Origin: a virus
Length of the DNA stretch: 64,000 nucleotides
IMG/VR virus record: IMGVR_UViG_3300036401_000331
Span: 2,650 to 66,649 of that record
Strand: one strand, 5' to 3'
In this document: positions 1-64,000 of the stretch, one piece after another
How the letters are laid out: the number at the start of each line of letters is the position of its first letter
How positions within the stretch are numbered: position 1 is the first letter of the stretch
Notes under the pieces: model-generated
Told to the model about the DNA's origin: nothing
The model's input: the letters and a program-made list of their open reading frames with translations, nothing else
Databases searched by the model: none
Position numbers and translations under genes: made by a program

Positions 1-82
1 TCTTGCCGAACCACGCCTTGAACTCCGGCGTCTCGGTCTGCGCTATCCGGCCCGCCTCCACATCGCGAGGCGGGCTTGCGCT
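1..82 (-). CDS. Start of a -1-frame extension (SASPPRDVEAGRIAQTETPEFKAWFGK...), probable ADP-ribosyltransferase-like domain of polyvalent proteins; runs off the window
   Basis: Open -1 frame directly after the slippery heptamer; TxEFKAWFGxS is the usual lead-in to the VxYHGT ART-like domain of phage polyvalent proteins. Confidence 0.6.
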
Positions 83-1470
83 TTTGGGTGCTTCCCCGCC
101 CCTCCTCCAGCGGTCCATTCACCTGACTCGTCGCGCGGCTCAGAGGGATCGTAGGCGTCGGCGCGCTGCACCTTGGTCGGCTCGCCGGTCTGCGACGCCG
201 TCTTGAAATCGGTAAAGCTCGCGTGCTTGGCCCCGAACTCCTCGGCCTCGCGCAGCAGGTCGATGATGCCGATGTTGATGCGCGCCACGTCCATCTTCAT
301 CGCGTCGAAGTTGCCCTTCTGCGCCGCCAGCCCGATCAGGGCCGCCCAGCGGTGATGGCCGTCGAGGATGTAGTTGTCGTTGCTGATGACCGTGCGCACC
401 GCCTGCTTGGGATCGAAGTGCTGGGCGATGGCGGCGACCTTGACGCCGTTCAACTGGTTCTGCGTGGCGCGCAGGTGACTTGCCAGTTCCTGTCCCTCGC
501 TCACCGTGTAGCCCTTCTTGGCGAGGAACTTCTTGAAGCGCTCGGTGTCCTCCAGATCGAACTGGGGCATCTTCACCCGAGGGATGCCCTTCGACTCGCT
601 GCAGAACAGGTTGGTGCCCTGAACGCTGACGTTGCACAGGTCGAAGTCCTTGGCCTTGAGCTTGAGCTTGATCATCTCGGCCGAGACCTTCGACAGGTGA
701 TCGAGCAGCGTCGAGACCTCGCGCGGCTGCGCCAGCACCACCGGCTTGTTCTCGTACAGCGCCCGCGCCGCATCCTCGACGTGCGGGGTGTGGATGCGGC
801 CCTGCCCGTCGATGAACGCCTCGCGACTGTAGCCATGGCCGGGGTGCATCTTGCCGTCGACCACGGCGTGCAGCGACTCGTGGCGCTTGTCGATGTCCTC
901 CTCGCTGACGCCGTAGCTCTTGCCGATCTCCTTCGATTCGGCCAGCAGCTTCTTGGCCTCGGCGGTCGGCATGTCGTGCAGCCGGCGCTTCCAGATTTCG
1001 TTGGCGGTCTCGCTCAGCCCGAGCGGCGACGGCACCAGCTTTCGCCCTAGCTCCTTCTCGGCGTGATCGTACAGCGCATGCCCGATGCCCTTGCCGCGAT
1101 GGGCCTCCTCGACGTTGACGTGACTGAGGAACGGATGGCCGCGCGCATTGAGCGATGCCGAGCCGGCGTACTGGCCGCCGACATGGGCGTCGTAGCTCAT
1201 GCTGCCCGGCGGCGAGGTGATCGCCACGGTGCCACCAGTCGCCTCGCCCTTGGTGGCGAACTGGCCCTTGTTGGTCGGCTGGCCGCGCGGGTGGGCGCTT
1301 TCGTCCCACGCATCCATGCGCGCCAGCATGTCCTGCACCAGCGTCTCGTCGATCAGCACAGGCTCGACGTTGCGCTCGACGGTGAGCGCATCAGCCCGCG
1401 CCAGCGCCTTGTCGAGGCGCGCTTCGAGCGCCTGAAACTTCGCGACGATCAGGTGGTGCGGTACGCCCAT
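43..1470 (-). CDS. Polyvalent head-associated protein with GNAT acetyltransferase and ParB-like domains
   Basis: WDESAHPRGQPTNKGQF and YDPSEPRDESGEWT motifs; GNAT motif VEEAHRGKGIGHALY; ParB-like ILDGHHRWAA; AGGAG 6 nt upstream of ATG 1470. Confidence 0.75.
   Translation of the reverse strand: MGVPHHLIVAKFQALEARLDKALARADALTVERNVEPVLIDETLVQDMLARMDAWDESAHPRGQPTNKGQFATKGEATGGTVAITSPPGSMSYDAHVGGQYAGSASLNARGHPFLSHVNVEEAHRGKGIGHALYDHAEKELGRKLVPSPLGLSETANEIWKRRLHDMPTAEAKKLLAESKEIGKSYGVSEEDIDKRHESLHAVVDGKMHPGHGYSREAFIDGQGRIHTPHVEDAARALYENKPVVLAQPREVSTLLDHLSKVSAEMIKLKLKAKDFDLCNVSVQGTNLFCSESKGIPRVKMPQFDLEDTERFKKFLAKKGYTVSEGQELASHLRATQNQLNGVKVAAIAQHFDPKQAVRTVISNDNYILDGHHRWAALIGLAAQKGNFDAMKMDVARINIGIIDLLREAEEFGAKHASFTDFKTASQTGEPTKVQRADAYDPSEPRDESGEWTAGGGAGKHPKAQARLAMWRRAG
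50..108 (-). promoter_or_regulatory. Programmed -1 ribosomal frameshift signal
   Basis: SD-like GGAGGAGG (108-101), 12 nt gap, C CCA AAA (88-82), 6 nt spacer, 9-bp stem GCCCGCCTC/GAGGCGGGC (75-50). Confidence 0.75.
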
Positions 1471-1556
1471 GGGCAACTCCTGATGGGACGGCGGGTGCCG
1501 TAGGCGGTGTCAACAACCCCGGCCACCCGCCGAAGACGACAAGAGCCTGTGAGAGG

Positions 1557-1928
1557 TCAGGTGCAGTCGTCGTCATCCTGCCCGGCCTCGGCCTTGTGGA
1601 AGGCCGCGCCTGATTTCAGTGCCCCAGCCACCGTGGGGTCCGCCGTCTTCGCGGCCGCCGCCAACTGGCTGGCCGCTGTGGCATGGCCTTCCGTGGAACG
1701 GTCGTCGTCGAGGGCAGCATCCACACGGCGGCTGAGCCCGTGAAGCCGGTCGCGCAAGCTGTCGAAGCGCGCATCGCACTCGGCCATCACCGCCGCGTCG
1801 GGTTCCTCGTCGACACCGCTGATCGTGCCCTTGTTCTTGCTGGCGTAGAAGACGCTCTCGCCCTTCTTGTCGCCGTACTCGTTCTGCATGTTCGACTTGA
1901 TCTTCTCGCCCTTGTCGGTCAGCGGCAT
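1557..1928 (-). CDS. Conserved phage head-region hypothetical protein
   Basis: MPLTDKGEKIK...YGDKKGESVFYASKNKGTISGVD motif recurrent in phage head modules; GGAGG upstream. Confidence 0.7.
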   Translation of the reverse strand: MPLTDKGEKIKSNMQNEYGDKKGESVFYASKNKGTISGVDEEPDAAVMAECDARFDSLRDRLHGLSRRVDAALDDDRSTEGHATAASQLAAAAKTADPTVAGALKSGAAFHKAEAGQDDDDCT

Positions 1929-1976
1929 TGCAGCCTCCATTCGTTCCCTATCAGATTGATAGGTCGATCTGATAGG

Positions 1977-2147
1977 TCACCCTCGGATCGGCGGGCCGAA
2001 GACCTGCCAGCCCAGCAGCACGAACAGGATGTACGACACCACGCCCATGCTGGCCGGGCCATACGGGCCGAGCAGGGCGAAGTGCCAACAGATGGCAAGG
2101 ATCAGCATGATCAGCATGATCACCCAGAAGATCAGACCTCGTGTCAT
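1977..2147 (-). CDS. Small two-TM membrane protein (56 aa, not in ORF track)
   Basis: MTRGLIFWVIMLIMLILAICWHF...ILFVLLGWQVFGPPIRG; GGGAGG RBS. Confidence 0.7.
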   Translation of the reverse strand: MTRGLIFWVIMLIMLILAICWHFALLGPYGPASMGVVSYILFVLLGWQVFGPPIRG

Positions 2148-2160
2148 GGTCGCCTCCCTG

Positions 2161-2415
2161 TCAGATGATCTTCCAATCCCACGCGAGGATGTCGTCCTGC
2201 GTCGGATGCCATGGGCCTACCGAAGCGTTCTGGTCGCGATAGACGATCAGAGGCTTGAAGGTCATCACCGCGCGGGCGTGCCCCGTCTCGGCCACCCATT
2301 CGCGCGACAGCACGATCCACTCGCCCTCGGGCCACACGCCGCGCCGGCACTGCTTGCCCTCGTGCAGCGCCAGCCGCGCATCGCCGATGCCGTGGGCTTG
2401 GCCGTCGTCGGTCAT
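2161..2415 (-). CDS. DUF2829-family protein (Tad2-like)
   Basis: IGDARLALHEGKQCRRGVW...PWHPTQDDILAWDWKII matches the DUF2829 pattern. Confidence 0.7.
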   Translation of the reverse strand: MTDDGQAHGIGDARLALHEGKQCRRGVWPEGEWIVLSREWVAETGHARAVMTFKPLIVYRDQNASVGPWHPTQDDILAWDWKII

Positions 2416-2639
2416 GCGACGGGTGTCGCCTTGCCGGGCAGCACGGGCCGCGCCACCACCATCATGGGCGTCGCAGGTCCGGCCAGCATCGGCCGCCCGG
2501 TCACGATCTGAATCGGCGTCGCCGGGCCGGGCAGCACGTCAGGCCCAGCGCTCACCATGGTGCGCGGCGTGGTCGCGCCAGCGAAGATAGTTGCCGGAGC
2601 GCCGCTCACGATCACGACCGGGATCGCCTTGACTGCCAT
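2412..2639 (-). CDS. Hypothetical protein with internal GPATP repeats
   Basis: ORF coupled to neighbours; (G)PAT(P) repeated. Confidence 0.6.
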   Translation of the reverse strand: MAVKAIPVVIVSGAPATIFAGATTPRTMVSAGPDVLPGPATPIQIVTGRPMLAGPATPMMVVARPVLPGKATPVA

Positions 2640-2640
2640 G

Positions 2641-2985
2641 TCACACCGTCAGCTTGACGTCGGTCAGCGCGCCCGCCGCCACTTCAGCCGCGCCCGGCGA
2701 ACCGGCCACCGCAGCGCCTGCCGCGTTGTGAACGACGACCGACTGGCCGTTGAGCACGGTGGCGCTCGCCGTCACGACCGGGGCTGCCGGCAGGGCAGCG
2801 ATGCGCGCGTCGAGCGTGGCCCGCGACATGAACTGCAGCGCCTGCACGCCATAGTTCGCCACGAACCATGAGGCGATGGTGGCGACCGCCGAGTCGGCCT
2901 TGGCCCAGCCATCGAGCGTGTCGGTGTAGCCGGCGGCGGTGTAGACCGCAGGCGTGGTCTGCTGGGCCGCGTTCTGGACGGCCAC
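2641..2985 (-). CDS. Hypothetical virion-region protein
   Basis: Ala/Val-rich ORF tightly packed in the operon. Confidence 0.6.
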   Translation of the reverse strand: MAVQNAAQQTTPAVYTAAGYTDTLDGWAKADSAVATIASWFVANYGVQALQFMSRATLDARIAALPAAPVVTASATVLNGQSVVVHNAAGAAVAGSPGAAEVAAGALTDVKLTV

Positions 2986-2988
2986 GGG

Positions 2989-3234
2989 CTACTCCTGCTG
3001 CGCCTTGTAGGCCGACGGCCGGCCGGTCGATGCCGGCGCTGCCTGTGCCTCTCCAGCCGGAGCCGCCGCTTCCTCGGGCACCTCGTAGTCGATGCCGATG
3101 CCCTTGAGGCGCAGGTTGAGGGTGGCGAGGTCCATGTACTGGTCAGCGCCCGGCCCGTAGGTGGTGCGGAACGCCTCCTCGTGCGCCGCGAGACCGGGAT
3201 CGTGAACCATCCACTCGGCGAACGTCTTGGTCAT
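2989..3234 (-). CDS. Hypothetical protein
   Basis: ORF with AGGAG upstream, operon packing. Confidence 0.65.
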   Translation of the reverse strand: MTKTFAEWMVHDPGLAAHEEAFRTTYGPGADQYMDLATLNLRLKGIGIDYEVPEEAAAPAGEAQAAPASTGRPSAYKAQQE

Positions 3235-3235
3235 G

Positions 3236-4081
3236 TCAGGCTCCTGCGAGTTGGGTTTGGACTTCGATCAGCTTGGCCTTGCCCTTGGCCGTGATCATGT
3301 CGTCGGGCATGTCGCGCAGCGCGTAGATGTACTCATAGAAACACCGGCAGAAGACTTCCTCGCCGGGCTGGGTGATCGCGTCGGTGTAGCCGTTCGGACC
3401 GGGCTTCACCAGTCCGGCATCGTCGGCCCAGCTATCGCGCACGAGGTAGACCTTCTCGTCGCGCTCCTTGTGATCCTCGCGATAGTCGTAGCCCGGCTGC
3501 CGCCAGTGGCTGTGCCACATTCCGGCAATCGCGCCGGCCTCGTTGGCCACGATGTCGTTGATCGCGCTGGTCAGCTTGTGGCCTTGGTCGATGATGACGC
3601 GCCGCTCGGTGAAAGGCAGGCCAGCGATACCCCGCTTGATCGTCTCTCGCGCGCCCGCCTTGTCGGGCTCGGCCGCACCGCCGGCCGGGATGCTCGATGC
3701 CCAGCCGCTGAAGCGCCGCATGGTCGCCTCGATCTGCTCGTCGCGGTTCAGCCTGATCAGGTCGGCCGAGGCGCTGATGCGCTTGTCGAGTTCGTCGCGC
3801 AGCTTGGGCTTGACGTTGGCCAGCGTGAAGCGCTCGACGCCGGGATGCCAGTTCAGTATCTGGCCCTGCTCGACCTGCTTCTGCCAGATCGCGCGCAGCG
3901 CCTCGCGCATCATGTTCTCCAGCTTGGCACGCGGCACGAACGAGCGTGTCAGCGTCTCGCGCAGAACCCGCAGCCAGTAGGCGAGGCGCTGCGTCGAGTC
4001 GAAGCCATGCTCGATCATGTCGGCGATGGCCTCGTTGAGCACCTTGGTGAAGCTCGCATTACCGATGGGCGGGAGGGCCAC
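3236..4081 (-). CDS. MuF / SPP1 gp7-like head morphogenesis protein
   Basis: WHSHWRQPGYDYREDH...PGEEVFCRC motif; directly downstream of portal. Confidence 0.85.
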   Translation of the reverse strand: MALPPIGNASFTKVLNEAIADMIEHGFDSTQRLAYWLRVLRETLTRSFVPRAKLENMMREALRAIWQKQVEQGQILNWHPGVERFTLANVKPKLRDELDKRISASADLIRLNRDEQIEATMRRFSGWASSIPAGGAAEPDKAGARETIKRGIAGLPFTERRVIIDQGHKLTSAINDIVANEAGAIAGMWHSHWRQPGYDYREDHKERDEKVYLVRDSWADDAGLVKPGPNGYTDAITQPGEEVFCRCFYEYIYALRDMPDDMITAKGKAKLIEVQTQLAGA

Positions 4082-5660
4082 TGGTCGGCTTCCTGTTCTC
4101 CAGCATGCGATTCACGGCCGCCGTGAACTCGACCACGGCATCAGCGCTGTCGTGCGCCGAGCCCTTCAGGCCGAACGACTTCGGTCCCTGTATCTGCGGC
4201 GGCTTGCCGGCAGCGCCACCGGGTTGCTGGCCGCCCTGTCCGGGCGCACCGGGCTGCATGCCGGCCTTCATCGCCTCCTTCTGCTGGTCCTGCTGTTCCT
4301 GCGCGTTCTGCGCGATGGCGTCGTAGTCGAGCACCAGCGGGCTGTCGAACAGGAACTGCAGCGCGTTGAAATTGTCGACCGCCCATTCGATCAGCCGCGC
4401 CTTGTTCTCGGGATCGACGATGGGCAGCAGCGTCTGCACCCACGACACGACCGCGCGCAGCTTGACCTCGTCGACCTTCACAAGCTCGCTGTCGGGCTCC
4501 TTGAGCAGCGATGGCCACTTGGCCTCGAAGCTGTTCTTCCACTCGTAGAACGCCTGCTCGTAGGTCTTGCTGGCGTACTCGTTGTAGTCGCGCTGGATGG
4601 TCTTGTAGAACTCCGGGTTCCATGCCCGGTGCATGACGATGCGGTCGTAGTAGTCGAACAGCGGCTTCAGCCCGTCTCGGACTCCGTCGACATAGCGGGC
4701 GATGGCCTTGGCGTCCTCCGTGCCTTCGCCGAACCCTTCCGCGAAAGTTTCCTCGGTGAGGATTTTGGCGGGCATGCCGCTCGCGCTCGCGATGTTTTCG
4801 AGGATTTGCTTGCGGACGATTTCGAGCGGCCCGTCGAGGTTCTGGAAGTTGAGCGAGACGATGTCCTCGTCCGGGGAGATGCCGATGACGTTGCCATTTT
4901 CTGCCTCCTTCACGATGCCGCGCTTGATGCCGAACATCTTCAGCATGGCGCTGTTCACCACGCTGCCTGCCTGCTTCATCTTGGCCACCAGCACCGCCGC
5001 CTTGCGTGCCACCATGTCGTCCGCGACCATGGTCTGCAGGAACGACTTCATCGGGTAGAGCGAGCGCTGGTAGGCCGAGCGGCCAACAAAGCCGAACGCC
5101 GATGACGTGAAGCTGATGTAGATCGGCGCTTCGTTCATAATCACGCAGGTGCGGCTGCGGTGGAACACGTTGCCCTGCACCCTGATCTCGGTGGTGTGCT
5201 GGAACTCCAGCGACATCGGGTCTTGCTCCAGCACCAGCGAGCCCGCCGTGTTCATCGGATCGTAGACGTTGAAGCTGATGTTGCCCTTGTAGAGCTTGGT
5301 GTAGTCGACCGGCTTGTTGACGTCGACATTCTCCTCCATCAGCGCCACCGAGGCGATGCCGTAGATGCGGCTGAGCCGCGCCACGTTCTTGATGTGATCG
5401 TCCGCGCCGACGCGATCCCACTCGGTCTCGAAGGCCTCGATCACGCGCTGCTCTGGCGAGTTGGGCACGCTGATCTCGCGCGGCTCCGACATGGCGATTT
5501 CAAGCGGCTTCTCGACCAGCTTCGCGCCGAGCGGGTGGAACAGGTAAATCTGCTTGCACAGTTCGTAGCTCGGGCCGTAGCCGGGCACGATGTCGTCGTT
5601 GGTCGTCAGCAGCGAGTTGAGCGCCGTGCCGAGCGTGGAGTTGACGAGGACGATGGCCAT
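4059..5660 (-). CDS. Portal protein (DUF1073-like)
   Basis: About 533 aa between TerL and MuF; RLSRIYGIAS, ENIASASGMPAKIL...GFGEGTEDAK motifs. Confidence 0.85.
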   Translation of the reverse strand: MAIVLVNSTLGTALNSLLTTNDDIVPGYGPSYELCKQIYLFHPLGAKLVEKPLEIAMSEPREISVPNSPEQRVIEAFETEWDRVGADDHIKNVARLSRIYGIASVALMEENVDVNKPVDYTKLYKGNISFNVYDPMNTAGSLVLEQDPMSLEFQHTTEIRVQGNVFHRSRTCVIMNEAPIYISFTSSAFGFVGRSAYQRSLYPMKSFLQTMVADDMVARKAAVLVAKMKQAGSVVNSAMLKMFGIKRGIVKEAENGNVIGISPDEDIVSLNFQNLDGPLEIVRKQILENIASASGMPAKILTEETFAEGFGEGTEDAKAIARYVDGVRDGLKPLFDYYDRIVMHRAWNPEFYKTIQRDYNEYASKTYEQAFYEWKNSFEAKWPSLLKEPDSELVKVDEVKLRAVVSWVQTLLPIVDPENKARLIEWAVDNFNALQFLFDSPLVLDYDAIAQNAQEQQDQQKEAMKAGMQPGAPGQGGQQPGGAAGKPPQIQGPKSFGLKGSAHDSADAVVEFTAAVNRMLENRKPTSGPPAHR

Positions 5661-5836
5661 CAGGCGTTGCCCGCTATTGGCATGCGGGCGAAGTGCCACG
5701 CCTGCCCGCTCAGCACGAACGCGACCACGTCATCGCAGTCCATTTGCCGCTCCTTGAGGCGCTGCTCGGCGATCACCACGCCCTGCGCCACCATCGCGCG
5801 GTGCGAGTAGAACATGCAGTTGTCGCTCATGTTCAT
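5660..5836 (-). CDS. Small hypothetical protein
   Basis: Stop overlaps portal ATG. Confidence 0.4.
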   Translation of the reverse strand: MNMSDNCMFYSHRAMVAQGVVIAEQRLKERQMDCDDVVAFVLSGQAWHFARMPIAGNA

Positions 5837-5892
5837 CTCCAAGTAGTTGGTCGGCGAAGGCTGCTGAACGCCTAGCATCATGGCCGCCTCCT

Positions 5893-6483
5893 ATGCCAAA
5901 CTATGGCATGACCCCATGGGATCAGGCCCACACCGAAGCCTGCGCAATCGCTCGCCAGATCAGCGCGGACATTGCCTTGAGCACCGACCATCTCGGGCTG
6001 GTCGACGGCATCGCCTGCGGCCTGCTTGCGGTCGACACCTGCGCGGTCGAATGGATAGCCGAGAGCAGTTGGCAGGGCCTGTCGCCGTTTCCGACCCGTG
6101 ACGACCGCGAGTGGGCTTTGACCTCCGAACTCGACCGCGAGGAGTGGCGCGAGGCGGTGCGCTGCCTGCGAGAGACCAACGCCTCCGCTGTCACTGTCGC
6201 TCGCTACCGCAAAGCCGCACGCCTGCCGAAACCCAAGCCTGCCCCCTATCGGTATGTGCCGCCGCCCGCCCTCGTCGCCATCGCTGATTTCTGGTTCGAG
6301 CGCAGGTGGTTCTTCCACGCCTACGACGAGGCCAAGAGGGACATGGTCCGACGCCATGTCGCGACCGATTCGATCCTGCACAGCCGACTGAACGCGACGG
6401 GCCATGACCGTGTGTTCCTCGAAGGCATCCTCTACACCGCTCAGAACATCTCGACGTCGCCCAGCGCCAGCGCCGTGCCGTAG
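5893..6483 (+). CDS. Hypothetical protein, antisense insertion between terL and portal
   Basis: 196-aa ORF with GC3-biased codons filling an otherwise empty gap. Confidence 0.55.
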   Translation: MPNYGMTPWDQAHTEACAIARQISADIALSTDHLGLVDGIACGLLAVDTCAVEWIAESSWQGLSPFPTRDDREWALTSELDREEWREAVRCLRETNASAVTVARYRKAARLPKPKPAPYRYVPPPALVAIADFWFERRWFFHAYDEAKRDMVRRHVATDSILHSRLNATGHDRVFLEGILYTAQNISTSPSASAVP

Positions 6484-8066
6484 CACAGGCAATCGAACAT
6501 CTCGTCTTCGTCGTTCGGTGTGCCGTAGCCGACGCGGAACGTGGTCGCCTGATGCCACAGGTGATTGCGGTTGCGGCCGTGGAAGATGCTGGTCTTCGCG
6601 TAGGCCTCCTTGGTGATCTTCACCATGCCCCGGAAGATGTAGCCGCTGACGTTGACCGCACGCGCCTCCTTGCCAAGCGCGACCAGCTTCGAGTCGATGG
6701 GATGGACGTTGAGGCCGCGCCGCACCGCCTGCTGGATCAGCACAATGCCGCTGTCCTTCTCCTCGATCCATGCGCCGGCCGATCCCATGATCGCGCCGGT
6801 CTCGCGCGCCAGTTCCTCGTTGCGCTCCAGCACGCCGGGCAGCATCTGCTCCAGCAGCGAAGCCTCGATCTGCACAAGCTCCCAGTCGATCAGCCGCACC
6901 TGCTCGATGGGGAATTGCGTGTAGGCGAGGTGCAGCACACCCGTGCCGTCGCGTGCCTTGCCAACCTTTGACGCCGTGTCGATCACCGAGAACGTGTACT
7001 GGCAGATCGCGGGCTTCTCAGCCGGCTCATAGACCGGCTCGCCCTCGGTCTCGCGCTTGATCAGGAAGTTCGAGGGATTGAAGAAGTAGCTGCCCTCGCG
7101 GGCGCGCGGCTGTTGCTGGTACTGGGTGGCGTAGGCGTGCTCGCCGAGTTCGAGCTTGTTGGCCTCGACGGTCTCGCGCGGTAGACGATTCGGGCACAGT
7201 AGCTCGCCGTCCTCGGTGCGCGGGTCTTCGTAGAACGGCGTCTTCACCACCAGCGACTTCACGAACTCCATGGGCAGCACGAGCTTGGTGTAGGGCAGGT
7301 CAAGCTGCTCGATGACGCCGCACACGTCGTCGGGGTGCAGGCGGTGCATCATCACGATGATGGTGTCCTTGACCGGATCGTTGAGGCGGCTGGTCACCGA
7401 CTCTCGGAACATGCGGCTGGTGGTCTCGCGATCCTGATCGCTCTCGGCCTGCTCGGTCGAGTGCGGGTCGTCGATCACGACCCTGTTGCCACGGCCGGCG
7501 GTCATCGACTTGAAGGGCACGGCCTTGCGGTTGCCGAGATAGGTGTTCTCGAAGTCGATCTCGCCGTCGCGGGTCAGCACGATCTCGGGCCACAGCGTGC
7601 GATACCACTCGGACAGGATCAGGTCTCGACAGCGCCGGCTATCACGTCGCGCCCAGTCTTCGCGATACGATGTGGTGAGGAAGCGCAGGCCCGGCGTTGC
7701 GCCCGGTCCCCATTCCCATGCCTCGAACATGACAGAAACTGTCAGCGACTTCATCGTGCCGGGCGGCTGGTTGATCTGCAGCCGCTGTATCTCGCCACGA
7801 TGAACCGCTTCGAGGTGCTCGCCTATCGCCTCATGGTGCCACGATGGCTTGTAGGGCGTGGTCGGTTCGAGGATGTGCCACGACTTCTGCACGAAGCCGT
7901 AGAAGCGCTTGCAGGCCTCGCGGACCTCCTCGGTGTTGTCGAGGAACTCACGCTGCTGTCGCCGCTCCTCCAGCTTGATCGCCTTCCGCGCTTCGATCAC
8001 CGCCAGAAACTTTGACAGATTCGATAGCTGCGAGGACACGCCCTCCGAGTGCATCGAGTTCCTCAT
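6441..8066 (-). CDS. terL: Terminase large subunit
   Basis: INQPPGTMKS Walker A, VVIDDPH Walker B, YATQYQQQP, nuclease IDTA...DEMFD; exact start uncertain. Confidence 0.93.
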   Translation of the reverse strand: MRNSMHSEGVSSQLSNLSKFLAVIEARKAIKLEERRQQREFLDNTEEVREACKRFYGFVQKSWHILEPTTPYKPSWHHEAIGEHLEAVHRGEIQRLQINQPPGTMKSLTVSVMFEAWEWGPGATPGLRFLTTSYREDWARRDSRRCRDLILSEWYRTLWPEIVLTRDGEIDFENTYLGNRKAVPFKSMTAGRGNRVVIDDPHSTEQAESDQDRETTSRMFRESVTSRLNDPVKDTIIVMMHRLHPDDVCGVIEQLDLPYTKLVLPMEFVKSLVVKTPFYEDPRTEDGELLCPNRLPRETVEANKLELGEHAYATQYQQQPRAREGSYFFNPSNFLIKRETEGEPVYEPAEKPAICQYTFSVIDTASKVGKARDGTGVLHLAYTQFPIEQVRLIDWELVQIEASLLEQMLPGVLERNEELARETGAIMGSAGAWIEEKDSGIVLIQQAVRRGLNVHPIDSKLVALGKEARAVNVSGYIFRGMVKITKEAYAKTSIFHGRNRNHLWHQATTFRVGYGTPNDEDEMFDCLCYGTALALGDVEMF

Positions 8067-8373
8067 AGGTGAGCTTGTCGATGTCGAAGCCCATCATCGG
8101 TGTCTCGGGCTCGGCTGGTGAGACTCGACCATAGCCGCGCTCGAAGATCACCGTCGCGCAACCGAGGACAACAGTTGGCGCTGTCTCCTTGTCGCGCATG
8201 ATGTCGACCACAGCCGCGAACGCCTCGGCCGTGTACTGCTGGGCCAGCTTCTTGAGATCGACGAGGTTGCCGCGTGAGCCTTTGCGCCGGCCTGCAGGGT
8301 TGCCCGACTTGCCCTTCTGGAAGCCGCCCTTGCCGGTGGGGTTGCGCACGACGCGAAGCGGGGTGACGGACAT
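7948..8373 (-). CDS. terS: Probable terminase small subunit (DUF5681-like)
   Basis: FQKGKSGNPAGRRKG motif; directly upstream of terL. Confidence 0.7.
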   Translation of the reverse strand: MSVTPLRVVRNPTGKGGFQKGKSGNPAGRRKGSRGNLVDLKKLAQQYTAEAFAAVVDIMRDKETAPTVVLGCATVIFERGYGRVSPAEPETPMMGFDIDKLTYEELDALGGRVLAAIESVKVSGGDRSAEGDQAGGAATAA

Positions 8374-8406
8374 GATTAGCCTGCTTCGAGATTGTTGGAA
8401 CAGGTT

Positions 8407-8922
8407 TCAGGTTCGGTCGACGGTGTTGGCGGGGACGACGATGGGTCGCTGTGCTCCGAGGAAGGAGAGGAGGACGGTGACGCGGTCGAGATGTGACCAA
8501 CGGACGATACCCTTGAGACCCTCGAAGGGGCCGGCCGAGATGCGAACGGCGGCACCGACCGGGACGAGTTTGGCGAGGGCGGTATCGACTTGGGCCGGAG
8601 AGACAACATCGGAGCCCGAGCAGCGGTCGATGAGAATTGCCATGGCGTCTTCGCGGACGATTGCCGGTCTTTCAGGCGCTGCGAGCATAAGCTGGCGAAC
8701 ACCGCGTGTCTGGTTGATCGCGCGCCATCGGTCATCGTCGTCCTCGAATCGGATGAAGATGTAGCCGGGGATGTAGGGGGCGCGGATGGTGTGGTCACGG
8801 TTCCTGATGGTTTTGGTGATGACGATTTTGGGATTGAACGGCTGGAACTCCTGCCGGGCGAGGTTGCGTTCAGCGATCAGTTCTTGGAAGGGCAATGTGA
8901 GGGCCACATGCCAAGCGAACAT
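8407..8922 (-). CDS. NusG-family transcription antitermination factor
   Basis: NGN domain (WHVALT...AERNLARQ...IPGYIFIRF...TRGVRQL) and KOW motif GAAVRISAGPFEGLKGIV. Confidence 0.88.
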   Translation of the reverse strand: MFAWHVALTLPFQELIAERNLARQEFQPFNPKIVITKTIRNRDHTIRAPYIPGYIFIRFEDDDDRWRAINQTRGVRQLMLAAPERPAIVREDAMAILIDRCSGSDVVSPAQVDTALAKLVPVGAAVRISAGPFEGLKGIVRWSHLDRVTVLLSFLGAQRPIVVPANTVDRT

Positions 8923-8925
8923 AGC

Positions 8926-8945
8926 GCATCCTAAAATCAGGGCGC
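8926..8945. promoter_or_regulatory. Operator-like palindrome immediately upstream of the NusG-family gene
   Basis: GCATCCT-AAAATC-AGGGCGC matches the early-region operator consensus. Confidence 0.55.
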
Positions 8946-9035
8946 GTCCACAGAACACCAGTAAGTGCGATTCTGCGCGACGCGGTGATGGTGACGCGGA
9001 ACCAGTAGCGCCATGGCGGGGATTTGAGCACCCGA

Positions 9036-9278
9036 TCATGGGCTTATGTCAAGCTGGACGTTTTTGGCGAGCAGGCGTTTGCCGGCTGGCGGTCGAGCGG
9101 AGATCGAGGCGACGAGCTTGTCGAGGACAGTGGGGCAGAGGGCGATAAACCTGATCTGCCTGCAGGCGAGGGACTGTCGGAGGGCGATGATGGACATGCC
9201 GGTGTAGATGGCGGCCTCGGGGAGCGACAGATGAACGCTGTCGCGCCATCGTTCCGAGTAGCGGAGGTGGGCCATCAC
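9036..9278 (-). CDS. Small HTH / excisionase-like DNA-binding protein
   Basis: LSLPEAAIYTGMSIIALRQ...QI pattern. Confidence 0.45.
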   Translation of the reverse strand: MMAHLRYSERWRDSVHLSLPEAAIYTGMSIIALRQSLACRQIRFIALCPTVLDKLVASISARPPAGKRLLAKNVQLDISP

Positions 9279-9598
9279 TTGCGCCCCGGATCAATGACCA
9301 TGGTGTTGCCGTTGGTCATGTTGGCGACCTGCTGATAGACGGCATCGCGCTGGTCGAAGTATTGGCGGAACTCGGCGGTGGTGAGCCGCTTGGGCTTGTC
9401 GGGTTCCCACTGGGTGACGAACCGGCTGAGACATCCTCGGGCATCTTTGAGAGCGACGAGGTCGTAGGTCATGGTGACGTTGAAGCGACCGACCTTGAAG
9501 GTTCGCCGGAGGATGCCGCCCTCGGGCATGGGCTCGGGCTTGTCGGGCCGGAAGATGGTCATGGTGACGCCGTTGAGGCGCTCGGTGGTGGCGGTCAT
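9275..9598 (-). CDS. Hypothetical protein
   Basis: ORF with GAGG RBS and stop-start overlap. Confidence 0.65.
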   Translation of the reverse strand: MTATTERLNGVTMTIFRPDKPEPMPEGGILRRTFKVGRFNVTMTYDLVALKDARGCLSRFVTQWEPDKPKRLTTAEFRQYFDQRDAVYQQVANMTNGNTMVIDPGRK

Positions 9599-9668
9599 GT
9601 CTGTCTGCCTCTGCTGTGGTCGAAAAACTTAACTCGACGCTGGACACTAGTGGTTGATCCCGGTTGGT

Positions 9669-9787
9669 CCGCACGAAGGGGCGCACGGGCACGGGGGTCT
9701 AATAGACCCCCCGTGCGCCCCGTGCGCCCCATCATGCAACGGACTGCGCACAGGGGGCGCACGGGGGGTAGCGCACGGGGGTGTGCG
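9669..9787. repeat. Cluster of GCGCACGGGG-like repeats in both orientations around a central palindrome; putative replication origin
   Basis: About 8-9 copies of (GC)GCAC(G/A)GG; GCACGGGGGTCTA-A-TAGACCCCCCGTGC centre; directly downstream of the primase-helicase. Confidence 0.6.
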
Positions 9788-9788
9788 G

Positions 9789-11885
9789 TCACTTTTTTGG
9801 CCCCGGTGTCGTTGGCCAAACATATAGCTCGTACAAGGACATAAGGCCCTTGTCGGCCAACTTTTTGCGAAGCTCGGAGTAGCGCGCACGGATGACACTC
9901 AGTGCGCTCTCCCGTGCGCGCACAGTTAGGCGCACATCCGGGTCTTGCGGCAATAGGTCCACTTTCTGAAGTTCTTCCCTAAATCTGGTAGTCGTGATGA
10001 CCGGCGTCGTGGTCGGATAATTGACCGTATCGGGGGGCTTCATGCCGTGGTTGGCGACGGTGCGGACGAGCACGTCGTGGGCGCGCTGCCATTGCGGCTT
10101 GGGCTTGGCGGGCGGGTCTGGGAACTCGGCCGGGCGGGCGACGACGGAGCGGATCATCTTGTCGGAGCCGTCGACATCCTCGACGATGCCGAGGTCGATG
10201 ACCTCCAGAGCGAAGGCCAGTGCCTTGCTGATCGCGCCGTCGCGGGTCTTGGTGGCGATCCACGAGCGCGGCTCGCTGCTGATCTCGATGACGGTATCGC
10301 ACAGGTCGAACTGGGCCTGTGTGCCGCGTGCGCCCAAGGTGGTGTCCTTGCCGGTGTTCTGGATGACGATGGGCGAGGCCCCGGTGGCACGAGCGACCTC
10401 GCGGCACTTGCCGTAGAAGGCGGCGACTTCCTCGGAGTAGTTCTCGCGCAGGCCGGGGGCGGCCGAACGCATGTTGTCGAGCACGAACACGCCGACCTTT
10501 GGTGCGCCGATTCGCTGGGCCTCGATGTTCATCTCGTTGATGGTGGCGATGACCTTGGCGACGGCGATCTGGCTGGTGGTGGCGTCGATGCCGAAATCGA
10601 CCGGGACAGTGACGATCTTGAAAGGGGCGTCGGGCAGGATGTCGCCGATGACCTTGGACACGTAGGCCTTGAGCCGATTGTAGAACCCGATCTCGCCTTC
10701 GAGCGCGATGTAGAGCACGCCGCACTTGAGCGTTTTGCGCTCGAACCATGGCAGGCCACGCAGCAGACAGAACACGAGGTCGATGACGAGCAGCGTCTTG
10801 CCGGCGGTGCTCGGGCCGAAGATCATGGTGAGGTAGTCGTCCTCGCCGATCAGGCCGGCGACGCGGCGCAGCGGGTCACGCAGTTCGAGGGCGAGGATTT
10901 CGGCCAGCCACTTGCCGGGGAACGGCTTGTCGACAGAGCGCTGCTCGCCCCAGTCATCGGCGCTGCCATTGGGCTCGTAGGGATGGCGGCCGTTGCCGTT
11001 GGGCTTTGCGTGACCGTTGGGCTTGCCCTTGTTGGGGTCGACCCAGCCGGCATCGAGCGCATGGTGGAAGATGGTGCCCTCGCCGACCTGATCGCCGGGC
11101 GAGACGCGCCAGTTGTCCCAGCGCTCGCGACAGGCGCGCTCGTCGAACTTCGAGGACTGCGCCGACCACGCCATGAAGGCCTCGTAGCCGCGCGTCGATC
11201 CGCCGGTCGCCTTGTGGATCGCCATGCCCCGCGTGTTCCACTCCTCCCACGACAGGTCACCATTGCGCATCGCGGCGATGGCATCGTAGAGCCGGTCGGT
11301 GTCATCCATGCGCGGCGCGGCCGGCTTGTCATCGAAGCGCGCCATCGCGGTGCGCACGGCGTACAGGATGTCGACCCCGATGGTGCGCAGCGTGGTGTAG
11401 CCCTGATAGACCGCCTCGGTGACGGCCATGAAGTGCTTGGCGAGGTACTGCTCGATGCCCAAGTCCTTGCCGCCCTTCGGGTTGGGCTTCTGGACGTGCT
11501 TGCGCCAGCGGTGCTTGGCATCGAGCGTCAGCTTGGGATCGTGCAGGAAGAATATCTTCAGCCCGGTCCCCGAGGGCGAAACTTCGGTGTAACTATTGAC
11601 CTTGACAACGATCTCGGCGGCCCATGGTTCGAGGTCGCCCTCCTCGCCGATGCAGGCGTCGAGGTCTATGCCGCCGAGGTGCAGGCCGTCCTCGACCGGG
11701 GCCAGCATGATGTTGATGCCGTCATGGTGACGCTGGTCGCGGCACTGCTCGGCCTCGAAGTAGGTCATCCATGTTGACGGATCGTTCGACTTGGCCAGCC
11801 CGCCGTCGAGCGCGTAGGGCACCTTGCTGGGCTTGTTGCCGCCCGCGCGTATCTCGTTCTTCCACGTCGTCCAGATCGCCGCCAT
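9789..11885 (-). CDS. Primase-helicase (AEP primase/polymerase, PriCT-2, RecA-like AAA_25 helicase)
   Basis: GIDLDAC, SYTEVSPSGTGLKIF; W...GMAIH...AWSAQSSKF; FGPSTAGKT, VLYIALEG; the usual HH motif reads IQNTGKD. Confidence 0.9.
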   Translation of the reverse strand: MAAIWTTWKNEIRAGGNKPSKVPYALDGGLAKSNDPSTWMTYFEAEQCRDQRHHDGINIMLAPVEDGLHLGGIDLDACIGEEGDLEPWAAEIVVKVNSYTEVSPSGTGLKIFFLHDPKLTLDAKHRWRKHVQKPNPKGGKDLGIEQYLAKHFMAVTEAVYQGYTTLRTIGVDILYAVRTAMARFDDKPAAPRMDDTDRLYDAIAAMRNGDLSWEEWNTRGMAIHKATGGSTRGYEAFMAWSAQSSKFDERACRERWDNWRVSPGDQVGEGTIFHHALDAGWVDPNKGKPNGHAKPNGNGRHPYEPNGSADDWGEQRSVDKPFPGKWLAEILALELRDPLRRVAGLIGEDDYLTMIFGPSTAGKTLLVIDLVFCLLRGLPWFERKTLKCGVLYIALEGEIGFYNRLKAYVSKVIGDILPDAPFKIVTVPVDFGIDATTSQIAVAKVIATINEMNIEAQRIGAPKVGVFVLDNMRSAAPGLRENYSEEVAAFYGKCREVARATGASPIVIQNTGKDTTLGARGTQAQFDLCDTVIEISSEPRSWIATKTRDGAISKALAFALEVIDLGIVEDVDGSDKMIRSVVARPAEFPDPPAKPKPQWQRAHDVLVRTVANHGMKPPDTVNYPTTTPVITTTRFREELQKVDLLPQDPDVRLTVRARESALSVIRARYSELRKKLADKGLMSLYELYVWPTTPGPKK

Positions 11886-12240
11886 GGCGAAGGCATCGAC
11901 CAGCGCGGCCATCAAACGACTCGGGCATGTCTGGAGACGAGCATGGGAACCCTCGCGAAATAGAGTGCGGGTAATCCCTTCCTCGAAAGCAGCCGCGAGG
12001 ACGCTGTCGGAGGGGTGGAGAAAAGGTCCGTCGACCTCTGTCCCCGCGCCCGCAAGATGCGCCAAGGCCTGTCACCGCGTCAAGCGTGGGGTTTTGCAGG
12101 GTGAGCACGCCAGCGGAACGGTGTGCTGTCTAGGAGACGAGGTCGCGAGGAGCCGGGTGCATTACGTCCGACGTCGCGCCGCTCAACACTGGCGTGCTCG
12201 TGCCAAGATATGGCACGCCCAGCCCGACAATGAAAGGGGT

Positions 12241-12314
12241 GCGCTGCGGGAGCCGGCGGGGGGTCGTCATTCCCAGCGGGGAAGCGAGGATGACGGTGCC
12301 GGTCCCCGCAGCGC
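12241..12314. other. Long imperfect hairpin in the non-coding region upstream of the primase-helicase
   Basis: GCGCTGCGGG/CCCGCAGCGC outer stem, GCCGGC and CGTCAT/ATGACG inner stems. Confidence 0.55.
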
Positions 12315-12356
12315 CGCCGGAAAGTACATCAAGGTACTTTCACCGTCGCTTGTGAA

Positions 12357-12911
12357 TCATGTGGGTATGTCAGGCCACACGCGCGGCGGCTCAAGCTCGT
12401 GGTCTTCCATGTAGGGCGTGCCGTCGACCAGATGGCGATGACCGAGCGCGATGCGATGCCCGGTCCTGAACCGCGCCTTGCTCACCCAGCCATGCCACAC
12501 GAAGGTCGCGCCCTCGCCGGCCATCAGCGCCAGAACGTCGAAGTCGTTGCGCTCGAACTCGCCCGGCCACTTGCCGACCGCCCACATCAGGTAGCACAGC
12601 GGATACAGCCGGCTCACCGTCTTGGCATCGACCCGACAGCCGTTGAGCATCACATCCCAGTGCGTACCCGCGATGTCGATGTCCCAGCGCACCTCGCGCT
12701 CGGGATCAAGCCGGTTGATGATGGCGAACGCCGCCTCACCCGCCTTGCCGTGCGCCAGCACCTCGGGCTTGCGGTCGATCTCGTTGATCAGCGTGTGATA
12801 GGACGGCCGGTCGCGGTAGTAGTCGGCCACCGCGTGGCCCCAGTCGAGGCTGCGCTTGAGCAGGCGCTCGGGCACGGTCGCGCAGGGTATATATACCCCG
12901 CGCGATGCCAT
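12357..12911 (-). CDS. Putative PD-(D/E)XK nuclease
   Basis: GKAGEAAFA...WDVMLNGCRVDAKT catalytic-type pattern. Confidence 0.6.
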   Translation of the reverse strand: MASRGVYIPCATVPERLLKRSLDWGHAVADYYRDRPSYHTLINEIDRKPEVLAHGKAGEAAFAIINRLDPEREVRWDIDIAGTHWDVMLNGCRVDAKTVSRLYPLCYLMWAVGKWPGEFERNDFDVLALMAGEGATFVWHGWVSKARFRTGHRIALGHRHLVDGTPYMEDHELEPPRVWPDIPT

Positions 12912-13120
12912 CACGACGGGACCATGAACTCGCGGAACAACTGGGCGCAGTTGTTCGGGCACAGGTGCGAGGGCGGCGTCGTCGGATCAGCGCCGATCTT
13001 CAGCACCAGCCAGCCCTCGGGCGGCTTGCCGCGATCCAGCGCCGGCTGGTCGTTGGTCGGCTGGCTGATCTCGGCCCCGCAGCGGTCGCACCTGAAGCGT
13101 ATCTCGGGCTGCTGGGTCAT
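12911..13120 (-). CDS. Small Zn-finger protein
   Basis: CDRC...HLCPNNC. Confidence 0.7.
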   Translation of the reverse strand: MTQQPEIRFRCDRCGAEISQPTNDQPALDRGKPPEGWLVLKIGADPTTPPSHLCPNNCAQLFREFMVPS

Positions 13121-13374
13121 TCGAGCAGCCCCGGATAGCGGATGTCGATCATCTTGCCCAGCGTCACGATCTGCCGCGCGGTCTGCTGGGCGATCACCAC
13201 CGTGCCGTCAGGCAGCTTCAACTGGATCATCACCGACGGCAGGCCGCTCTCCATGCCCTCGTCGAGCACCGCGACATCGACCAGCACGCCGGCATCGACG
13301 AACGCCTTGGGCTTGTCCTGCGGCCACAGCGGCGGGTCGCCCTTCCTGTGGAACAGCACACGCATCGGGATCAT
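13117..13374 (-). CDS. Hypothetical protein
   Basis: ATGA overlap, AGGAG RBS. Confidence 0.65.
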   Translation of the reverse strand: MIPMRVLFHRKGDPPLWPQDKPKAFVDAGVLVDVAVLDEGMESGLPSVMIQLKLPDGTVVIAQQTARQIVTLGKMIDIRYPGLLE

Positions 13375-13502
13375 TTGGGACAATCTCCTCTCACCGGCAT
13401 CAGGTAGCTCCACAGCGCATCGGCCAGCACCTTGTTGAGCGTCACGCCCTTCTTCTTGGCCCACCACCGGGCAACCCGCACATCGTCGAGGTCGTAGGTC
13501 AC
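13371..13502 (-). CDS. Small possible DNA-binding (RHH-like) protein
   Basis: WAKKKGVTLNKVLADALWSYL; coupled ORF. Confidence 0.4.
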   Translation of the reverse strand: MTYDLDDVRVARWWAKKKGVTLNKVLADALWSYLMPVRGDCPK

Positions 13503-13678
13503 GGCGAGGGTCTTTGTTCGAGCAGGCCGAGCAGGTAGGCGACCTTGTCGTCGCACTCCTTCTCCAGCTTCTTGGCGATCAGCACCACCGACTTGTCGCC
13601 CCGGAAGAACGCCCGCTGCTTTTCGCGCATGCGCTGGACGTGCCTGAGCACGTCGATCACCTTGTCCCTGTGCTCCAT
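13499..13678 (-). CDS. Hypothetical protein (59 aa, not in ORF track)
   Basis: MEHRDKVIDVLRHVQRMREKQRAFF...; fills the gap with good codon usage. Confidence 0.6.
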   Translation of the reverse strand: MEHRDKVIDVLRHVQRMREKQRAFFRGDKSVVLIAKKLEKECDDKVAYLLGLLEQRPSP

Positions 13679-13684
13679 GAGGTT

Positions 13685-14146
13685 TCATCCCTTCGGCCAT
13701 AGCTGGTCGTAGGCGACCAGCCCCACACCACCGGCATCGGCCTGATGGTGATCCTCGATTTCCCAGCCCATGGTCTGCATCGCGCCTACCACCATCATGT
13801 CCTTGTCGGCCCGCGCCGAGCCGGTCAGCGCGATCTTCACCGTGCTCACGTCGATGTCGCGGTAGGGCAGGCTGCGCCGCCACCGGAAGGCATGCGCCAC
13901 GCCGACCAGACCGTACAGCAGTTCGAGCAGTTGCACGGTATCGGTGCGCAGCAGCAGCGGCCGCTCCCACGCCAGCCCGTCGAACGGGGCCACCGCGAAC
14001 TGCTCGTCAAGCCACACCGAGAAGCTGCCGATCTTGGTCGAGGTGTCGCCCTTGAGCGGCAGCGTGCCGAAGGTCGGCGGCTCGTAGCGCCGCATGCGCG
14101 CCCAGCCGACATTGGTCGACATGTCGAGGGCGAACAGCAGCTTCAG
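13685..14146 (-). CDS. RuvC-like Holliday junction resolvase, probable CTG start
   Basis: LFALDMSTNVGWA, LAWE, VKIALTGSARADK, DHHQADA catalytic motifs. Confidence 0.75.
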   Translation of the reverse strand: MKLLFALDMSTNVGWARMRRYEPPTFGTLPLKGDTSTKIGSFSVWLDEQFAVAPFDGLAWERPLLLRTDTVQLLELLYGLVGVAHAFRWRRSLPYRDIDVSTVKIALTGSARADKDMMVVGAMQTMGWEIEDHHQADAGGVGLVAYDQLWPKG

Positions 14147-14712
14147 TGGCTCGGCCCCATGCGGTCGGTGATGGTCTTCTGGCCATCACCCCAGCCGGCC
14201 CGCCATTCGACGTGCTCCTCGCTGCCGGGCTGGTGCGGGTTGTTGTCCGCCGGCTCGCCATTCATGCCGGCATGCAGGCCCGCCGCCTTGGCGTCGACCG
14301 TCTTGGGCGGATCGAACAAGGACCATTGCTGGCCAATCGAGAGGTCCATCAGCCGCAGGTAACGACCAACCTCGCGCTCCTCGTGGACGACCTCGTGCAT
14401 CGGCGTGCCCTCGATCACCAATGCCCGCTTGATCGCCACCTTGTCGAGCCCATCGGCCTGCGCCGTCCGAATCCGATTGTTGTAAATCTTGCGCTTCGCC
14501 CGCGTCGTCGACATCGAGTTGTCGAGGTTCGCCTTGGCGATCTTGATCAGCTTGATGTGGTGGACGACAAGCTCGTCCGACGCCTCGGCCTTCTTGTTGG
14601 CCTCGACCGCCTCGGCCGCCAGTTCCTGCAGAACCTTGGGATCGCCCTTCGGGCCGGCGAAATCGCTATGTCCGACTGCCCGGCGCTTCGGCCGCTTCTT
14701 TCGTCTTGCCAT
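14143..14712 (-). CDS. Hypothetical protein with GapR-like helical part and RMF/CrpP-like C-terminal motif
   Basis: AQADGLDKVAIKRAL; AAGLHAGMNG...NPH...EWRAGWGDG. Confidence 0.55.
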   Translation of the reverse strand: MARRKKRPKRRAVGHSDFAGPKGDPKVLQELAAEAVEANKKAEASDELVVHHIKLIKIAKANLDNSMSTTRAKRKIYNNRIRTAQADGLDKVAIKRALVIEGTPMHEVVHEEREVGRYLRLMDLSIGQQWSLFDPPKTVDAKAAGLHAGMNGEPADNNPHQPGSEEHVEWRAGWGDGQKTITDRMGPSH

Positions 14713-15034
14713 GTGCCCTCCGTTGCGCAGACGCCATGCGCGCCAGCTTATCGAGCTTCTTGGCCGGCAACTTCGACAATTCGATCAAGCGCCTGATGAT
14801 GTCGGTGCCCTTGGTCCGGTTGGTGCCGAACAGCCACGTTTCCAGCGTGCTGCGTGCCAGCCGCTCGACAGGCTCGCCAAGCACCGGATCAATCTGACCC
14901 TCGTACTCGGCGTTGTAGATGCTGCTGGCTCGATGGGGTCCGCCCAAGGCGCGGACAGCGATGGCGAGCGGGTTCGGCTTCGCCTTGGCCTTCTTCTTCT
15001 TGGCCTTCGCCTTGGCCTTGATCTTCTTCTTCAT
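14666..15034 (-). CDS. Basic Cro-like HTH protein
   Basis: Lys-rich N-terminus; AIAVRALGGPHRAS...LARSTLETW; near the divergence point. Confidence 0.45.
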   Translation of the reverse strand: MKKKIKAKAKAKKKKAKAKPNPLAIAVRALGGPHRASSIYNAEYEGQIDPVLGEPVERLARSTLETWLFGTNRTKGTDIIRRLIELSKLPAKKLDKLARMASAQRRAHGKTKEAAEAPGSRT

Positions 15035-15107
15035 GGGAATGGTATCCTCGGGGGGTTCGCACCGAAGATATGGTGCCAAGGTTCGGCGCGCAAGCGCCAG
15101 ACTCTGG

Positions 15108-15305
15108 CTATAGGTTGATGATGTACCAGAAGGCCATCAATGCGGCGATGAAGAACAGCACGATGCCGGTCTTGACCGTGCGGTTGATCGCATCGTCACC
15201 CACCCGCACCCACTTCAGCGTCTGAAACAACGCCGCCACCACCGAGAACCCGATCAGCACGAAGCTGATCAGGAACACGACGGCGGCGGCGATCAGCAGG
15301 TCCAT
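15108..15305 (-). CDS. Two-TM membrane protein
   Basis: Two hydrophobic stretches. Confidence 0.6.
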   Translation of the reverse strand: MDLLIAAAVVFLISFVLIGFSVVAALFQTLKWVRVGDDAINRTVKTGIVLFFIAALMAFWYIINL

Positions 15306-15784
15306 CAGCCCTTCGGCGCGGCGGTTGGCGGCGGCTCGGGCAGCGGGGTCGGGACAGTGGCGGCAGGCATCATGGCGTAATGCCACTTGCCGTCGGCAGT
15401 CCGCACCAGCACGACCACCATGCCCGGAGCCGCAGGCGGCGGCGACGGCAGCGTGTTGTCCGGCGCTCCCGGCGCGGTCGGCAGTTCGTGATCGGGACGC
15501 GGCGGCCGTACCGGCCGGCCATAGCCCGGATCAACCGGCCACCACACGGCACCGCCACCGACCCCATAGCCCGGATCGACCGGCTTGCCCGGCCATACCG
15601 GCCCGGTCGTCGGATAGCCCGGCCACGACGGCGGCAGCGGGTGCGCCGGATGGCCGCCCTCGGGCAGGCCGTAGCCCGGATCGGCCCCACCGCCCGGCAG
15701 GCCATAGCCGGGGTCGACGCGGTGTTCGAGCTTGTGGACGAAGTACAGGTTGCCGCCCAGCGGGCGGATATAGGCGAGAGCCAT
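15305..15784 (-). CDS. Proline-rich DPGYG-repeat protein
   Basis: Four DPGYG repeats and PxxxLP repeats; AAGGAG RBS. Confidence 0.7.
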   Translation of the reverse strand: MALAYIRPLGGNLYFVHKLEHRVDPGYGLPGGGADPGYGLPEGGHPAHPLPPSWPGYPTTGPVWPGKPVDPGYGVGGGAVWWPVDPGYGRPVRPPRPDHELPTAPGAPDNTLPSPPPAAPGMVVVLVRTADGKWHYAMMPAATVPTPLPEPPPTAAPKG

Positions 15785-15917
15785 CGGAATCTCCTTCATG
15801 GTCGGCGTGTTGCAACGGCGGCATCATACGCCCGCAGCGCTACAGTTCAGCGTCCCATCTCCGGGGATAGTTCCGCAACCGCAACCAACCTAAAACGGCG
15901 CCGGAGCGCCGCCGGGG

Positions 15918-15946
15918 TTGCCAAAAGTTGTCAGCGTCCCTAGATT
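15918..15946 (+). promoter_or_regulatory. Sigma70-like promoter with half operator
   Basis: TTGCCA-N17-TAGATT, preceded by GTCCC. Confidence 0.6.
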
Positions 15947-16004
15947 GCCCGGTTACGCCGACCACACTTCCGTGGCGGCGCTTTCAAAGAGTGAGACAGA
16001 CCCC

Positions 16005-16415
16005 ATGGAACGCAAGTACATCATTCAAGGACCGCCGCCCGAGCTTCCCGCGACAGTGCAGGAGTGGAAGGACTCTCGCACCGCCAAGGTCAAGATGTCG
16101 GTCAACGACGGCATCGAGGCGACCCATCTCGCGATGATCAAGGAGCGCAACGGCGCATATCTCAATCTGATCAAGGGCCGCAAGAACGACGAGACTGTCC
16201 ACGGCTCCATCGTGATCGACCAGACGGTGGCCGCCCAGATGCTCGCCGAGAAGGCCAAGGAGATGGAGCTTGAGGTGCTGCAGGGCGTCAAGCTCGTCGT
16301 CCTCTACAAGGGCCTCAACTCGATGCTATCCCATCGCTACGGCAAGTCGCGCCATCAGAACGCCATGCGCGACCGCGTCCTGATCGAGAACGTCAACAGC
16401 AACGCGGGCGAGTGA
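16005..16415 (+). CDS. Hypothetical protein
   Basis: First ORF after the promoter. Confidence 0.7.
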   Translation: MERKYIIQGPPPELPATVQEWKDSRTAKVKMSVNDGIEATHLAMIKERNGAYLNLIKGRKNDETVHGSIVIDQTVAAQMLAEKAKEMELEVLQGVKLVVLYKGLNSMLSHRYGKSRHQNAMRDRVLIENVNSNAGE

Positions 16416-16479
16416 CGAAGATGTCCGTGCCGGGCGTCGTGGGAACCCGGCACGGCTCTCTCCCTCCAACAGGTGAACC

Positions 16480-17475
16480 ATGACCGCAGAGAACGTGATC
16501 AAGATGCCCGAGCCCAAGCCGCGCCTGCATTGTGTGAAGTGCCATACCGAAGGCCCCGCGCCCTGCAACTGTGGCGTCGACTACATCACCGCCGACGAGG
16601 CCAAGGAGCGCCGGCAGGAGTTTGCCCGCGATCTCTACAGGCAGGGCCAAACGCAGGCGCAGATCGCCGAGACCCTGCGCGTCAGCCAGCAGCAGGTCAG
16701 CCGAGACCTCGCGGATTTTGATTTACTCAACATGAGTAATTCAAAACGGCCGAAGACCGCGAGCAACCCAAAGGGTGCCGGCCGGCCCAAGGGCTCGACG
16801 GGGAAGACCCGCCAGTCCAAGCGCGGCGAGAAGATGCCGAAGCTCGATGACGCGGTGAAGATCATTCGCCCGGCTTTCGAGGCCGGCAGCCCAATCAACT
16901 GTCACAAGCTCGCCGAGCAGCATCCCGACATCTCGCACTACACCTTCGATTCGGCAGTGGCGTATCTGAAGGGCGAGCGCGACACCAAGGCCGATCCCGA
17001 GATCAAGCGCGAAGACCTGTCGATGACGGCCCAGCACCGGCTCGACGCGGCGATCCGCCAGCATCAGAAGAAGCTCGACGCGGCATGGCAGAGCAAGCTC
17101 ACCGAGGCCGTGCTCAACTGGGGGCGCAACATCAAGTTCCCTGAATATGAGAAGTACCTCGCCGACGCCAAGCGCGTACTGGAATCGCGCGGCCGTGGAG
17201 GCATCATGTCGGCCGCGTCCTACAACCTGATCAGGCGCTGCCTGCACCCCGACAACTCGGCCAGCGAGAAGAACCGCAACGACGCCTTTGACCTCTGGAC
17301 TAACCTCCGGGCAGTCGTGACGTCGCACGAGGAGATGCCGATCAAGGAACCGAAGCTCCCGACATGGGAGGAGATGCAGGCGATGCGCGCGGCCAAGCGG
17401 GCCGAGAACAGCGCCCGCTCGAAGGCCGCCCACGCCAAGCGCGCCGCCGCCAATGGTGTCGAGCGCCGGCATTGA
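16480..17475 (+). CDS. HTH DNA-binding protein with N-terminal Zn-binding motif (candidate regulator)
   Basis: CVKC...CNC; QGQTQAQIAETLRVSQQQVSRDL HTH; LHPD near the C-terminus. Confidence 0.75.
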   Translation: MTAENVIKMPEPKPRLHCVKCHTEGPAPCNCGVDYITADEAKERRQEFARDLYRQGQTQAQIAETLRVSQQQVSRDLADFDLLNMSNSKRPKTASNPKGAGRPKGSTGKTRQSKRGEKMPKLDDAVKIIRPAFEAGSPINCHKLAEQHPDISHYTFDSAVAYLKGERDTKADPEIKREDLSMTAQHRLDAAIRQHQKKLDAAWQSKLTEAVLNWGRNIKFPEYEKYLADAKRVLESRGRGGIMSAASYNLIRRCLHPDNSASEKNRNDAFDLWTNLRAVVTSHEEMPIKEPKLPTWEEMQAMRAAKRAENSARSKAAHAKRAAANGVERRH

Positions 17476-17512
17476 GTTCCCCGAAAGCAGCGGTGCAGCC
17501 GTAGCTGACATG

Positions 17513-17566
17513 AGGGGAAGGGAGCGGGGAAGGTAGCTGCACCGGCCCCCTCCCGCCTTTCCCCTT
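17513..17566 (+). terminator. Purine/pyrimidine stem-loop after the HTH gene
   Basis: AGGGGAAGG...GCGGG pairs with CCCGCCTTTCCCCT. Confidence 0.4.
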
Positions 17567-17600
17567 GCCAATTTTCGGCAATACCCTACATTCAGGATGC
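17565..17600 (+). promoter_or_regulatory. Sigma70-like promoter with operator
   Basis: TTGCCA-N16-TACATT; ATACCCT-ACATTC-AGGATGC. Confidence 0.65.
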
Positions 17601-17622
17601 TGGGACTAGGAGACCGGCGAGC

Positions 17623-17784
17623 ATGACCATCATCAGCGTCAAACGCGACCCGATCACCCGTCACTACACCGTGGAACTTCGCCTCACCGAGGATGAAGCG
17701 CTCGACCTCGCGCGCCAGATCGTCGCCGAGGCCGAGGTCAAGACCGAGATCACCAACGAGACACCACCGCAGGAGCCAATATGA
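17623..17784 (+). CDS. Hypothetical protein (53 aa)
   Basis: TAGGAG RBS, ATGA coupling to the next gene. Confidence 0.6.
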   Translation: MTIISVKRDPITRHYTVELRLTEDEALDLARQIVAEAEVKTEITNETPPQEPI

Positions 17785-18026
17785 AAGTCACCGCCCGCGC
17801 CGACCGCCTGATCATCGACCTGCCGTCGATGGGGCTGGTCATCGCCGCCCTCGACAGCGCCGCCGAGGCATGGCTGGAGTCGGCATCGAAGCCCGACCAG
17901 CAGCCCAACGTGCGCAAGTCGCTGCTCAAGATGGCCGGCGAAGCCAAGGCCATGTCGATCCTGATCAACGCCAAGTCGCTGGAACCCGATGCCGAGGCCG
18001 ACAAGCCGGCGCAGGTGGCGGCATGA
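17781..18026 (+). CDS. Hypothetical protein
   Basis: Coupled ORF. Confidence 0.65.
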   Translation: MKVTARADRLIIDLPSMGLVIAALDSAAEAWLESASKPDQQPNVRKSLLKMAGEAKAMSILINAKSLEPDAEADKPAQVAA

Positions 18027-18241
18027 GCCACAAGCTGGAAGACATCCGCGCGCTGGCGGCTCGCCGCATGTGGCGCATCTCGCCGCTTCGCCCGTCGCCG
18101 GGCAAGTACGTGCTGTACCGGGGCTCACGCGAAAGCTGCCAGCCGCCCTCGACGCTCGCCCAGATTTACCGATGGCTGATGCTGCCGGCCCGGCAGCGTT
18201 ACAAGGTGAGTCTGCCCCTGTGTCGGCCGGCAACGCCATGA
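18023..18241 (+). CDS. Hypothetical basic protein
   Basis: Coupled ORF. Confidence 0.5.
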   Translation: MSHKLEDIRALAARRMWRISPLRPSPGKYVLYRGSRESCQPPSTLAQIYRWLMLPARQRYKVSLPLCRPATP

Positions 18242-18441
18242 GCTTCGACAAGGCCACCAACACCTTCCTGTGCGACGGCTGCAAGGTCCACACCGGCCAG
18301 CCCGCCGGTCCCGATCAGCCGCCGCACCGCTGGCTCGACGTCACCATGGTCGGCGGCGCGGTCGAGACGATCCGCGTCAGGCACTTCTGTCCCGCCTGCG
18401 CGCCGCTGATCGAGAGCTACCTCGAAGGCCGGCGCGTATGA
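18238..18441 (+). CDS. Small Zn-finger protein
   Basis: CDGC...HFCPAC. Confidence 0.65.
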   Translation: MSFDKATNTFLCDGCKVHTGQPAGPDQPPHRWLDVTMVGGAVETIRVRHFCPACAPLIESYLEGRRV

Positions 18442-18671
18442 GCCACAACCACAGAAAATATGCCAAGGAACTGGGCGCGATAGCGACAGACCTTGGCTAC
18501 ACGCTCGAAGGCCAGACCAGCAAGGGCCACCTAAAATGGCGGCATCGCGACGGCCACTTCGTCGTCATCGGCACCGACCTCGGCAACTGGCGCAACCTGA
18601 AGAACTCGATCCGCACCATGCGCCACGGCGCGCGTAACCGACCAGAGAGACAGATCAATGCCAACGATTGA
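18438..18671 (+). CDS. HicA-like protein
   Basis: LGYTLEGQTSKGHLKWRHRDGHFVVI dsRBD/HicA pattern. Confidence 0.6.
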   Translation: MSHNHRKYAKELGAIATDLGYTLEGQTSKGHLKWRHRDGHFVVIGTDLGNWRNLKNSIRTMRHGARNRPERQINAND

Positions 18672-19584
18672 CACGCCCGGCTTCTACTTCGACGTCACCG
18701 AGCAGGACTACCACGCCGACCCGGTGATCCAGCCGTCGCTGTCGTCGAGCGTCGCCAAGGTGCTGGTCGATCAGTCGCCGCGCCATGCCCGCTACGTCCA
18801 TCCACGCCTGCGCCCGCCCGCGCCGGGCGAGGTCGAGAAGGTCAGCCGCGCCATGGATGTCGGCAGCGCCGCCCACAAGATTCTGCTCGGCCGGGGCCGC
18901 GTCGTCGACATCCTGCAGTTCGACGACTACCGCAAGAAGGAAGCCCAGCAGATGCGCGACGACAGCCGCCGCGCCGGCAACGTGCCGGTCCTCGCCGCCG
19001 ACTGGGCCGACGTCGAGACGCTGGCCAAGGCCGCCGCCGAGCAACTGATGGAACGCAACCGGCCCAGCATCTTCACCAAGGGCAAGGCCGAGGTGACCAT
19101 GGTGTGGCAGGAGAAGAACGGCGTGTGGTGCCGCTCCCGGCTCGATTTCCTGCCGGACGACGCCGCCAGCGCCGCCCATCTCACCCTGCCCGAACTCAAG
19201 ACCACGGGCGGCTCCTCGGCTGCCGAGGACTGGCAGACGACCTGCTTCAATTCGGGCTACGATATTCAGACCGCGTTCTACCGCCGAGGCCTGAAGACCT
19301 TGCTGCCCAATCTCAAGACCGTCGAGTTCGAGTGGATCGTGCTGGAGCAAGACCCGCCGCACGGCCTCAACATCATCAAGGCCGGCGGCCAGATGGAGGC
19401 CGAGGCCGACGAGATGGTCGGGCTCGCCATCGAGATGTGGGGCCGCTGCACGACCGACAACAAGTGGCCGGGCTACGACGAGGAGATCGTGGCGCTCGAT
19501 CCGCCATACTGGCGCGCGATGAAGGCCGAGCTTCGCCGCATGGCGCTGCGCAACCGCATGGCCCGCTGGCAGGCCCCGCTATGA
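18658..19584 (+). CDS. RecE / exonuclease VIII-like PD-(D/E)XK exonuclease
   Basis: YHAD...LSSS, GSAAH, AEVT, CRSRLD, ELKTT, YDIQTAFY, WPGY. Confidence 0.88.
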   Translation: MPTIDTPGFYFDVTEQDYHADPVIQPSLSSSVAKVLVDQSPRHARYVHPRLRPPAPGEVEKVSRAMDVGSAAHKILLGRGRVVDILQFDDYRKKEAQQMRDDSRRAGNVPVLAADWADVETLAKAAAEQLMERNRPSIFTKGKAEVTMVWQEKNGVWCRSRLDFLPDDAASAAHLTLPELKTTGGSSAAEDWQTTCFNSGYDIQTAFYRRGLKTLLPNLKTVEFEWIVLEQDPPHGLNIIKAGGQMEAEADEMVGLAIEMWGRCTTDNKWPGYDEEIVALDPPYWRAMKAELRRMALRNRMARWQAPL

Positions 19585-19913
19585 GCGACACCGTGAAGTA
19601 CATCGGCGAGCGCCTGCCCTCGGGCTGCGTCGTGCGCGCGGTCGACGCCAAGGGCAACAGCCACCGGCTGGCAACCCGCATCGACCTGATCAACCATTCG
19701 CCCGACGGCTTCGAGTGGGGCTACGGCGGCTCCGGCCCGGCCCAACTGGCGCTCGCCCTGCTGGTCGACGCCACCGGCAACGCCGAGCGGGCGATGCGTC
19801 TCCATCAGGACTTCAAGCGCTGCTTCATTCAGGACATCGACAGCGACCGCTGGGAGATCGAAGCCGCCGAGGTGCGCCGCTACGTCGCCAACGAGGGAGG
19901 CTCCGATGCCTGA
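19581..19913 (+). CDS. DUF6166-like protein
   Basis: NHSPDGFEWGYGGSGPAQLALALL motif. Confidence 0.75.
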   Translation: MSDTVKYIGERLPSGCVVRAVDAKGNSHRLATRIDLINHSPDGFEWGYGGSGPAQLALALLVDATGNAERAMRLHQDFKRCFIQDIDSDRWEIEAAEVRRYVANEGGSDA

Positions 19914-20982
19914 CACGCCGCAGCACATGACCTTCGACTTCAAGCCGGCCAAGCGCGAAGGCGTCGGCCTGTTCATCGGCCTCGCAGGCGGCACCGGCTC
20001 GGGCAAGACCTACTCGGCGCTGGCACTGGCCACCGGCATCGCCGGGCCGAACGGCAAGATCGCGGCCGGCGACACCGAGGGCCACCGCATGTCGCACTAC
20101 GACAAGCGCTTCAAGTTCGACGTGGTCGACCTCACCGCCCCGTTCCGCCCGGAAAAGTTCGAGAGCTTGGCCAAGGACGCCGAGGCCAAGGGCTACAAGG
20201 TGCTGATCATCGACAGCTTCAGCCACGAACATGCCGGCGATGGCGGCGTGCTCGAATGGCACGACGAGGAGATCGAGGCGGCCGTGCTGCGCGCCCATCA
20301 ATATGCGCGCGAAGGCGAGACCGTCAACGACGACGCGATCCGCAACGCCCACAACATGCGCGGCTGGATCAAGCCGAAGGGCGCGCACAAGGCGATGATC
20401 AACAGCTTCCTGCAGCGCCGGATCGCCATCATCTTCTGCATGCGCGCCGAGGAGAAGATCAAGGTGCTGCCCAACGGCAAGCCGCAGCCGATGGGCTGGA
20501 TGCCGATCTGCGACAAGAACTTCGGCTACGAACTGACCTGCCAGATCACACTGTCGAACGAGCGGCCCGGCGTCGTCGACTACAAGCTGCCGCGCAAAAT
20601 CATCGAGGACCACCTGCCGTACTTCCCCGACGGCAAGCTGATCACCGCCGAGGCCGGAGCCAAGCTGGCGGCATGGGCACGCGGCGACGACGAGCCGAAG
20701 GCTGAACCGCCGCCCGCCAAGACCGACAAGACCTCGGCCGTGGTCGACAAGCTGATCCAGCGGCTCGCCGAATCCGTCGGCAATGTCGAGGCCTTCGACG
20801 CCATCCTCGCCGAGACGCTGGTGGTCAAGCAGCGCGACTGGATGAAGACCGCCCGCCCCGATCAGGCGACCCGGCTGGACGAGGCCGTCGCCAAGCTGCG
20901 AGAAGCCCAGTCGTCGCCGCCATTGACTGATGACCAAGGGGCGGCCGATGGGGAAGCCGGGGCGAGTATCCCGCTAACCTGA
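19906..20982 (+). CDS. Sak4-like AAA ATPase / recombinase
   Basis: GGTGSGKTYSAL, DTE, LIIDSFSHE; near the RecE-like gene. Confidence 0.85.
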   Translation: MPDTPQHMTFDFKPAKREGVGLFIGLAGGTGSGKTYSALALATGIAGPNGKIAAGDTEGHRMSHYDKRFKFDVVDLTAPFRPEKFESLAKDAEAKGYKVLIIDSFSHEHAGDGGVLEWHDEEIEAAVLRAHQYAREGETVNDDAIRNAHNMRGWIKPKGAHKAMINSFLQRRIAIIFCMRAEEKIKVLPNGKPQPMGWMPICDKNFGYELTCQITLSNERPGVVDYKLPRKIIEDHLPYFPDGKLITAEAGAKLAAWARGDDEPKAEPPPAKTDKTSAVVDKLIQRLAESVGNVEAFDAILAETLVVKQRDWMKTARPDQATRLDEAVAKLREAQSSPPLTDDQGAADGEAGASIPLT

Positions 20983-21034
20983 AGACGTTGCAGGCCACGC
21001 GGTCAGCCCCGGCCGAACCCATTGCGAGACAGAC

Positions 21035-21637
21035 ATGAACGAAGCGACACGATTTCCCCTCTCATGGCCCCTCGGCTGGCCGCGCGTCAGCGAGCGCGTG
21101 CCCAGCCGGTTTACCAGCCAGCGGCGCGACATCACCATCCACGGCGCGATCCAGCGCCTTGAGGCCGAGCTAGAACGCCTCGGCGCGACCGACGCGATGC
21201 TGTCGTCCAATCTCAAGCTCAGTCTTGGCGGCGTGCCGTTCTCGGGTCAGGCCGAACCGAAGGATGCCGCCGTGGCGATCTACTTCAAGCTCAAGGGCCA
21301 CGACCGCGTGCTGGCCTGCGACCGCTACACCTCGGCCTCGGGCAACATCGCCGCCATCGCTGCCCACATCGACGCCCTGCGCCGCATCGAGCGCTACGGC
21401 GTCGGCACCATCGAGCAGGCCTTCGCCGGCTACGCCGCCCTGCCGCCGCCCAGCGACGACAACCGGCCGCCATGGCGCACCATCCTCGGCTTCAAGCCCA
21501 ACGGGCCGGTGACGGTCGACGACGTGCGGGTGAACTACCGCGCGCTGGCCAAGCAGGCGATCAACGACGACATGCGGCTGCAGGTGCTCAACCTCGCGCG
21601 CGATCAGGCGCTGCGCGACCTTGGAGCCGGCCGATGA
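21035..21637 (+). CDS. Phage protein with degenerate C-terminal J-domain
   Basis: PLSWPLGWPR, ACDRY, AFAGYAALP, W..ILG...YRALAK...LNLA; HPD motif absent. Confidence 0.8.
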   Translation: MNEATRFPLSWPLGWPRVSERVPSRFTSQRRDITIHGAIQRLEAELERLGATDAMLSSNLKLSLGGVPFSGQAEPKDAAVAIYFKLKGHDRVLACDRYTSASGNIAAIAAHIDALRRIERYGVGTIEQAFAGYAALPPPSDDNRPPWRTILGFKPNGPVTVDDVRVNYRALAKQAINDDMRLQVLNLARDQALRDLGAGR

Positions 21638-21864
21638 TCGACGCTCCCCGCAAGCGCATCCTCGCCGCCCTGCTCGCCTACGAACGCGAGGGCGAACCGC
21701 TGCCCAGCCGCAAGCAGGTGGCGCTGCGGGTCAAGATGACGCCCTACGGCGCGATGTTCGGTCATCACATCGGCCTGCTGATGCGCGCCAACCTGATCGA
21801 GTACCCGCTCGGCCAACTGGCGCTCACCGATTCGGGCCGCAAGATCGCGGAGAAGCTGCCGTGA
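21634..21864 (+). CDS. Small winged-HTH-like protein
   Basis: PSRKQVALRV...LMRANLIE...LTDSGRKIA. Confidence 0.6.
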   Translation: MIDAPRKRILAALLAYEREGEPLPSRKQVALRVKMTPYGAMFGHHIGLLMRANLIEYPLGQLALTDSGRKIAEKLP

Positions 21865-22061
21865 GCGACGATGCCTTCAAGCTGCTGATGCTCGCCGGCT
21901 TCGTCGCCATCGTGGCGATGAACTGGCTGGCGATGCGCAACGTCAAGACCATGGTGCGCGCCCTGATCGCGGTGATCGTCGCCGCCCATCGGCGCGGCGT
22001 CTACTTCTCGCCGCTCGACATCGCCATCGTCAGGACCGCCGACAAGTGGGTGAACCAATGA
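21861..22061 (+). CDS. Small membrane protein
   Basis: Hydrophobic N-terminus; coupled ORF. Confidence 0.55.
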   Translation: MSDDAFKLLMLAGFVAIVAMNWLAMRNVKTMVRALIAVIVAAHRRGVYFSPLDIAIVRTADKWVNQ

Positions 22062-22333
22062 AGGTGATCCGCATCGTCGCCAACATGTGGGCCGAGCTTC
22101 AGGGCCGCGATCCGGCCGAGGGCCAGTACCTGCAGTCGATGGACTTCGAGGCGCACGGCGGGCGTGGCCACATGACGACGACCAGAGACGTGCGCAAGGC
22201 CATGCTGTTCCTGACGGCCGGCGATGCCATGGCGTACTGGCAGACCCAGTCCAAGACGGTGCCGCTGCGCGACGACGGCAAGCCCAACCGGCCGCTCACC
22301 GCCTACACCATCGACATCGGAGACGCGCCATGA
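22058..22333 (+). CDS. Hypothetical protein
   Basis: Coupled ORF ending PLRDDGKPNRPLTAYT. Confidence 0.7.
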   Translation: MKVIRIVANMWAELQGRDPAEGQYLQSMDFEAHGGRGHMTTTRDVRKAMLFLTAGDAMAYWQTQSKTVPLRDDGKPNRPLTAYTIDIGDAP

Positions 22334-22548
22334 TGACGAGAGACGAGCACCTGCAGTGGGCCAAAGACCGTGCGCTCGAATATCTCAAGATCGGAGACCT
22401 CGACAATGCGATGGCTTCGATGCTGATGGACCTCTCGAAGCATCCCGAAACCGAAGCCACCGCCAAGGCCATGGCTCCGGTCGGCCTGCTCTATGCAGTC
22501 AACCGCGACAACGAGGGCATGCGTCGTTTCATCGAGGGGTTTCGCTGA
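22330..22548 (+). CDS. Hypothetical protein
   Basis: TRDEHLQWAKDRALEY...DLSKHPET...FIEGF. Confidence 0.7.
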   Translation: MMTRDEHLQWAKDRALEYLKIGDLDNAMASMLMDLSKHPETEATAKAMAPVGLLYAVNRDNEGMRRFIEGFR

Positions 22549-22841
22549 TGCCACTGATCCGCCCCATCGCCAACCTGACGCCCGACGAGGCCGAGTTGGA
22601 AATCTTCAAGCTCGCCAACGAGAACCGCAAGTTCGGCATCGCCGTCGACTACCCGCTTGACCAGAAGCTGCAGGATGCGCTGGAGCGGCTGATGATGGCC
22701 GAGTGGATCAGGCTGATCGACGTCGCTGCTGTCCAACACGTCGGCGGCGGCCGGCTGATACGCCTGTTCATGGTCACCAAGGACGGCTTGGACCGCATCA
22801 TCGAACTGAAGATGAAGACCGTGGGAGGCAAGCGCCAGTGA
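22548..22841 (+). CDS. Hypothetical protein
   Basis: Coupled ORF. Confidence 0.65.
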   Translation: MPLIRPIANLTPDEAELEIFKLANENRKFGIAVDYPLDQKLQDALERLMMAEWIRLIDVAAVQHVGGGRLIRLFMVTKDGLDRIIELKMKTVGGKRQ

Positions 22842-23182
22842 AGAACCTCAACGACCTCGACCTCTACCGAACTTTCCTGCCGGAGATCGCCGACAAGGGC
22901 GACCACACCTGCGGCGCGTTCGTCTTCAAGAAGGGCAACACGCCGCTGCGCGTGATCGCCTCGGCCATCGACGGCTGGGACCATGTCAGCGTGTCGACGC
23001 CGAACCGCTGCCCGACATGGGAGGAGATGGAGTTCATCAAGCGCACCTTCTTCAAGCCCGACGAGGTCGCCTACCAGTTGCACGTCGCCGAGAAGGAGCA
23101 CATCAACTGCCATCCCCACACGTTGCACATCTGGCGGCCATGGCACGCGCCGATCCCGCTGCCGCCGGGCGAGATGGTGTGA
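22838..23182 (+). CDS. Conserved phage protein (GWDHVSVS...PTWEEM...HINCHPHTLHIW family)
   Basis: Recognisable His-rich motif. Confidence 0.75.
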   Translation: MKNLNDLDLYRTFLPEIADKGDHTCGAFVFKKGNTPLRVIASAIDGWDHVSVSTPNRCPTWEEMEFIKRTFFKPDEVAYQLHVAEKEHINCHPHTLHIWRPWHAPIPLPPGEMV

Positions 23183-23352
23183 GCGTCGAGGACAAGCTCG
23201 ACCGCGTCATCGTCCTGCTGGAGGAGATCGCGCTCGCCGTCAGGAAGCCCGACCCGGCGACCTGCGAGCACGAGTTCGTCGTCATCCCCGATTTCAATTC
23301 GGTCAACGCGCCGGCCCGAGGCCAGTGCCGCAAGTGCGGCTATTCCCCGTGA
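23179..23352 (+). CDS. Small Zn-binding protein
   Basis: CEHEF...CRKCG. Confidence 0.55.
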   Translation: MSVEDKLDRVIVLLEEIALAVRKPDPATCEHEFVVIPDFNSVNAPARGQCRKCGYSP

Positions 23353-23537
23353 ACTGCCGCGAGATGCCGTGCGAGACGTGCGGCGGCGACGGCGGCTGGA
23401 GCGTGCCGACCGGCATCGACTACCGCGACGGCTCGCTGATCGAGCGCGATGTCGCGTGCGAGGCCTGCGAGGGCACCGGCCTGATCTGGATCGAACTGGA
23501 GCCCGTCACCGAGGAAGACATCATGGAGCCGCTATGA
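23349..23537 (+). CDS. Small DnaJ-type Zn-finger protein
   Basis: CETCGGDG...CEACEGTG. Confidence 0.6.
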   Translation: MNCREMPCETCGGDGGWSVPTGIDYRDGSLIERDVACEACEGTGLIWIELEPVTEEDIMEPL

Positions 23538-23728
23538 CCGATCCGATCCCCATGCTGCTGTGGTGCCCGAACTGCCATCACCGTCACATCGACAAGGGCG
23601 AGTTCGCCACGAAAAGTCATCACACGCACGCCTGCCAGAATTGCGGCATGGTGTGGCGGCCGGCGATCCAGCCCACCGTCGGCGTGAAGTACCTGCCGGG
23701 CTTCAAGGACGAGGAGACATCGAAATGA
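23534..23728 (+). CDS. Small Zn-finger protein
   Basis: CPNC...H...HHTHACQNCG. Confidence 0.65.
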   Translation: MTDPIPMLLWCPNCHHRHIDKGEFATKSHHTHACQNCGMVWRPAIQPTVGVKYLPGFKDEETSK

Positions 23729-24048
23729 CTCAGGACGTGTTCACGTTGGGCGGCCCGAACCTGCGCGCCCTGTCGATCCATGCCGGCAACAGCGACAAGC
23801 CGCTGATGGTCTTCCACGAGGACGGCAGCATCACTGTCGACGACGCCGCCAATCCGAGCGACGCGGCCAAGATGGTGATCGAGTGCCTCAAGCCCCACCT
23901 CGTTGAGTTTATCCGCAAGCCAGTCGTGGCGGCGCGTGCAGTGGTCGCCTACTACGACAACGACTCCAACGCGATGTACTTCGACGATGTCGGCGACGAG
24001 TTCAAGGCACTGCTCGAACTCCTGAAGTCATCACTACCACTTGAGTGA
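23725..24048 (+). CDS. Hypothetical protein
   Basis: GAGGAG RBS. Confidence 0.65.
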   Translation: MTQDVFTLGGPNLRALSIHAGNSDKPLMVFHEDGSITVDDAANPSDAAKMVIECLKPHLVEFIRKPVVAARAVVAYYDNDSNAMYFDDVGDEFKALLELLKSSLPLE

Positions 24049-24086
24049 CGGGTCGCGTCGACCGCACTACATGCCGTGGATCGACA

Positions 24087-24106
24087 ACGCCCTAGAAGTA
24101 GGGTAT
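24087..24106 (+). promoter_or_regulatory. Operator palindrome / promoter
   Basis: ACGCCCT-AGAAGT-AGGGTAT. Confidence 0.6.
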
Positions 24107-24139
24107 ACTGTTTTCTGTCGTAACTGATAGGAGACAGCA

Positions 24140-24448
24140 TTGACAACGATGAACGACGATCTTGCGATCCCGTCCTTCCTCAAGAGGACCGGCGTGGCGA
24201 AGCCCTTCAGGGCACCGCGCTGGAAGAAGTTCCCGAAGGCCGAGCGGCCCGAGGGCGAGAAGTGGACCGAGGCCAAGCGCTGGGAAGTCCATCTGCACGA
24301 CGAGGTGCCGAAGCTCGGCTGCGGCCAGCATCGCATCTGGGTAGTCGAGGGCCGGCGCTGGGCTCGCCTCTCCGACGGTGTCGCCAAGATCAAGGTGCCG
24401 ATGGCGCTGTGGTCGCTGGTGCGCCGCACCGGGAAGGAGGTGAAGTGA
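24140..24448 (+). CDS. Hypothetical protein with an FtsZ-tail-like DDLAIPSFLKR motif
   Basis: TAGGAG RBS, TTG start. Confidence 0.65.
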   Translation: MTTMNDDLAIPSFLKRTGVAKPFRAPRWKKFPKAERPEGEKWTEAKRWEVHLHDEVPKLGCGQHRIWVVEGRRWARLSDGVAKIKVPMALWSLVRRTGKEVK

Positions 24449-24996
24449 TGGTCACCTACTCCGACGTCAATGATGCGTGGGGAGGGGTGACCCTCCCCCC
24501 GATCACCGAGGCCGAGGCGCGGGTGTTCTGCCCGAAGCTGATCGCCAAGTTCGGCGGCAGGGACTTCAAGAACCGCCGGCCGTGGTTCCTGAAGAAGCTG
24601 AACCGAAGCTGGGCCTCGACCGAGCCGCAGGACACCAGCGAACACAGGGCCGGCGGCCGCAACGGCCTGCCGCGTATGATTCACGACACCAGTCACTGGC
24701 TGTACGAGGCCATGCACCCGCGCTTCCTCACGCACTCGACGCGGCACGCCGCGCTGGAGCAGGACATGATCAGCTACGTCCTGAAGAAGGGCTGGCACCT
24801 GCCCAAGCCACCGAAGCCGGCCAAGCCGAAGCCGACCAAGGCCGAGGCCCGCCGCCTGAAGTTCGACGCCACGGCGGCCTCGATCAGGCGCTGGGAGACC
24901 AAGGCCAAGCGGGCGGCGACCGCCCTGCGCAAGCTGAAAGCCCGCCAGCGCGGGCTCGAACGGGTTCTTGCACAGCCTGTGCAGAACTGCCAATAA
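24448..24996 (+). CDS. Hypothetical protein, possible zincin-like HDxxH motif
   Basis: IHDTSHW...H; basic helical C-terminus. Confidence 0.65.
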   Translation: MVTYSDVNDAWGGVTLPPITEAEARVFCPKLIAKFGGRDFKNRRPWFLKKLNRSWASTEPQDTSEHRAGGRNGLPRMIHDTSHWLYEAMHPRFLTHSTRHAALEQDMISYVLKKGWHLPKPPKPAKPKPTKAEARRLKFDATAASIRRWETKAKRAATALRKLKARQRGLERVLAQPVQNCQ

Positions 24997-25012
24997 CCGG
25001 CAATCCGGGCTA

Positions 25013-25049
25013 TTGCGATCTCCGGGGTGACGCCCTATATTGAGGGCGT
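25013..25049 (+). promoter_or_regulatory. Sigma70-like promoter with perfect operator palindrome
   Basis: TTGCGA-N17-TATATT; ACGCCCT-ATATTG-AGGGCGT. Confidence 0.75.
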
Positions 25050-25071
25050 TACCTTCCTCTAGGAGCATTGC

Positions 25072-25977
25072 ATGACCGTCCGCACCGACCTCCACCGCCC
25101 CAGCACCATCGTTCCCGACGACTACGACTTCGTCGCCTGCGACTACTATGGCCCCGGCCTCGACGCCGCGATGTTCACGCAGGATCGCATGATCTTCCGC
25201 GCCCACATGGATCGCACGGGCGGCAAGTTCAGCGGCCACGACCACGGCGGCACCTGCCACATCTGCGGCGCGGCCGCGCTGTACGTCGCCAAGTACCATC
25301 ACCGCCCGACCAACGCCTACATCGTGACCGGCCTCGACTGCGCCGAGAAGATGGACATCGCCAACCCGGTGGCCTTCCGCTCGATCAAGAAGCGCGTGGC
25401 TGCCGGCCACAAGGCGCGTCGCGGCGTCGCCAAGGCCGAGGCGTTCCTCGCCGAGCGCGATCTCACGGCGGCGTGGGCGATCTACCGCGCCACCGACCGG
25501 GCGGCCTTCCGCAAGCAGGAGGAGATCGTCACCGACATCGTCGGCAAGCTCGTGAAGTACGGCTCGATCAGCGACCCGCAGACGGGTCTCGTGCGCAAGC
25601 TGATGGCCGACATCGCCGAGCGCCCGGCGCGCGATGCGGCCTATGCCGCCAAGATCGCCGAGCAGGCGGCGACCAGCCGGCACGTCGGCACGGTCGGCCA
25701 GCGCCAGACCTTCGACCTCACGGTCGAGCGCATCTTCGAGGGCGAGAGCCACTTCGGCCGCTACTGCATCCTCAACTGCAAGGATCAGGCCGGCAACGTC
25801 GTCGTCTACAAGGGCGGCAGCGACCTCGGCCTTGAGCAGGGCGACCGCGCCACGGTGACCGCCACGGTCAAGGCGCACGGCGACTACAAGGGCATCGCCC
25901 AGACCATCGTGAGCCGCCCCAAGGTGGCCACGGTGGCCTTCAAGCCGGTCCTTGAACTGCCGCAGGCTGCACCCTAG
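25072..25977 (+). CDS. Conserved phage protein with Zn-binding N-terminus and C-terminal OB-fold-like domain
   Basis: CHICG...GLDC; HVGTVGQR...ATVKAHGDYKGIAQTIVSRPK. Confidence 0.75.
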   Translation: MTVRTDLHRPSTIVPDDYDFVACDYYGPGLDAAMFTQDRMIFRAHMDRTGGKFSGHDHGGTCHICGAAALYVAKYHHRPTNAYIVTGLDCAEKMDIANPVAFRSIKKRVAAGHKARRGVAKAEAFLAERDLTAAWAIYRATDRAAFRKQEEIVTDIVGKLVKYGSISDPQTGLVRKLMADIAERPARDAAYAAKIAEQAATSRHVGTVGQRQTFDLTVERIFEGESHFGRYCILNCKDQAGNVVVYKGGSDLGLEQGDRATVTATVKAHGDYKGIAQTIVSRPKVATVAFKPVLELPQAAP

Positions 25978-25988
25978 ATAGAGGGTGT
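25952..25988 (+). promoter_or_regulatory. Sigma70-like promoter with operator
   Basis: TTGAAC-N17-TAGATA; GCACCCT-AGATAG-AGGGTGT. Confidence 0.7.
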
Positions 25989-26031
25989 AGGCGAAGCAGC
26001 CCCAACGTCGGGCACGGCCTTCCAACTCCCA

Positions 26032-26064
26032 GCCCCGCCACGGATTGAGCCCCGTGAGCGGGGC
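26032..26064 (+). promoter_or_regulatory. Conserved leader RNA hairpin, copy 1
   Basis: GCCCCGC-CACGG-ATTGAGCC-CCGTG-A-GCGGGGC. Confidence 0.65.
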
Positions 26065-26086
26065 CAAGGCGTTGAAGGAGACACGC

Positions 26087-26326
26087 ATGACAAAACTAGG
26101 CACACAGCAACTGGCGTTCCTCGAAGCGCTGCGCACCCACAACGTCTGGCAGCGTGGCGGCGGCTGGGAGTTCCTGCCGCAGGCCCGCATGACCAAGCTG
26201 GCGCGCAGCCTCGACGCCAAGAACGTCCCGGTCCTCGCGATCTACGATGACCGTGGCGTCGTCCGCATCGAGCGCTACGAGGGCATGATCGCCTTCCTGC
26301 TCCAGCAGAGGGAGATGCAGTCGTGA
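26087..26326 (+). CDS. Hypothetical protein
   Basis: AAGGAG RBS. Confidence 0.65.
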   Translation: MTKLGTQQLAFLEALRTHNVWQRGGGWEFLPQARMTKLARSLDAKNVPVLAIYDDRGVVRIERYEGMIAFLLQQREMQS

Positions 26327-26538
26327 ACCTCACCGCAAAGGGCCGCAGGCAACTCAAGCGGCACATCGAGAACCGCGTCGCACGCATCTACGGCCAGCGC
26401 TGCAGCGGCATCCAGATCGGCATCTTGGACACGCCCAAGGTGATGGCGGTCGGCGAGAAGGCCGTCAGCGAGGGCCTCGACGATCAGGCCATCGGCGACC
26501 GCATCGCCGCCTTCGTCGAGACCATCAGGAAGAACTAG
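26323..26538 (+). CDS. Hypothetical protein
   Basis: Coupled ORF. Confidence 0.65.
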   Translation: MNLTAKGRRQLKRHIENRVARIYGQRCSGIQIGILDTPKVMAVGEKAVSEGLDDQAIGDRIAAFVETIRKN

Positions 26539-26539
26539 C

Positions 26540-26752
26540 ATGTTCAAGGTCCGCATCCACTTCGCCAACGCCTCGACCGGCGAGGCGTCGTTCGACAGCT
26601 TCATCGCGGCGCGCGAGTTCTGCCGCAACAACATCTCCTACACGGGGGGCCGCGTCAGCCGCGTCGAGATCATCGAGCAGGGCGGCGAGCCCCGCGCAAT
26701 GTGGGACGCGACATGGGATGCCGCCTCCCGGTATGCCGGGCTGTGGAAGTGA
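26540..26752 (+). CDS. Hypothetical protein
   Basis: Packed ORF. Confidence 0.65.
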   Translation: MFKVRIHFANASTGEASFDSFIAAREFCRNNISYTGGRVSRVEIIEQGGEPRAMWDATWDAASRYAGLWK

Positions 26753-26754
26753 TC

Positions 26755-26967
26755 ATGGCCCGCCCGACGCCGAAGACTGTCAACGCCGCGCTGAAGGCGG
26801 CCGGCTTCAACGTCCGCATCGTGCGCAACGTGTACGGCGGCAGCTACTACTACTTCATAGACGACGGCTTCGACGTGGTGCCGTCGATCTATGCCTACTC
26901 GCTGGAAGGCTTCACGATGGAACGAATCGTCGAGCATGTCAGATCGCACTTGAAGAACCCGGACTGA
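26755..26967 (+). CDS. Hypothetical protein
   Basis: Packed ORF. Confidence 0.65.
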   Translation: MARPTPKTVNAALKAAGFNVRIVRNVYGGSYYYFIDDGFDVVPSIYAYSLEGFTMERIVEHVRSHLKNPD

Positions 26968-26987
26968 CACCCTAGATGGAGGGTGTC
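26950..26987 (+). promoter_or_regulatory. Sigma70-like promoter with perfect operator palindrome
   Basis: TTGAAG-N17-TAGATG; GACACCCT-AGATGG-AGGGTGTC. Confidence 0.72.
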
Positions 26988-27018
26988 GAAACAACCGCTC
27001 TTAGGAGGAGCAAGCAAG

Positions 27019-27231
27019 ATGTCAGTCGCAGAAGTCGTCAAGTCGTTCGAGGGAGTCGAGCAGTTCCGCAAGGTGCGGGCCGCCATCGACTTCAAGGAGG
27101 CCTACCGGGCCGAGACCGGCCACCGCCCGTCGCTCGTTTCGGTGATCGCTCTCTACCAAGAGTACAAGGCCCGCGCCGAGAAGGCCGAGGCCAAGATTGC
27201 CGAGTTGGAGGCGGCCGGAGGTCCGCTCTAA
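27019..27231 (+). CDS. Hypothetical protein
   Basis: AGGAGGAG RBS. Confidence 0.7.
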   Translation: MSVAEVVKSFEGVEQFRKVRAAIDFKEAYRAETGHRPSLVSVIALYQEYKARAEKAEAKIAELEAAGGPL

Positions 27232-27249
27232 ATCATCCAGTCCCATCAC

Positions 27250-27282
27250 ACCCCGCCAGCGCCTGAGAACGCTGAGCGGGGT
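27250..27282 (+). promoter_or_regulatory. Conserved leader RNA hairpin, copy 2
   Basis: ACCCCGC-CAGCG-CCTGAGAA-CGCTG-A-GCGGGGT. Confidence 0.65.
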
Positions 27283-27305
27283 CGGGGCGTCAGAAGGAGC
27301 AAGTC

Positions 27306-27941
27306 ATGCCGAGAGTGAACACCGTCGAGAAGGCCCGCAAGGCAGACCCCCGCTACGGCATCGCCGTGGGTGACAAGTATTACTGGTGGACGTTCAAGAA
27401 CCAGCGCGGCCCCGGCACCAAGATGAAGTCGAAGACTTATCCAAAGCCGAGCCAGTTGACGCGCTCGAACTTCAAGAGCCAGTGGCGCGGCTTCGCCGAG
27501 CAGATGCAGGACTTGGCGCTCGACGACGGGCTGCACGACGCGCTGCAGGAGATTGCCGGCGCGATCCGCGAACTGGGCGAGGAGTGCCAGTCGAGCCTCG
27601 ACAACATGCCGGAGGGGCTGCAGCAGGGCGCGACCGGCGAGATGCTGCAGGAGCGCATCGACGCCTGCGACAACTGGGCCAGCGAGATCGAGGGTCTCGA
27701 CCAGCCGGAGCGCGAAGACCCCGAGCACCAGACGTTCGAGGAGTTCCTCGATGAGTACATGGCGCGCGAGGGTGCCGAGCAGCCGGGCGAGATGGCCGAC
27801 CTGATCGAATGGGCGACCGATCTCTGGGACGACCACAAGCGCGAGTGTCAGGAGCGCGAGGACGAGGCCGACACCAATTTCCAGTCGGCGCTGGAAGACC
27901 TGCGCGACGAGGCGATCAACGCCGATCCGGGTGAGGTCTGA
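27306..27941 (+). CDS. Hypothetical protein with basic N-terminus and very acidic helical C-terminus
   Basis: AAGGAG RBS; SLDNMPEGLQQG motif. Confidence 0.75.
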   Translation: MPRVNTVEKARKADPRYGIAVGDKYYWWTFKNQRGPGTKMKSKTYPKPSQLTRSNFKSQWRGFAEQMQDLALDDGLHDALQEIAGAIRELGEECQSSLDNMPEGLQQGATGEMLQERIDACDNWASEIEGLDQPEREDPEHQTFEEFLDEYMAREGAEQPGEMADLIEWATDLWDDHKRECQEREDEADTNFQSALEDLRDEAINADPGEV

Positions 27942-27942
27942 G

Positions 27943-28140
27943 ATGGCCGTCACCGCCGAGATGGTCCGGGCGCTGTGCGACCGCGAAGTCGCCGAGTGCG
28001 CCGATCCCGACCGCGCCGCCAAGGTCAAGTTCCTGCGCGACTACTTCACCGACCCGCACTTCCGGGCGGCGCTCGAAGACTTCATCGCCGCGCGAGCGGC
28101 CAACGCGAACATCACACTGGAGGGCCACCATGGCCGATAA
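27943..28140 (+). CDS. Hypothetical protein
   Basis: GAGGT RBS. Confidence 0.6.
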   Translation: MAVTAEMVRALCDREVAECADPDRAAKVKFLRDYFTDPHFRAALEDFIAARAANANITLEGHHGR

Positions 28141-28546
28141 ATCCTACGTCACGCTGGAGCAGAACCTGTGCGTGGTCTGCCTTACCGACTTCGACACCGG
28201 CACCCTGCTGCTCGACAAGCGGATGAAGCCGCGCTTCGAGAAGTTCACCCGCACCGGCTGGGGCATGTGCCCGGCCTGCCAGAAGAAACGCGATGACGGC
28301 TACATCGCCCTGATCGAGTGCGACCCGGCCAAGACCAAGGTCTCGGGCGACCGCATCAAGGACAACAGCGACGCCTACCGCACCGGCAACATCGTCCACA
28401 TCAAGCGCGAAGCCTTCGAGAAGGTCTTCACCATGGCGGTGCCCGAGAAGATGGTGGCCTACGTCGAGCCCGCCGTGATCGAGATGCTGAAGAAGATGTC
28501 CCCAACCCCAGAGGAGAAGAACGATGGCAACGCTGACAATCAATAG
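28130..28546 (+). CDS. Zn-binding hypothetical protein
   Basis: CVVC...CPAC...AYRTG. Confidence 0.7.
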   Translation: MADKSYVTLEQNLCVVCLTDFDTGTLLLDKRMKPRFEKFTRTGWGMCPACQKKRDDGYIALIECDPAKTKVSGDRIKDNSDAYRTGNIVHIKREAFEKVFTMAVPEKMVAYVEPAVIEMLKKMSPTPEEKNDGNADNQ

Positions 28547-28940
28547 CATCGAGAAGGAACAGCGGCCGCGCAAGCAGACGCGGGCCGAGAAGCTCGACGA
28601 GTTCCTGCGCGCCGCCAAGTTCAAGCTGCAGGGCTGGAACCAGTTCACCGCCGACATGCTGGTGCCGGCCGAGTTCGGCGCGGCCCTGATCACCGGGCGG
28701 CCCGAGCTTCTGCGACTGGTGCCGCCGACCGCGCTCACCGCCGAGCAGACCAAGGCGCTCTACAATCTCGTGGCGACGCTGATCGAGACCAACACCGAAC
28801 TGCAGCAGCACGCCCAGATGGTGGCCAAGGTGGTGAGCGACTGGTCGGAGCAGTTCAAGGGCCTGTCCAGCCTCGGTTGGCAGATCGAGCGCTTCGCCAA
28901 CTTCGAGCAGATCGGGCCGGCCGGCGAGGAGGACCAGTGA
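28524..28940 (+). CDS. Hypothetical protein
   Basis: GAGGAG RBS. Confidence 0.65.
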   Translation: MATLTINSIEKEQRPRKQTRAEKLDEFLRAAKFKLQGWNQFTADMLVPAEFGAALITGRPELLRLVPPTALTAEQTKALYNLVATLIETNTELQQHAQMVAKVVSDWSEQFKGLSSLGWQIERFANFEQIGPAGEEDQ

Positions 28941-29152
28941 GCGGCGGCCAGACCTGCCGGTGCCCGGAGTCGAAGAAGCCCATGGCTGAGCGGCGCTGGC
29001 ACGTCTACCAGCGCCATTGCAACCACTCGGCGTTCAACGGCTACAGGTACACCCGGAGCGACTGGTCGAGCATCGGCTGCGCCGCCTGCCACATGACGTG
29101 GCGCACCAAGGCCGCCTACGTCCACCGGCTGCCCGACTACAAAGCGGCTTGA
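28937..29152 (+). CDS. Small Cys-rich protein
   Basis: CRC...CNHSAFNG...CAAC...WRTKAAYV. Confidence 0.65.
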   Translation: MSGGQTCRCPESKKPMAERRWHVYQRHCNHSAFNGYRYTRSDWSSIGCAACHMTWRTKAAYVHRLPDYKAA

Positions 29153-29177
29153 CCGCCAGTAGTTGGCACCCTACTTT
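29149..29177 (+). promoter_or_regulatory. Sigma70-like promoter with half operator
   Basis: TTGACC-N17-TACTTT; GCACCCT. Confidence 0.65.
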
Positions 29178-29196
29178 CCGCCACTAGGAGACGAGC

Positions 29197-29400
29197 ATGA
29201 GACATCGGCATTATTTCATCCTGCCCATGACCGGCGACAACGCGCTGCCGGTCTTCGGGCTCTACCGGGCATACCGGCGCTACGAACTCAGCAGCGCCAC
29301 CTTCATCAGTGCGCACCCCGACAGGGATGCCGCGCTGGTCGAGATGTCCCTCCACGTCGAGCGCGACAAGGACGACACCGAACGAGCGAGGACCGCGTGA
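29197..29400 (+). CDS. Hypothetical protein
   Basis: TAGGAG RBS. Confidence 0.55.
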   Translation: MRHRHYFILPMTGDNALPVFGLYRAYRRYELSSATFISAHPDRDAALVEMSLHVERDKDDTERARTA

Positions 29401-29741
29401 AAGAGATCGCCATCGACCCGCTGTGGATTTTCGGCGCGCTGTTCACCATCCTCGGTGTCGGCTGCGGCTGGTACATCGTGCGCCTCGACCAGATGGTCGA
29501 ACACCTGCGCGACGAGATCATCGACATGCAGAAAGACATCGGCAAGCTGCAGAACGCCGACGTCACCTGCACCAACGACCAGAACATCCTCAAGCAGGAC
29601 ATGAGCCACATCCGGGCGACGCTGCTCAAGATGGTGGCCCGCCGCTTCATGCGCAAAACCCTGCGCGAGGAGTGGAAGGCGGCGAAGAAGGCCAAGCAGC
29701 AGCCCAAGCACCGCGAACTCGTGCAGCAGGGTGACCTGTGA
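29397..29741 (+). CDS. Single-TM coiled-coil protein
   Basis: N-terminal hydrophobic helix followed by heptads. Confidence 0.65.
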   Translation: MKEIAIDPLWIFGALFTILGVGCGWYIVRLDQMVEHLRDEIIDMQKDIGKLQNADVTCTNDQNILKQDMSHIRATLLKMVARRFMRKTLREEWKAAKKAKQQPKHRELVQQGDL

Positions 29742-30016
29742 GCCACCGCATCATCAACGTCCACGACCGACGGCACGCATGGATCGGCTCGTGGATCATC
29801 GAGGACCAGCCGCTCGACGTGAACGCGCTGGTCGACTCCGACATCGGCCGCACCGTGATCTGGCAGTCCTACGGCAAGGCCGAGGCCGGCACGATCTCGT
29901 CATGGCGCTTCGGGCTGGTGTTCGTGCGCTTCAGCACGGGCGACACCGGAGCCGCCTGCAAGCCCGAGGAACTGAGCTTCGCGGTCAAGCCGTGCGACGG
30001 GAACCTCGACCGATGA
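29738..30016 (+). CDS. Hypothetical protein
   Basis: Coupled ORF. Confidence 0.65.
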   Translation: MSHRIINVHDRRHAWIGSWIIEDQPLDVNALVDSDIGRTVIWQSYGKAEAGTISSWRFGLVFVRFSTGDTGAACKPEELSFAVKPCDGNLDR

Positions 30017-30288
30017 CCTACACGATCTCCGATTTCCGCCGCGACTATCGCATCGGCAAGTTCGCATGGCCGGGCGGTTACCCGCGCTACTTCGTCTGCG
30101 AGGACGGCGAGGCGCTGAGCTTCGAGGCCGCCAAGGAGAACCGCCGGCTGATCCTAGAAGCGATCCGCGATCAGGATCGCAGCGGCTGGCACGTCGTCGG
30201 CGTCGACATCAACTGGGAGGACGTCAACCTGCGATGCGCCCACACCAACGAGCCCATTCAATCCGCCTACGGAGACGCCACGCCATGA
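30013..30288 (+). CDS. Conserved phage protein (AWPGGYP...INWED family)
   Basis: Recognisable motif; coupled ORF. Confidence 0.7.
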   Translation: MTYTISDFRRDYRIGKFAWPGGYPRYFVCEDGEALSFEAAKENRRLILEAIRDQDRSGWHVVGVDINWEDVNLRCAHTNEPIQSAYGDATP

Positions 30289-30647
30289 CTGCCCAGATGC
30301 TCAAGCCCAAGGTCCAGCAACTCGATCATATCGCCTACACCGTGGCGTTCACCTTCCACGGCCAGAACACGGCGAACTTCGACGTGCTGCTCGATTTCAG
30401 CGCCGAGGTCCGCATCAAGGGCCGCATCATCATCCACGGCGAGGCGCTCGTCGACCGCGTCTCCGATGCCGTGCGCTGTGTGATCCATCACGAGACCCGC
30501 GACAAGTACGCATGGCGCAACCTGTACGACCGCGAGTGCATCGCCGACAAGTACGCCGAGCGGCTGCGCGCCGCCATAGCCGCCATCACCGGGCGCGAGG
30601 TCACGATCCACGACGCCGCCATCGCTTCGCCGAGGGAGGAGACATGA
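30285..30647 (+). CDS. Hypothetical protein
   Basis: Coupled ORF. Confidence 0.6.
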   Translation: MTAQMLKPKVQQLDHIAYTVAFTFHGQNTANFDVLLDFSAEVRIKGRIIIHGEALVDRVSDAVRCVIHHETRDKYAWRNLYDRECIADKYAERLRAAIAAITGREVTIHDAAIASPREET

Positions 30648-31189
30648 ACCGCACCTGTGGCGACTGCCAACTCTGCTGCCGACTGATGCCGGTCAGGGAG
30701 ATACCGGGCAAGGATGCCGGCGTGAAGTGCCGTCACCAGTGCCGCAAGGGCTGTGGCATCTACGAGCGCCGGCCGATCTCGTGCAAGGCCTTCGCCTGCC
30801 AGTGGCTGCTCGGCATGGACACCGGCCAGCGCCCGGATCGCAGCCACCTCGTGGTCGATCCGATGCCGGACTTTGTCACCGCCGTGTCGCATGATGACGG
30901 CTCCGAGCAGAAGATCGCCGTCATCCAAGTGTGGATCGACCCCGATCACAAGGACGCCCACCGCGACCCGGCGTTCCGGCGCTGGCTCGACGGCAAGAAG
31001 CGGCCGGCGATGATCCGCTTCGACTCCCATAGGGGCTTCCTGCTGGTGCCGCCGTCGGCCTGCTCGGAGCGGGAGTGGATCGAGGTCGACAGCAACATCT
31101 CGGAGAGCGAGCCCGAGCACACGCTGCAGGAGACCATCGAGGCGGTCGGCGACCAACTCGACGACATCGAGATCAGGGTGACGCCATGA
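30644..31189 (+). CDS. YkgJ-like CxxCxxCC cysteine-cluster protein
   Basis: CGDCQLCC...CRHQC..GCGIYERRPISCKAFACQW. Confidence 0.8.
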   Translation: MNRTCGDCQLCCRLMPVREIPGKDAGVKCRHQCRKGCGIYERRPISCKAFACQWLLGMDTGQRPDRSHLVVDPMPDFVTAVSHDDGSEQKIAVIQVWIDPDHKDAHRDPAFRRWLDGKKRPAMIRFDSHRGFLLVPPSACSEREWIEVDSNISESEPEHTLQETIEAVGDQLDDIEIRVTP

Positions 31190-31593
31190 CCCAACGTCCG
31201 CTCTACATCGCGCTGGCCAGCAAGGTCGTCGCGCGCCTGAACTGCATCAAGGCCGACAACATCGAATGGCGCGACCGCCACAAGGAGGACGCCGACCGGC
31301 TGGTGCGCGACCTGATGCCGAGCGGCTCGGGCTTCGACAACGGCACCACGCTGGACTGGGAGCACTCCACGGCCGAGCGGCTCTACTTCAAGACCGCGTT
31401 CCACCACATGGACGACCACGGCAGCTACGACGGCTGGACCGAGCACACCGTGTTCGTGACGCCCAGCCTGCTGCACGGCGTCAAGCTGTCGATCACCGGC
31501 CGCAACCGCCGCGACATCAAGGACTATATCCACGACTGCTTCCACGACGCGCTGATGGCGCAGGAGCCGCAGGCCGAGGAGCAGGCGGCATGA
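31186..31593 (+). CDS. Conserved phage protein (PSGSGFD...FHHMD..G.YDGWTEH family)
   Basis: Recognisable motif. Confidence 0.72.
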   Translation: MTQRPLYIALASKVVARLNCIKADNIEWRDRHKEDADRLVRDLMPSGSGFDNGTTLDWEHSTAERLYFKTAFHHMDDHGSYDGWTEHTVFVTPSLLHGVKLSITGRNRRDIKDYIHDCFHDALMAQEPQAEEQAA

Positions 31594-31847
31594 AGTTCCG
31601 GGCGGGCCAGAAGGTGACGGTGCGCACGGTCGACGGCGGCCGACTGCCGCGCATGGTCGCCAGCCAGCGGCCGATCAGGACCGAGGAATGGCAGGGCCGG
31701 GTGGTCGGTCCGTCGATGATCGGGGCCGGCTGGTGGCTGGTCCGCAAGGCCGGCGGCCGGGGTGGCATCACCTACACCGTGCCGGAGCGGGAAATCACCG
31801 CAACACGCCAAAAATTGGCACTTGCAAAGCCATCAGATGCACCCTAA
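31590..31847 (+). CDS. Small SH3/KOW-like protein
   Basis: MKFRAGQKVTV...GRVV...VPEREI. Confidence 0.55.
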   Translation: MKFRAGQKVTVRTVDGGRLPRMVASQRPIRTEEWQGRVVGPSMIGAGWWLVRKAGGRGGITYTVPEREITATRQKLALAKPSDAP

Positions 31848-31858
31848 GTTCAGGGCGT
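31822..31858 (+). promoter_or_regulatory. Sigma70-like promoter with operator
   Basis: TTGCAA-N17-TAAGTT; GCACCCT-AAGTTC-AGGGCGT. Confidence 0.72.
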
Positions 31859-31893
31859 CGGCGGGCATGGTGCCTGCCAGTCTAGGAGGTTAG

Positions 31894-33015
31894 ATGCTTA
31901 AAGGTTTGTCACTCACAGAGTTGGCCCAGCGTATTGAGGGCCTCAAGACGCAGAAGCAGGACTTCATCGCCACGACCGGCGCGCAGGCGCAGATGGTCGT
32001 GTCGGAGAACAAGCCGCTGATGGTGGTCAACGATGGCGGCAAGACGCTGGGCGAGTTCCCGATCCTCGGGACCGCGCACGGCCAGATCAGCGCTCGCACC
32101 AACATCCCGGCGATCTACTACAACCGCATGCTCGACGAGCAGCCCAGCCTGCTCGCGACCAACGTGAACCACTGGTTCAACGCCAACCCCGAGCCCCGCA
32201 TGATCCGCGTGCTCAAGGGCAACAACCGCGCCTTCCTCTCGAACAAGTACCAGCGCGTCGAGAACGAGGAGATCGCACAGGTCGCCCTTCCGCTGCTCCT
32301 CCAGAGCGGCATGAAGGTGGTCTCGTGCGAGGTTACCGAACGCCGCATGTATATTCAGGCGATCAACGAGAAGCTCACCGCCGAGGTCAAGGGCAGCCGC
32401 CGCGTCGGCGACGTCGTCCATGGCGGCGTGGTGATCTCCAACTCCGAGATCGGTCAGGGCGCGGTGATGGTCAGCGACTTCGACTATTTCCTCGCCTGCC
32501 TGAACGGCATGATGTCGACCAAGCTGATGAACTCCAGCCACGTCGGCCGCAAGATCACGGACAACGCCGACCTGTGGGCCGACGACACCAAGGCCGCCGA
32601 CGACAAGGCGATGGTGCTCAAGGTCCGCGACATGATCACGGCGGCGCTGAGCCCGGAGCGGTTTCAGGCTCGCATCGAGAAGATGTCGAACCTGACCTCG
32701 GTCAAGATCGCCGGCAACGTGCAGGCGGCCGTCGAGGTGCTGGGCGTCAAGATCGGCGCGACGGTCGAGGAGACCGGCGGCATCCTGAAGGCCCTGATCG
32801 AGGGCGGCGACCTCAGTGCTTGGGGCGTGGTCAACGCGGTCACGGCACAGGCCCACACCGCCACCGACTACGACCGCGCGGTCGAGTTCGAGCAGGCCGG
32901 CGGCATGCTGCTGGACCTCAAGGCCAGCGAGTGGACCGAGGTGCTGGGGGCCGACAAGTCCCCGGTGCGCAAGGTACGCCGGTCCAAGGTGACCGATCTG
33001 GCGGTGGCGGCGTAA
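31894..33015 (+). CDS. DUF932-family protein
   Basis: RAFLSNKY, ISNSEIG.G, CLNGM, HVGR, WGVVNAVT. Confidence 0.8.
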   Translation: MLKGLSLTELAQRIEGLKTQKQDFIATTGAQAQMVVSENKPLMVVNDGGKTLGEFPILGTAHGQISARTNIPAIYYNRMLDEQPSLLATNVNHWFNANPEPRMIRVLKGNNRAFLSNKYQRVENEEIAQVALPLLLQSGMKVVSCEVTERRMYIQAINEKLTAEVKGSRRVGDVVHGGVVISNSEIGQGAVMVSDFDYFLACLNGMMSTKLMNSSHVGRKITDNADLWADDTKAADDKAMVLKVRDMITAALSPERFQARIEKMSNLTSVKIAGNVQAAVEVLGVKIGATVEETGGILKALIEGGDLSAWGVVNAVTAQAHTATDYDRAVEFEQAGGMLLDLKASEWTEVLGADKSPVRKVRRSKVTDLAVAA

Positions 33016-33036
33016 GCAGCCCCATCGCCCCTCCGA

Positions 33037-33066
33037 GGCCCGCCCGGCGCAAGCTGGGCGGGCTTT
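33037..33066 (+). terminator. GC stem with GCAA tetraloop and short U-tract
   Basis: GCCCGCCCGGC-GCAA-GCTGGGCGGGC-TTT. Confidence 0.55.
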
Positions 33067-33086
33067 AGGAGTCAGGAGAACCCATC

Positions 33087-33305
33087 ATGGCCATCAGACA
33101 ATTCAAAGAGACCCGCTACCAGAACCACCGCATCGAGCACGAGGGCACGGTGTGGCGCATCGACGGCAAGGTGTGGCCGCCGAGCGGCAACCGGCCCGGC
33201 CTGTTCAAGGTCTACCGGGTGCATGGCGACATCACCTCGCCGCACCTCGTGCCGGCCCTGCAACTGTTCGCCGACACGCTCGGCCTGCAGGCGGCGCTGT
33301 CGTGA
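33087..33305 (+). CDS. Hypothetical protein
   Basis: AGGAG RBS. Confidence 0.6.
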   Translation: MAIRQFKETRYQNHRIEHEGTVWRIDGKVWPPSGNRPGLFKVYRVHGDITSPHLVPALQLFADTLGLQAALS

Positions 33306-33844
33306 CCCACACCGTCGAACTGGTACGGCCCGAGCCGCCCTTCGAGCAGGGCGACTTCTTCGACCGGGGCGAGCGCGCCATCGTGGTCGACGGCAAGCGC
33401 TGGGGCCGCACCATCGTCAAGGGTCACGGCGTGTGGGGCAACAGCCACCACTTCAAGCAGGACGCCGACGACATGATCCTGAAGGACGGCTGCAAGGACG
33501 AGCCGTGGAAGGAACACTACTGGGAGCGCGTCGACAGCGACCGCAACCGGCGCTACCGGCGTGACGACAACCCCGTGCGCGACACCTTCGAGTTGGTGAT
33601 CGAGAAGGTGCAGGCGCTGATCGCTGCCGGCAAGCTGCGCGATCCCGACGTGGTCCGGTCCGAGCAGCAGAAGCGCAACGCCGCGTGGCTGGAGAAGCGC
33701 AAGGCCGAGAAGGCCGAGCAGGCCGCGCAGTTCCGCGCCAAGGCGCTGGAGGCGGCCGGCTACTTGGCCGAGCCGAACGATCCGCAGTCGCTCGAACTGG
33801 TCGAGCGGATCGTCGCCGCGATGAACTGGGCGGCCGCGCAATGA
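33302..33844 (+). CDS. Hypothetical protein
   Basis: Coupled ORF. Confidence 0.65.
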   Translation: MTHTVELVRPEPPFEQGDFFDRGERAIVVDGKRWGRTIVKGHGVWGNSHHFKQDADDMILKDGCKDEPWKEHYWERVDSDRNRRYRRDDNPVRDTFELVIEKVQALIAAGKLRDPDVVRSEQQKRNAAWLEKRKAEKAEQAAQFRAKALEAAGYLAEPNDPQSLELVERIVAAMNWAAAQ

Positions 33845-34314
33845 ACGACGACATCAACTTCTTCGACGGCACCGAGTTCGACTTCCTGTCGAACTTCCAT
33901 CCCTGCCTCGTCGACTACGAGGGCCGGCGCTGGACGACGACCGAGCACGCCTATCAGGCGATGAAGACCTACGACGTCGACCAGCAGCGTGCCATCCACA
34001 AGGCGCGCGATCCCGGCCTCGCCAAGATGCTCGGCCAGCGCTGCATCATGCGCAAGGACTGGGACACCGTGAAGTACGACATCATGCTCGACCTGCTGCG
34101 GCTCAAGTTCCGCCAACCGCACTTCACCGGGCTGCTGCTGAAAACTGGCGAACGCAAACTGATCGAGGGCAACACATGGAACGATACCTGCTGGGGCGTC
34201 TGCAACGGCGTCGGCGCGAACAATCTTGGCCGCTCGCTGATGCTGGTGCGCGCCGAACTGCAGCGCGACGTGCTGGCCCAGAAGCTGCTCGACTACATGG
34301 AGCCGACACCATGA
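33841..34314 (+). CDS. NADAR (YbiA-like) family protein
   Basis: FLSNF, TTEHAYQAMK, RKDW, KFRQ, LLKTG..LIEGN.W.D..WG, G.N.LGR.LM.VR. Confidence 0.92.
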   Translation: MNDDINFFDGTEFDFLSNFHPCLVDYEGRRWTTTEHAYQAMKTYDVDQQRAIHKARDPGLAKMLGQRCIMRKDWDTVKYDIMLDLLRLKFRQPHFTGLLLKTGERKLIEGNTWNDTCWGVCNGVGANNLGRSLMLVRAELQRDVLAQKLLDYMEPTP

Positions 34315-34523
34315 GGTGGCGCGGCATCATCTTCGGCCTGCTGCTGGCGCTGCCGTTCTGGCTGGTCATCGTCGGCGTCGCCTGCGCCCAGAGCGAACGG
34401 ACGGTCTGCTACAAGTCGGGCCGCGACACGATCTGTAGGACGACCACCGAGTACGGGACGACCGTGCAGGAAACCCGCTGCTACAAGAGCGGCAACGACA
34501 CCATCTGCGACACGAGGAGATAG
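34311..34523 (+). CDS. Small exported protein with duplicated CYKSGxDTIC motif
   Basis: Hydrophobic leader ending ACA; TVCYKSGRDTIC and TRCYKSGNDTIC. Confidence 0.65.
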   Translation: MRWRGIIFGLLLALPFWLVIVGVACAQSERTVCYKSGRDTICRTTTEYGTTVQETRCYKSGNDTICDTRR

Positions 34524-34529
34524 ACAGAC

Positions 34530-34847
34530 ATGACCGACCAAGAACTGCACGACGCCCTGCTGGCGGCTACCGCCGGCCTGCGCGACAAGCTGAGCGATGC
34601 CAACATCGGCAGCCACTTCAACCTGACCATCGAGATCAAGGGCCGGCTCAATTCCAGCGAGCCGGCGATGGTGGCCTACCGGCTGAACGAGTCGCTGTGG
34701 CAGGGCGGCCCCGAGGGCAACCGGCTCGGCCCGGTGGCCGACGAACTGATCCGCCGCCACGGCTGGAGCAAGCGCCATTCGCCGCTGCAACTGACCAGCG
34801 AGGTCGAGCCCGCGCCGGCCGGCATGCCTGCGATCCATCCCGCGTGA
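34530..34847 (+). CDS. Hypothetical protein
   Basis: GAGGAG RBS. Confidence 0.65.
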   Translation: MTDQELHDALLAATAGLRDKLSDANIGSHFNLTIEIKGRLNSSEPAMVAYRLNESLWQGGPEGNRLGPVADELIRRHGWSKRHSPLQLTSEVEPAPAGMPAIHPA

Positions 34848-35173
34848 GCGACGTGATCACCACCATCGACTGGACCGGCTGCAAGCGCATGGACCGGGAG
34901 ACCTTCCTGCGGCTCGCCGAGCCGGGCGAGAGGGAGCAACTTGTAAAGCTGCTGGATGACCCTAATATGAGGGCGCGAGGTGCGGTCTGCTTTCAGGACG
35001 AGCGTGGCAACAGCGACAAGTGGGGACAGCGCTACTACGTGCTGTACGGTGAGCACCCTGACTTCAAGGGTTACACCACCGCCCGGTCGATGTTCGAGCG
35101 CACGTACCGGGGAGCCGGCCCCATCGCGTACTTCGAGAAGGAGACCGCCGACAATGACCAAGCAGGAGCGTGA
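34844..35173 (+). CDS. Hypothetical protein
   Basis: Coupled ORF. Confidence 0.55.
   Translation: MSDVITTIDWTGCKRMDRETFLRLAEPGEREQLVKLLDDPNMRARGAVCFQDERGNSDKWGQRYYVLYGEHPDFKGYTTARSMFERTYRGAGPIAYFEKETADNDQAGA
34941..34976 (+). promoter_or_regulatory. Intragenic sigma70-like promoter with operator
   Basis: TTGTAA-N16-TAATAT; TGACCCT-AATATG-AGGGCGC. Confidence 0.6.
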
Positions 35174-35423
35174 CCAGCGGCTCCTCAGTTTCGTGGCAGA
35201 GTTCCTCTATGGCCCGCAATGGCAGAGCGAACTGGCGCGGGCGCTGAAGTGCGACCCGCGCACGGTGCGAAGCTGGGTGCAGGGTCGCTACAGGATCGTG
35301 CCGGAGACGTGGGTGGCCATCGAGCGACTGCTGGACAAGAAGCTGAAGCACACCGACGTGGTGCGCAAGGCGATCAAGGGCAAGATCAGGAAGCTGAAAC
35401 TCAACAAGGAGCTATTCGTATGA
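35154..35423 (+). CDS. HTH DNA-binding protein
   Basis: LYGPQWQSELARALKCDPRTVRSW..G. Confidence 0.75.
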   Translation: MTKQERDQRLLSFVAEFLYGPQWQSELARALKCDPRTVRSWVQGRYRIVPETWVAIERLLDKKLKHTDVVRKAIKGKIRKLKLNKELFV

Positions 35424-35764
35424 AGATCGTCAACGCCAACATCGTCGACCTCGACGGCAAGGTCATCAAGGCCGGCACCGAGGGCTTGGGCAACTCGCTC
35501 GATCTGACCGTCGCCGTGGTGCTGGTCAACTGCGCGCTCGCCCCGGTTCCGCAGACCCAGCAGGGTGCCGCGCCGGCCCGCAAGCAGACCGACATCGCGT
35601 GGCGCTACGATCTCGCACTGGCCGTCCACAAGGCCAAGATCGGCGACGAGATCGAACTCACGCCCGAGCAGGTGGTGGCGCTCAAGGACGACCTGCTGCG
35701 GCTCTACACGCCCATCGTATGCGGCCAGATGCTGATCGTGCTCGACGGCAAGACGGTGAACTGA
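35420..35764 (+). CDS. Hypothetical protein
   Basis: Coupled ORF, AAGGAG RBS. Confidence 0.65.
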   Translation: MKIVNANIVDLDGKVIKAGTEGLGNSLDLTVAVVLVNCALAPVPQTQQGAAPARKQTDIAWRYDLALAVHKAKIGDEIELTPEQVVALKDDLLRLYTPIVCGQMLIVLDGKTVN

Positions 35765-36174
35765 TGCACGTCAAGATACTGGAGATCAGGGACTCGGCGA
35801 CCTTCATCGCGGTGATCGCCATCGACATGAACCCTGACCGCGACACCATCGAGTTGAAGTCGGTCAAGCCGACCGACCGCGTGCGCGAGCGCGCCTTCCG
35901 CTACTTGACGCAGGGCTACTACCTGCGCCGGGAGGGCTACCCGTGCGACGGCAAGCCCAACATCGCCATCAGCCCGCTCGGCGCGAACGGCCGGCCGTTC
36001 ACCAACGACCCGCTGTTCTGGCAGCCCGAGAAGATCGGCCGCACCATGCGCATCGCCCACGACTACATCATCGACCACTGGGCCGATCTCAGTGACGGCG
36101 ACGTGGTCGACGTCGAGTTCATCCTCGGCGAGACCAGCGAGCCCAAGGTCGCCGAGCGCCTGCTGCACGCATGA
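35764..36174 (+). CDS. Conserved phage protein (EIRD.ATFI...DGDVVDVEFILGE family)
   Basis: Recognisable motif. Confidence 0.7.
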   Translation: MHVKILEIRDSATFIAVIAIDMNPDRDTIELKSVKPTDRVRERAFRYLTQGYYLRREGYPCDGKPNIAISPLGANGRPFTNDPLFWQPEKIGRTMRIAHDYIIDHWADLSDGDVVDVEFILGETSEPKVAERLLHA

Positions 36175-36311
36175 ACGCCTCGTCGGTCGATGTTCTCACC
36201 TTCGCGCTGCTGATCATGCTCGCCGCCGTGGCACTGCTGGTCGTGCTGAGCGTCGGCGCGACGTTCTGGCAACTCTACAGGGACCGCAAGGATCGAAGGG
36301 ACAACCCATGA
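36171..36311 (+). CDS. Small single-TM protein
   Basis: ATGA-coupled, hydrophobic. Confidence 0.5.
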   Translation: MNASSVDVLTFALLIMLAAVALLVVLSVGATFWQLYRDRKDRRDNP

Positions 36312-36550
36312 TCAAGATGACCGGAACCGGGCCGAAGGGCAGACCCATGCTGATCATCGGCTTGAGCGAGGGCAATCTCGGCCGGCTGCGCGAAGGCAAG
36401 CCGGCGATCATCCACGGCGAGGAATGGGGGCAGGCCTTCGACCTCACGATCTTCTGGGGCGAGACCGAGGATGCCATGACCAAGATGGTGGCACCCTTCA
36501 TTGGCCCCCAGACCCGCGTGCGCGACAGTCGTCGCGACAGGAAGAACTGA
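36308..36550 (+). CDS. Hypothetical protein
   Basis: IGLSEGNLGRLREGKP motif. Confidence 0.65.
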   Translation: MIKMTGTGPKGRPMLIIGLSEGNLGRLREGKPAIIHGEEWGQAFDLTIFWGETEDAMTKMVAPFIGPQTRVRDSRRDRKN

Positions 36551-36653
36551 TGGCCCGGATCGCCGCCTGCGTGGCGCTCGCCATGGCGCTCGGTGTCGCC
36601 GTCGGGCTGGCCTACGTGCTGACCGTCGCCGCCATCATGGAGCGCCCGCCGTG

Positions 36654-36908
36654 GTGAAGCTGACCGACATCGCGTGGTCGCAGCGCACCATGGCCAGCCT
36701 GCAGGATGGCGGTGTCTGGGGCGTGCCGCGCTCGGCGCTGATCTTCACCAAGCGGGGCAACGCGCTGGTGCTGACCGCCGCCATGCCGCACCACGACGCC
36801 CTGCCGATGGACGCCGACGACTGGAAGGAGTTTCAGGACGATGACTTCGCCGCCATCAAGCTCGTCTTCGAGGCCGCCGGGTTCGAGGTCACCGATGCCC
36901 GGCCCTGA
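36654..36908 (+). CDS. Hypothetical protein
   Basis: DGGVWGVPRS motif; coupled ORF. Confidence 0.6.
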   Translation: MKLTDIAWSQRTMASLQDGGVWGVPRSALIFTKRGNALVLTAAMPHHDALPMDADDWKEFQDDDFAAIKLVFEAAGFEVTDARP

Positions 36909-37137
36909 CTGGTACGGACGCCGCGCGCCGCCGGCTATCCCGCGCCGCACCGACCTGCTGCTGGCCGGCGGGTCGGTCGATGGCGGCTGGCTCAGCAGCC
37001 CGGTCGAAAACCCCATCGGCGAGCCTGCCCGGACCCCGATCTGGGCCGGATTGGGTAAAACCGCCGCCGGGCTGGCTGCGCTGGCCGCCCTAGCGGCGGG
37101 CGCTTGGTGGCTGGCCCTCCATGGCCCCGGAACCTGA
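36895..37137 (+). CDS. Hypothetical protein with C-terminal TM
   Basis: Last plus-strand ORF of the early region. Confidence 0.45.
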   Translation: MPGPDWYGRRAPPAIPRRTDLLLAGGSVDGGWLSSPVENPIGEPARTPIWAGLGKTAAGLAALAALAAGAWWLALHGPGT

Positions 37138-37155
37138 AGCCCTCTGGCGGGCTCC

Positions 37156-37407
37156 CTAGCGATGCCAGTGGCCGCCGTGGCCGCCCCACCAATGGCCGCC
37201 ACCCCAGCCGCCCAGCCCGAGGTTAATTCCCACAGCAACTGGAGGGTAATAGGCCGGGGCCGCGTAGTAGACCGGGGGCGGCGGGTAGTAGGCTGGCTGG
37301 ATGGGCACGGGGTAGCCGGGCTGGTAGCCGGGCGCGACGGGCTGGACGTAGTAGCCGGGCGCGGGCACCTGACAGAGCGCGAAGGCTAGGATCAAGCAAC
37401 CGATCAT
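37156..37407 (-). CDS. Small exported Pro/Tyr-rich protein with Gly/Trp/His tail
   Basis: Hydrophobic leader; YYPPPPVYYAAPAYYPP; GGWGGGHWWGGHGGHWHR; GAGGAGG RBS. Confidence 0.65.
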   Translation of the reverse strand: MIGCLILAFALCQVPAPGYYVQPVAPGYQPGYPVPIQPAYYPPPPVYYAAPAYYPPVAVGINLGLGGWGGGHWWGGHGGHWHR

Positions 37408-37449
37408 TGGGCAGTCCTCCTCTGGTACGAGGTACGGCTCCGATTGTGG

Positions 37450-37923
37450 TCACGCCGTGGCGACCAGTCCCTCGAAGGTGCCGGCGCGGGTGATGGTCAG
37501 CATCTGGCCGCGCGGCTCGACGCCGGGAGCCGACACCGCGAGATGGACCCACTCGTCGCCCTCGCCGTCAACCCCGCACTCGTAGATCAACTGGTCGATG
37601 CCGAGCGCCTCGATGAAGCGCTCCAGCCGCTGGCAGATTTCATAGGGTGTGCCGAAGTCGGGCGCGACGAAGTCGCAGGCGTCGCCGTACAGGTGCGCCG
37701 AGTTGGCGGCACCGCCGCACTGGGTGTTGAGCGCCGGGCAGCGGTAGCCCGAGGTGATGATGATCGGGCTGTTGCGCAGCAGCAGGCGCACGTCCTCCAT
37801 GGTCTCGCTGAGCCCGGTGAGTTCGTCGATCACTTCGGGCGGCGCGCTGTTGTCGATGCCGCAGGCGGCGGCGGTGTTCGACGCGGTGTACTCCTCCAGC
37901 GTGAAGTGCTCGGTCAGTTGCAT
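37450..37923 (-). CDS. Endolysin, peptidase M15 family
   Basis: LTEHFTLEE, SGYRC..LN..GG..NSAH..G.ACDF, WVHL. Confidence 0.9.
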   Translation of the reverse strand: MQLTEHFTLEEYTASNTAAACGIDNSAPPEVIDELTGLSETMEDVRLLLRNSPIIITSGYRCPALNTQCGGAANSAHLYGDACDFVAPDFGTPYEICQRLERFIEALGIDQLIYECGVDGEGDEWVHLAVSAPGVEPRGQMLTITRAGTFEGLVATA

Positions 37924-37924
37924 G

Positions 37925-38122
37925 TCAGCCTCCGATCAGGTGCCAGACGAAACTCAGGACGCCGAGAACGAACAGCACGGCGCTCGCCTTGCCGAGCAGC
38001 GAGATGGTGTCGTCGCTGGTCGCCGCGCGCGACCACGGCCCCATGCCGAGCACGGTCTCGATGAAGGCGAAGGCCATCAGCAGGAAAGCGACGATCAGGG
38101 CGATGACGGAGAAGTAGATCAT
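37925..38122 (-). CDS. Two-TM holin candidate
   Basis: Two TM helices; directly upstream of the endolysin. Confidence 0.5.
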   Translation of the reverse strand: MIYFSVIALIVAFLLMAFAFIETVLGMGPWSRAATSDDTISLLGKASAVLFVLGVLSFVWHLIGG

Positions 38123-38361
38123 TTGCGGTCCCGCAGGGCTGAGAAGGCAATCGCGGCGGCCAGCGCGGTCGCTAAAAGTTCACCGAGCCGGTCCATCACC
38201 GGGCCGCACGAGACCTTCCCTTCAACGATGGCGGGTGTCCAGTACAGGCACGCGCCAGCGCTCGCCAGCACGACTGCACACTGGACGGCCAGCACGCCCG
38301 CGACCAGCCAGAACGCGCCGCGCAGGGGATCGAACGGGGGCTTGTCCACGACGGTAACCAC
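38119..38361 (-). CDS. Membrane protein, holin/antiholin candidate
   Basis: Two hydrophobic segments; coupled to the next gene. Confidence 0.5.
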   Translation of the reverse strand: MVTVVDKPPFDPLRGAFWLVAGVLAVQCAVVLASAGACLYWTPAIVEGKVSCGPVMDRLGELLATALAAAIAFSALRDRK

Positions 38362-38475
38362 ACGATCATAATTTGGGTGTTGCCAACTGCTGTCAATTCG
38401 GGCTTAGCTCCCGTCCGGTCGCTGGATGTCCAGTGATCTCTACGTGACTAGTCACAATCTAGGGAGACCATCTAC

Positions 38476-38883
38476 ATGAAGAACCTCAAGATCGCCCTGC
38501 TCGCGGGCGTTGCGGTTGCGGCACTGTCCTTCGGGGCGATGGCGCAGCAGCTTACGGTCGGCGTCGGTACGTCCAGCGCGGGCGTGCAGGGTGCGGCTGG
38601 CTCGACCAGCAACAGCCAGTCGGGTGCCATCCTGATCGGCGCGGCCACCGGCTCCACGTCCGGTGCGTCGACCACGACGGGTCTGGCCGCCGGCCAGAAC
38701 ACCATCGGCAACGGCTCCTCGACGAGCATTGCCAACAACACCCAGACGGCCGGTTCGGCCACCACGACCACGAGCGCGGCTATCGGCCTCGCCGCGACGA
38801 CCAACCCGAGCACCGCCTCGGCTGGTTCGACCGGCGCGGGCGCTGGCGCGGGCACGTTCATCACGTTCAAGATCGGACCGTGA
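38476..38883 (+). CDS. Secreted Ser/Thr/Gly/Ala-rich protein
   Basis: Sec signal peptide ending AMA; mature part has a single charged residue; AGGGAG RBS. Confidence 0.8.
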   Translation: MKNLKIALLAGVAVAALSFGAMAQQLTVGVGTSSAGVQGAAGSTSNSQSGAILIGAATGSTSGASTTTGLAAGQNTIGNGSSTSIANNTQTAGSATTTTSAAIGLAATTNPSTASAGSTGAGAGAGTFITFKIGP

Positions 38884-39024
38884 TCTAGGCTTCGCGCGGG
38901 GACAATGCCCCCTGTGTGAAGTTCCCCTTCCGAGGGGAAGGCCCCCGGTGCCCCACGCATCGGGGGCCACCCTCTGGTTTTCAATATCGTGGGTAAACAA
39001 TCGAGAGGTTATCCTATCAATCGC

Positions 39025-39711
39025 ATGAAGAACTCCAAGACTCTGCTCTACGGACTGGCACTCGCAGCGAGCATCGCGCTTGCGCCTCAGTCCTTCGCCC
39101 AGACCGCCAACTCCACGTCGGGTGCCGCGTCTAGCTCGACGGCGGGCTCGCAGTCGGGCTCGAACTCCGGTGCTGCGGCGATCCTCACCACCATCAACAA
39201 CGTGCCGGCCAACACCACTTCCAACAACACGCTGAACGACCGCGTGTCGGGTGGCACCAACAACACGCTGACCACGACCGACCGCAGCACCAGCGATGTC
39301 ACGCTGCGCACCACGCCGACGGTCTACGCGCCGCCAGTTTCTGGCGGTAACCCCTGCACGCTCGCCGTGTCGGGTGGCGTGTCGGTGATCGGCTGGGGTG
39401 CGGCCGCTGGCGGCACCTTCGTCGATCAGGATTGCGCCAATCGCCAGAAGATCGCGATGATCCACAACGCAGGCTACCAGCAGGCGGCTCGCGAACTGAT
39501 GTGCAACGACCGCGACACCTACATGGCGTTCAAGGGCACGCAGACGCCGTGTGCATGGCGCGCTCAGTACGAGCCCAAGGAGGCGGTGCAGCCGCCCATG
39601 GTGCAGGCTCCTCCGCAGCCGGTCGCCCCGCCGCCGCCCGCTGTCGTCCAGCGCAAGGAGTACCCGCGCTGCGACCAGCGTCGTGGTATCGTCGACAACT
39701 GCCGCAGCTAA
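39025..39711 (+). CDS. Secreted protein with S/T/N-rich N-terminus, Cys-containing core and YPRC...DNC tail
   Basis: Signal peptide ending SFA; NPCTLAVSGGVSVIGWGAAAGGTFVDQDC...LMC...TPC. Confidence 0.8.
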   Translation: MKNSKTLLYGLALAASIALAPQSFAQTANSTSGAASSSTAGSQSGSNSGAAAILTTINNVPANTTSNNTLNDRVSGGTNNTLTTTDRSTSDVTLRTTPTVYAPPVSGGNPCTLAVSGGVSVIGWGAAAGGTFVDQDCANRQKIAMIHNAGYQQAARELMCNDRDTYMAFKGTQTPCAWRAQYEPKEAVQPPMVQAPPQPVAPPPPAVVQRKEYPRCDQRRGIVDNCRS

Positions 39712-39815
39712 GCAGCCATTCCGTTGCCGCCTTCCCCAAGGGAAGCAACGGATCGCCCCCGCTCCTTCCCACAGCAACCCACTGGGAGCGGGGGCACCCT
39801 TTTCAGGATCACCAC

Positions 39816-40169
39816 ATGCTCCGCTTCTTTCTGATCGTCATCGGCGGCCTGCTGCTCGGCGCGATCATCGTCCAGATCGCACAAGCCCAGAACCGGGTGC
39901 CGTGCTGGCCCGTGCCAAATGGTGTCAATGCGACGACGCAGTGCGCCAACGGCTACTGGCAGACCATCACGCCCGAGGGCGAGGTCTTCACCGGCAACGG
40001 CCCGACCGATCCCAGCGCCACCGCACGCGGCTCGTCCATCGTCATCAACCCCGCGACCGGCGGGCCATTCGTGGGGGCCGGTCCGACCGTCACGCCACCC
40101 ACCCAAGTGCTGCCGATGCTGGAGCCCTATCAGGCCCAGCAGTACGGTTTTCAACCTCGCCAAGACTAA
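39816..40169 (+). CDS. Secreted hypothetical protein
   Basis: Signal peptide ending AQA; one Cys pair. Confidence 0.7.
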   Translation: MLRFFLIVIGGLLLGAIIVQIAQAQNRVPCWPVPNGVNATTQCANGYWQTITPEGEVFTGNGPTDPSATARGSSIVINPATGGPFVGAGPTVTPPTQVLPMLEPYQAQQYGFQPRQD

Positions 40170-40181
40170 GGAGATACCGTC

Positions 40182-40406
40182 GTGAAACTCATGCTCGCCT
40201 TCGCTCTCGTTGCCCTGCCTGTCGTTGCCATGGCCCAGACCCTGCCGCCGACCGCCACGCCCGGCGTGCCGACCAAGCAGCAGGACATGCTTGTCACGCT
40301 GCCGCAGAAGGACAACACCTTCACCATCGTGAACAAGCCCGCGCCGCAGTCGAACGTCACCACGTTCAGCGTGCCGGTGCCGTCGCTCAATCCACCGAAG
40401 CAGTAA
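40182..40406 (+). CDS. Small secreted protein
   Basis: Signal peptide ending AMA; AAGGAG RBS. Confidence 0.7.
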   Translation: MKLMLAFALVALPVVAMAQTLPPTATPGVPTKQQDMLVTLPQKDNTFTIVNKPAPQSNVTTFSVPVPSLNPPKQ

Positions 40407-40426
40407 CCGAAAAGGGAGAACGTCAC

Positions 40427-40660
40427 ATGAAGAAGTTGCTCACGGCGCTGATCGTTGGCGTTCTCCCGCTCGGCGCGGCCGCGCAGGACCACTCCCGCCA
40501 CGACATCGCGTTCAACTCCATCCGCAACGTCAAGGCGGTGGTCGACACCACGGTCACGACGGTGCAGACCATCGGCTCGTCGCTCACCACCATCGTCGGC
40601 AATGTCGGCGATCCTATTCCCGGCTGCGTCGGCCGGGTTTGCGGAGCACCCAGTCAATGA
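40427..40660 (+). CDS. Small secreted protein
   Basis: MKKLLTALIVGVLPLGAAA; C-terminal CVGRVC. Confidence 0.7.
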   Translation: MKKLLTALIVGVLPLGAAAQDHSRHDIAFNSIRNVKAVVDTTVTTVQTIGSSLTTIVGNVGDPIPGCVGRVCGAPSQ

Positions 40661-40839
40661 TCGCCTGCATCGTCGGCGCGATCCTGTGCAGCCAGTCGGC
40701 TGCCATCCAGATCGACGGGCCGCTCGCCTATGCCCGCTCCCAGCCCGGCGTCGCGTGGAACTACGCGGCCTACTACGCCGTGCCGACCTACCAGTTTCCA
40801 TCGGTGTTCCCGATCACGCTGGTGCGCGGCCACAGTTGA
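40657..40839 (+). CDS. Small possibly secreted protein
   Basis: ATGA-coupled; hydrophobic N-terminus. Confidence 0.5.
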   Translation: MIACIVGAILCSQSAAIQIDGPLAYARSQPGVAWNYAAYYAVPTYQFPSVFPITLVRGHS

Positions 40840-40882
40840 GGGGAACCGACCGCCATTCTCCCCCGGCGGCGGACGTACCAAA

Positions 40883-40919
40883 CGGCGAGGACTTCGTGAG
40901 CCTCGCCGATTTCTTTTTC
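40883..40919 (+). terminator. Rho-independent terminator of the secreted-protein cassette
   Basis: CGGCGAGG-N10-CCTCGCCG followed by ATTTCTTTTT. Confidence 0.75.
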
Positions 40920-41160
40920 AGACCTTGGCTTTCGGCGGCCCGTCCGGCGGCGGCTGCGTCGCCGGCTTGTCGACCTGATTGAGCGGCGGCAGCTTCATCG
41001 GCTCGGCAAGAGACGGTGCCGGGGCCGACTTGTAGCCCTGCGCGTACAGTTGCGCCTTGACGTCGGCGTAGGTGTCGCCGACCTGATCGGCCGGCAGGCG
41101 GCCGAGCGTCACCAAGATGTCGGCGGCTGCCTTGTCGGTGAGGTTGAGCGTGTAGGCCAT
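40918..41160 (-). CDS. Small tail-fibre-associated protein
   Basis: GGAGG RBS; LGRLP..QV pattern typical of small genes after fibres. Confidence 0.65.
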   Translation of the reverse strand: MAYTLNLTDKAAADILVTLGRLPADQVGDTYADVKAQLYAQGYKSAPAPSLAEPMKLPPLNQVDKPATQPPPDGPPKAKV

Positions 41161-41171
41161 CGGTTCCTCCT

Positions 41172-44100
41172 TCAGGTCTTGATGATGTAGTTGAGCACCA
41201 GCGTCGGCTGGACGGTGGAATTGCTGTGGCTGTGATCGCCGACCGCCGGGCCGCCGCCGACAATGCCGTAGATGCCAGCGCCCGGCACGGTGCCCGTGGT
41301 GGCTCCCTGCACACCGACCGCCGCGTTGAGCGCGGCGGCACCTGACAGGCGCAGGCCGCCGACATCGACCATGGCGATCACCCGGCCCCTGAGATCGGGC
41401 ACGTTGAAGTTGGAGCCGCTGCCGCCGTAGGTGTAGGCGATCACCGCGAACAGCGCCGACATCGCACCGCTCGTCGAGTACGACGCGCCGTCGCACATCA
41501 CGTAGCCCGAGGGAGCCGTCGAGCCGGCGTAGGGCGTGATCTGGCCGGGGAACAGCACGCCGCCCGGCGTGCCCGGTGGCCCTTGCGGCCCGGTCGGGCC
41601 GACGCCGATCTCTTGGATCGTCATCACCTCGCGCTGCGCGCCGCCACCAAATCGGTTGCTGCCGTTCGACAGCGCGTAGCTGGTCGTTGTGCCGCCAAAA
41701 CGCAGGGTGAAGGTGTGCGCGCCAGCCGCCAGCACGCCCTGCCAGTAGATACGACCGGGTGACAGAGCGCCGTTGACCGGAATGAAGATCGACGTCTGCG
41801 CGACTGCCGCTGCCACGCCGTCGATGAACAGGCCAACCGCGTTCCAACTATTGGACCCGCCCACCTGAATCTCGGCATCGACTTGGATGGGATGACTGGC
41901 GTCGACAGCAGTGAACGAGCGGCTGAAAAGCTGCGTGCCGTTCGTGATCTGCATGGTGGCGTCGCCGGCCGCCCCGGCGAACAGCGTGGTGTCCGTCACG
42001 ACGGTGCTAACGGTGTCGTAGGTCGGCGCGGCGACAGGTCCGCCGGTTGGTCCCGGCGGTCCCTGCGGGCCGACGATGCCGACGCCGACCTCGGTGATCG
42101 ACATCGAGGACTTCATCGCGCCGCCGCCGACCGGATTGCCGGCGGTCGAATTGAGGTAGCCGTTCGCGGCATTGCCGGCGAAGCGCACGGCGAAGGTGTG
42201 TGCGCCCGCCGCCAGAGTGCCGCGCCAGCGGATGCGCGTCGGCGGCCCGTACCAAGCGGTGTTGAACACCGCGACTTCCTGCGCCACGGCGTTGGTCGCG
42301 CCGTCGATGAACAGCGCGCCAGCCAGCGTCATCGCGCTGCCGCCCGCGCCCAAGTTCAGGATGATGTCGACCTCGATGGGATGGCTGGCGTCGACCGCCG
42401 TGAAGCTGCGGCTGAAGACCTGCTGGCCCATCGTGATCGTCATCACGTTGTTGGCGTTGGCACCGGGGAAGGTGCCGGTGTCGGCGATCAGCGTGCTGCT
42501 CTCGTCGTAGGTCGGCGTGGCCACCGAGGGCGCGACGCTCTTGACCCACGAGGTCGTGGCCACAGTGTTGTCGTTCGACGTGCTGGGCGGTGAGGCGCGC
42601 AGCAGCAGCGTGTCGGCCGTGGTGTAGCGGAACAGTTCGACGCCGCCGTTGTTGAACCATGCGAATTGAGCGGCTGTCGGGTTAGGGGCCTGCGCGCGGA
42701 ACAGCATGCCCCACGTCGCGTCGGCGTAGATCGCGCCGGGCTGCCACTGCCCGCCGCCATAGATCGTGACGCCGCCGAAGTAGCCGTTGGCGTAGCGCAC
42801 CGACGTCGTGCCGATGTTCGAGGTGAGATCGGCGCGCGGGTAAATCCCGCCATTGATCAGGCTGTCGCCGTTGGAAGTGATGTTGACCGAAGTGACGCCG
42901 CCGGGATCGCGCATCGTGATCACCGAGCCGACGACGGAGCCCGAGTTCAGTTCGAGGCAGGCGGCGTGCGCGGCGTTGGCACCCGTCATGTAGAGCCGGC
43001 CGGATGCCTGCGTCGCGGTGCCGATATTGGTATCGGGAAGGCCGACGCCGAGGCCGTTATGGCTGTCGTCGGCAACCGCCGCGACCAGAACGCCGCCACT
43101 GTCCCAGACCTGCAGCTTGGCCGACTGGCTGCCGGTCGCGTTGCCCATGTAGACCTTGCCGCCCTCGAAGCCGGTGACGCCGGCCGGCGCGAAGGTGATC
43201 GCCTTGACGTAGGTGCCGGTGCCGTTGTTCGACAGGAAGTCGTAGACCAGCGAGGTGCCGGTGTGGCGCTGGTTGAGATGCAGGCCCCAGTTGGTCGGAT
43301 CGGGCGACCATTTCCACTCCTGCAGCAGGTCGGCGGTGTTCGACGCGGTGTTGCGCGCAATGTGGATCGGGTAGCTGGTCAGCAGCATCTGCTGCGCGCC
43401 GGAGAGGCGCAGCATCTCGACGGACGCGCCGCCGTAGTTGACGAAAGCTGTCAGGTCCGACTTGCCGCCGCCCGCCAAGTTCGGGCCGACCATGTCGGCG
43501 TTCCAGCCGCCCCAGTAGGCGTAGGCGTTGTTGAGGTCGATGCCCTCGAAGCGCAACTGGCCGAGCGCCGAATCGGCCGGCGGGCCGGGATTGGTCGTCT
43601 GGCCGCTGCGCCACAGCGACATGATTGCCGGGCCATAGGCGGTGTCGGACAGGGTCTGGGCGCGCACCAGCCCGCCCGTGCTCGGGCTGCCGGTGCCGTA
43701 GCCGTAGGATGCGATGAAGCCGGTGACGCCGAGATTGCTGCTGAGATTGACTTGGCCGTAGAACTGGGCAGTGCCGGTGACGGCGAAAGTGCCGATCACT
43801 TGCAGGTTGCTGCTGAAGTAGCCGGTGCCGGCCGTGATCCCGGCGTCGACCATCGGCCCGGTGCCACCCGGCCAGTGCTGGAAGTGGAAGCCCGCCCCGT
43901 AGCGCTCAACGAGGTTCACCTCGCCGGCCCCGTTGGAGTAGTTCCAGCCGACCGCCATGCCGCTCGACCAGTCGGTGCGCGGATTGTTCAGGCCGATGTT
44001 CGAGGTGAAGTAGCTCCACTGCTCGCCGAACACGTTGCCGGCCGTCATCGGGCTCGCACCGACCGACATCTCGACATGGCCGCTGTTCAGCCCGATCCGC

Positions 44101-46139
44101 ATGTAGTCGCTGCTGCCGGAGAGGTTCTGGAACAGGTGCAGCGTGTTGCGGTGGATGCTGAGATTGCCGACCGCGCTGCCGCCGAGGTAGAGCGCGATCT
44201 GGTTAGAACCGTTGGTGAAGAAGGTGTAGCCGTTCGCCCCACCTTGGTTGGCCATGCCGCCGCCGGACTGCAGGGCGAAGTTGCTGCCGGCGACCTGTGC
44301 GACCGTGTTGATGTTGCCGGGCGCATCGACGGTGGCGTTGCCGTTGAGATAGAGCAGCCCGTTCGATCCGACTTCGAGTTGCTTGCCGGTGCCGACCCCG
44401 GTGAAGCCGAGGCCGACGCCACCCGAATCCCAGAACAGGTAGCCGTGCTCACTGGCATCGACGGTGCGCAGCAGCTTCGGCATCGCCGTCGACCAGTCGC
44501 CGCCCGCCGTCGGCCGGTCGTAGCGCACGGTCACGCGGTCGACGTTGGCGGTCGCCGTCTCAAGGTAGAGCAGTTCCTGCTTCGAGCCGGCCGCCACGCC
44601 CAGCGCCGGGGCGTTGACGATCAACTCGCCGGGGAACGTCACCGAGCCATTGCGGTGGAAGATGAACAGCGCCTGCTCGACGGTGAAGGCGTCGTTAACG
44701 GCGCGCAGGTAGACGTTGCCGTCGGTCCTGACCTGCATGTCCCAGAGCTTGAGATCGAGGCCGTTGCCGGTCGCCTGCCAGCCGACCGACGGGTTGACGC
44801 TGGCATAGGCGACATGGTTCGGGCTGAAGATCGCGCCGGGCGAAACGAAGCTGAGATCGCTGTTGAACGCCCAGTGGCCGAGATCGGTCCCGCTATCGTC
44901 GAGCCGGCGCAGGTACATGTTGCCGTCGTCCCAAGCGCGCATGTCCCAGCGCTTGAGGTTGACGGCGTTGTCGCTGTTGAACCACGCGAAGCCGGGATTG
45001 ACCGTGGCCTGCGCGGTGAAGACCGGCGCGGCAAACGATGTGCCGTAGACCGGGCCGGTGAAGGTGCCGCCACCGAGCGGCATGAAGTTGGCGTTCACCC
45101 AAGTGTGGGTCGCCGTGTAGGTCTCGTCGATGCCGATGACGATGTCGCCCTGCGTGCCGCCGCCGGTCAGGCCGTCGGTCACCGCGACGCCAAGAATTGG
45201 CCCATCGCCCGTCGCGGTGTTGAGGTAGCCGGTCAGCTTGACGCGGGTGCCCACGGGTGGCGGCCAGCCGGTGCCACCGCTGCTGGTGCTGGAGCCGATG
45301 TAGACTGCCCTGATGATGACCCACTGGGCATGCGCCGGGTCGGCCGGGTTGGGGTGCGGCACCGGATAGTCGATGATGTCGAAGCGGCTGTAGTCGGTGA
45401 CCGGCGTGAACTCGTTGGTGATGATGAAGCTGTCGCCGGGCTCGAACAGCAGCAGGTAGCGGCCGACGCCGTCGGCGTCGATGGTACTGATCGAGAAGGT
45501 GTACTGCGTCGAGTTGGGAACCGGCGGCGTGGTGTCCGGCTGGCCCATGAAGTTGCCGACACCGGGATTGGTCGTCGGCACGACGACGTTGCCCTCGTAC
45601 CTGTAGATCGCATCGCCCTGACCGCGCGTGGCGAACAGCGAGCGCACCCATGCCGTCGAGGCCGCCGCCGCGCTGTTGTCGGTGTAGTCGACAATCGGCA
45701 CATGGGCGTAGTTGCCGGCGATGTTCGGCACGTCGAAGTGCTTGACCGTGAGCGCGTCGCTGATGTCGACGCTGCCGGTGATGCTGCCGCCGGTCAGCGG
45801 CAGGAACTGGTTGGTCCGCGCCTTGACGTAGCCGACCGTCGCCAGCCGCGCGTCGAGCGAACTATCGGTCGGCGAGGGCGAGGCCTGCGGCGCACCCGTC
45901 AGCGACGCCGAATCGAGCGGCGCATACTCGCGATGGACCCAGAACGTGGTCGGGATCGAGGTGTCGTTGTCGCCGAACGGCGGTGTCGGCGCATGCGGGT
46001 CGCCCGTGAACTGCGGCGAGTCGAGGGGCGCGGCCATGCCGACCACGATCCACTGCTGGCCGTTCCACTTGTAGGTCACGCCGTTCGGCGCAGCGAAGGT
46101 CTGGCCGACAATCGGGGCAGAAGGGAAGTCGATCAGCAT
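41172..46139 (-). CDS. Long tail fibre protein with C-terminal tail-collar domain
   Basis: IDFPSAPIVGQ; APLDSPQFTGDP.APTP; collagen-like GPQGPPG; GYVMCDG...FNVPDLRGR...NYIIKT. Confidence 0.88.
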   Translation of the reverse strand: MLIDFPSAPIVGQTFAAPNGVTYKWNGQQWIVVGMAAPLDSPQFTGDPHAPTPPFGDNDTSIPTTFWVHREYAPLDSASLTGAPQASPSPTDSSLDARLATVGYVKARTNQFLPLTGGSITGSVDISDALTVKHFDVPNIAGNYAHVPIVDYTDNSAAAASTAWVRSLFATRGQGDAIYRYEGNVVVPTTNPGVGNFMGQPDTTPPVPNSTQYTFSISTIDADGVGRYLLLFEPGDSFIITNEFTPVTDYSRFDIIDYPVPHPNPADPAHAQWVIIRAVYIGSSTSSGGTGWPPPVGTRVKLTGYLNTATGDGPILGVAVTDGLTGGGTQGDIVIGIDETYTATHTWVNANFMPLGGGTFTGPVYGTSFAAPVFTAQATVNPGFAWFNSDNAVNLKRWDMRAWDDGNMYLRRLDDSGTDLGHWAFNSDLSFVSPGAIFSPNHVAYASVNPSVGWQATGNGLDLKLWDMQVRTDGNVYLRAVNDAFTVEQALFIFHRNGSVTFPGELIVNAPALGVAAGSKQELLYLETATANVDRVTVRYDRPTAGGDWSTAMPKLLRTVDASEHGYLFWDSGGVGLGFTGVGTGKQLEVGSNGLLYLNGNATVDAPGNINTVAQVAGSNFALQSGGGMANQGGANGYTFFTNGSNQIALYLGGSAVGNLSIHRNTLHLFQNLSGSSDYMRIGLNSGHVEMSVGASPMTAGNVFGEQWSYFTSNIGLNNPRTDWSSGMAVGWNYSNGAGEVNLVERYGAGFHFQHWPGGTGPMVDAGITAGTGYFSSNLQVIGTFAVTGTAQFYGQVNLSSNLGVTGFIASYGYGTGSPSTGGLVRAQTLSDTAYGPAIMSLWRSGQTTNPGPPADSALGQLRFEGIDLNNAYAYWGGWNADMVGPNLAGGGKSDLTAFVNYGGASVEMLRLSGAQQMLLTSYPIHIARNTASNTADLLQEWKWSPDPTNWGLHLNQRHTGTSLVYDFLSNNGTGTYVKAITFAPAGVTGFEGGKVYMGNATGSQSAKLQVWDSGGVLVAAVADDSHNGLGVGLPDTNIGTATQASGRLYMTGANAAHAACLELNSGSVVGSVITMRDPGGVTSVNITSNGDSLINGGIYPRADLTSNIGTTSVRYANGYFGGVTIYGGGQWQPGAIYADATWGMLFRAQAPNPTAAQFAWFNNGGVELFRYTTADTLLLRASPPSTSNDNTVATTSWVKSVAPSVATPTYDESSTLIADTGTFPGANANNVMTITMGQQVFSRSFTAVDASHPIEVDIILNLGAGGSAMTLAGALFIDGATNAVAQEVAVFNTAWYGPPTRIRWRGTLAAGAHTFAVRFAGNAANGYLNSTAGNPVGGGAMKSSMSITEVGVGIVGPQGPPGPTGGPVAAPTYDTVSTVVTDTTLFAGAAGDATMQITNGTQLFSRSFTAVDASHPIQVDAEIQVGGSNSWNAVGLFIDGVAAAVAQTSIFIPVNGALSPGRIYWQGVLAAGAHTFTLRFGGTTTSYALSNGSNRFGGGAQREVMTIQEIGVGPTGPQGPPGTPGGVLFPGQITPYAGSTAPSGYVMCDGASYSTSGAMSALFAVIAYTYGGSGSNFNVPDLRGRVIAMVDVGGLRLSGAAALNAAVGVQGATTGTVPGAGIYGIVGGGPAVGDHSHSNSTVQPTLVLNYIIKT

Positions 46140-46147
46140 GGCTTCAC

Positions 46148-46813
46148 CTACGAGACGTAGAACGTGATGCGGCCCCGGCCGATGGCTCCGGCCGGATTGG
46201 TGCCCGCCGTCGCCGACGAGCCGCCACCGCCGCCGGGGATCGTGCCGGCCGTGAGCGACGCGCCGCCGGTTCCCCCGCCGAGGGGAGTCGCGGGGCTGAG
46301 CCCGGTGGTATCGGTGCCGGCGGTCTGGCCGCTGGCGGCGGTCGAGACGCCGGCCCCGCCGCCCCCCACCGAGTTGTTGCCAGTGGCTCCGTTGCCGCCG
46401 TTACGGATGGTTCCGACGCCTCCGGCGGTCGAGCCGACGCCCGCAACGGCCGAGGCGGCATTGGTGCCCGCCTTGGCTCGACACCCCGTAGTGGCCACCG
46501 TAGGGGCGGCGTTGGTCTGGTAGTTCACCCAGCTATCGGTGGCGGCCGCGCCGACCGAGTAGAACACGCTCTGGCCCGGCACGACGGCGATTTTCAGGTT
46601 CGAGGTCGCTCCCTGCCCGCCGCCACCTCCGGCCTTGTTGGCGTTGCTGGTCGCGCCAAAACCGTTGCCGCCGCCCGCGATGCAGTCCCCGGTGTAGAAA
46701 TTGTAGCCGGCCGGGACCACGATGCTGCCTGCCGTCGCCGTGGTGATGACGGTGACCTGCGGCGGCAGGACTGCCGCAGCAGCAGCCAGCAGCATCGCCG
46801 CGTTCGCGCTCAC
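46148..46813 (-). CDS. Glycine-rich tail-associated protein
   Basis: VVPAG...CIAGGGNG...GGGGG...PGGGGG pattern; GTGA coupling. Confidence 0.7.
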   Translation of the reverse strand: MSANAAMLLAAAAAVLPPQVTVITTATAGSIVVPAGYNFYTGDCIAGGGNGFGATSNANKAGGGGGQGATSNLKIAVVPGQSVFYSVGAAATDSWVNYQTNAAPTVATTGCRAKAGTNAASAVAGVGSTAGGVGTIRNGGNGATGNNSVGGGGAGVSTAASGQTAGTDTTGLSPATPLGGGTGGASLTAGTIPGGGGGSSATAGTNPAGAIGRGRITFYVS

Positions 46814-49800
46814 GTCAGGCCCGTGCCCGAGATCAGCCAGCGCGTGGCCGTCGCCTTGTAGGCCGTCGCCATGCCGCCCTGCGCCAGCGTGCGCGTGCCG
46901 GTGGTCGAGCCGGGCGACCACACCAGCGTGTCGCTCGTCGTGATGGTGATCGCCGTCGCGCTGTCGTTGACGAAGGTGATGGTGGTGCCCAGCAGGTAAG
47001 GCACGGCGGCGTTGGTGGCGATGGTGTAGATCGCAGCGCCCGCGCCGACGGCATGATAGACGCTGCCGCCGGCATCGCCCTGCACGGTGGTGTAGTTGCC
47101 GGCCTGAATCGTCTGGGCGACCGTGCCGATCTCGATCTGGACATAGGCCGTCGTGGCGATGGACGTGTCGTTGTCGCCAGTGGCCGGCGTCGGGGCCGTC
47201 GGATTTCCGGTCAGAGCGGGCGAGGCCAGCGGCGCATAGGTCGAGGTCGCGCTGGCCTGTGTCAGGTAGGTCGAGGAGGCGTTCGCCTGCGTCAGGTAAG
47301 TCGACGCCGCATTGGCCTGCGTCAGATAGGTCGAGGAGGCCGACGCCGTGGTCAGGTAGGAACCGAGCGCGGTGACGACAAAAGCTGTCGTCGCGACGGA
47401 GGTATCGTTGTCGCCGGCTGTCGGGGTCGGCGCAGTGGGGTTGCCAGTCAGAGCCGGACTGGCCAGAGGCGCATAGGTGGCGGCCGCCGTGGCTGGCGTC
47501 AGGTAGGCGCTCGACGCGGTGAACGCCGCCGAGCCCAGCGTGCCGCCCGTGCCGATGTTGAGCGTCGAGCCGTCGGTGCCGGCGAGCGTGAGGGACGCGG
47601 CAATGCTGAGAATCTTGCCGGCGGTCCGGCTGATCCACGCCAAGGTCGGGCTGGGGTAGGTTCCGGCGAGGTCGCCGCCGGCAGCGCCAGAAGGTGGCAA
47701 ACTGGTCGGCATCCCGGCAATCGTCTGGTAGCCGGGGATACTTCCTGCCGTGAACGTGCCCAAGATCGCCAGCGATCCATCGGTGCCGAACGTGTGAGTC
47801 TGCGAGCCGCCGAGATAATAGGTGAGGCTGACGCCAGCCGCCGTATAGATCGCCTGATTGGCAGACCATGCAATGCCGAAAATCCCCGACACGTTGCCGA
47901 TATACATCGGCACCACGCCCGCGTTGCCGAACGCCAGAAGTGCGCCGTCACCGGGAGCAGTGCCGCCGCCGTTGATGAAGATGCCCGGTCGTCCAGTTGC
48001 CGCGCCAAAATAATGAGCCAGTCCAGAGGCGGTGATATTGCCGACGAAGGCCGGATTGCTGGCAAAGCCGGGATCGGGATAGCTGCCGCTCAGCACGCCA
48101 CCGGCTGGCCCGCTCGGCGAACCACCACCGCCGCCGCCCGAGATGTTGGTGCGGCACCACGCGGTGGTGGCGATCTCGGTCGAGTTCGAGGAATTGGCCG
48201 GCGGGTTGGTCAGGAAGGCATGCCCGCTGGGATCGACATGCAGGCCGTTGCTGTGGCCGAAGTAGCTGTTGCCGTCGGCCTCGGCGTGCCATGCGTTCCA
48301 CACCGTGCCCGCGCCGAGCATCTTGAGATAGACGTTCATCGGCACGATGCCGGCCGACACCGCGCCGGTCACGTCCCAGCCGATGAACGGCCCATACTGG
48401 AAGCCGGTGCCGTCGTGGCCGAGCGCCTGCAGCCAAGCGACGCTGTCGCCGGTCGCCAGCGCCGTCGGTGCATTGGGCGCACCACGCGCGGCGTAGATAT
48501 TGACGCCGGCCCCGTAGGTGTAGTTCGAGGTGTCGCTGTAGGCGTAGATGTCGACCGTGGTGTGGTAGCCGCCATCGACGCCCTCGTACCACGAGTTGAA
48601 GCCGCCGAACGGGATGCCGCCGACGAAGGTGCCGAGCGTGCGGCCGAAGGTATTGACGTCGGCCGGGGCCAGCACCAGCGGATCGACGCCGGCAAACTGG
48701 CCGAGTTGGCTGATGTTGAAGCCATTGTAGTTGCCGAAGGTCGAGGAGCCGTCGGCGTGCAGCGTCCAGCCGCTGCGGCCACTCCATGCCGAGGAGCCCA
48801 GCATGGCGAGGTAGACGGTGGTCGGCATGGCACCGCCGATGCCGGGCGTGCCCTCGACGTCGAACGCCAGCACCGGCCCGGTGCGCCACACCGAGCCGTC
48901 CCAGCCGAACACTTCGAGATAGAACAGTTCGTCGCCGTTGCCGACCGTCGTCATCGCGCCCGGCGATCCGCGCGCCACGGCACTGGTGATGCCGAAGCCA
49001 TAGCCTTGGCCGGCATTGGTGCCACTGCCGATGTAGGCGGACGCATCGAGTTCGGTGCCGTAGGTGCCGGCGGCTCCGAAGGCGAAGGCATAGAGGTCGA
49101 TCAGCCCGCCGGTCGCGGTGTTGACATGATAGCCGTACAGCACGCTCTCGATGGGCATGGTCGGCGCGAGCACGGTGGCCGAGTTCTGGAAGACCGGCGC
49201 GGGCGCGAAGCCGGGCGACGGATAGGTGCCGGAGAGCACGCCGCCGGCCGGACCCGAGGGCGGCCCGCTGGTGACGGTCGGCGTTCCGGCCGAGCCGCCG
49301 GCCGAGGTCGGCACCCACTGCGAGGACGTGCCGTCGTTGTAGTAGACGTAGAGGATGCCGCCGCCCTCGCCGGCCTCCGGGTAGAACCACAGCTTGCCAG
49401 AAGTTGGCGAAGCCGGCGGCGCTTCGCCGACGAAGGTGGCGCTGGCGAGGATTTCGCCGTGGACGAACGACGTGGTGGCGATCTTGTTGCTGTTGTCGGC
49501 GGCCGGCGGCGCGTTCAGCAGCCACGCCACGGCGAGAGGATCGGTGTGGATCGTGCCGCTGATGCCGAAGTAGCAGTCGCCGTTGGGGTGCGCGTCCCAA
49601 GCGTTCCACAAGCCGCCGCCGACCGGCGAACCCGCCATTTGCAGATAGACCCGCATCGGCTGGCCGAAGCCGGTGGAGACTCCTCCTTCAATGTCCCATT
49701 CGATGAACGGGCCATAACCGCCGCCGCTCGCGATATTGGCGATGGCTTCGATGTAAAAAACCGGATCGCCGTCTTGGACCGGCAGCGGCACCGCTGCCGT

Positions 49801-50787
49801 GCCGCGCGAACGATAGCCTTGGAGCGAAGGGCTGTTCGCCGGGACGTTGTCGTAGCCTTCGACGCCCACGAGGGCGTTTTCGGCACCTTGGTTATAGTAG
49901 ATCGCGAAATATGCCAGCGGGATGCCCGGCCCACGGGAGAGACCCATCCAAGCGTCACCTGTCAATGGCGCTTCGTGCTGAACGTGCGCGCCGGTCGGGT
50001 CGATGTGCAGCGCGCCGCCGACGCCGAAGTAGGCGTTGCCGTCAGGATGGAAGTCGAAGGCCGTCCAGTCGGGGACGGAGCCATTGATCATTGATAGATA
50101 CGCCCGCGTCGGCATGACGCCGTTGGTGCCGGGCGTGCCCATGATCTCGAACTGCAAGTTTGCGCCCGGCTGGAAGCTCGTCGGACCCCCGCCGTCATTG
50201 CCGAGCGGGGTGAACCACAGCAGTGCATCACCGTTGCCGACCTTGGTCGGAACGGCTGCGCTGCCGCGCGATGTCGCGGCCCAGATGCCGAAGCCGTACA
50301 TGTTGGCGTCGGCAGTGCCGGTGCCGATAAACGTATTGGTGTCCAATTCGATGGAGTGCGCGTCGACCGCACCCGTTGCCCCAGATTTGAAGCCGTAGAC
50401 CTCCCACAGCGGCAGCCCATTGGCAGCCGTGCTGTCGAAAATGTGAAAACCATTCGCGTCGGACCAAGGGGCAGCCGGTGGCGGCGCGAGCGCCGTGACC
50501 GCACCATCGAAGTTGGGGTTGGGCGCGAACACCGGGTTGGGGTAGGAACCGGCGAGCACGCCGCCGGCCGGGCCGATGGGCGCGGTGCCGCCCGCGCCGA
50601 CCAGCACGCCGTCGAGGTAGAGGCCGGCCGCGTTGAGCGAGCCCTTGCCCTTCGAGCCGCCGACGACATTCGAGGGCAGCACCGAGCCACCCTCGTCGTA
50701 GTACAGCGTCGCACCGACCTGCCGCCACGGCGTCGGCTGCGGCCCCGGACCTGCCGGGCCGATGAAGCTCATGTTCGTGTCGGGCAT
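46810..50787 (-). CDS. Tail fibre / adhesin with internal repeats
   Basis: GPAGGVLxGxYPxP x4, four RG...GD...YLxM modules, APLASPALTGNPTAPTP x2. Confidence 0.85.
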   Translation of the reverse strand: MPDTNMSFIGPAGPGPQPTPWRQVGATLYYDEGGSVLPSNVVGGSKGKGSLNAAGLYLDGVLVGAGGTAPIGPAGGVLAGSYPNPVFAPNPNFDGAVTALAPPPAAPWSDANGFHIFDSTAANGLPLWEVYGFKSGATGAVDAHSIELDTNTFIGTGTADANMYGFGIWAATSRGSAAVPTKVGNGDALLWFTPLGNDGGGPTSFQPGANLQFEIMGTPGTNGVMPTRAYLSMINGSVPDWTAFDFHPDGNAYFGVGGALHIDPTGAHVQHEAPLTGDAWMGLSRGPGIPLAYFAIYYNQGAENALVGVEGYDNVPANSPSLQGYRSRGTAAVPLPVQDGDPVFYIEAIANIASGGGYGPFIEWDIEGGVSTGFGQPMRVYLQMAGSPVGGGLWNAWDAHPNGDCYFGISGTIHTDPLAVAWLLNAPPAADNSNKIATTSFVHGEILASATFVGEAPPASPTSGKLWFYPEAGEGGGILYVYYNDGTSSQWVPTSAGGSAGTPTVTSGPPSGPAGGVLSGTYPSPGFAPAPVFQNSATVLAPTMPIESVLYGYHVNTATGGLIDLYAFAFGAAGTYGTELDASAYIGSGTNAGQGYGFGITSAVARGSPGAMTTVGNGDELFYLEVFGWDGSVWRTGPVLAFDVEGTPGIGGAMPTTVYLAMLGSSAWSGRSGWTLHADGSSTFGNYNGFNISQLGQFAGVDPLVLAPADVNTFGRTLGTFVGGIPFGGFNSWYEGVDGGYHTTVDIYAYSDTSNYTYGAGVNIYAARGAPNAPTALATGDSVAWLQALGHDGTGFQYGPFIGWDVTGAVSAGIVPMNVYLKMLGAGTVWNAWHAEADGNSYFGHSNGLHVDPSGHAFLTNPPANSSNSTEIATTAWCRTNISGGGGGGSPSGPAGGVLSGSYPDPGFASNPAFVGNITASGLAHYFGAATGRPGIFINGGGTAPGDGALLAFGNAGVVPMYIGNVSGIFGIAWSANQAIYTAAGVSLTYYLGGSQTHTFGTDGSLAILGTFTAGSIPGYQTIAGMPTSLPPSGAAGGDLAGTYPSPTLAWISRTAGKILSIAASLTLAGTDGSTLNIGTGGTLGSAAFTASSAYLTPATAAATYAPLASPALTGNPTAPTPTAGDNDTSVATTAFVVTALGSYLTTASASSTYLTQANAASTYLTQANASSTYLTQASATSTYAPLASPALTGNPTAPTPATGDNDTSIATTAYVQIEIGTVAQTIQAGNYTTVQGDAGGSVYHAVGAGAAIYTIATNAAVPYLLGTTITFVNDSATAITITTSDTLVWSPGSTTGTRTLAQGGMATAYKATATRWLISGTGLT
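47240..47359 (-). repeat. 30-nt tandem repeat encoding YLT(Q/T)A(N/S)A(S/A/T)ST x4
   Basis: Visible in both DNA and protein. Confidence 0.8.
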
Positions 50788-50794
50788 CGCAACC

Positions 50795-51100
50795 TCACCA
50801 GTAGATCACGCTGAACTTGTGGCCGGCGGTCGCCGCATTGACAGAGGTTGGCGTCGTCTGGCCGGGGATCACGGTCCACGACTGGCCGGGCGACAGTGCG
50901 AAGGTCGTGCCGTTGCCGGCCAGCCCCGCCGGGCCGACCGGATTGACGTAGAGCGTCTCGGCGAGGCCGGCGATGCCCTGATCGGTGTTGGTCACCGGGT
51001 TGGTGATGATGCCGCCGTTGGCGTTGGCCGGCACGGCGATGACCGGGGTGTTGGCGCTCGTGACGACCGACGTCAAGCCGGCCTGCGGGGTGACAGCCAT
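50795..51100 (-). CDS. Small beta-rich structural protein
   Basis: Paralogous to the N-terminal domain of 52311-53420. Confidence 0.75.
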   Translation of the reverse strand: MAVTPQAGLTSVVTSANTPVIAVPANANGGIITNPVTNTDQGIAGLAETLYVNPVGPAGLAGNGTTFALSPGQSWTVIPGQTTPTSVNAATAGHKFSVIYW

Positions 51101-51110
51101 GGGCGACCTC

Positions 51111-52298
51111 TCAGGTCTTGATGATGTAGTTGATCAGCGCGGTCGGCTGGGTGTTGTTGTGCGCCAGCCCGCCGCCGGTCGATTCGGTGCTCGTGAGGCC
51201 ACCGCCGGCCGAGCCCGAGGGGGCAAAGCCGCCGCCGAAGCCCGATGACTGGACGACGCCGTTGGTGAGCCCGTGGGCGTGGGCCGGGATTTCGCTGTTG
51301 TCGGCCGCCAGCAGGTGGTTCTGCTCGCCGCCCGTCGCGCCGAGGACGGCCGCGCCCGTGATGCCACCGGGACGGCTGCCGCCCAGCCGGTTGGCCGCCG
51401 TGCCGCCCATGTTGTCAGGACCGGCGACCACCCGGCCGCGCAGGTCGGGCAGGTTGAAGGTCGAGATGCCGTCGCCCTGTCCCCATGGCGAGGAGGCCCC
51501 GCCCAGTGCGGCATAGAGCGCGCTGAAGGTGGCGCGCGATACCGCCTGCCCGTAGCACATCAGCCAGCCGGAGGGCGCTACAGCGCCTGCGAAGGCCACC
51601 ACGGTGGAGGTCCACACGGCATTGGCCAGCGAGATAACCTGTGCCGGCGTGACGGCGCTCTCGGTGTCGGTGCCGGTGGCGAAGACGGCATCGGTGGCCG
51701 GCGCGGTGTAGCTCAGCCGCCACTGGCTGCCGCTCCATTTCAGTTCGGGGATGTCGCCTGCCACCAGTTCGTTGCCGATCAGGGCTGAGCCGTCGCGGCG
51801 GCGGATCGGGGCCGGGCCGGTGCCGGGGTCGAGGGTGCTCGGGCCGGTATTGGTGTTGCCGATCAGGAGCCGGATCGACATGCCGGGCACGTTGGCGGTG
51901 AGCGGCGGATCGAGCGTGCAGGCGTAGGCGTTGGGGATGCCGGTGTCGACGCCGTAGGTCGACTTGCCGCTCTGCTCGTCGCCGACCTGCAGCATCGCTT
52001 GGCACTGGCCGGCGGTCCACAGTTCGGCGAACGGATCGCCCGCCGTCCACGGCTTGGGCGTGGTGTTCTCCTGCCCGCGCACCATGGTGATGGTGTCGCC
52101 GACGACCTGCGTGACGTGGACAATTTCTGTCAGCACGCCGGTCGCGGCATCGACGAAGGTGCCGACCCAATACTGCCCGGCGGCGGGCACCGCAAAGTTG
52201 ACGCCGCTGCCGGCCTGCAGTTGGGCGGTGGTGGCGATGGCGCTGATCGAGGCCGACAGGGAAGACTGCGCGTTGTTCTTGAAGATGAGTTGGGCCAT
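51111..52298 (-). CDS. Baseplate-anchored tail fibre with tail-collar domain
   Basis: FKNNAQSSL...EIVHVT...RGQE; GWLMCYGQAVSR...FNLPDLRGR. Confidence 0.85.
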   Translation of the reverse strand: MAQLIFKNNAQSSLSASISAIATTAQLQAGSGVNFAVPAAGQYWVGTFVDAATGVLTEIVHVTQVVGDTITMVRGQENTTPKPWTAGDPFAELWTAGQCQAMLQVGDEQSGKSTYGVDTGIPNAYACTLDPPLTANVPGMSIRLLIGNTNTGPSTLDPGTGPAPIRRRDGSALIGNELVAGDIPELKWSGSQWRLSYTAPATDAVFATGTDTESAVTPAQVISLANAVWTSTVVAFAGAVAPSGWLMCYGQAVSRATFSALYAALGGASSPWGQGDGISTFNLPDLRGRVVAGPDNMGGTAANRLGGSRPGGITGAAVLGATGGEQNHLLAADNSEIPAHAHGLTNGVVQSSGFGGGFAPSGSAGGGLTSTESTGGGLAHNNTQPTALINYIIKT

Positions 52299-52310
52299 TG
52301 GGCTGCCCCC

Positions 52311-53420
52311 TTAGAGGTTGACGGTGAACTCGAACTGGAACGGCAGTTCGAGTGCTCCGCTTTCGACGGCCGCCTTGAAGATCGGAGCCAGCGGTACGGC
52401 GGGGAAGGTGACGGAGGTGGTGTCGAACTCGTTCAGCGTTCTGGTGTTGAGCATGAAGGTGTTGAGCAGCGCGCCACCGATGAAGCGGCGACGGATGGTC
52501 TGGAAGTTGATGTTGACGATGTTGCCGACGCCGAAGGTGACCGAGACCTCGTAGGTCTGGTCGGGCGCGAGCCACGGGTCCACGGCGTGGGTCTCGCCGC
52601 CGGTTCCGTCGGTGCCGGTCAGGAAGCGCTCGATGCGCCGCTTCAGCCAGCGGATATTGAAGACGTCGCCGTCGGCCTTGTAGAGGTGCCACGTCAGCAC
52701 GCGCTTGAAGATGTCATCGTCGGTCAGGAAGAACTCGGCCGGCGGCAGGATCGCGAAGCGGTTCAAAATCCAAGTGTTCATCGCATAGGTGTTGAGCGGG
52801 CCGATGGTGCTGCCATGGCCGACCGGCAGCCACGGCCGCGCCATGCCGTAGAGCCCGAGCGCCACCCAGTCGAGCAGCGCGCCTTGGATGTGGGCCTGCG
52901 TGTAGTCGGCCGGATTGAGATGCGCGAACCACTCGTAGTATTGGGTCTGCATCTCGTTGAAGGCGCTGACGAAGGCCTGCAGATCGTCGTCATCGCTGTA
53001 CTGCTGGTAGAGGTACGATTTCAGCGGGCCAGTAGCGACACCCGAGACCAGCGGCGGAAAGGGCTGGTCGGTCTCGCCGATGCCGGGCTGCTCGGGCGTC
53101 ACCGAATCGGAGGGCGGCTGCAGGATGACGCCGGAGAAGCTGTGGCCGCTGGTGACGGCGTTGACGCTCACCATGCCGGTGAAGCCGTTGGGGATGGTGT
53201 AGCTCTGGCCGGGCTGGATCGGGATCGTCGTCGCCGTCTCGCTGGTGGCGGCTGGCCCGACGATGTCGACGTACAGCATCTCGACGGTGCCGATCTGCTG
53301 GTCGCGCGCCGTCGCCGGATTCCAGATCGTGCCGCCGAGGCAGGGACCGTAGGCGGCGATCACCGCCTTGCTGCCTTGGGCGATGCGCGAGACGGCCAGC
53401 GGCCATAGCTGGATCGCCAT
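52311..53420 (-). CDS. Baseplate wedge protein with an extra N-terminal domain
   Basis: SYLYQQYSDDDDLQAFV, LLDWVALGLYG, DDIFKRVLTW. Confidence 0.8.
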   Translation of the reverse strand: MAIQLWPLAVSRIAQGSKAVIAAYGPCLGGTIWNPATARDQQIGTVEMLYVDIVGPAATSETATTIPIQPGQSYTIPNGFTGMVSVNAVTSGHSFSGVILQPPSDSVTPEQPGIGETDQPFPPLVSGVATGPLKSYLYQQYSDDDDLQAFVSAFNEMQTQYYEWFAHLNPADYTQAHIQGALLDWVALGLYGMARPWLPVGHGSTIGPLNTYAMNTWILNRFAILPPAEFFLTDDDIFKRVLTWHLYKADGDVFNIRWLKRRIERFLTGTDGTGGETHAVDPWLAPDQTYEVSVTFGVGNIVNINFQTIRRRFIGGALLNTFMLNTRTLNEFDTTSVTFPAVPLAPIFKAAVESGALELPFQFEFTVNL

Positions 53421-55114
53421 CACAGCGCCTCGACGAACGTGAAGTCGGCCTCGGTGGCGAAGAAGTAGCTCTGCGGATCGCCGTTGACGATCTTGGTGCC
53501 GGTCACCGGGGCGGTGCCGACGCCGTTGATGCTGATCGCGAAGTCGAGCGACATCACGTAGTTGGGCGGCAGGACGGGAGCGATCGCATCGAGGAAGGCG
53601 TCCTCCATCTGCATGATGTTGATCGGATCGCCGACGAGGATCGCGTTGACGTAGGTGGCGAGCGCCGGGCCGGCCAACTGGGCGACGGCGGCGGCCGACA
53701 CGAAGTTCGGGCTGCTCGACCGCCACGTCACCGTGGTGCCGATCAGCGTCTGCTGCGGCGGGCTGACGAAGGTGATCGGGTAGCTGTCGGGATAGTCGGT
53801 GATCGAAACGGTGATGTTGCGCGCGTTGGGACCGACCGTGCCGCCGGCAGCGTAGGGGGCGAGCAACAAGGCGTTGAAATTGGCGATGCCGGCCTGAAGC
53901 TGGCCGAACTGCGTGGCGGCAGCCGGGCTGGCGGTAAGCGCGAACTTGAGCACGTTGGTGGCAGTACCGGCGGTGGCGACGAAGCTGCCGTTCCAGCCGT
54001 CGGGCAGCGAGCCGGCGAGGGTGAAGGTCGAGCCTACGGTGACGCCGTGGTTGAGCAACGTGTCGGCGGTGACGATGCCGGCGGCCCACGACAGCGCGGT
54101 CAACTGGTTGGCCGGATAGTGCGTGCCGAGCACGAACGTCTTCTCGCTCGGCACGTCGGCCACCGCGTGCGCGCCGTTGTAGACGGTCGGCGTGACGGCC
54201 TCGATGTCGACGTCTTGGCCGGTCGCGAAACCATGGTTGAGATCGGTAGTGACGACGGCCGGATCGGCGTGGCTGATGTCGGTGATGTGGATCGTGCTGC
54301 CGACCAAGGTCGAGATGTCGAACAGCGCCTGATAGATCGCGTAGGCGACTTGGTAGGGATCGCCGCCGCCGACGATGACCATCCAGCCGCCGCCGGGTTG
54401 CGACTTGACGTGGACGAGGCGGTCCTGCACGCCGGCCACGTTGGTCAGCAGCGTGCGCAGGTAGCGCGCCATGCCCTGCGACGCGGCCAGACCGGCGCGC
54501 AGCACTCTCGACCTGTACTGGGTGGCGCTCTCGCCCGACACCGCCGGGATGCCGGGCTCGGGATTGACCACGCTGAGAGCGAAGCCGGAGGGCGGCGGGG
54601 TGACCAGTTCGACGACAGTGCCGGCCGGCACGGCCCACGCTCCGGCGAGCGAGGCGACGGCGTAGAGCAGCGGGCTTTGGCCGTCGGTGCCGATGATGCC
54701 GCCATCCTCGATGATGTACTGATGATTGCCGTCGCCGACGACGAAGCCCTTGCCGATAACGAAGCCGGGCAGCCCGGTGAACTGGACGAACACCGAGGTG
54801 TTGGAGGGCTGGCCGATCATCACGCCATAGACCTTGCCGAGCAGCACCAGCACGAACTCGTTGCAGCCGTAGGGCGTGAGGTCGTTGAGCGCCTCGACGC
54901 GCGCCTGATCCATCATCACCAGCGCCTGCACGTCGGTCGAGGCGATGTCCTCGATCAGTCCGCCCGGCAGGTTGTTGGTGTAGCCGGGATTGGTCTTGGA
55001 GACGAGGATGGTGAGTTGGTTGCGCAATTCGATGGGCGGCGTCGGCACGAGCCCGGCCGCCGTGATCACCGTTGGCAGGTTGCCTGTCTCGATGGCTTCG
55101 CTGGGTTCGGCCAT
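53420..55114 (-). CDS. Baseplate J-like protein with inserted domains
   Basis: PGYTNNLPGGLIEDI, GESATQYRSRV, VGGGDPYQVAYAIY. Confidence 0.85.
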   Translation of the reverse strand: MAEPSEAIETGNLPTVITAAGLVPTPPIELRNQLTILVSKTNPGYTNNLPGGLIEDIASTDVQALVMMDQARVEALNDLTPYGCNEFVLVLLGKVYGVMIGQPSNTSVFVQFTGLPGFVIGKGFVVGDGNHQYIIEDGGIIGTDGQSPLLYAVASLAGAWAVPAGTVVELVTPPPSGFALSVVNPEPGIPAVSGESATQYRSRVLRAGLAASQGMARYLRTLLTNVAGVQDRLVHVKSQPGGGWMVIVGGGDPYQVAYAIYQALFDISTLVGSTIHITDISHADPAVVTTDLNHGFATGQDVDIEAVTPTVYNGAHAVADVPSEKTFVLGTHYPANQLTALSWAAGIVTADTLLNHGVTVGSTFTLAGSLPDGWNGSFVATAGTATNVLKFALTASPAAATQFGQLQAGIANFNALLLAPYAAGGTVGPNARNITVSITDYPDSYPITFVSPPQQTLIGTTVTWRSSSPNFVSAAAVAQLAGPALATYVNAILVGDPINIMQMEDAFLDAIAPVLPPNYVMSLDFAISINGVGTAPVTGTKIVNGDPQSYFFATEADFTFVEAL

Positions 55115-55124
55115 GGTCTGGTCC

Positions 55125-55478
55125 TCAGATCGGGATCGGCACTTGGCGGTTCAGCACGACGCCGACATTGGTGGTGGCGGTGATGTTGTAGGTCGGCGTC
55201 GGATCGTCCTCGCGCGCCACCAGCAGGGCGGCGAAACTCGACGCGAAGCGCTGCTGCGTCAGCGTGACGGAGTAGTCGGGGAACAGTTGGCTGATCACGC
55301 TGTACTTGGCCGGGATGCCCCAGTCGGCCCAGAACGGCGACTCGCCCATGTTGAGCAGCAGCACCTGCGCCAGCGCTGTCAGCATGACGTGGTCGTTGCG
55401 GCCGTTGGCCTCGGTCTGCACCAGCGTCCATGGCCCATTGGTGCCGTCGGGATTCTTGGGCCGTCCCCACGTCCTCAT
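55125..55478 (-). CDS. Baseplate gp25-like / sheath initiator protein
   Basis: GESPFWADWGIP motif; position between spike and J. Confidence 0.7.
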   Translation of the reverse strand: MRTWGRPKNPDGTNGPWTLVQTEANGRNDHVMLTALAQVLLLNMGESPFWADWGIPAKYSVISQLFPDYSVTLTQQRFASSFAALLVAREDDPTPTYNITATTNVGVVLNRQVPIPI

Positions 55479-56206
55479 GGGTTGACCACGCCCGTGTTGC
55501 CGCTGCCCGACTGCACTCCGGTGTGGGTGTGCGGCAGGAAGTTCACGTTGTCGATGAAGGTGCCGTGATCGGTGATGTTGATGCCGAAGTTCCCGCCGCC
55601 GCCACCGAGGAAGCGGATGCCGTTGGCATCGACGATCAGCTTCAGCAGGTTGTTGATGTAGACCTTGAAGCCCTCGGCATCGGTCTCGGTGCGCACGCCG
55701 CTCAGCTTCGGTCCGTAACTGATGTTGACGGCATCCGGGCCGACGTCGATCTTGCCCTTGTCCTTGGCGGTGGTCTTGAGGATCACGCCGTCGGGGCCGT
55801 ACAGCACGACCTTGTTGGGGTCATCGGTCGGATCGAAGCCCATGTTGCCGATGGGGAACCACACGCCGGTCGAGATGTTGCCGCACGGTCCCAGTTCGGC
55901 GACGCCGCCGCCCAGTCCGCTCATGCCGCCGAGGTAGTAGTCGGCCGACAGGAAGCAGCCCTTGTCGCCCTTCTGGATCGGCCAGCGCACGTACTGCGGG
56001 CCGTACACCGGGCACTGGATTTTCGGGAACTTGTAGCCCGACTGGACCTCGATCTTGACGGTGACGATGGTGCCGCTCTTGTCGACCTCGACCACGCTGG
56101 CCGGCATCGACTTGGCGAGCATCGACTCGGCCTGCCTGATCTTCTCCTCGGCGAACCAGTTGAGCGACTGGACGACCGGATGCTTTTGGTGGTCGAAGGG
56201 GTTCAT
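55475..56206 (-). CDS. Baseplate central spike
   Basis: PIQKGDKG; C-terminal HTHTGVQSG metal-binding tip. Confidence 0.85.
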   Translation of the reverse strand: MNPFDHQKHPVVQSLNWFAEEKIRQAESMLAKSMPASVVEVDKSGTIVTVKIEVQSGYKFPKIQCPVYGPQYVRWPIQKGDKGCFLSADYYLGGMSGLGGGVAELGPCGNISTGVWFPIGNMGFDPTDDPNKVVLYGPDGVILKTTAKDKGKIDVGPDAVNISYGPKLSGVRTETDAEGFKVYINNLLKLIVDANGIRFLGGGGGNFGINITDHGTFIDNVNFLPHTHTGVQSGSGNTGVVNP

Positions 56207-56209
56207 GGG

Positions 56210-57433
56210 TCAGGGATTGTTCGAGGGACTTTGCGGCTGCGCGGTGCTGCCGCTGCCGAAAAGTGGCACGGGGTTGCCGCTGGCGACCTGCGCCGGGCGG
56301 CCCTTGTAGGCGGCATCGAAGCTGGTGATCCACGAGCGCCCGTCGGCTTGCCGGAAGCTGGCATTGTGGTGGACTTCGAGTATCTGGTAGGTGCCCTCGA
56401 AGGCGTTGGCGTTGCGGCTGGGCAGGCCGACGCCGGTCGGCGTGTTGGGCGCACCCTGCTGGCCTTGGTTGGGCGGGTTGAGCACGTAGGGCGGGCCAAG
56501 CCATGTCGGCAGCTTGACGAAGTCGTTGACCTCGATGTCGGCGCGCAGCACGGTCTTGAAGCTGAGCAGCACCGCCGACTTCCATGTCGGCTGGCCGATC
56601 ATGTCCTGAAACTGGATCAGGATCGGCTTCTTCGAGTCGTGCTGGCGGGTCGGGATGTCGACGGTATTGTCGAACACCGTGATGGTCTTGTTGACGACCT
56701 TGAAGTCGACGCCGGGATAGTCCTCGCCGTCGACCGTCTTCAGCCCTTTGAACTCCGAGCGCGTGGTCGTCATCTCCTTGATTTTTTTGGCCATGCCCGA
56801 GAGGTTGGCGGCGTACTCGGTGTCGCCGCCCTTCGAGATCAGTTGGTCGCTGATGTAGATTTCGACGTTGTAGCCGTTCGGGTTGGTCGGCGACTTGGCG
56901 TAGGTCGCATCGAGCATCGCTTGGATGGCGGACTTCAGATTCTCGCCGCGCGGCCATTGCAGCATCAGCCGGCGGCTGTCCTGCACGGTCTGGTCGGCTT
57001 CCGGGCCGAGCCCGAACAGCGGCACGCACGCCAGATCGAGCGACATGTTGGTGCCTTCCCAGTTGCCCGAGGCGGCGAACACGCTGCCGCGCAGCAGCAG
57101 GTCGGGCGTGAACTGCTTGCTGAGCGGCAGGCCGGGCTGGTTCATCCCGGCATGGACCTCGATGTTGATCTGGGTGAGGTAGGTGAACTGCGCGATGTCG
57201 GACTTGCTGACGCCGAAGACGCGCACCATCGAGCCCTGACGGGGCTGTGCCAGCGTGTGGGCGATGACGTCCATGTAGACATCGAGCGCTGAGCCGTTGT
57301 TCTTGCCGTTGATGACGCTGTAGTAGCTGAAATAGCTTTCCTGATCGGCGAGCGCCTTCATCGACTCGGGCACGAAGCGCTCCTCGACGCCATCGACGAC
57401 CTTGAACAGGCGGATACCGTAGTAGCGGCTCAT
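56210..57433 (-). CDS. Baseplate hub protein
   Basis: AGM..GLPL, GNWEGT, DMIGQPTW, H...FRQADG.SW.T. Confidence 0.8.
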   Translation of the reverse strand: MSRYYGIRLFKVVDGVEERFVPESMKALADQESYFSYYSVINGKNNGSALDVYMDVIAHTLAQPRQGSMVRVFGVSKSDIAQFTYLTQINIEVHAGMNQPGLPLSKQFTPDLLLRGSVFAASGNWEGTNMSLDLACVPLFGLGPEADQTVQDSRRLMLQWPRGENLKSAIQAMLDATYAKSPTNPNGYNVEIYISDQLISKGGDTEYAANLSGMAKKIKEMTTTRSEFKGLKTVDGEDYPGVDFKVVNKTITVFDNTVDIPTRQHDSKKPILIQFQDMIGQPTWKSAVLLSFKTVLRADIEVNDFVKLPTWLGPPYVLNPPNQGQQGAPNTPTGVGLPSRNANAFEGTYQILEVHHNASFRQADGRSWITSFDAAYKGRPAQVASGNPVPLFGSGSTAQPQSPSNNP

Positions 57434-57930
57434 GGCGAGAACACCTCGAATTGCTGGGTGCCTTGGCGGAACACCAGCGTTGAATCGCGGAAGTAGCGGC
57501 CGGCGAGGTTGATGTCGTAGCTGCCCTGTCCGAGCGCGGTGGTGTCGCCGGGGTTCTCGGCGAGCGGGTAGGTGATCGTCACCGCGTCGATCACCAGCGC
57601 CCGGAAGATGCCGTTGTAGGCGTCGGGCGCGCAGTCGCGCATCGTGAGGTCGATGGTCTGGCCGATGGCGAAGGCGTGCGGCGCGGCGGCGATCAGCGTC
57701 ACCGTGCCGTTGAGCCATGCGAGGCTCTGGATGTTGACGGCCGGCGAGGAGCCGACCAGCGCCTGATTGAACACCAGCGCGCCGCCGACGGCGGTGAGCG
57801 CGATGTACCAGCGCTGGCCGAACCAGTTCCAGTAGACGCGCGCGGCATGGCTCTGGCCGTCGAGCGTCGGCTGGAACAGGTAGGGCGGGCCGACCGGGGC
57901 CGGGGTGAAAGGGAAGTAGGTGGTGGGCAT
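57430..57930 (-). CDS. Baseplate/tail protein with inserted domain
   Basis: FQPTLDG...WNWFGQRWYI; INLAGRYF..STLVFR. Confidence 0.75.
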   Translation of the reverse strand: MPTTYFPFTPAPVGPPYLFQPTLDGQSHAARVYWNWFGQRWYIALTAVGGALVFNQALVGSSPAVNIQSLAWLNGTVTLIAAAPHAFAIGQTIDLTMRDCAPDAYNGIFRALVIDAVTITYPLAENPGDTTALGQGSYDINLAGRYFRDSTLVFRQGTQQFEVFSP

Positions 57931-58673
57931 CAGGGGTTTCCGGGGACGCCGCCGCCCGTGCCGGCTCCTGTGTTGACGCTGGCGGGCACCACCGCGCCCG
58001 AGCCGGGGGGAGTGGCCGAGATCGGCGAATTGCCGATGCCGGTGGTGAGCACGGGGCCGGTGGTGCGCTGGCCCGAGTTGATGCCGTCGAGCACTTGGTT
58101 GAGGCGGTTCTGCTGGGTCAGCGCGTCGTCGACCGTGAGCAGCGGCTTCTCGAACTCCAGCACCCACTGGTTCTGCACCTGTTTGGTCACGCCGGACGAG
58201 GAGTCGCGCATGCTTTTCATCACGCAGTTGGTGTAGATGAAGGCCGGCGTGATCAGGCTGTAGGTGCCGCCCGTCAGGTTGTGCCGTTCGAGGATGTTCT
58301 GCAGCAGCATGATCTTGGCGAGCTTCGTCCACATGCCGAGCCGGCCGCGCGCGGGCGCGGTCATCTGGTAGGCGATGCGCAGCGGCTGCTGGATGGTGGC
58401 GTTGGCCGCCACGGTCTGGTTGGCGAACGGGTACTTGGCGATCTCCTGCTCGATCAGGGTCGAGCCCGGCATCACCTGAAAACTGGCGAAGGTGTCGTCG
58501 AGACTGGGCAGCCGGCCGGTCGTCAGCACGCCGAGCGGGAAATTGACCGCCTCGGTGGCGAGGATGATCGGCAGCACCTGATAGGGCATGAACTCGGCGA
58601 AGCCGCCGACCAGAATGATCGGCGATAGCTCGAAGGCCAGCTTGTAGGCGACCAGTCCTGCGCTCAGCGCCAT
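57930..58673 (-). CDS. Tail tube initiator-like baseplate protein
   Basis: SPIILVGG, YPFANQTVAANA, HN..GGTY...TP, FEKPL. Confidence 0.75.
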   Translation of the reverse strand: MALSAGLVAYKLAFELSPIILVGGFAEFMPYQVLPIILATEAVNFPLGVLTTGRLPSLDDTFASFQVMPGSTLIEQEIAKYPFANQTVAANATIQQPLRIAYQMTAPARGRLGMWTKLAKIMLLQNILERHNLTGGTYSLITPAFIYTNCVMKSMRDSSSGVTKQVQNQWVLEFEKPLLTVDDALTQQNRLNQVLDGINSGQRTTGPVLTTGIGNSPISATPPGSGAVVPASVNTGAGTGGGVPGNP

Positions 58674-58683
58674 GGTTCACCTC

Positions 58684-60615
58684 CTAGAGCGGGAAGGCGG
58701 GCAGCGGCTGCAGGCCCATCTGCGATGCCACGAGGTTGACGTTGCCGCCCGTGTTGTCGTTGACGTCGAGCCGGAAGCCGCCGCCACCGCCGCCGAAATG
58801 GCCGCCTGACAGTTCGGCGAGGCGGGCGCGCACGTAGTCGGCGGTCGAGTGCTTGAACACCACGTCGTGGGTGTCCGCGCCTTTGGCGAGCGGCTGGCCG
58901 GAGGCCCACGCGCTCATGGCGTCGGCGATGGAGCCGTACTTGGCGACGTAGCTGGCGAACTTGGCGCGACCGACGGCGTCCTGCGCGCCGGGATTGCGCA
59001 GGAACTGCTCGGGCGACATCGAGTAGCCCAGTATCTCTCTCGTCCACGACGGGATGTTCGCGCCCATGATCTGGTAGCGGCCGTAGGGCCGGTCGCCCTT
59101 CACGTTCGGCCCCATGATGCCGTACTGGTTGCCCGACTCGTGGCCGGTCATCACGCGCAGCGCGTCTTCGATGCTGTACTTGTTGCTCTCCTGCCGCAGC
59201 CGTTCGACCTCGGCGGCGGACGTCACCACTTCGCCTTGGTGGAGGTTGTAGAGCCCGCTCTGTTTGACGTAGTCGGTGCCGCCCTGATGGCTGCCGAGCA
59301 CGCCCGAACCCATGTCCCTGCTGAACGGCGGGGCGGTTTTCCCGTACCAGTCCCACGCGCCGCCGGCCGCCCCGGTCAGCATGTCCCACGTCTCCTTGAA
59401 GCCTTTGCCGGGGTCGTACTTGCCGCCCATCAGGCGCTCCAGCGGCGTCCATCCGGTCTGGCCCGACAGGTCGTTCAGCGTCTTGCCCTGCTGCTGCTGG
59501 AACGCCTCGCGCGCCTTCTTCTCGTCGGCGGTCTCGATGAAGCCCAGCATGTGCAGGGCCTTCTCAAGCATCCTTGCCAGACCGCCCAGAGTGTCGGCGA
59601 TGCGCGTGATGTAGCCCGGCACCTTCTCCAGAAACTGCTTGAAGTCGTCGCCTGCCAGAAACTGTTCTAGGCTGTGCAGGAACTTCTCGCCGTTCTCCTC
59701 CAGCACCTTGAGGATCGGCGTCAGGTGGCGGCCGACGATGGCCTCGATCTTGGTGCCGAAGTCCGACAGGTAGCGGTAGAACTCCGACCACGCCCGCTCC
59801 TGATCCTTGGGGATGTCGAACTTCTTGGTATCGAGCGCCTCGTGGCTCTGCTTGCGCGCCTCGTCGTCGCTGAGATTGGCGAAGCTGCGGATGCCGGCTT
59901 CGGAGAGCCCGGCGTTGCCAGCGCCGTAGAGGTTCATCGCCTCGCCCGGCGTGAACTCGCCGGCCCGCACGCCGCGCCGGATGCGGTTGAGCAACTGCAC
60001 GATGGCCTTGTTGCCGGGCTGGTTGGCGTTGATGCCGAACTGACTGTAGGCGACGCCGGCCGGCGAGTAGCTGGTCTCGCGCGCGGTCGCCGCCGCCTGC
60101 GCCATGCCGGCGATGTCGAGGTTGTACTGGCCGCCGCCGAACGCCGATTCGAGCGCCTTCAACTGGCCCGACGTCATGCCGGCTCCCAAGCCGCCGGCCC
60201 GCCCGCCCGTGATGTTGCGCGCGACGTTGCCGATGCCGAACAGGCTGAGCCCGGTGAGCGCCGCGCCGATCAGGCCGCCCCACGAGGCGAGCTTGCGGGT
60301 GATGTCGATGATGTGGAACGCGCCTTCCTTCATCCGGCCGGCGACATGCGTCCAGTGGCGCAGCGTGCCTTCGGAGTGGGCGTGCATCGTCTTGGCGTGG
60401 CCGACCATGGTGCGCAGCGCATCGCTTTGCTGCTTGAGCCCGACCAGCATCTTGTTCTGCAGCACGATGGTCTCGTTCTGCGCCTTCTGCATGGCCTGCC
60501 AGTCGGCCTTGGTCTTGGCCAACTGCTTGGTGAACTTGTCGAACGAGGTCTGGAAGTCCTTGAACTTCTTGTCGTCGACCTCGACGTCGACGATGGCCTT
60601 GGCATTGACAGGCAT
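58684..60615 (-). CDS. Tape measure protein with C-terminal lysozyme-like domain
   Basis: Helical body; HESGNQY...YGRYQIM...NPGAQD; follows the chaperone. Confidence 0.8.
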   Translation of the reverse strand: MPVNAKAIVDVEVDDKKFKDFQTSFDKFTKQLAKTKADWQAMQKAQNETIVLQNKMLVGLKQQSDALRTMVGHAKTMHAHSEGTLRHWTHVAGRMKEGAFHIIDITRKLASWGGLIGAALTGLSLFGIGNVARNITGGRAGGLGAGMTSGQLKALESAFGGGQYNLDIAGMAQAAATARETSYSPAGVAYSQFGINANQPGNKAIVQLLNRIRRGVRAGEFTPGEAMNLYGAGNAGLSEAGIRSFANLSDDEARKQSHEALDTKKFDIPKDQERAWSEFYRYLSDFGTKIEAIVGRHLTPILKVLEENGEKFLHSLEQFLAGDDFKQFLEKVPGYITRIADTLGGLARMLEKALHMLGFIETADEKKAREAFQQQQGKTLNDLSGQTGWTPLERLMGGKYDPGKGFKETWDMLTGAAGGAWDWYGKTAPPFSRDMGSGVLGSHQGGTDYVKQSGLYNLHQGEVVTSAAEVERLRQESNKYSIEDALRVMTGHESGNQYGIMGPNVKGDRPYGRYQIMGANIPSWTREILGYSMSPEQFLRNPGAQDAVGRAKFASYVAKYGSIADAMSAWASGQPLAKGADTHDVVFKHSTADYVRARLAELSGGHFGGGGGGFRLDVNDNTGGNVNLVASQMGLQPLPAFPL

Positions 60616-60618
60616 GGC

Positions 60619-60918
60619 TCACCTCACTCCAGACGCAGTGATGTGGCGTTGCCGATAATCGGCAGACGAGCGGTACTCGAACTCGACGATGGGGCCGAAG
60701 ATGTGCTGCCAGCCATCTAGGCTGGCCCATTCGAGGAGGTAGTGGAGGCAGGAGTCGCCGTCGCGCCAGTATTCTCGCTGGACGTCGATGTCGGCAAAGA
60801 ACTGATGTATGCCGTAGCACTCAATGGCGTGACTCGCGCTGCGAAGGCGGCGCTGGTCAGCATCGGGTAGATCAGGTCTTTCAATTCCTTCCTCGTGTGA
60901 ACCCACGAGGCTGCAGTA
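60619..60918 (-). CDS. -1-frame extension of the tail assembly chaperone (GT-like)
   Basis: Open -1 frame from the T8 run to just before the tape measure start. Confidence 0.7.
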   Translation of the reverse strand, partial: YCSLVGSHEEGIERPDLPDADQRRLRSASHAIECYGIHQFFADIDVQREYWRDGDSCLHYLLEWASLDGWQHIFGPIVEFEYRSSADYRQRHITASGVR

Positions 60919-61319
60919 AAAAAAACCATGTGGTTCCTGACGATGTCGGCGTCGTCCTCGTCGATCAGGCCGTCCTTGATCGCCAACTCAAAGGGCAGCG
61001 TCTTCCAGCCGCCCTGCTCCCTGTCGGGAACGAGGGCGTTGGTCAGCCGCCAGATTTCGGGGAGCAGGAGGGTGTCGACCTGCTGGCGCTTGTCCTCGCC
61101 CATCTCGTCGGCGACTTGGCGCAGCATCTTGAGCGCGATGCGGGCGGCCATCACCGGGGCGATGGCCTCCTCGTACATGCGCGAGATGGTCTTGGTCAGG
61201 ACCAGATAGTGGGTGTCGTAAATCTCGCGCCGGATCGGCGTCGAGTGGACATGGACGGTGACGCCCGTCTCGGCGTTCGTCACCTCGTCCACGAGATTAA
61301 GTCGGCGATTGACCTCCAT
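60717..61319 (-). CDS. Tail assembly chaperone (G-like)
   Basis: Between tube and tape measure; contains a slippery T8 run. Confidence 0.8.
   Translation of the reverse strand: MEVNRRLNLVDEVTNAETGVTVHVHSTPIRREIYDTHYLVLTKTISRMYEEAIAPVMAARIALKMLRQVADEMGEDKRQQVDTLLLPEIWRLTNALVPDREQGGWKTLPFELAIKDGLIDEDDADIVRNHMVFFTAASWVHTRKELKDLIYPMLTSAAFAARVTPLSATAYISSLPTSTSSENTGATATPASTTSSNGPA
60891..60925 (-). promoter_or_regulatory. Programmed -1 frameshift signal
   Basis: T TTT TTT, 7-nt spacer, stem CCTCGTG-GGTTCA-CACGAGG. Confidence 0.75.
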
Positions 61320-61385
61320 GGCTCGCTCCTTCGGTCTGTCTGTCTGGGGTGGTGAGGTTTTACGGTGGGCGTAAAACCCCTGATC

Positions 61386-61829
61386 TCAGTTGAACAGGCT
61401 GCTGTTCACCAAGTAGTAGCCGCGCACGCTGACCTCGTAGCCGGCGTCGGTGCCGGCGAAGTTCAGTTCGCGCACGCTCTCGATGGCACAGTTGATGATC
61501 GAGTAGGAGTTGATGCCGCCGGCCGCGAGATCGGGATAGACGACGCCGTCGCCGATCCGCGCGTCGATCTCCATCTGCTGCTTGTAGAGGTCGGCCAGTT
61601 GCTGGGTCTTCAAGAGCGCCATGGCCAGCGTGATCATCTGGTACGGCTCGGGCGAGGTGACAGCCCCTGTCATCGTCGGGAGGAAGACGGTGGTGCCGCC
61701 ATCGAGCCCGAGCCGGATGCCCGCCGCGCCCAAGTAGGGAGCCGTGACATTGAGGTCGGGGAAGTTGTTCCACACCACGGAGGCCTTGATGCGGTTGAGC
61801 GAGCCTTGGGCAACGAGTGGGTTGGGCAT
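61386..61829 (-). CDS. Tail tube protein
   Basis: MPNPLVAQGSLNR...PTMTGAVTSPEPY; directly after the sheath. Confidence 0.8.
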   Translation of the reverse strand: MPNPLVAQGSLNRIKASVVWNNFPDLNVTAPYLGAAGIRLGLDGGTTVFLPTMTGAVTSPEPYQMITLAMALLKTQQLADLYKQQMEIDARIGDGVVYPDLAAGGINSYSIINCAIESVRELNFAGTDAGYEVSVRGYYLVNSSLFN

Positions 61830-61840
61830 GTCTGTCTCCC

Positions 61841-63490
61841 TTACGCCGTCGCGACGAAGTCAGTGACCACAATCTGGAAGATGATGTGCTCGAACCCGCG
61901 CAGCGGCGTGTAGACCATGGTCAGGCCGCCGTAGAGACCGATGCGGTAGTTCGCCGGGTTCGCGCCGAGATAGCTGGTGAACGGGTCGGCATTGACCACC
62001 AGCGTGCCGGCGTAGAGCCCCTTGTTGAGGTTGTCGTTGAACTGCTGCTGGGGCAGGCCGAGCAGCACGATGCGGCCGAGGGCGAGGCCATAGGAGATGC
62101 CGTGCGCGCCGGTCTGCGAGGCGACGCTGGCCAGCCGGTTGATGCCGTCCTGATTGTAGTAGAGCGGGTTCACCGTGGTGTTCGACCCGTTGATGATCGC
62201 GTTGGCGATGTCGCGGTCGATGTTGATCTGCATCCAGTCGACGGAATACCAGTAGTTGAACGGCCGCCCGTCCTTGGTGTGGCCGTACAGCAGGATGGTG
62301 TCGGAGATGCCACCCTCGGCACCGAAGCCGACGATGTTGATGTCGGCCGCCTTGAGCGCGGTCATCGCCACTTGGTTGCCGGGCGTCGGGAACATCGTGA
62401 CGCCGAGCAGGAAGCTGTAGCTGTAGGGCGGCACGCGGCTGGTGTTGGACGGGCTGTAGTTCAGCGTCACCCACCATGCTGCCGCCATGGTGAACTCGCC
62501 GGCCGCGATGCCGGTCGAGGTGTAGACGCTGGCCTGCAGGTAGCCCAGCGCGGTGATCGCACCGGGCGATCCGCCGAGGGCGAACACCAGCGCCGAGGCG
62601 GTGGTGCCGGGCTGGGCGGTGAAGGTGCCGTTGTAGGCGGCCGGCGTGTTGCCCGCCAAGGTGAAGACGTCGCCCGGCTTGACGCCGTGCGGCACGGTCG
62701 TGTTGACGGTGGCGACGCCGCCAGCGGTCGCGCCGCTGGTGATGGCATCGCGCGCCCACGCGCCGTACTGCGGGGCCTCGACCAGCGCCACCACGTCCTT
62801 CATGGCCGCCGTGTAGAGGCTATAGGTGCTGAGCGTGGTGGTGGTGAAGAAGTAGGTCTTCGAGATGTTGCTCTCGAACAGCGCCAGCAGCGCCAGATAG
62901 TCGGCCACGCCGTCCCAGTTGCGCGGCACGAGGTAGCTGTAGAACATCTGGTCGTTGCTGTTGATGAACTGCTGAAGATTGGCAATGGCGGTCGACACCG
63001 ACACCGCGCCAAGCTCCAAGACGTAGACGCCTTGGCTGTAGCCCTGCGCGAAGAAGGTGTTGACCATGGCCTGCAGTTCGCCGGCTGCCGCGCTCGTGAA
63101 GGTGCCGGCCGTCACCATCACGCCGGGATTGGTGGCGCGGTAGTAGGTGAAGGCGCTCGCGCCGGTCGCGATGGCCCAGACCTGCCCGTTATAGGCATCG
63201 GGCACGCAGCCCTTGATCGTGGTCTGGAACTTCTGGCCGACCGGGATGCCGTGCGCGGCCGTCGTGGTGGCGGTGACCTGCCCGCCATAGGCCGAGTTCC
63301 ACGACAGCCCCTGCAGGGCAAGCGGGGCCGCGACGATGGTGTCGAGGTCCGACGGTTGCTGCAGCAAGGTGGTGCTGCCGACCGCGAGGATCGTGCCGCC
63401 CTGAGACAGCATCGCGCCGGTCTTCTGCAGTTGAGAAGGCAACGGGGCGATCTGCTGGGAGACATTGACGGTGACAATAGGATTGGACAT
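61841..63490 (-). CDS. Tail sheath protein (DUF3383-like)
   Basis: FFAQG...VYVLELG, GAEGGIS, YWYSVDW, PLYYNQDGINRL. Confidence 0.85.
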   Translation of the reverse strand: MSNPIVTVNVSQQIAPLPSQLQKTGAMLSQGGTILAVGSTTLLQQPSDLDTIVAAPLALQGLSWNSAYGGQVTATTTAAHGIPVGQKFQTTIKGCVPDAYNGQVWAIATGASAFTYYRATNPGVMVTAGTFTSAAAGELQAMVNTFFAQGYSQGVYVLELGAVSVSTAIANLQQFINSNDQMFYSYLVPRNWDGVADYLALLALFESNISKTYFFTTTTLSTYSLYTAAMKDVVALVEAPQYGAWARDAITSGATAGGVATVNTTVPHGVKPGDVFTLAGNTPAAYNGTFTAQPGTTASALVFALGGSPGAITALGYLQASVYTSTGIAAGEFTMAAAWWVTLNYSPSNTSRVPPYSYSFLLGVTMFPTPGNQVAMTALKAADINIVGFGAEGGISDTILLYGHTKDGRPFNYWYSVDWMQINIDRDIANAIINGSNTTVNPLYYNQDGINRLASVASQTGAHGISYGLALGRIVLLGLPQQQFNDNLNKGLYAGTLVVNADPFTSYLGANPANYRIGLYGGLTMVYTPLRGFEHIIFQIVVTDFVATA

Positions 63491-63516
63491 GCGTTCTCCC
63501 TCTGGTGATCAGCCGA

Positions 63517-63777
63517 TCACCCCATCGCCACGATGTTGGTCGCCGTCGTGCCGCTGGCGCGCACCAGCCTCGGCGAGATCGGGATCACTTGGTAGGCGGG
63601 TACGGCAGCCATGTTGAATGGCGAGGCCGCGCCCGGCATCATCACGCTCAGGTTGCCGGTGCCCTCGACCATGATGGCCTTGGTGCCCGCCGGCACCGGC
63701 ACGGTGTCGCTGGGCGTGATGTTGGTGATCTTGGTGTAGCCGAGGGGGACGGCGAGGATTCCGGCGGTCTGCGGCAT
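63517..63777 (-). CDS. Small structural protein
   Basis: ITPSD...GTGNL.V...VRASGTTATNIVA; AGGAG RBS. Confidence 0.7.
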   Translation of the reverse strand: MPQTAGILAVPLGYTKITNITPSDTVPVPAGTKAIMVEGTGNLSVMMPGAASPFNMAAVPAYQVIPISPRLVRASGTTATNIVAMG

Positions 63778-63795
63778 GGTCTGCTCCTGTTGGGG

Positions 63796-63999
63796 TTACG
63801 GTGACGGCACTTCGGCGACGAAGTCATCGACGCCGATCACATGGACGATCACTTCCTCGATCATCTGCTGGGCGATGTCGCGCTGGACGCTCTGCAGGTA
63901 GCTGACCTCGAAGATCACCCGCTTCTTCTCGGCCAGCAGCAGGGTTTCGGGCACGGTCGCCTTCTGGTCGTCGCGCGCGATGGCGATGGGGCCGACGAT
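63796..63999 (-). CDS. C-terminal part of a neck / tail-completion protein (truncated)
   Basis: ...AEKKRVIFEVSYLQSVQRDIAQQMIE... upstream of the sheath. Confidence 0.6.
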   Translation of the reverse strand: MVGPIAIARDDQKATVPETLLLAEKKRVIFEVSYLQSVQRDIAQQMIEEVIVHVIGVDDFVAEVPSP

Positions 64000-64000
64000 G

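What the first reader, a model, noticed from the sequence alone, without database searches (positions are those of the whole stretch)
1..108. Complete -1 frameshift signal that would fuse a probable ADP-ribosyltransferase domain onto a polyvalent head protein
Seen: on the minus strand, 13 codons before the stop of 43..1470, lie GGAGGAGG (108-101), a 12-nt gap, the in-frame heptamer C CCA AAA (88-82), a 6-nt spacer and a perfect 9-bp stem (75-67 with 58-50). The -1 frame stays open to the window edge and reads ...AQTETPEFKAWFGK. Known: an upstream SD plus X XXY YYZ plus a downstream hairpin is the dnaX/IS-type architecture; CCCAAAA is the slip site in Lactobacillus phage A2 structural genes; FKxWFGxS precedes the YHGT ART-like domain in phage polyvalent proteins. 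Inference: the phage makes short and long forms, rationing an injected enzymatic effector by recoding. I do not know of a description of this for polyvalent proteins.
Basis: partly seen in the sequence, partly recalled or inferred. Interest (0 to 1): 0.82.

Follow-up and report, generated by a model that had tools for sequence, protein, structure and literature searches.

The report
Probable frameshift joining phage effector genes
In an uncultured soil phage, a textbook ribosome-slip signal sits exactly where a two-enzyme gene and a much longer ADP-ribosyltransferase gene overlap out of frame, so the phage probably makes both a short and a very long form of a multi-enzyme protein thought to be injected with its DNA; no protein has been observed.

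Summary
On the minus strand lie GGAGGAGG (108-101), a 12-nt gap, in-frame C CCA AAA (88-82), a 6-nt spacer and a perfect 9-bp stem (75-67/58-50, -21.5 kcal/mol). The 0-frame stop follows at 45-43.

The contig runs 2,649 bases past window position 1. The -1 frame stays open to the contig end (912 codons after the slip site) and carries ART-PolyVal domains. Four separately assembled public runs show no indel here.

The signals are far from chance:
- 7 in-frame heptamers in 11,010 codons
- GGA, CCA and AAA are each 5-7% of their codon families
- GGAGGAGG occurs once on the contig
- the hairpin is in the lowest 0.3% of windows

The upstream ORF ends in a motif that relatives place directly before a further module.

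Best reading is a dnaX/IS3-type programmed -1 frameshift giving a 475-aa GNAT + ParB/Srx-like protein and a fusion of at least 1,373 aa (about 0.6). Independent or coupled initiation at GTG 61-59 is not excluded. No relative shares the junction, so conservation could not be tested. This is a new member of a known kind.

The parts
43..1470 (-). Upstream ORF (475 aa, ATG 1470-1468, stop TAG 45-43): GNAT acetyltransferase module (res. 91-141) plus a conserved DGHHRW module with a ParB/Srx-like fold (res. ~205-415)
   Evidence: ORF. AGGAG lies 6 nt before ATG 1470. GNAT by Pfam, E 1.6e-5, in 8 of 8 members of A1. The second module model has pLDDT 80.3, and fold-search ranks 1-9 are ParB-N, sulfiredoxin, Noc or ParB (best E 0.023, prob 0.99). 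Pfam ParBc was not detected.
100..162 (-). 'Header' motif ADAYDPSEPRDESGEWTAGGG (res. 437-457), the motif that precedes modules in polyvalent homologues
   Evidence: Same motif occurs in frame inside P0001 (ADAYNPNEARIPKGQEGAGQWTASGGGG) and in L004. P0020 has the header followed 10 residues later by FKAWFGNSKVV..YHGT. P0165 opens with ..LRADYDPGEPRDESGKWTGGG followed by an ART. Only 1 of 52 such motifs in 120 homologues lies within 45 aa of a C-terminus.
101..108 (-). SD-like GGAGGAGG, 12 nt 5' of the heptamer (candidate 5' stimulator)
   Evidence: It is the only GGAGGAGG on the contig. GGA is 4.8% of Gly codons, and the parallel header in P0001 uses GGC GGC GGC GGA. No start codon follows it within 15 nt. 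The phage's genes use AGGAG/GGAG ribosome-binding sites.
82..88 (-). Slippery heptamer C CCA AAA in the 0 frame (Pro462 CCA, Lys463 AAA)
   Evidence: CCA is 6.9% of Pro codons and AAA is 5.3% of Lys codons. It is one of 7 in-frame heptamers in 11,010 codons.
50..75 (-). Stem-loop: arms 75-67 and 58-50 (9 perfect pairs, 8 G-C), loop 66-59, starting 6 nt after the heptamer. An outer 4-bp helix pairs 81-78 with 43-40.
   Evidence: The 9-bp stem folds at -21.5 kcal/mol and at -25.0 with the outer helix. Only 5 of 1,801 windows fold as well. No Rfam family matches.
43..45 (-). 0-frame stop TAG, 4 nt after the base of the hairpin
2..118 (-). Start of the -1 frame ORF (P0001; open from ATG 118-116, preceded by TGA 121-119). 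After a shift it reads SASPPRDVEAGRIAQTETPEFKAWFGK and continues left of the window to the contig end.
   Evidence: ART-PolyVal covers P0001 residues 44-177 (L003:2237-2638, minus strand), with a second copy from about residue 475. The order of modules matches P0165 and P0153.
59..61 (-). GTG in the -1 frame inside the hairpin loop: candidate independent or coupled start (rival reading)
   Evidence: No SD-like core in the 20 nt upstream. It would give MEAGRIAQTETPEF.., which resembles natural N-termini of ART-first homologues.
116..118 (-). ATG in the -1 frame: second candidate independent start (rival reading)
   Evidence: AGGTGA abuts it with no spacer. ORF starts of this phage preceded by AGGTGA leave 3-4 nt.

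Best explanation
This is a programmed -1 ribosomal frameshift cassette of the dnaX/IS3 type inside a phage polyvalent-effector locus.

Ribosomes translating the 475-aa GNAT + ParB/Srx-like gene reach C CCA AAA with tRNA-Pro and tRNA-Lys in the P and A sites. Two things act on them there. The anti-SD of 16S rRNA pairs with GGAGGAGG 12 nt upstream. The -21.5 kcal/mol hairpin sits 6 nt downstream at the mRNA entrance.

A fraction of ribosomes slips back one base (CCA to CCC, AAA to AAA). Those ribosomes continue with Ser (AGC 82-80) into the -1 frame. They make a fusion of 463 + at least 910 residues: GNAT, ParB-like, header, ART-PolyVal, domain X, ART-PolyVal, header, further domain. Its C-terminus lies beyond the contig end. 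The remaining ribosomes terminate 13 codons later.

Shown here:
- the DNA anatomy and the rarity of each signal
- the open -1 frame and its domain content
- the frame break being real in DNA
- the upstream ORF ending in a module header whose module is in the -1 frame

Inferred:
- that shifting occurs, and its efficiency
- that both products are packaged in the capsid and injected, which rests on gene context next to terminase, portal and head-morphogenesis genes and on published predictions for polyvalent proteins
For: (1) Anatomy and spacing are exact.

(2) Each signal is rare in this 65.7% GC genome.
- There are 7 in-frame heptamers in 11,010 codons. GGA is 4.8%, CCA 6.9% and AAA 5.3% of their codon families.
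- GGAGGAGG is unique on the contig, and the parallel header encodes its Gly run as GGC GGC GGC GGA.
- The hairpin is in the lowest 5 of 1,801 windows and is matched by 1 of 200 shuffles.
- Of the 7 in-frame heptamers, only this one has an SD-like box, a strong hairpin and a long -1 ORF. It is 1 of 65 heptamers in any frame.

(3) The -1 frame is open for 912 codons and encodes ART-PolyVal (160.4 bits, cut-off 31.2).

(4) The break is real in DNA. One contig in each of 4 of 4 laid runs spans 3,000 nt with 0 gaps. The only 3 substitutions (window 136, 139, 433) are third-position synonymous changes in the 0 frame (codons read).

(5) Homology joins the two frames.
- The upstream ORF ends in a header motif that is followed in frame by a module in L004, P0020 and P0165.
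- Only 1 of 52 headers in 120 homologues is within 45 aa of a C-terminus, and that protein breaks off 19 residues after its header, in the opening motif of domain X.
- GNAT + ParB-like is fused in frame to downstream modules in L004 (2,037-codon frame), L005 (1,627) and L006 (838).

(6) Entry into the -1 frame must occur between 118 and about 35, because the conserved TETPEFKAWFG motif lies there.

(7) The two possible start codons have no properly spaced SD. By contrast, 17 of 28 ORFs have one at their first start.

(8) An SD-like 5' stimulator plus a simple stem-loop is the described dnaX arrangement, and the SD stimulator is estimated for 56% of IS elements (passages of PMC5009743).
Against: There is no translation-level evidence. 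No RNA run was listed.

No relative shares this junction, so conservation and covariation of the heptamer and stem are untested.

Modules of this kind can begin a protein.
- 13 of 94 ART N-motifs lie within 60 residues of a protein N-terminus, against only 4 of 94 that have a header within 60 residues upstream.
- A GTG 61-59 start would give a natural-looking N-terminus.

In the six closest homologues of the upstream protein (P0002-P0007) it is a stand-alone gene. On two contigs of matching length an ART-bearing giant gene with its own ATG is called separately.

The efficiency of C CCA AAA in the unknown host is unknown.

The four laid runs may include the source sample and represent one phage population.
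Confidence: 0.6

Rival explanations
1. These are two cistrons. The ART-bearing ORF is translated on its own, from GTG 61-59 or less likely ATG 118-116. Translation would probably be coupled to termination of the upstream gene at TAG 45-43, with the hairpin masking the start until upstream ribosomes open it. On this reading the heptamer and SD-like box are coincidental.
For: 13 of 94 ART N-motifs in 193 homologues lie within 60 residues of a called N-terminus, for example M....TETPAFKKWFG. GTG 61-59 would give MEAGRIAQTETPEF. The closest homologues of the upstream protein are stand-alone genes of 427-456 aa. P0165 and P0153 are called with their own ATG. Most overlapping gene pairs in the 80 related loci are ordinary ATGA-type junctions.
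Against: Neither start has an SD at a usable distance, while 17 of 28 ORFs of this phage have one at their first start. GTG 61-59 sits in the loop of a -21.5 kcal/mol hairpin. This reading leaves three rare features unexplained at the right spacings. It also leaves a module header stranded at the C-terminus of the upstream protein, which occurs in 1 of 52 cases in homologues. It is compatible with frameshifting happening as well.
Confidence: 0.2
2. This is an unprogrammed frameshift mutation fixed in this phage population. An ancestral single giant ORF (as in L004 and L005) was broken, and the downstream 912 codons are silent or made only by background slippage.
For: Relatives carry the same modules in one frame. 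All laid runs are near-identical, so the break could be recent. L016 shows another -1 break in a related polyvalent gene with a heptamer but no hairpin and no SD-like box.
Against: A random indel would not land on a site that combines the contig's only GGAGGAGG, one of 7 in-frame heptamers and one of 7 perfect 9-bp hairpins at canonical spacings. The 912-codon -1 frame is intact with GC3 0.87, like the phage's other genes. The same sequence is held by 24 listed runs dated 2020 and 2023.
Confidence: 0.1
3. This is an assembly or sequencing artefact, meaning a false single-base indel in the metagenomic contig.
For: The record is a metagenome-assembled viral contig, and short homopolymers (CCC, AAAA) lie at the site.
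Against: Contigs assembled separately from 4 of 4 laid runs (word depth 9.6 to 48) cover the region with 0 gaps.
Confidence: 0.02

Closest known systems
E. coli dnaX tau/gamma -1 frameshift cassette
   Same: The three-part architecture is the same: an internal SD-like 5' stimulator, an X XXY YYZ heptamer and a simple 3' stem-loop (passages of PMC5009743). One gene yields a short and a long product that share an N-terminal part.
   Different: The heptamer here is C CCA AAA, not A AAA AAG. Here the shifted ribosomes make the longer product. The review mentions that reversed layout only as predicted for a few bacteria. The gene class is also different. The dnaX spacings of 10 and 6 nt are recalled from memory and were not seen in a call.
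IS3-family orfA-orfB transframe transposase (e.g. IS911)
   Same: A -1 shift near the end of ORF A fuses it to a longer enzyme-coding ORF B. An SD stimulator is estimated for 56% of IS elements (PMC5009743 passage).
   Different: This is not a transposable element. The IS911 structure is a three-way junction, whereas here there is a plain hairpin.
Phage structural-gene frameshifts (lambda G/GT tail chaperone; Lactobacillus phage A2 head and tail proteins; T3/T7 capsid)
   Same: -1 frameshifting in late genes of tailed phages sets a fixed ratio of short and extended virion-associated proteins (PMC5009743 and PMC10885494 passages).
   Different: Those extensions are short or structural domains. 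Here the extension is at least 910 residues of enzymatic modules.
Polyvalent proteins of phages and conjugative elements (Iyer et al. 2017, PMC5512222; Iyer et al. 2022, PMC9503650)
   Same: This is a large multi-enzyme protein with an ART domain, encoded beside terminase, portal and head-morphogenesis genes. Such proteins are predicted to be packaged and injected (passages).
   Different: Those papers describe single polypeptides and proteolytic processing. 'Frameshift' and 'recoding' occur 0 times in the main text of PMC5512222, and 'frameshift' 0 times in PMC9503650. Their supplements could not be seen.

Membership tests
Programmed -1 ribosomal frameshift site (dnaX/IS3 type) | X XXY YYZ heptamer in the 0 frame within the overlap of the two ORFs | tested here: met
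   C CCA AAA at 88-82 with codons CCA and AAA in frame. The overlap is 118-43.
Programmed -1 ribosomal frameshift site (dnaX/IS3 type) | Long -1 ORF with coding character and homologues, lacking a convincing start of its own | tested here: inconclusive
   The -1 frame is open for 912 codons with GC3 0.87 and carries ART-PolyVal. However, GTG 61-59 and ATG 118-116 exist, both without a properly spaced SD.
Programmed -1 ribosomal frameshift site (dnaX/IS3 type) | Stable 3' structure 5-9 nt after the heptamer | tested here: met
   9-bp perfect stem, 6-nt spacer, -21.5 kcal/mol (-25.0 with the outer helix), z = -2.74, matched by 5 of 1,801 windows.
Programmed -1 ribosomal frameshift site (dnaX/IS3 type) | SD-like 5' stimulator about 10-14 nt upstream (optional feature) | tested here: met
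   GGAGGAGG lies 12 nt upstream and is unique on the contig. The phage's own ribosome-binding sites are AGGAG/GGAG. The optimal-distance range is recalled from memory.
Programmed -1 ribosomal frameshift site (dnaX/IS3 type) | Conservation of heptamer and structure in diverged relatives | not testable with these tools
   No relative with this junction was found in viral contigs, phages, metagenome contigs or genome contigs. The 4 laid runs are near-identical.
Programmed -1 ribosomal frameshift site (dnaX/IS3 type) | Transframe protein observed | not testable with these tools
   This needs a reporter assay or mass spectrometry.
Polyvalent protein (Iyer et al. 2017) | Several unrelated enzymatic modules in one polypeptide, including PolyVal-type domains | tested here: met
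   GNAT, a ParB/Srx-like fold, and ART-PolyVal at 160.4 bits with 3 matched stretches. Homologues shuffle the same modules.
Polyvalent protein (Iyer et al. 2017) | Encoded in the head-packaging neighbourhood | tested here: met
   Terminase large subunit 6441-8093, portal 4059-5699 and head morphogenesis phrog_324 3236-4081, all on the same strand.
Polyvalent protein (Iyer et al. 2017) | Packaged in the virion and delivered to the host | not testable with these tools
   This is a prediction from the literature only.
ParB/Srx superfamily (upstream ORF residues ~205-415) | Match to Pfam ParBc, or a clear fold match | tested here: inconclusive
   No ParBc hit at E up to 0.1 in 8 of 8 members, and no PDB sequence hit. 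The model (pLDDT 80.3) gives ParB-N, Srx, Noc or ParB as ranks 1-9, but the best E is 0.023 and 0 matches reach E 0.001 or lower. D166, G167, H168, H169 and W171 are invariant in 61 sequences.

The most novel reading that the evidence does not exclude
Frameshifting directly after a module 'header' may be a general way for high-GC tailed phages to set how many copies of a capsid-targeted core protein carry a giant enzymatic cargo, here at least 910 residues with two ADP-ribosyltransferases.

On this reading the recurrent header peptide ((D/N)P.(E/Q)PR..G.W(T) GGG) is a docking or processing tag. C CCA AAA would be the preferred slip site of these phages. A polyvalent locus could then switch in evolution between three layouts: one ORF, two genes, or a frameshift-joined pair.
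Probability: 0.3. Interest if true: 0.7.

Novelty: new member of a known kind. Interest (0 to 1): 0.5.

Why it matters
Polyvalent proteins are thought to be the enzyme kit a phage injects with its DNA to disarm the host. How a phage controls the dose of such huge cargo inside a capsid of limited volume is unknown.

A frameshift site would give a fixed, genetically encoded ratio of a short two-enzyme form to a long form carrying two ADP-ribosyltransferases. This is the Gag-Pol logic applied to injected effectors.

It also matters for annotation. Gene callers will report two unrelated ORFs and miss a protein of at least 1,373 residues. The cassette is short and self-contained, so it can be tested directly in a reporter.

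Tried and rejected
- Close relatives with the same junction were sought and not found. Viral contigs with the upstream protein gave 0 pattern matches. blastn against 50,697 phage records gave no match. Metagenome contigs with P0001 gave 1 irrelevant locus. Viral contigs with P0001 gave none. Genome contigs with alignment A1 gave 1 irrelevant locus. Conservation and covariation therefore could not be tested.
- No RNA holder was listed among the 24 runs.
- Rfam gave nothing meaningful in the 601 bases around the site. The two matches had E of 8.6 and 9.
- A plus-strand terminator was considered. The scan found one terminator-like site (64-80, plus strand) against 1.4 expected in shuffles. No plus-strand gene is placed to use it. 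Rejected.
- Transcriptional slippage was rejected on general knowledge, because runs of C3 and A4 are too short.
- The other in-frame heptamers were checked. A AAC CCC at 57939 is an ordinary gene junction, since phrog_8737 starts at residue 4 of the -1 frame. A AAA AAG at 9798 runs into repeat-rich non-coding DNA.
- The phage A2 slip-site sequence could not be checked because the papers are not held. A full-text search for 'CCCAAAA' plus 'frameshift' returned unrelated papers.
- tblastn of the ART module against cultured phages gave 27 records, all below 60% identity. None was informative about the junction.
- Pfam and PDB sequence searches did not name the DGHHRW module.
- The search of earlier findings by place and by sequence found nothing.
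Full report
**1. Observation.**

On the minus strand the sequence reads ..GAA TGG ACC GCT GGA GGA GGG GCG GGG AAG CAC CCA AAA GCG CAA GCC CGC CTC GCG ATG TGG AGG CGG GCC GGA TAG.
- GGAGGAGG is at 108-101.
- C CCA AAA is at 88-82, with CCA and AAA as 0-frame codons of ORF 43..1470.
- The spacer is 6 nt.
- The stem pairs 75-67 with 58-50 (nine perfect pairs), with an 8-nt loop.
- The stop is at 45-43.

The -1 frame opens at ATG 118-116, directly after a TGA, and runs off the window.

**2. Beyond the window edge.**

The window is bases 2650-66649 of a 66,649-base viral record that CheckV estimates as 82% complete. In the 2,649 bases to the left, the -1 frame never closes. P0001 is 922 codons counted from ATG 118, or 912 codons from the heptamer, and it ends only with the contig.

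Pfam finds ART-PolyVal at residues 44-177 (E 5.7e-47, 160.4 bits against a cut-off of 31.2, three matched stretches). A second copy lies near residue 475.

**3. Is the break real?**

Twenty-four public soil or rhizosphere runs hold the stretch. I laid the contigs of four of them on 3,000 bases around the site. Each run has one contig spanning all 3,000 bases with 0 gaps and 0, 0, 2 or 3 substitutions.

The three variable positions are window 136, 139 and 433. Read, they are third-position synonymous changes in the 0 frame (GAG/GAA, CCG/CCA, GCC/GCG).

The tool warns that these runs may include the source sample. They therefore exclude an assembly error, but they represent a single phage population.

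**4. Are the signals more than chance?**

I took 28 ORFs with strong GC3 periodicity, 11,010 codons in all.
- Only 7 in-frame X XXY YYZ heptamers occur. That gives about 1.6% for the 25-codon overlap.
- GGA is 4.8% of Gly codons, CCA 6.9% of Pro, AAA 5.3% of Lys and GCT 5.4% of Ala. The 13 codons from GAA (120-118) to AAA (84-82) contain GCT, GGA, GGA, CCA and AAA.
- GGAGGAGG occurs once on the whole contig on both strands. The homologous Gly run of a second header inside P0001 is GGC GGC GGC GGA.
- Perfect stems of 9 bp or more with loops of 3-10 occur 7 times per strand in 66.6 kb.
- The 42 nt after the heptamer fold at -25.0 kcal/mol. Only 5 of 1,801 sampled windows and 1 of 200 shuffles fold as well.
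- Of the 7 in-frame heptamers, only this one has an SD-like box, a strong hairpin and a long -1 frame.
- Of all 65 heptamers in any frame on both strands, only this one combines a 5-mer SD-like core with an MFE of -20 or lower. One other, AAAGGGT at window 39802, has a 4-mer core and a hairpin.

The hairpin has no T-run on the coding strand. A weak terminator-like match on the opposite strand is within expectation.

**5. What the proteins are.**

The upstream protein is 475 aa, starting at ATG 1470 with AGGAG 6 nt upstream.
- It has a GNAT module.
- It also has a module of about 210 residues that is 40-64% identical in 118 of 120 homologues.
- In that module D166, G167, H168, H169 and W171 are invariant in 61 sequences.
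- Pfam does not name the module.
- An AlphaFold model (pLDDT 80.3) gives ParB N-domain, sulfiredoxin, Noc and ParB as its first nine PDB matches. The scores are weak: best E is 0.023 and none reaches 0.001.

I therefore call it ParB/Srx-like with moderate confidence.

On the same strand upstream lie the large terminase (6441-8093), the portal (4059-5699) and a head-morphogenesis protein (3236-4081). Several small ORFs follow, including a Tad2-like one. This is the gene context in which Iyer et al. predict polyvalent proteins and ARTs to be packaged and injected (passages seen).

**6. Comparative evidence that the two frames belong together.**

Homologues are mosaics of the same modules, each preceded by a short 'header' such as ..DPSEPRDE.G.WT.GGG or ..WDES.HPRGQP.N.G.F. 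The upstream ORF ends with such a header (ADAYDPSEPRDESGEWTAGGG, 162-100), immediately before the heptamer.

Several relatives show the header followed in frame by a module.
- The same header occurs inside P0001 and in L004, followed in frame by the next domain.
- In P0020 a header is followed after 10 residues by FKAWFGNSKVV..YHGT.
- P0165 begins ..LRADYDPGEPRDESGKWTGGG-ART. It then has the same order as P0001: header, domain X, ART, header, next domain.

In 120 homologues, 52 headers were found and only one lies within 45 residues of a C-terminus. That protein (P0029) breaks off 19 residues after its header, in the opening motif of domain X.

GNAT + ParB-like is fused in frame to further modules in L004 (2,037-codon open frame), L005 (1,627) and L006 (838).

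The header in the 0 frame and the ART in the -1 frame are therefore two halves of a unit that relatives encode contiguously.

**7. Evidence for the rival.**

The six closest homologues of the upstream protein (55-59% identical, 427-456 aa) are stand-alone. They end in an acidic tail without a header.

P0165 and P0153 are called with their own ATG. That is my inference, because the DNA could not be fetched.

Among 94 ART N-motifs in 193 homologues:
- 77 are internal without a header within 60 residues
- 13 lie within 60 residues of a called N-terminus
- only 4 have a header within 60 residues upstream

A start at GTG 61-59 would give MEAGRIAQTETPEF.., which looks like those natural N-termini.

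Several points count against this rival.
- GTG 61-59 has no SD-like core in the 20 nt upstream and sits in the loop of the hairpin.
- ATG 118-116 is abutted by AGGTGA with no spacer. ORF starts of this phage preceded by AGGTGA leave 3-4 nt.
- 17 of 28 ORFs have an SD-like core 3-12 nt before their first start.
- Later starts in the -1 frame would remove the conserved TETPEFKAWFG motif.

A coupled restart cannot be excluded, and it could coexist with frameshifting.

**8. A second case.**

I screened the 80 related loci for same-strand pairs of open frames of 250 codons or more that overlap by at most 400 nt. This gave 63 pairs. In 62 the downstream frame has a start codon before the upstream stop or within 39 nt after it.

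L016 is the exception, with its first start 267 nt past the stop. There the ParB-like module is in one frame. The header plus domain X is in the -1 frame. An in-frame C CCT TTC lies 11 codons before the stop. There is no hairpin (z = +0.5) and no SD-like box. This could be a weaker frameshift site, a pseudogene or an error. I could not check reads for it.

**9. Mechanism.**

The best-supported reading is a dnaX/IS3-type -1 frameshift.
- The ribosome pauses with CCA and AAA in the P and A sites.
- The pause comes from the hairpin at the entrance and the anti-SD pairing 12 nt behind.
- The tRNAs re-pair with CCC and AAA.
- Decoding continues with AGC.

Products would be a 475-aa form and a form of at least 1,373 aa (463 + 910). 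If it resembles P0165 (1,966 aa), the long form would be considerably longer.

The review PMC5009743 states that an SD stimulator and a simple stem-loop are features of dnaX, and that the SD stimulator is estimated for 56% of IS elements. It also states that frameshifting near the end of a structural ORF to add an enzyme needed in lower amounts is typically of low efficiency (passages). The numerical optimum spacings are recalled from memory.

**10. Novelty.**

Full-text searches for 'polyvalent protein' + frameshift + phage (3 papers, none relevant; passages of one read) and for 'ribosomal frameshift' + MuF + phage + effector (1 irrelevant paper) found no description. 'Frameshift' occurs 0 times in the two key papers. 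Their supplements could not be seen.

Earlier notes of this scan list 27 findings in 24 genomes that hold both 'polyvalent' and 'frameshift' (8 were shown, most describing frameshift-joined polyvalent or cargo genes), and 9 that mention CCCAAAA and frameshift, 8 shown. Some report conservation in dozens of relatives, and one was partly overturned on later checking. These are unchecked leads, not evidence. They suggest this case is one of a class rather than a singleton.

The mechanism is textbook and the gene class is new, so I rate this a new member of a known kind.

**11. Verdict.**

| Reading | Probability |
|---|---|
| Programmed -1 frameshift | about 0.6 |
| Separate or coupled initiation alone | about 0.2 |
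| Unprogrammed fixed mutation | about 0.1 |
| Artefact | about 0.02 |

Interest is 0.5.

Noticed in passing
window 2161-2415 (-): An 84-aa ORF between the head-morphogenesis gene and the polyvalent gene matches Pfam Tad2-like (Thoeris anti-defence 2), E 4.1e-13. This would be an anti-defence gene beside the effector locus.
   Followed up: no
L016:6750-7763 (+), heptamer 6879-6885: A related polyvalent gene has its header plus domain X in the -1 frame, with no start codon until 267 nt past the upstream stop. An in-frame C CCT TTC lies 11 codons before that stop. There is no hairpin and no SD-like box. This is a possible second frameshift-joined polyvalent gene, or a broken one.
   Followed up: partly
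proteins P0002-P0194; window 100-162 and 1240-1305 (-): A short 'header' peptide ((D/N)P.(E/Q)PR..G.W(T)GGG or WDES.HPRGQP.N.G.F) precedes modules in these polyvalent proteins. It occurs 66 times in 193 homologues, and 21 of those begin within the first 50 residues of a protein. Its role (docking, processing site or linker) is unknown. I saw no description of it in the passages read.
   Followed up: partly
P0001 residues ~215-450 (L003:1418-2125, -): 'Domain X' (YEFVSPN...GAWxDGAENS...LxFHTLxP...) recurs in P0008/L006, L008, L016, L023, L067/L069/L071, P0010, P0011, P0153 and P0165. It has no Pfam family at E up to 0.01.
   Followed up: no
window 9640-9800 (-): The primase/helicase-like ORF (PriCT_2 + AAA_25, 9789-12065) ends CCA AAA AAG TGA, which gives an in-frame A AAA AAG two codons before its stop. 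The following non-coding stretch is packed with direct and inverted copies of CCCCGTGCGC-like words, possibly origin iterons. The -1 frame there does not look coding.
   Followed up: partly
protein P0029 (500 aa, from an 84,676-base contig): This protein ends 19 residues after a header, within the first residues of domain X (..GGQWTAVGGGGSYEFVSPNVEFGR). This may be another frame break in a polyvalent gene.
   Followed up: no
window 39802 (-): AAAGGGT with an upstream SD-like 4-mer and a -28.8 kcal/mol structure downstream is the only other heptamer on the contig with both features. Its coding context was not examined.
   Followed up: no
window 1-1470 versus P0006/P0165: Compared with relatives that have two genes, this phage joins ..EEFGAKHA directly to SFTDF.., which corresponds to residues 2-6 of P0165 (MSFIDL..). 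It therefore lacks the roughly 40-residue acidic tail, the stop and the start seen there. The first gene boundary has been erased in frame, while a frame break sits one header further on.
   Followed up: partly

What the first reader, a model, noticed from the sequence alone, without database searches (positions are those of the whole stretch)
38476..40919. Antisense cassette of six signal-peptide proteins: candidate phage-encoded extracellular fibre or amyloid system
Seen: between the lysis and tail-fibre genes, six consecutive plus-strand ORFs begin with export-type leaders (five with AxA followed by Q) and end at their own terminator. Gene 1's mature 112 aa is almost all S/T/G/A/N/Q with one charged residue and an internal repeat (GSTSNSQSGAILIGAAT / GSATTTTSAAIGLAAT). 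Gene 2 starts with a similar S/T/N tract (STSGAASSSTAGSQSGSNSGA) and continues into a Cys-stabilised domain with a glycine-rich hydrophobic hairpin. Genes 3-6 are small and beta/Pro-rich. Virion proteins do not normally use Sec signals, so these act in the host envelope or outside the cell. Inference: a major subunit, a nucleator/anchor and accessory factors, organised like curli or Fap but without their signature repeats; it could modify the host surface, biofilm or superinfection.
Basis: partly seen in the sequence, partly recalled or inferred. Interest (0 to 1): 0.8.

Follow-up and report, generated by a model that had tools for sequence, protein, structure and literature searches.

The report
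Exported protein cassette in soil phage
An uncultured soil phage carries a self-contained set of small genes for proteins that are sent out of the cytoplasm, four of which travel together in related phages and belong to undescribed families, so they probably remodel the infected cell's envelope or surface, but what they build is not yet known.

Summary
Six plus-strand genes (38476-40839) with Sec-type leaders lie between an M15 endolysin/holin-like block and a 1655-aa tail fibre gene, all on the minus strand, and end at an intrinsic terminator. The window is a 66.6-kb virus record with myovirus-type tail genes.

Four genes (g1, g2, g3, g6) form a conserved module in 18 related viral loci: g1 in 17, g3 in 16, g6 in 16. 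g4 and g5 occur in none. No gene matches Pfam, NCBIfam or PADLOC. g2 belongs to a large unnamed family (1322 cluster representatives).

Related bacterial genomes (Alphaproteobacteria MAGs) pair a g2-like gene with another S/T/G-rich exported protein. A strongly folded spacer after g1, present in all 12 loci folded, suggests g1 is made in excess. The first 50 residues of g1 and g2, leader included, resemble each other.

The curli/Fap-like reading is partly supported as an analogy (major subunit plus partner plus accessories). It is not supported as membership: no curlin repeat, CsgG or CsgF, and no fibre or amyloid evidence.

Best reading (0.4): a mobile, separately transcribed, exported envelope or surface module. 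A lysis role is a weaker rival. Interest is moderate.

The parts
38362..38475 (.). Divergent non-coding region between the minus-strand lysis block and g1. It holds the g1 ribosome-binding site (GGGAGA) and, on the minus strand, a promoter-like site.
   Evidence: Sequence read. A sigma-70-like site on the minus strand lies at 38396->38368. No plus-strand site was found by the scan. Relatives also have at least 100 nt of non-coding DNA upstream of g1.
38476..38883 (+). g1: leader plus a 112-aa mature protein, 83% S/T/G/A/N/Q, one charged residue, conserved C-terminal hydrophobic strand ending in Pro. Proposed abundant subunit.
   Evidence: Orthologues occur in 17 of 18 related loci. The 15-sequence alignment has no gap in the mature part. 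Codon-position substitution pattern. No Pfam, PHROG, NCBIfam or PADLOC family.
38884..39024 (+). Structured g1-g2 spacer: three G+C-rich hairpins, the last followed by a short U-run. Proposed attenuator or mRNA stabiliser.
   Evidence: Folding of 38884-38990 gave -60.8 kcal/mol, z -5.8, and 0 of 200 shuffles folded as well. A terminator-like site lies at 38962-38974. Spacers of 83-148 nt with z -2.1 to -6.7 occur in 12 of 12 loci folded.
39025..39711 (+). g2: leader, S/T/N-rich tract, conserved four-Cys core (Gly-rich stretch between C111 and C137, then three helices), Pro-rich linker and a C-terminal Cys pair. Member of a large unnamed family.
   Evidence: 1322 representatives at E<=1e-3. phrog_20531 'unknown function' at 1e-8. 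AlphaFold2 is confident only for helices 135-169. No PDB sequence or fold match.
39816..40169 (+). g3: leader plus a small disulfide-bonded four-strand beta-meander, then a conserved extended Pro-rich tail.
   Evidence: 79 homologues, all at least 59% identical. Alignment. AlphaFold2 pLDDT 71. No fold match with E below 0.03. Present in 16 of 18 loci.
40182..40406 (+). g4: 74-aa leader-bearing Pro-rich protein. Strain-specific insert.
   Evidence: Third-position G+C 0.88. Found in 0 of 18 related loci. No relative in viral contigs.
40427..40660 (+). g5: 77-aa leader-bearing protein with a C-terminal Cys pair. Strain-specific insert.
   Evidence: Third-position G+C 0.85. Found in 0 of 18 related loci. 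No relative in viral contigs.
40657..40839 (+). g6: 60-aa peptide (66 aa from the TTG at 40639) with an N-terminal C-x6-C hydrophobic stretch, a Pro/Tyr/Ala-rich middle and a hydrophobic C-terminus.
   Evidence: 16 of 18 loci. The Cys pair is not a conserved lipobox: position -1 is A, L or Y.
40883..40920 (+). Intrinsic terminator closing the cassette. It faces the end of the minus-strand tail-fibre block.
   Evidence: G+C-rich hairpin followed by GAUUUCUUUUUC. For the folded 40840-40925 stretch that holds it, z is -2.0 and 5 of 200 shuffles folded as well.

Best explanation
The cassette is a mobile transcription unit of its own that sends a set of small proteins through the Sec pathway into the envelope of the infected cell.

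Composition:
- The conserved core is g1, g2, g3 and g6.
- g4 and g5 are strain-specific inserts in a variable slot between g3 and g6.

Proposed mechanism:
- g1 is made in excess because hairpins after its stop codon attenuate read-through or stabilise its message.
- After leader cleavage, the uncharged, strand-prone g1 assembles into a proteinaceous layer or fibre in or on the envelope.
- Assembly is started or anchored by g2. The N-terminal tract of g2 resembles g1, and its disulfide-bonded core sits in the periplasm or outer membrane.
- g3 and g6 act as small accessory factors.
- The pay-off for the phage is a changed cell surface: exclusion of other phages, masking of receptors on debris, or adhesion and aggregation of host cells.

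Shown: the genes, their conservation and linkage, leader-like N-termini, RNA structures, the terminator, the size and spread of the g2 family, and a similar gene pair in bacterial chromosomes.

Inferred: export, stoichiometry, assembly, location and biological effect.
For: Linkage of the module:
- g1 occurs in 17, g3 in 16 and g6 in 16 of 18 related viral loci that hold g2, in the same order.
- Two pairs of these loci are near-identical (L009/L010 and L018/L019), so about 16 are independent.
- Two further loci carry g1+g2 only (L114, L123).

Own transcription unit:
- At least 100 nt of non-coding DNA lies upstream of g1 in all 15 sequences read.
- g1 has a strong ribosome-binding site, and a terminator follows g6.
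- Orientation relative to the lysis genes varies: same strand in 9 loci, opposite in 4 and in the window.

Mobile:
- In the close loci the module lies next to a tail fibre gene (window, L008), a terminase gene (L009, L010, L013) or replication genes (L005).
- Distant g2 homologues, each with an S/T-rich partner gene upstream, lie after a capsid gene (L020) or near an integrase (L023).
- The module occurs in integrase-free complete genomes of 62-70 kb and in a 46-kb genome with an integrase.

g1 in excess: the g1-g2 spacer is strongly folded in 12 of 12 loci.

g1 has a defined shape:
- No gaps occur in the mature part among 15 orthologues at 31-62% identity.
- It has a period-2 residue pattern and is under purifying selection.

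g1-g2 relation: hhalign probability 92%, E 5.9e-7, over the first 50 residues of each.

Cellular counterpart that is not lethal:
- 24 loci in Alphaproteobacteria/Acetobacteraceae MAGs hold g2-like genes.
- In at least 7 of 11 inspected, a 160-186-aa S/T/G/A/N-rich leader-bearing gene sits directly upstream.
- The pairs are sometimes in tandem and lie beside housekeeping genes.

Periplasmic location: 1 of 50 family members scanned is fused to an OmpA-type peptidoglycan-binding domain.
Against: - No experiment or transcript data exist. No RNA run holds the sequence.
- No outer-membrane channel or known secretion component is present, so an extracellular location is unsupported.
- Structure prediction gave no fibre-like or barrel-like model. 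g2 is mostly low-confidence, and the Atlas's stored model of g1 has pLDDT 0.43.
- The g1-g2 similarity includes the leader and low-complexity sequence, which can inflate profile scores.
- The bacterial 'g1-like' proteins share only the leader with phage g1 (hhalign). That parallel rests on composition and position alone.
- The cassette lies next to lysis genes in 13 of 18 loci, and distant g2 homologues also sit near endolysins. A lysis-linked role would explain this more directly.
Confidence: 0.4

Rival explanations
1. Lysis accessory. The exported proteins accumulate in the envelope late in infection and help breach the outer membrane or time lysis, in place of canonical spanins.
For: - The cassette lies within a few kb of an M15 endolysin or holin-like gene in 13 of 18 related loci. 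In L014, L015 and L018 it lies directly upstream of them on the same strand.
- Distant g2 homologues sit near endolysins of two types: HTVC023P gp45 is four genes before M15 gp49, and in L024 the homologue is next to a Hydrolase_2 enzyme.
- No lipobox ORF, and so no canonical o-spanin, was found in the window or after the endolysin in L008, L014, L015 and L018.
- About 15% of phages lack spanins (abstract of bioRxiv 10.1101/515445, seen in the listing).
Against: - The cassette has its own leader region and terminator and is antisense to the lysis genes in the window and in 4 loci.
- In L005 it sits among replication genes. In L020 and L023 the g2-like pair sits after a capsid gene or near an integrase.
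- Only 12 of the 80 best viral loci with a related endolysin carry it within 7 kb.
- g2-like genes with an S/T-rich partner stand in bacterial chromosomes beside housekeeping genes, some in tandem copies. That is unlikely for an outer-membrane-breaching device.
- g3 is predicted as a beta-meander, not a coiled coil.
- An excess of g1 is not expected for spanin-like function.
- My test for complementarity with lipoprotein spanins was too crude to decide: 2 of 12 against 11 of 68 loci, with false positives.
Confidence: 0.15
2. A bundle of separately acting periplasmic effectors, for example inhibitors of incoming phages' wall-degrading or injection proteins in the manner of T4 Spackle and Imm. 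They are kept together only by shared regulation, and no joint structure is built.
For: - Position, own transcription unit and variable inserts (g4, g5, and other small genes in relatives) are typical of phage accessory cargo.
- The C-terminal Cys loop of g2 comes in two alternative versions among relatives, as expected for a specificity-determining binder.
- The T4 Spackle and Imm comparison is recalled, not tested.
Against: - The order g1-g2-g3-g6 is strictly conserved.
- The attenuator after g1 is conserved.
- The g1-g2 N-terminal likeness points to a stoichiometric assembly.
- No PADLOC family matched.
Confidence: 0.2
3. g1 is a secreted Gly/Ser/Thr-rich bacteriocin- or microcin-like peptide, and g2, g3 and g6 serve in maturation or immunity.
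For: The composition and size of mature g1 (uncharged, small-residue-rich, about 11 kDa) recall class II microcins. This is a recalled resemblance, not a test.
Against: - Leaders are Sec-type, not double-glycine, and there is no ABC exporter.
- No family match was found.
- g2 is itself exported and far larger than typical immunity proteins.
- The benefit to a lytic phage is unclear.
Confidence: 0.07
4. There is no joint function: six unrelated small cargo genes that happen to lie together.
For: g4 and g5 are unique to this phage. None of the six has a known family.
Against: - Four genes stay linked in order across loci with 31-79% protein identity.
- 6 of the roughly 9 leader-like ORFs in 64 kb fall within 2.4 kb.
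Confidence: 0.05

Closest known systems
Curli (CsgA/CsgB with CsgE, CsgF, CsgG) and the curli-related gene cluster reported in pelagimyophages (PMC7029224; passages on 'curli' read)
   Same: - A small exported, Gly/Ser/Asn/Gln-type, strand-prone major protein.
- A second protein whose N-terminus resembles the first.
- Small accessory exported proteins.
- Phage carriage of such a cluster has a precedent in phages of Alphaproteobacteria, also of unknown function.
   Different: - No curlin repeat, CsgG or CsgF, and no lipoprotein channel.
- g1 has no clear repeat periodicity.
- The pelagimyophage cluster is defined by CsgF and CsgG homologues, which are missing here.
- The supplements of that paper were closed. 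I could not check whether its 'two hypothetical proteins' resemble g1 or g2.
Lambda-type morons for exported envelope proteins (bor beside Rz/Rz1, lom among tail-fibre genes; cor of T1/phi80). Recalled knowledge.
   Same: - Lies at the tail-fibre/lysis junction.
- Has its own terminator.
- Antisense to its neighbours.
- Carries Sec leaders.
- Presence and position vary among relatives.
   Different: - A conserved four-gene module rather than a single gene.
- Same base composition as the phage.
- Present in complete genomes without an integrase.
- No homology to Bor, Lom or Cor.
Spanins (Rz/Rz1, unimolecular gp11) and the disruptin of phage phiKT
   Same: Exported small proteins encoded beside the holin and endolysin. 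Cys pairs and Pro-rich stretches.
   Different: - No lipobox.
- No N-terminal membrane anchor with a coiled coil.
- Not cationic.
- Own transcription unit, and not tied to the endolysin (12 of 80 loci).
Caulobacter holdfast anchor proteins HfaA/HfaB/HfaD. Recalled knowledge.
   Same: An alphaproteobacterial set of small exported proteins that form stable multimers at the envelope.
   Different: No NCBIfam or Pfam match to any Hfa or CsgG-like protein. There is no polysaccharide context.

Membership tests
Curli system | Major subunit made of curlin repeats (Pfam PF07012) | tested here: not met
   No Pfam hit for g1 or g2 at E<=1. PF07012 gave 0 matches in the whole virus record, while the control rang in E. 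coli.
Curli system | CsgG outer-membrane lipoprotein channel and CsgF | tested here: not met
   PF03783 and PF10614 gave 0 matches in the record. The record is 82% complete.
Curli system | Nucleator homologous to the major subunit | tested here: inconclusive
   g1 residues 1-54 align with g2 residues 1-50 at hhalign probability 92%, E 5.9e-7. The stretch includes the leader and low-complexity sequence.
Curli / Fap functional amyloid | Fibres with amyloid properties (dye binding, detergent resistance) | not testable with these tools
   This needs expression and biochemistry. The four-copy g1 fold job gave no verdict.
Two-component or unimolecular spanin | Outer-membrane lipoprotein with a lipobox | tested here: not met
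   No convincing lipobox ORF was found in the window under two regex scans. In g6 orthologues the residue before the second Cys is A, L or Y.
Two-component or unimolecular spanin | Inner-membrane anchor followed by a periplasmic coiled coil | tested here: not met
   The g3 model has an N-terminal helix with a cleavage-type site, then a beta-meander. g2 has a cleavable-type leader.
Phage moron (own promoter and terminator, variable presence) | Own terminator and independent orientation | tested here: met
   Terminator. The cassette is antisense to both flanks. Orientation and neighbours vary among loci.
Phage moron (own promoter and terminator, variable presence) | Own promoter | tested here: inconclusive
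   The scan found no plus-strand sigma-70-like site. Relatives show -35/-10-like hexamers by eye, for example L012 and L005.
Phage moron (own promoter and terminator, variable presence) | Base composition unlike the host phage | tested here: not met
   G+C and third-position G+C match the rest of the window.
Chaperone-usher fimbriae | Pilin, chaperone and usher domains | tested here: not met
   No Pfam hits for the six proteins. One g3 homologue is named 'type 1 fimbria pilin' by its source, but no fimbrial Pfam family was among the 13 families matched at E<=1 by the 44 g3 members.
g2 family (unnamed; phrog_20531) | Leader, S/T/N-rich tract, core with four conserved Cys around a Gly-rich stretch and three helices | tested here: met
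   Alignments. phrog_20531 at 1e-8. 1322 representatives at E<=1e-3.

The most novel reading that the evidence does not exclude
g1 and g2 define a new, widespread two-part system for building an exported protein polymer: a strand-prone S/T/G-rich subunit templated and anchored by a disulfide-bonded g2-family protein. Alphaproteobacteria use it, and their phages have captured and extended it with g3 and g6 to coat or link infected cells. It would be a functional analogue of curli that uses unrelated proteins and an unknown route across the outer membrane.
Probability: 0.2. Interest if true: 0.8.

Novelty: new variant of a known kind. Interest (0 to 1): 0.55.

Why it matters
Phage genes for exported proteins are usually single add-ons. 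Here a four-gene exported module is kept in order across a clade of abundant soil and rhizosphere phages. One of its parts belongs to a family of more than a thousand sequence clusters that has no name, no domain model and no structure.

If the module builds a surface structure, it would be a second case of phages bringing their own fibre or coat machinery, after the curli-related cluster of pelagimyophages, and it would use new proteins. If instead it acts in lysis, it would add a new answer to how spanin-less phages breach the outer membrane.

Either way it gives a tractable entry to an uncharacterised envelope protein family of Alphaproteobacteria.

Tried and rejected
Family and fold searches that found nothing:
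- Pfam, NCBIfam, PHROGs and PADLOC on the six proteins gave only phrog_20531 (unknown function) for g2.
- The g2 profile against PDB sequences gave only low-complexity chance hits.
- Foldseek of the g2 and g3 models against PDB, and of g3 against BFVD, gave nothing at E<=0.001.
- The protein Atlas returned only unnamed clusters, plus one auto-named 'CheA family' with no common Pfam.

Searches for relatives:
- The word-index search with g1 found nothing, not even itself. I take this to be an effect of composition filtering.
- hhalign of phage g1 against the bacterial S/T-rich neighbours aligned the leader only.
- g3 against isolated phages gave no match.
- g4 and g5 against viral contigs gave no relatives.
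- The first scan of genome contigs with the close alignment found nothing. A broad alignment was too diverse to use.

Structure and context tests:
- Complex prediction with four copies of mature g1 returned 'no answer', score 0.02. It is not evidence either way.
- Rfam on 37000-41500 gave nothing near threshold.
- No inverted repeats flank the cassette, so an invertible segment is unlikely.
- The palindrome GTGACTAGTCAC upstream of g1 is no more frequent than chance.

Sequencing runs:
- No RNA holder is listed.
- Reads and contigs laid on 36500-42500 showed the identical stretch and no joint with a side of 30 letters or more.

Spanin complementarity: a crude regex found lipobox ORFs in 2 of 12 cassette loci and 11 of 68 cassette-less loci. 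It had false positives, so the result is not decisive.

Literature: searches for the module found no description of it. Only the pelagimyophage curli-related cluster came up, as a parallel.

Rejected ideas:
- Virion component: Sec leaders and an own transcription unit argue against it.
- Outer-membrane beta-barrel for g1: it has no aromatic girdle and only two aromatic residues.
- Lipoprotein for g6: the lipobox is not conserved.
Full report
**What the window is**

The window lies in a 66.6-kb virus record judged 82% complete. Contigs of 76,575 bp in two public soil/rhizosphere runs hold the studied stretch letter for letter. The exact 2.7-kb stretch is held by 24 soil or rhizosphere DNA runs and by no RNA run.

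PHROG matches identify a terminase, portal, primase, tail sheath, baseplate hub and wedge, and tail fibres, so the tail genes are of the myovirus type. The closest isolated phages share only 37-47% terminase identity. G+C is about 66% throughout.

**The observation**

Late genes run on the minus strand. The tail fibre genes include a 1655-aa ORF at 41172-46139 that hits tail fibre/collar PHROGs. An 80-aa ORF follows. Further on come two small two-membrane-segment proteins (38361-37925), an M15 endolysin (37923-37450; PF08291 at 1.4e-16; phrog_894) and an 83-aa Pro/Tyr/Gly/His/Trp-rich protein (37407-37156).

Between these blocks, six genes run on the plus strand. Their third-position G+C is 0.83-0.90, like the neighbouring genes. 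Five have good ribosome-binding sites.

Each starts with a positively charged n-region, a hydrophobic core and a small-x-small site. In g1-g5 that site is followed by Q. No SignalP was available, so the leaders rest on a heuristic. Run over the whole window, the same heuristic finds 8 leader-like ORFs, 5 of them here. g1 was lost only to my own composition filter.

The low-complexity g1 also has an open antisense frame. Three facts favour the plus frame:
- Differences between orthologues are highest at codon position 3 and lowest at position 2 (0.444 against 0.284 per site over 30 pairs).
- The mature part aligns without gaps in 15 orthologues.
- The leader and stop codon are conserved.

A G+C-rich hairpin with a U-run closes the cassette at 40883-40920. 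The exceptions are small: g2 has SFA rather than AxA, g6 is a weak leader, and the internal repeat of g1 is only weakly supported (z 2.7 at shift 49).

**Conservation**

g2 has 154 homologues in the word-indexed protein set. None of the 120 listed has a domain or an informative name. Its profile finds 1322 representatives of 50%-identity clusters at E<=1e-3, of which 287 are at E<=1e-10.

In viral contigs the profile found 23 loci. In the 18 close ones, profile searches of all six frames gave these counts:

| Gene | Loci with a match (of 18) | Note |
|---|---|---|
| g1 | 17 | the missing locus is cut |
| g3 | 16 | one locus is cut; L013 truly lacks it |
| g6 | 16 | both missing loci are cut |
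| g4 | 0 | |
| g5 | 0 | |

L009/L010 and L018/L019 are near-identical pairs, so about 16 loci are independent. The slot between g3 and g6 holds different small genes in different phages. Two more loci carry g1 and g2 alone.

g3 has 79 close homologues and none distant. The cassette is thus a four-gene module with a variable slot, not a six-gene one.

**Transcription signals**

All 15 sequences read have at least 100 nt of non-coding DNA before g1, and nearly all show a GGAGA-type ribosome-binding site there.

The g1-g2 spacer is unusually long for a phage (83-148 nt). It folds far better than shuffled sequence in 12 of 12 loci (z -2.1 to -6.7). In the window the fold is -60.8 kcal/mol, and 0 of 200 shuffles folded as well. 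The stems differ between clades while the architecture and the loop CCCCACG persist. The last hairpin is followed by a short U-run, which the consensus scan flagged as terminator-like. I read this as attenuation or message stabilisation that gives more g1 than downstream products. That reading is an inference.

**Position**

A lysis gene lies in 13 of the 18 loci: an endolysin in 12 and holin-like holB in 10. It is on the same strand as the cassette in 9 loci and on the opposite strand in 4 and in the window. The other flank is a tail fibre or a terminase gene.

Other contexts also occur:
- In L005 the module sits among replication genes.
- In the distant viral loci L020 and L023, a g2-like gene with an S/T-rich leader-bearing partner lies after a capsid gene or near an integrase.

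Of the 80 best viral loci with a related M15 endolysin, 12 hold the cassette within 7 kb.

Three complete relatives (62-70 kb) and the window's record lack a tyrosine integrase. A 46-kb relative with terminal repeats has one.

**The proteins**

- g1: the mature chain is 112 aa and 83% S/T/G/A/N/Q, with one charge and two Phe. It has four or five short hydrophobic stretches, a period-2 pattern and a conserved C-terminal strand ending in Pro.
- g2: leader, an S/T/N-rich tract of variable length, then an almost invariant core, VRTTPTVYAPPVSGGNPC...GWGAAAGGTFVDxDC...RQKIAM...ELMC...PC. A Pro-rich linker follows, then one of two alternative C-terminal Cys loops.
- g2 model: AlphaFold2 is confident only for three helices at 135-169. 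The Gly-rich stretch between C111 and C137 is not modelled (pLDDT below 50).
- g2 fusion: one family member of 50 scanned carries a C-terminal OmpA-type domain, which points to the periplasm.
- g3: folds as an N-terminal helix plus a disulfide-bonded four-strand meander, with an extended conserved tail (pLDDT 71).
- g6: a peptide of 53-71 aa with a C-x6-7-C hydrophobic start that is not a conserved lipobox.

None of the models or profiles matches a solved or viral predicted structure. The first 50 residues of g1 and g2 align with hhalign probability 92%.

**Cellular relatives**

A subfamily of g2 occurs in 24 loci of Alphaproteobacteria MAGs, including Acetobacteraceae and Rhodopila. It is sporadic: 5 of 301 genomes sampled across the class and 7 of 151 across the family had a match. 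Only part of the candidates were scored in those searches.

In at least 7 of 11 loci inspected, a 160-186-aa leader-bearing protein with 63-73% S/T/G/A/N/Q lies directly upstream. In L026-L028 the genes are in tandem copies, and the neighbours are housekeeping genes. These upstream proteins have no family and share only the leader with phage g1. The parallel is one of composition and position.

**How it most likely works**

The facts fit best with a mobile, separately transcribed module that exports an abundant strand-prone subunit (g1), a partner that resembles it at one end and carries a disulfide-bonded envelope domain at the other (g2), and two small helpers (g3, g6). Together they would build or modify a structure in or on the envelope (confidence 0.4). 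The biological effect (exclusion of other phages, receptor masking, adhesion or aggregation) is inferred from where such cargo sits in other phages, and from the pelagimyophage curli-related cluster whose authors proposed aggregation (PMC7029224, passages read).

A lysis role (0.15) is suggested by the neighbourhood and by the lack of a lipobox ORF in the window. It is weakened by the independent transcription unit, the other genomic contexts, the 68 of 80 related-endolysin loci without the cassette, and the benign-looking chromosomal pairs.

Separately acting periplasmic inhibitors (0.2), a microcin-like peptide (0.07) and mere coincidence (0.05) remain possible.

**Comparison and novelty**

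The layout works like curli in outline, but every curli membership test failed or was inconclusive. It resembles lambda-type exported morons in position and signals, but it is a conserved multi-gene set with the phage's own base composition. It is not a spanin by any defining feature tested.

Four literature searches found no description of this module or of the g2 family. I rate it a new variant of a known kind (phage-borne exported envelope cargo), built from undescribed families, with a 0.2 chance of being a new polymer system. Interest is 0.55.

Noticed in passing
window 37156-37407 (-): An 83-aa protein closes the lysis block. Its N-terminus, MIGCLILAFALC, is like that of g6 (M-x-x-C, hydrophobic stretch, C). 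A Pro/Tyr-rich middle follows, then a Gly/Trp/His-rich end. Relatives lie between the holin-like gene and the endolysin in L003, and just after the holin-like gene in L012. No PHROG or PADLOC family. It could be this phage's outer-membrane-acting lysis factor.
   Followed up: partly
window 34311-34523 (+): A 70-aa ORF with a leader ending ...VGVAC and two copies of CYKSG(R/N)DTIC. It is a possible small lipoprotein or exported Cys-repeat protein at the end of the plus-strand early block. No PADLOC hit.
   Followed up: partly
window 40921-41161 (-): An 80-aa ORF directly after the tail fibre gene, facing the cassette terminator. No PHROG family.
   Followed up: partly
window 41172-46139 (-): The 1655-aa tail fibre has collagen-like GPQGPPGP stretches. 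It also has an internal duplication of a roughly 150-aa unit: '...FSRSFTAVDASHPI...' occurs twice.
   Followed up: no
L024:84-4847: A low-G+C (38%) viral contig has its g2-like gene inside a run of five further leader-bearing proteins (125-298 aa, no Pfam family), next to a Hydrolase_2 cell-wall hydrolase. This may be a larger exported cluster built around the same family.
   Followed up: partly
L026-L028 (bacterial MAG contigs), about 5800-11500 in each locus: Two or three tandem copies of g2-like genes lie beside housekeeping genes such as an ArgJ-like gene. In L026 and L027 they alternate with S/T/G-rich leader-bearing genes.
   Followed up: partly
g2 orthologues in L007, L009, L014, L018 versus the window, L008, L015, L017: Two alternative C-terminal modules follow the Pro-rich linker: ...LPRCSRTITDNCYAG-type and ...GRFACMDARGREV...GASCGYI-type. 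Each has a Cys pair, which suggests a swapped binding end.
   Followed up: no
Pelagibacter phage HTVC023P, L025:6809-9864: gp45 is a distant g2-family member with a leader, an S/T/N tract and four Cys. It is followed by gp46 (461 aa, leader, very acidic) and gp48 (membrane anchor plus coiled coil), ahead of the M15 endolysin gp49. All but gp49 are annotated as hypothetical.
   Followed up: partly
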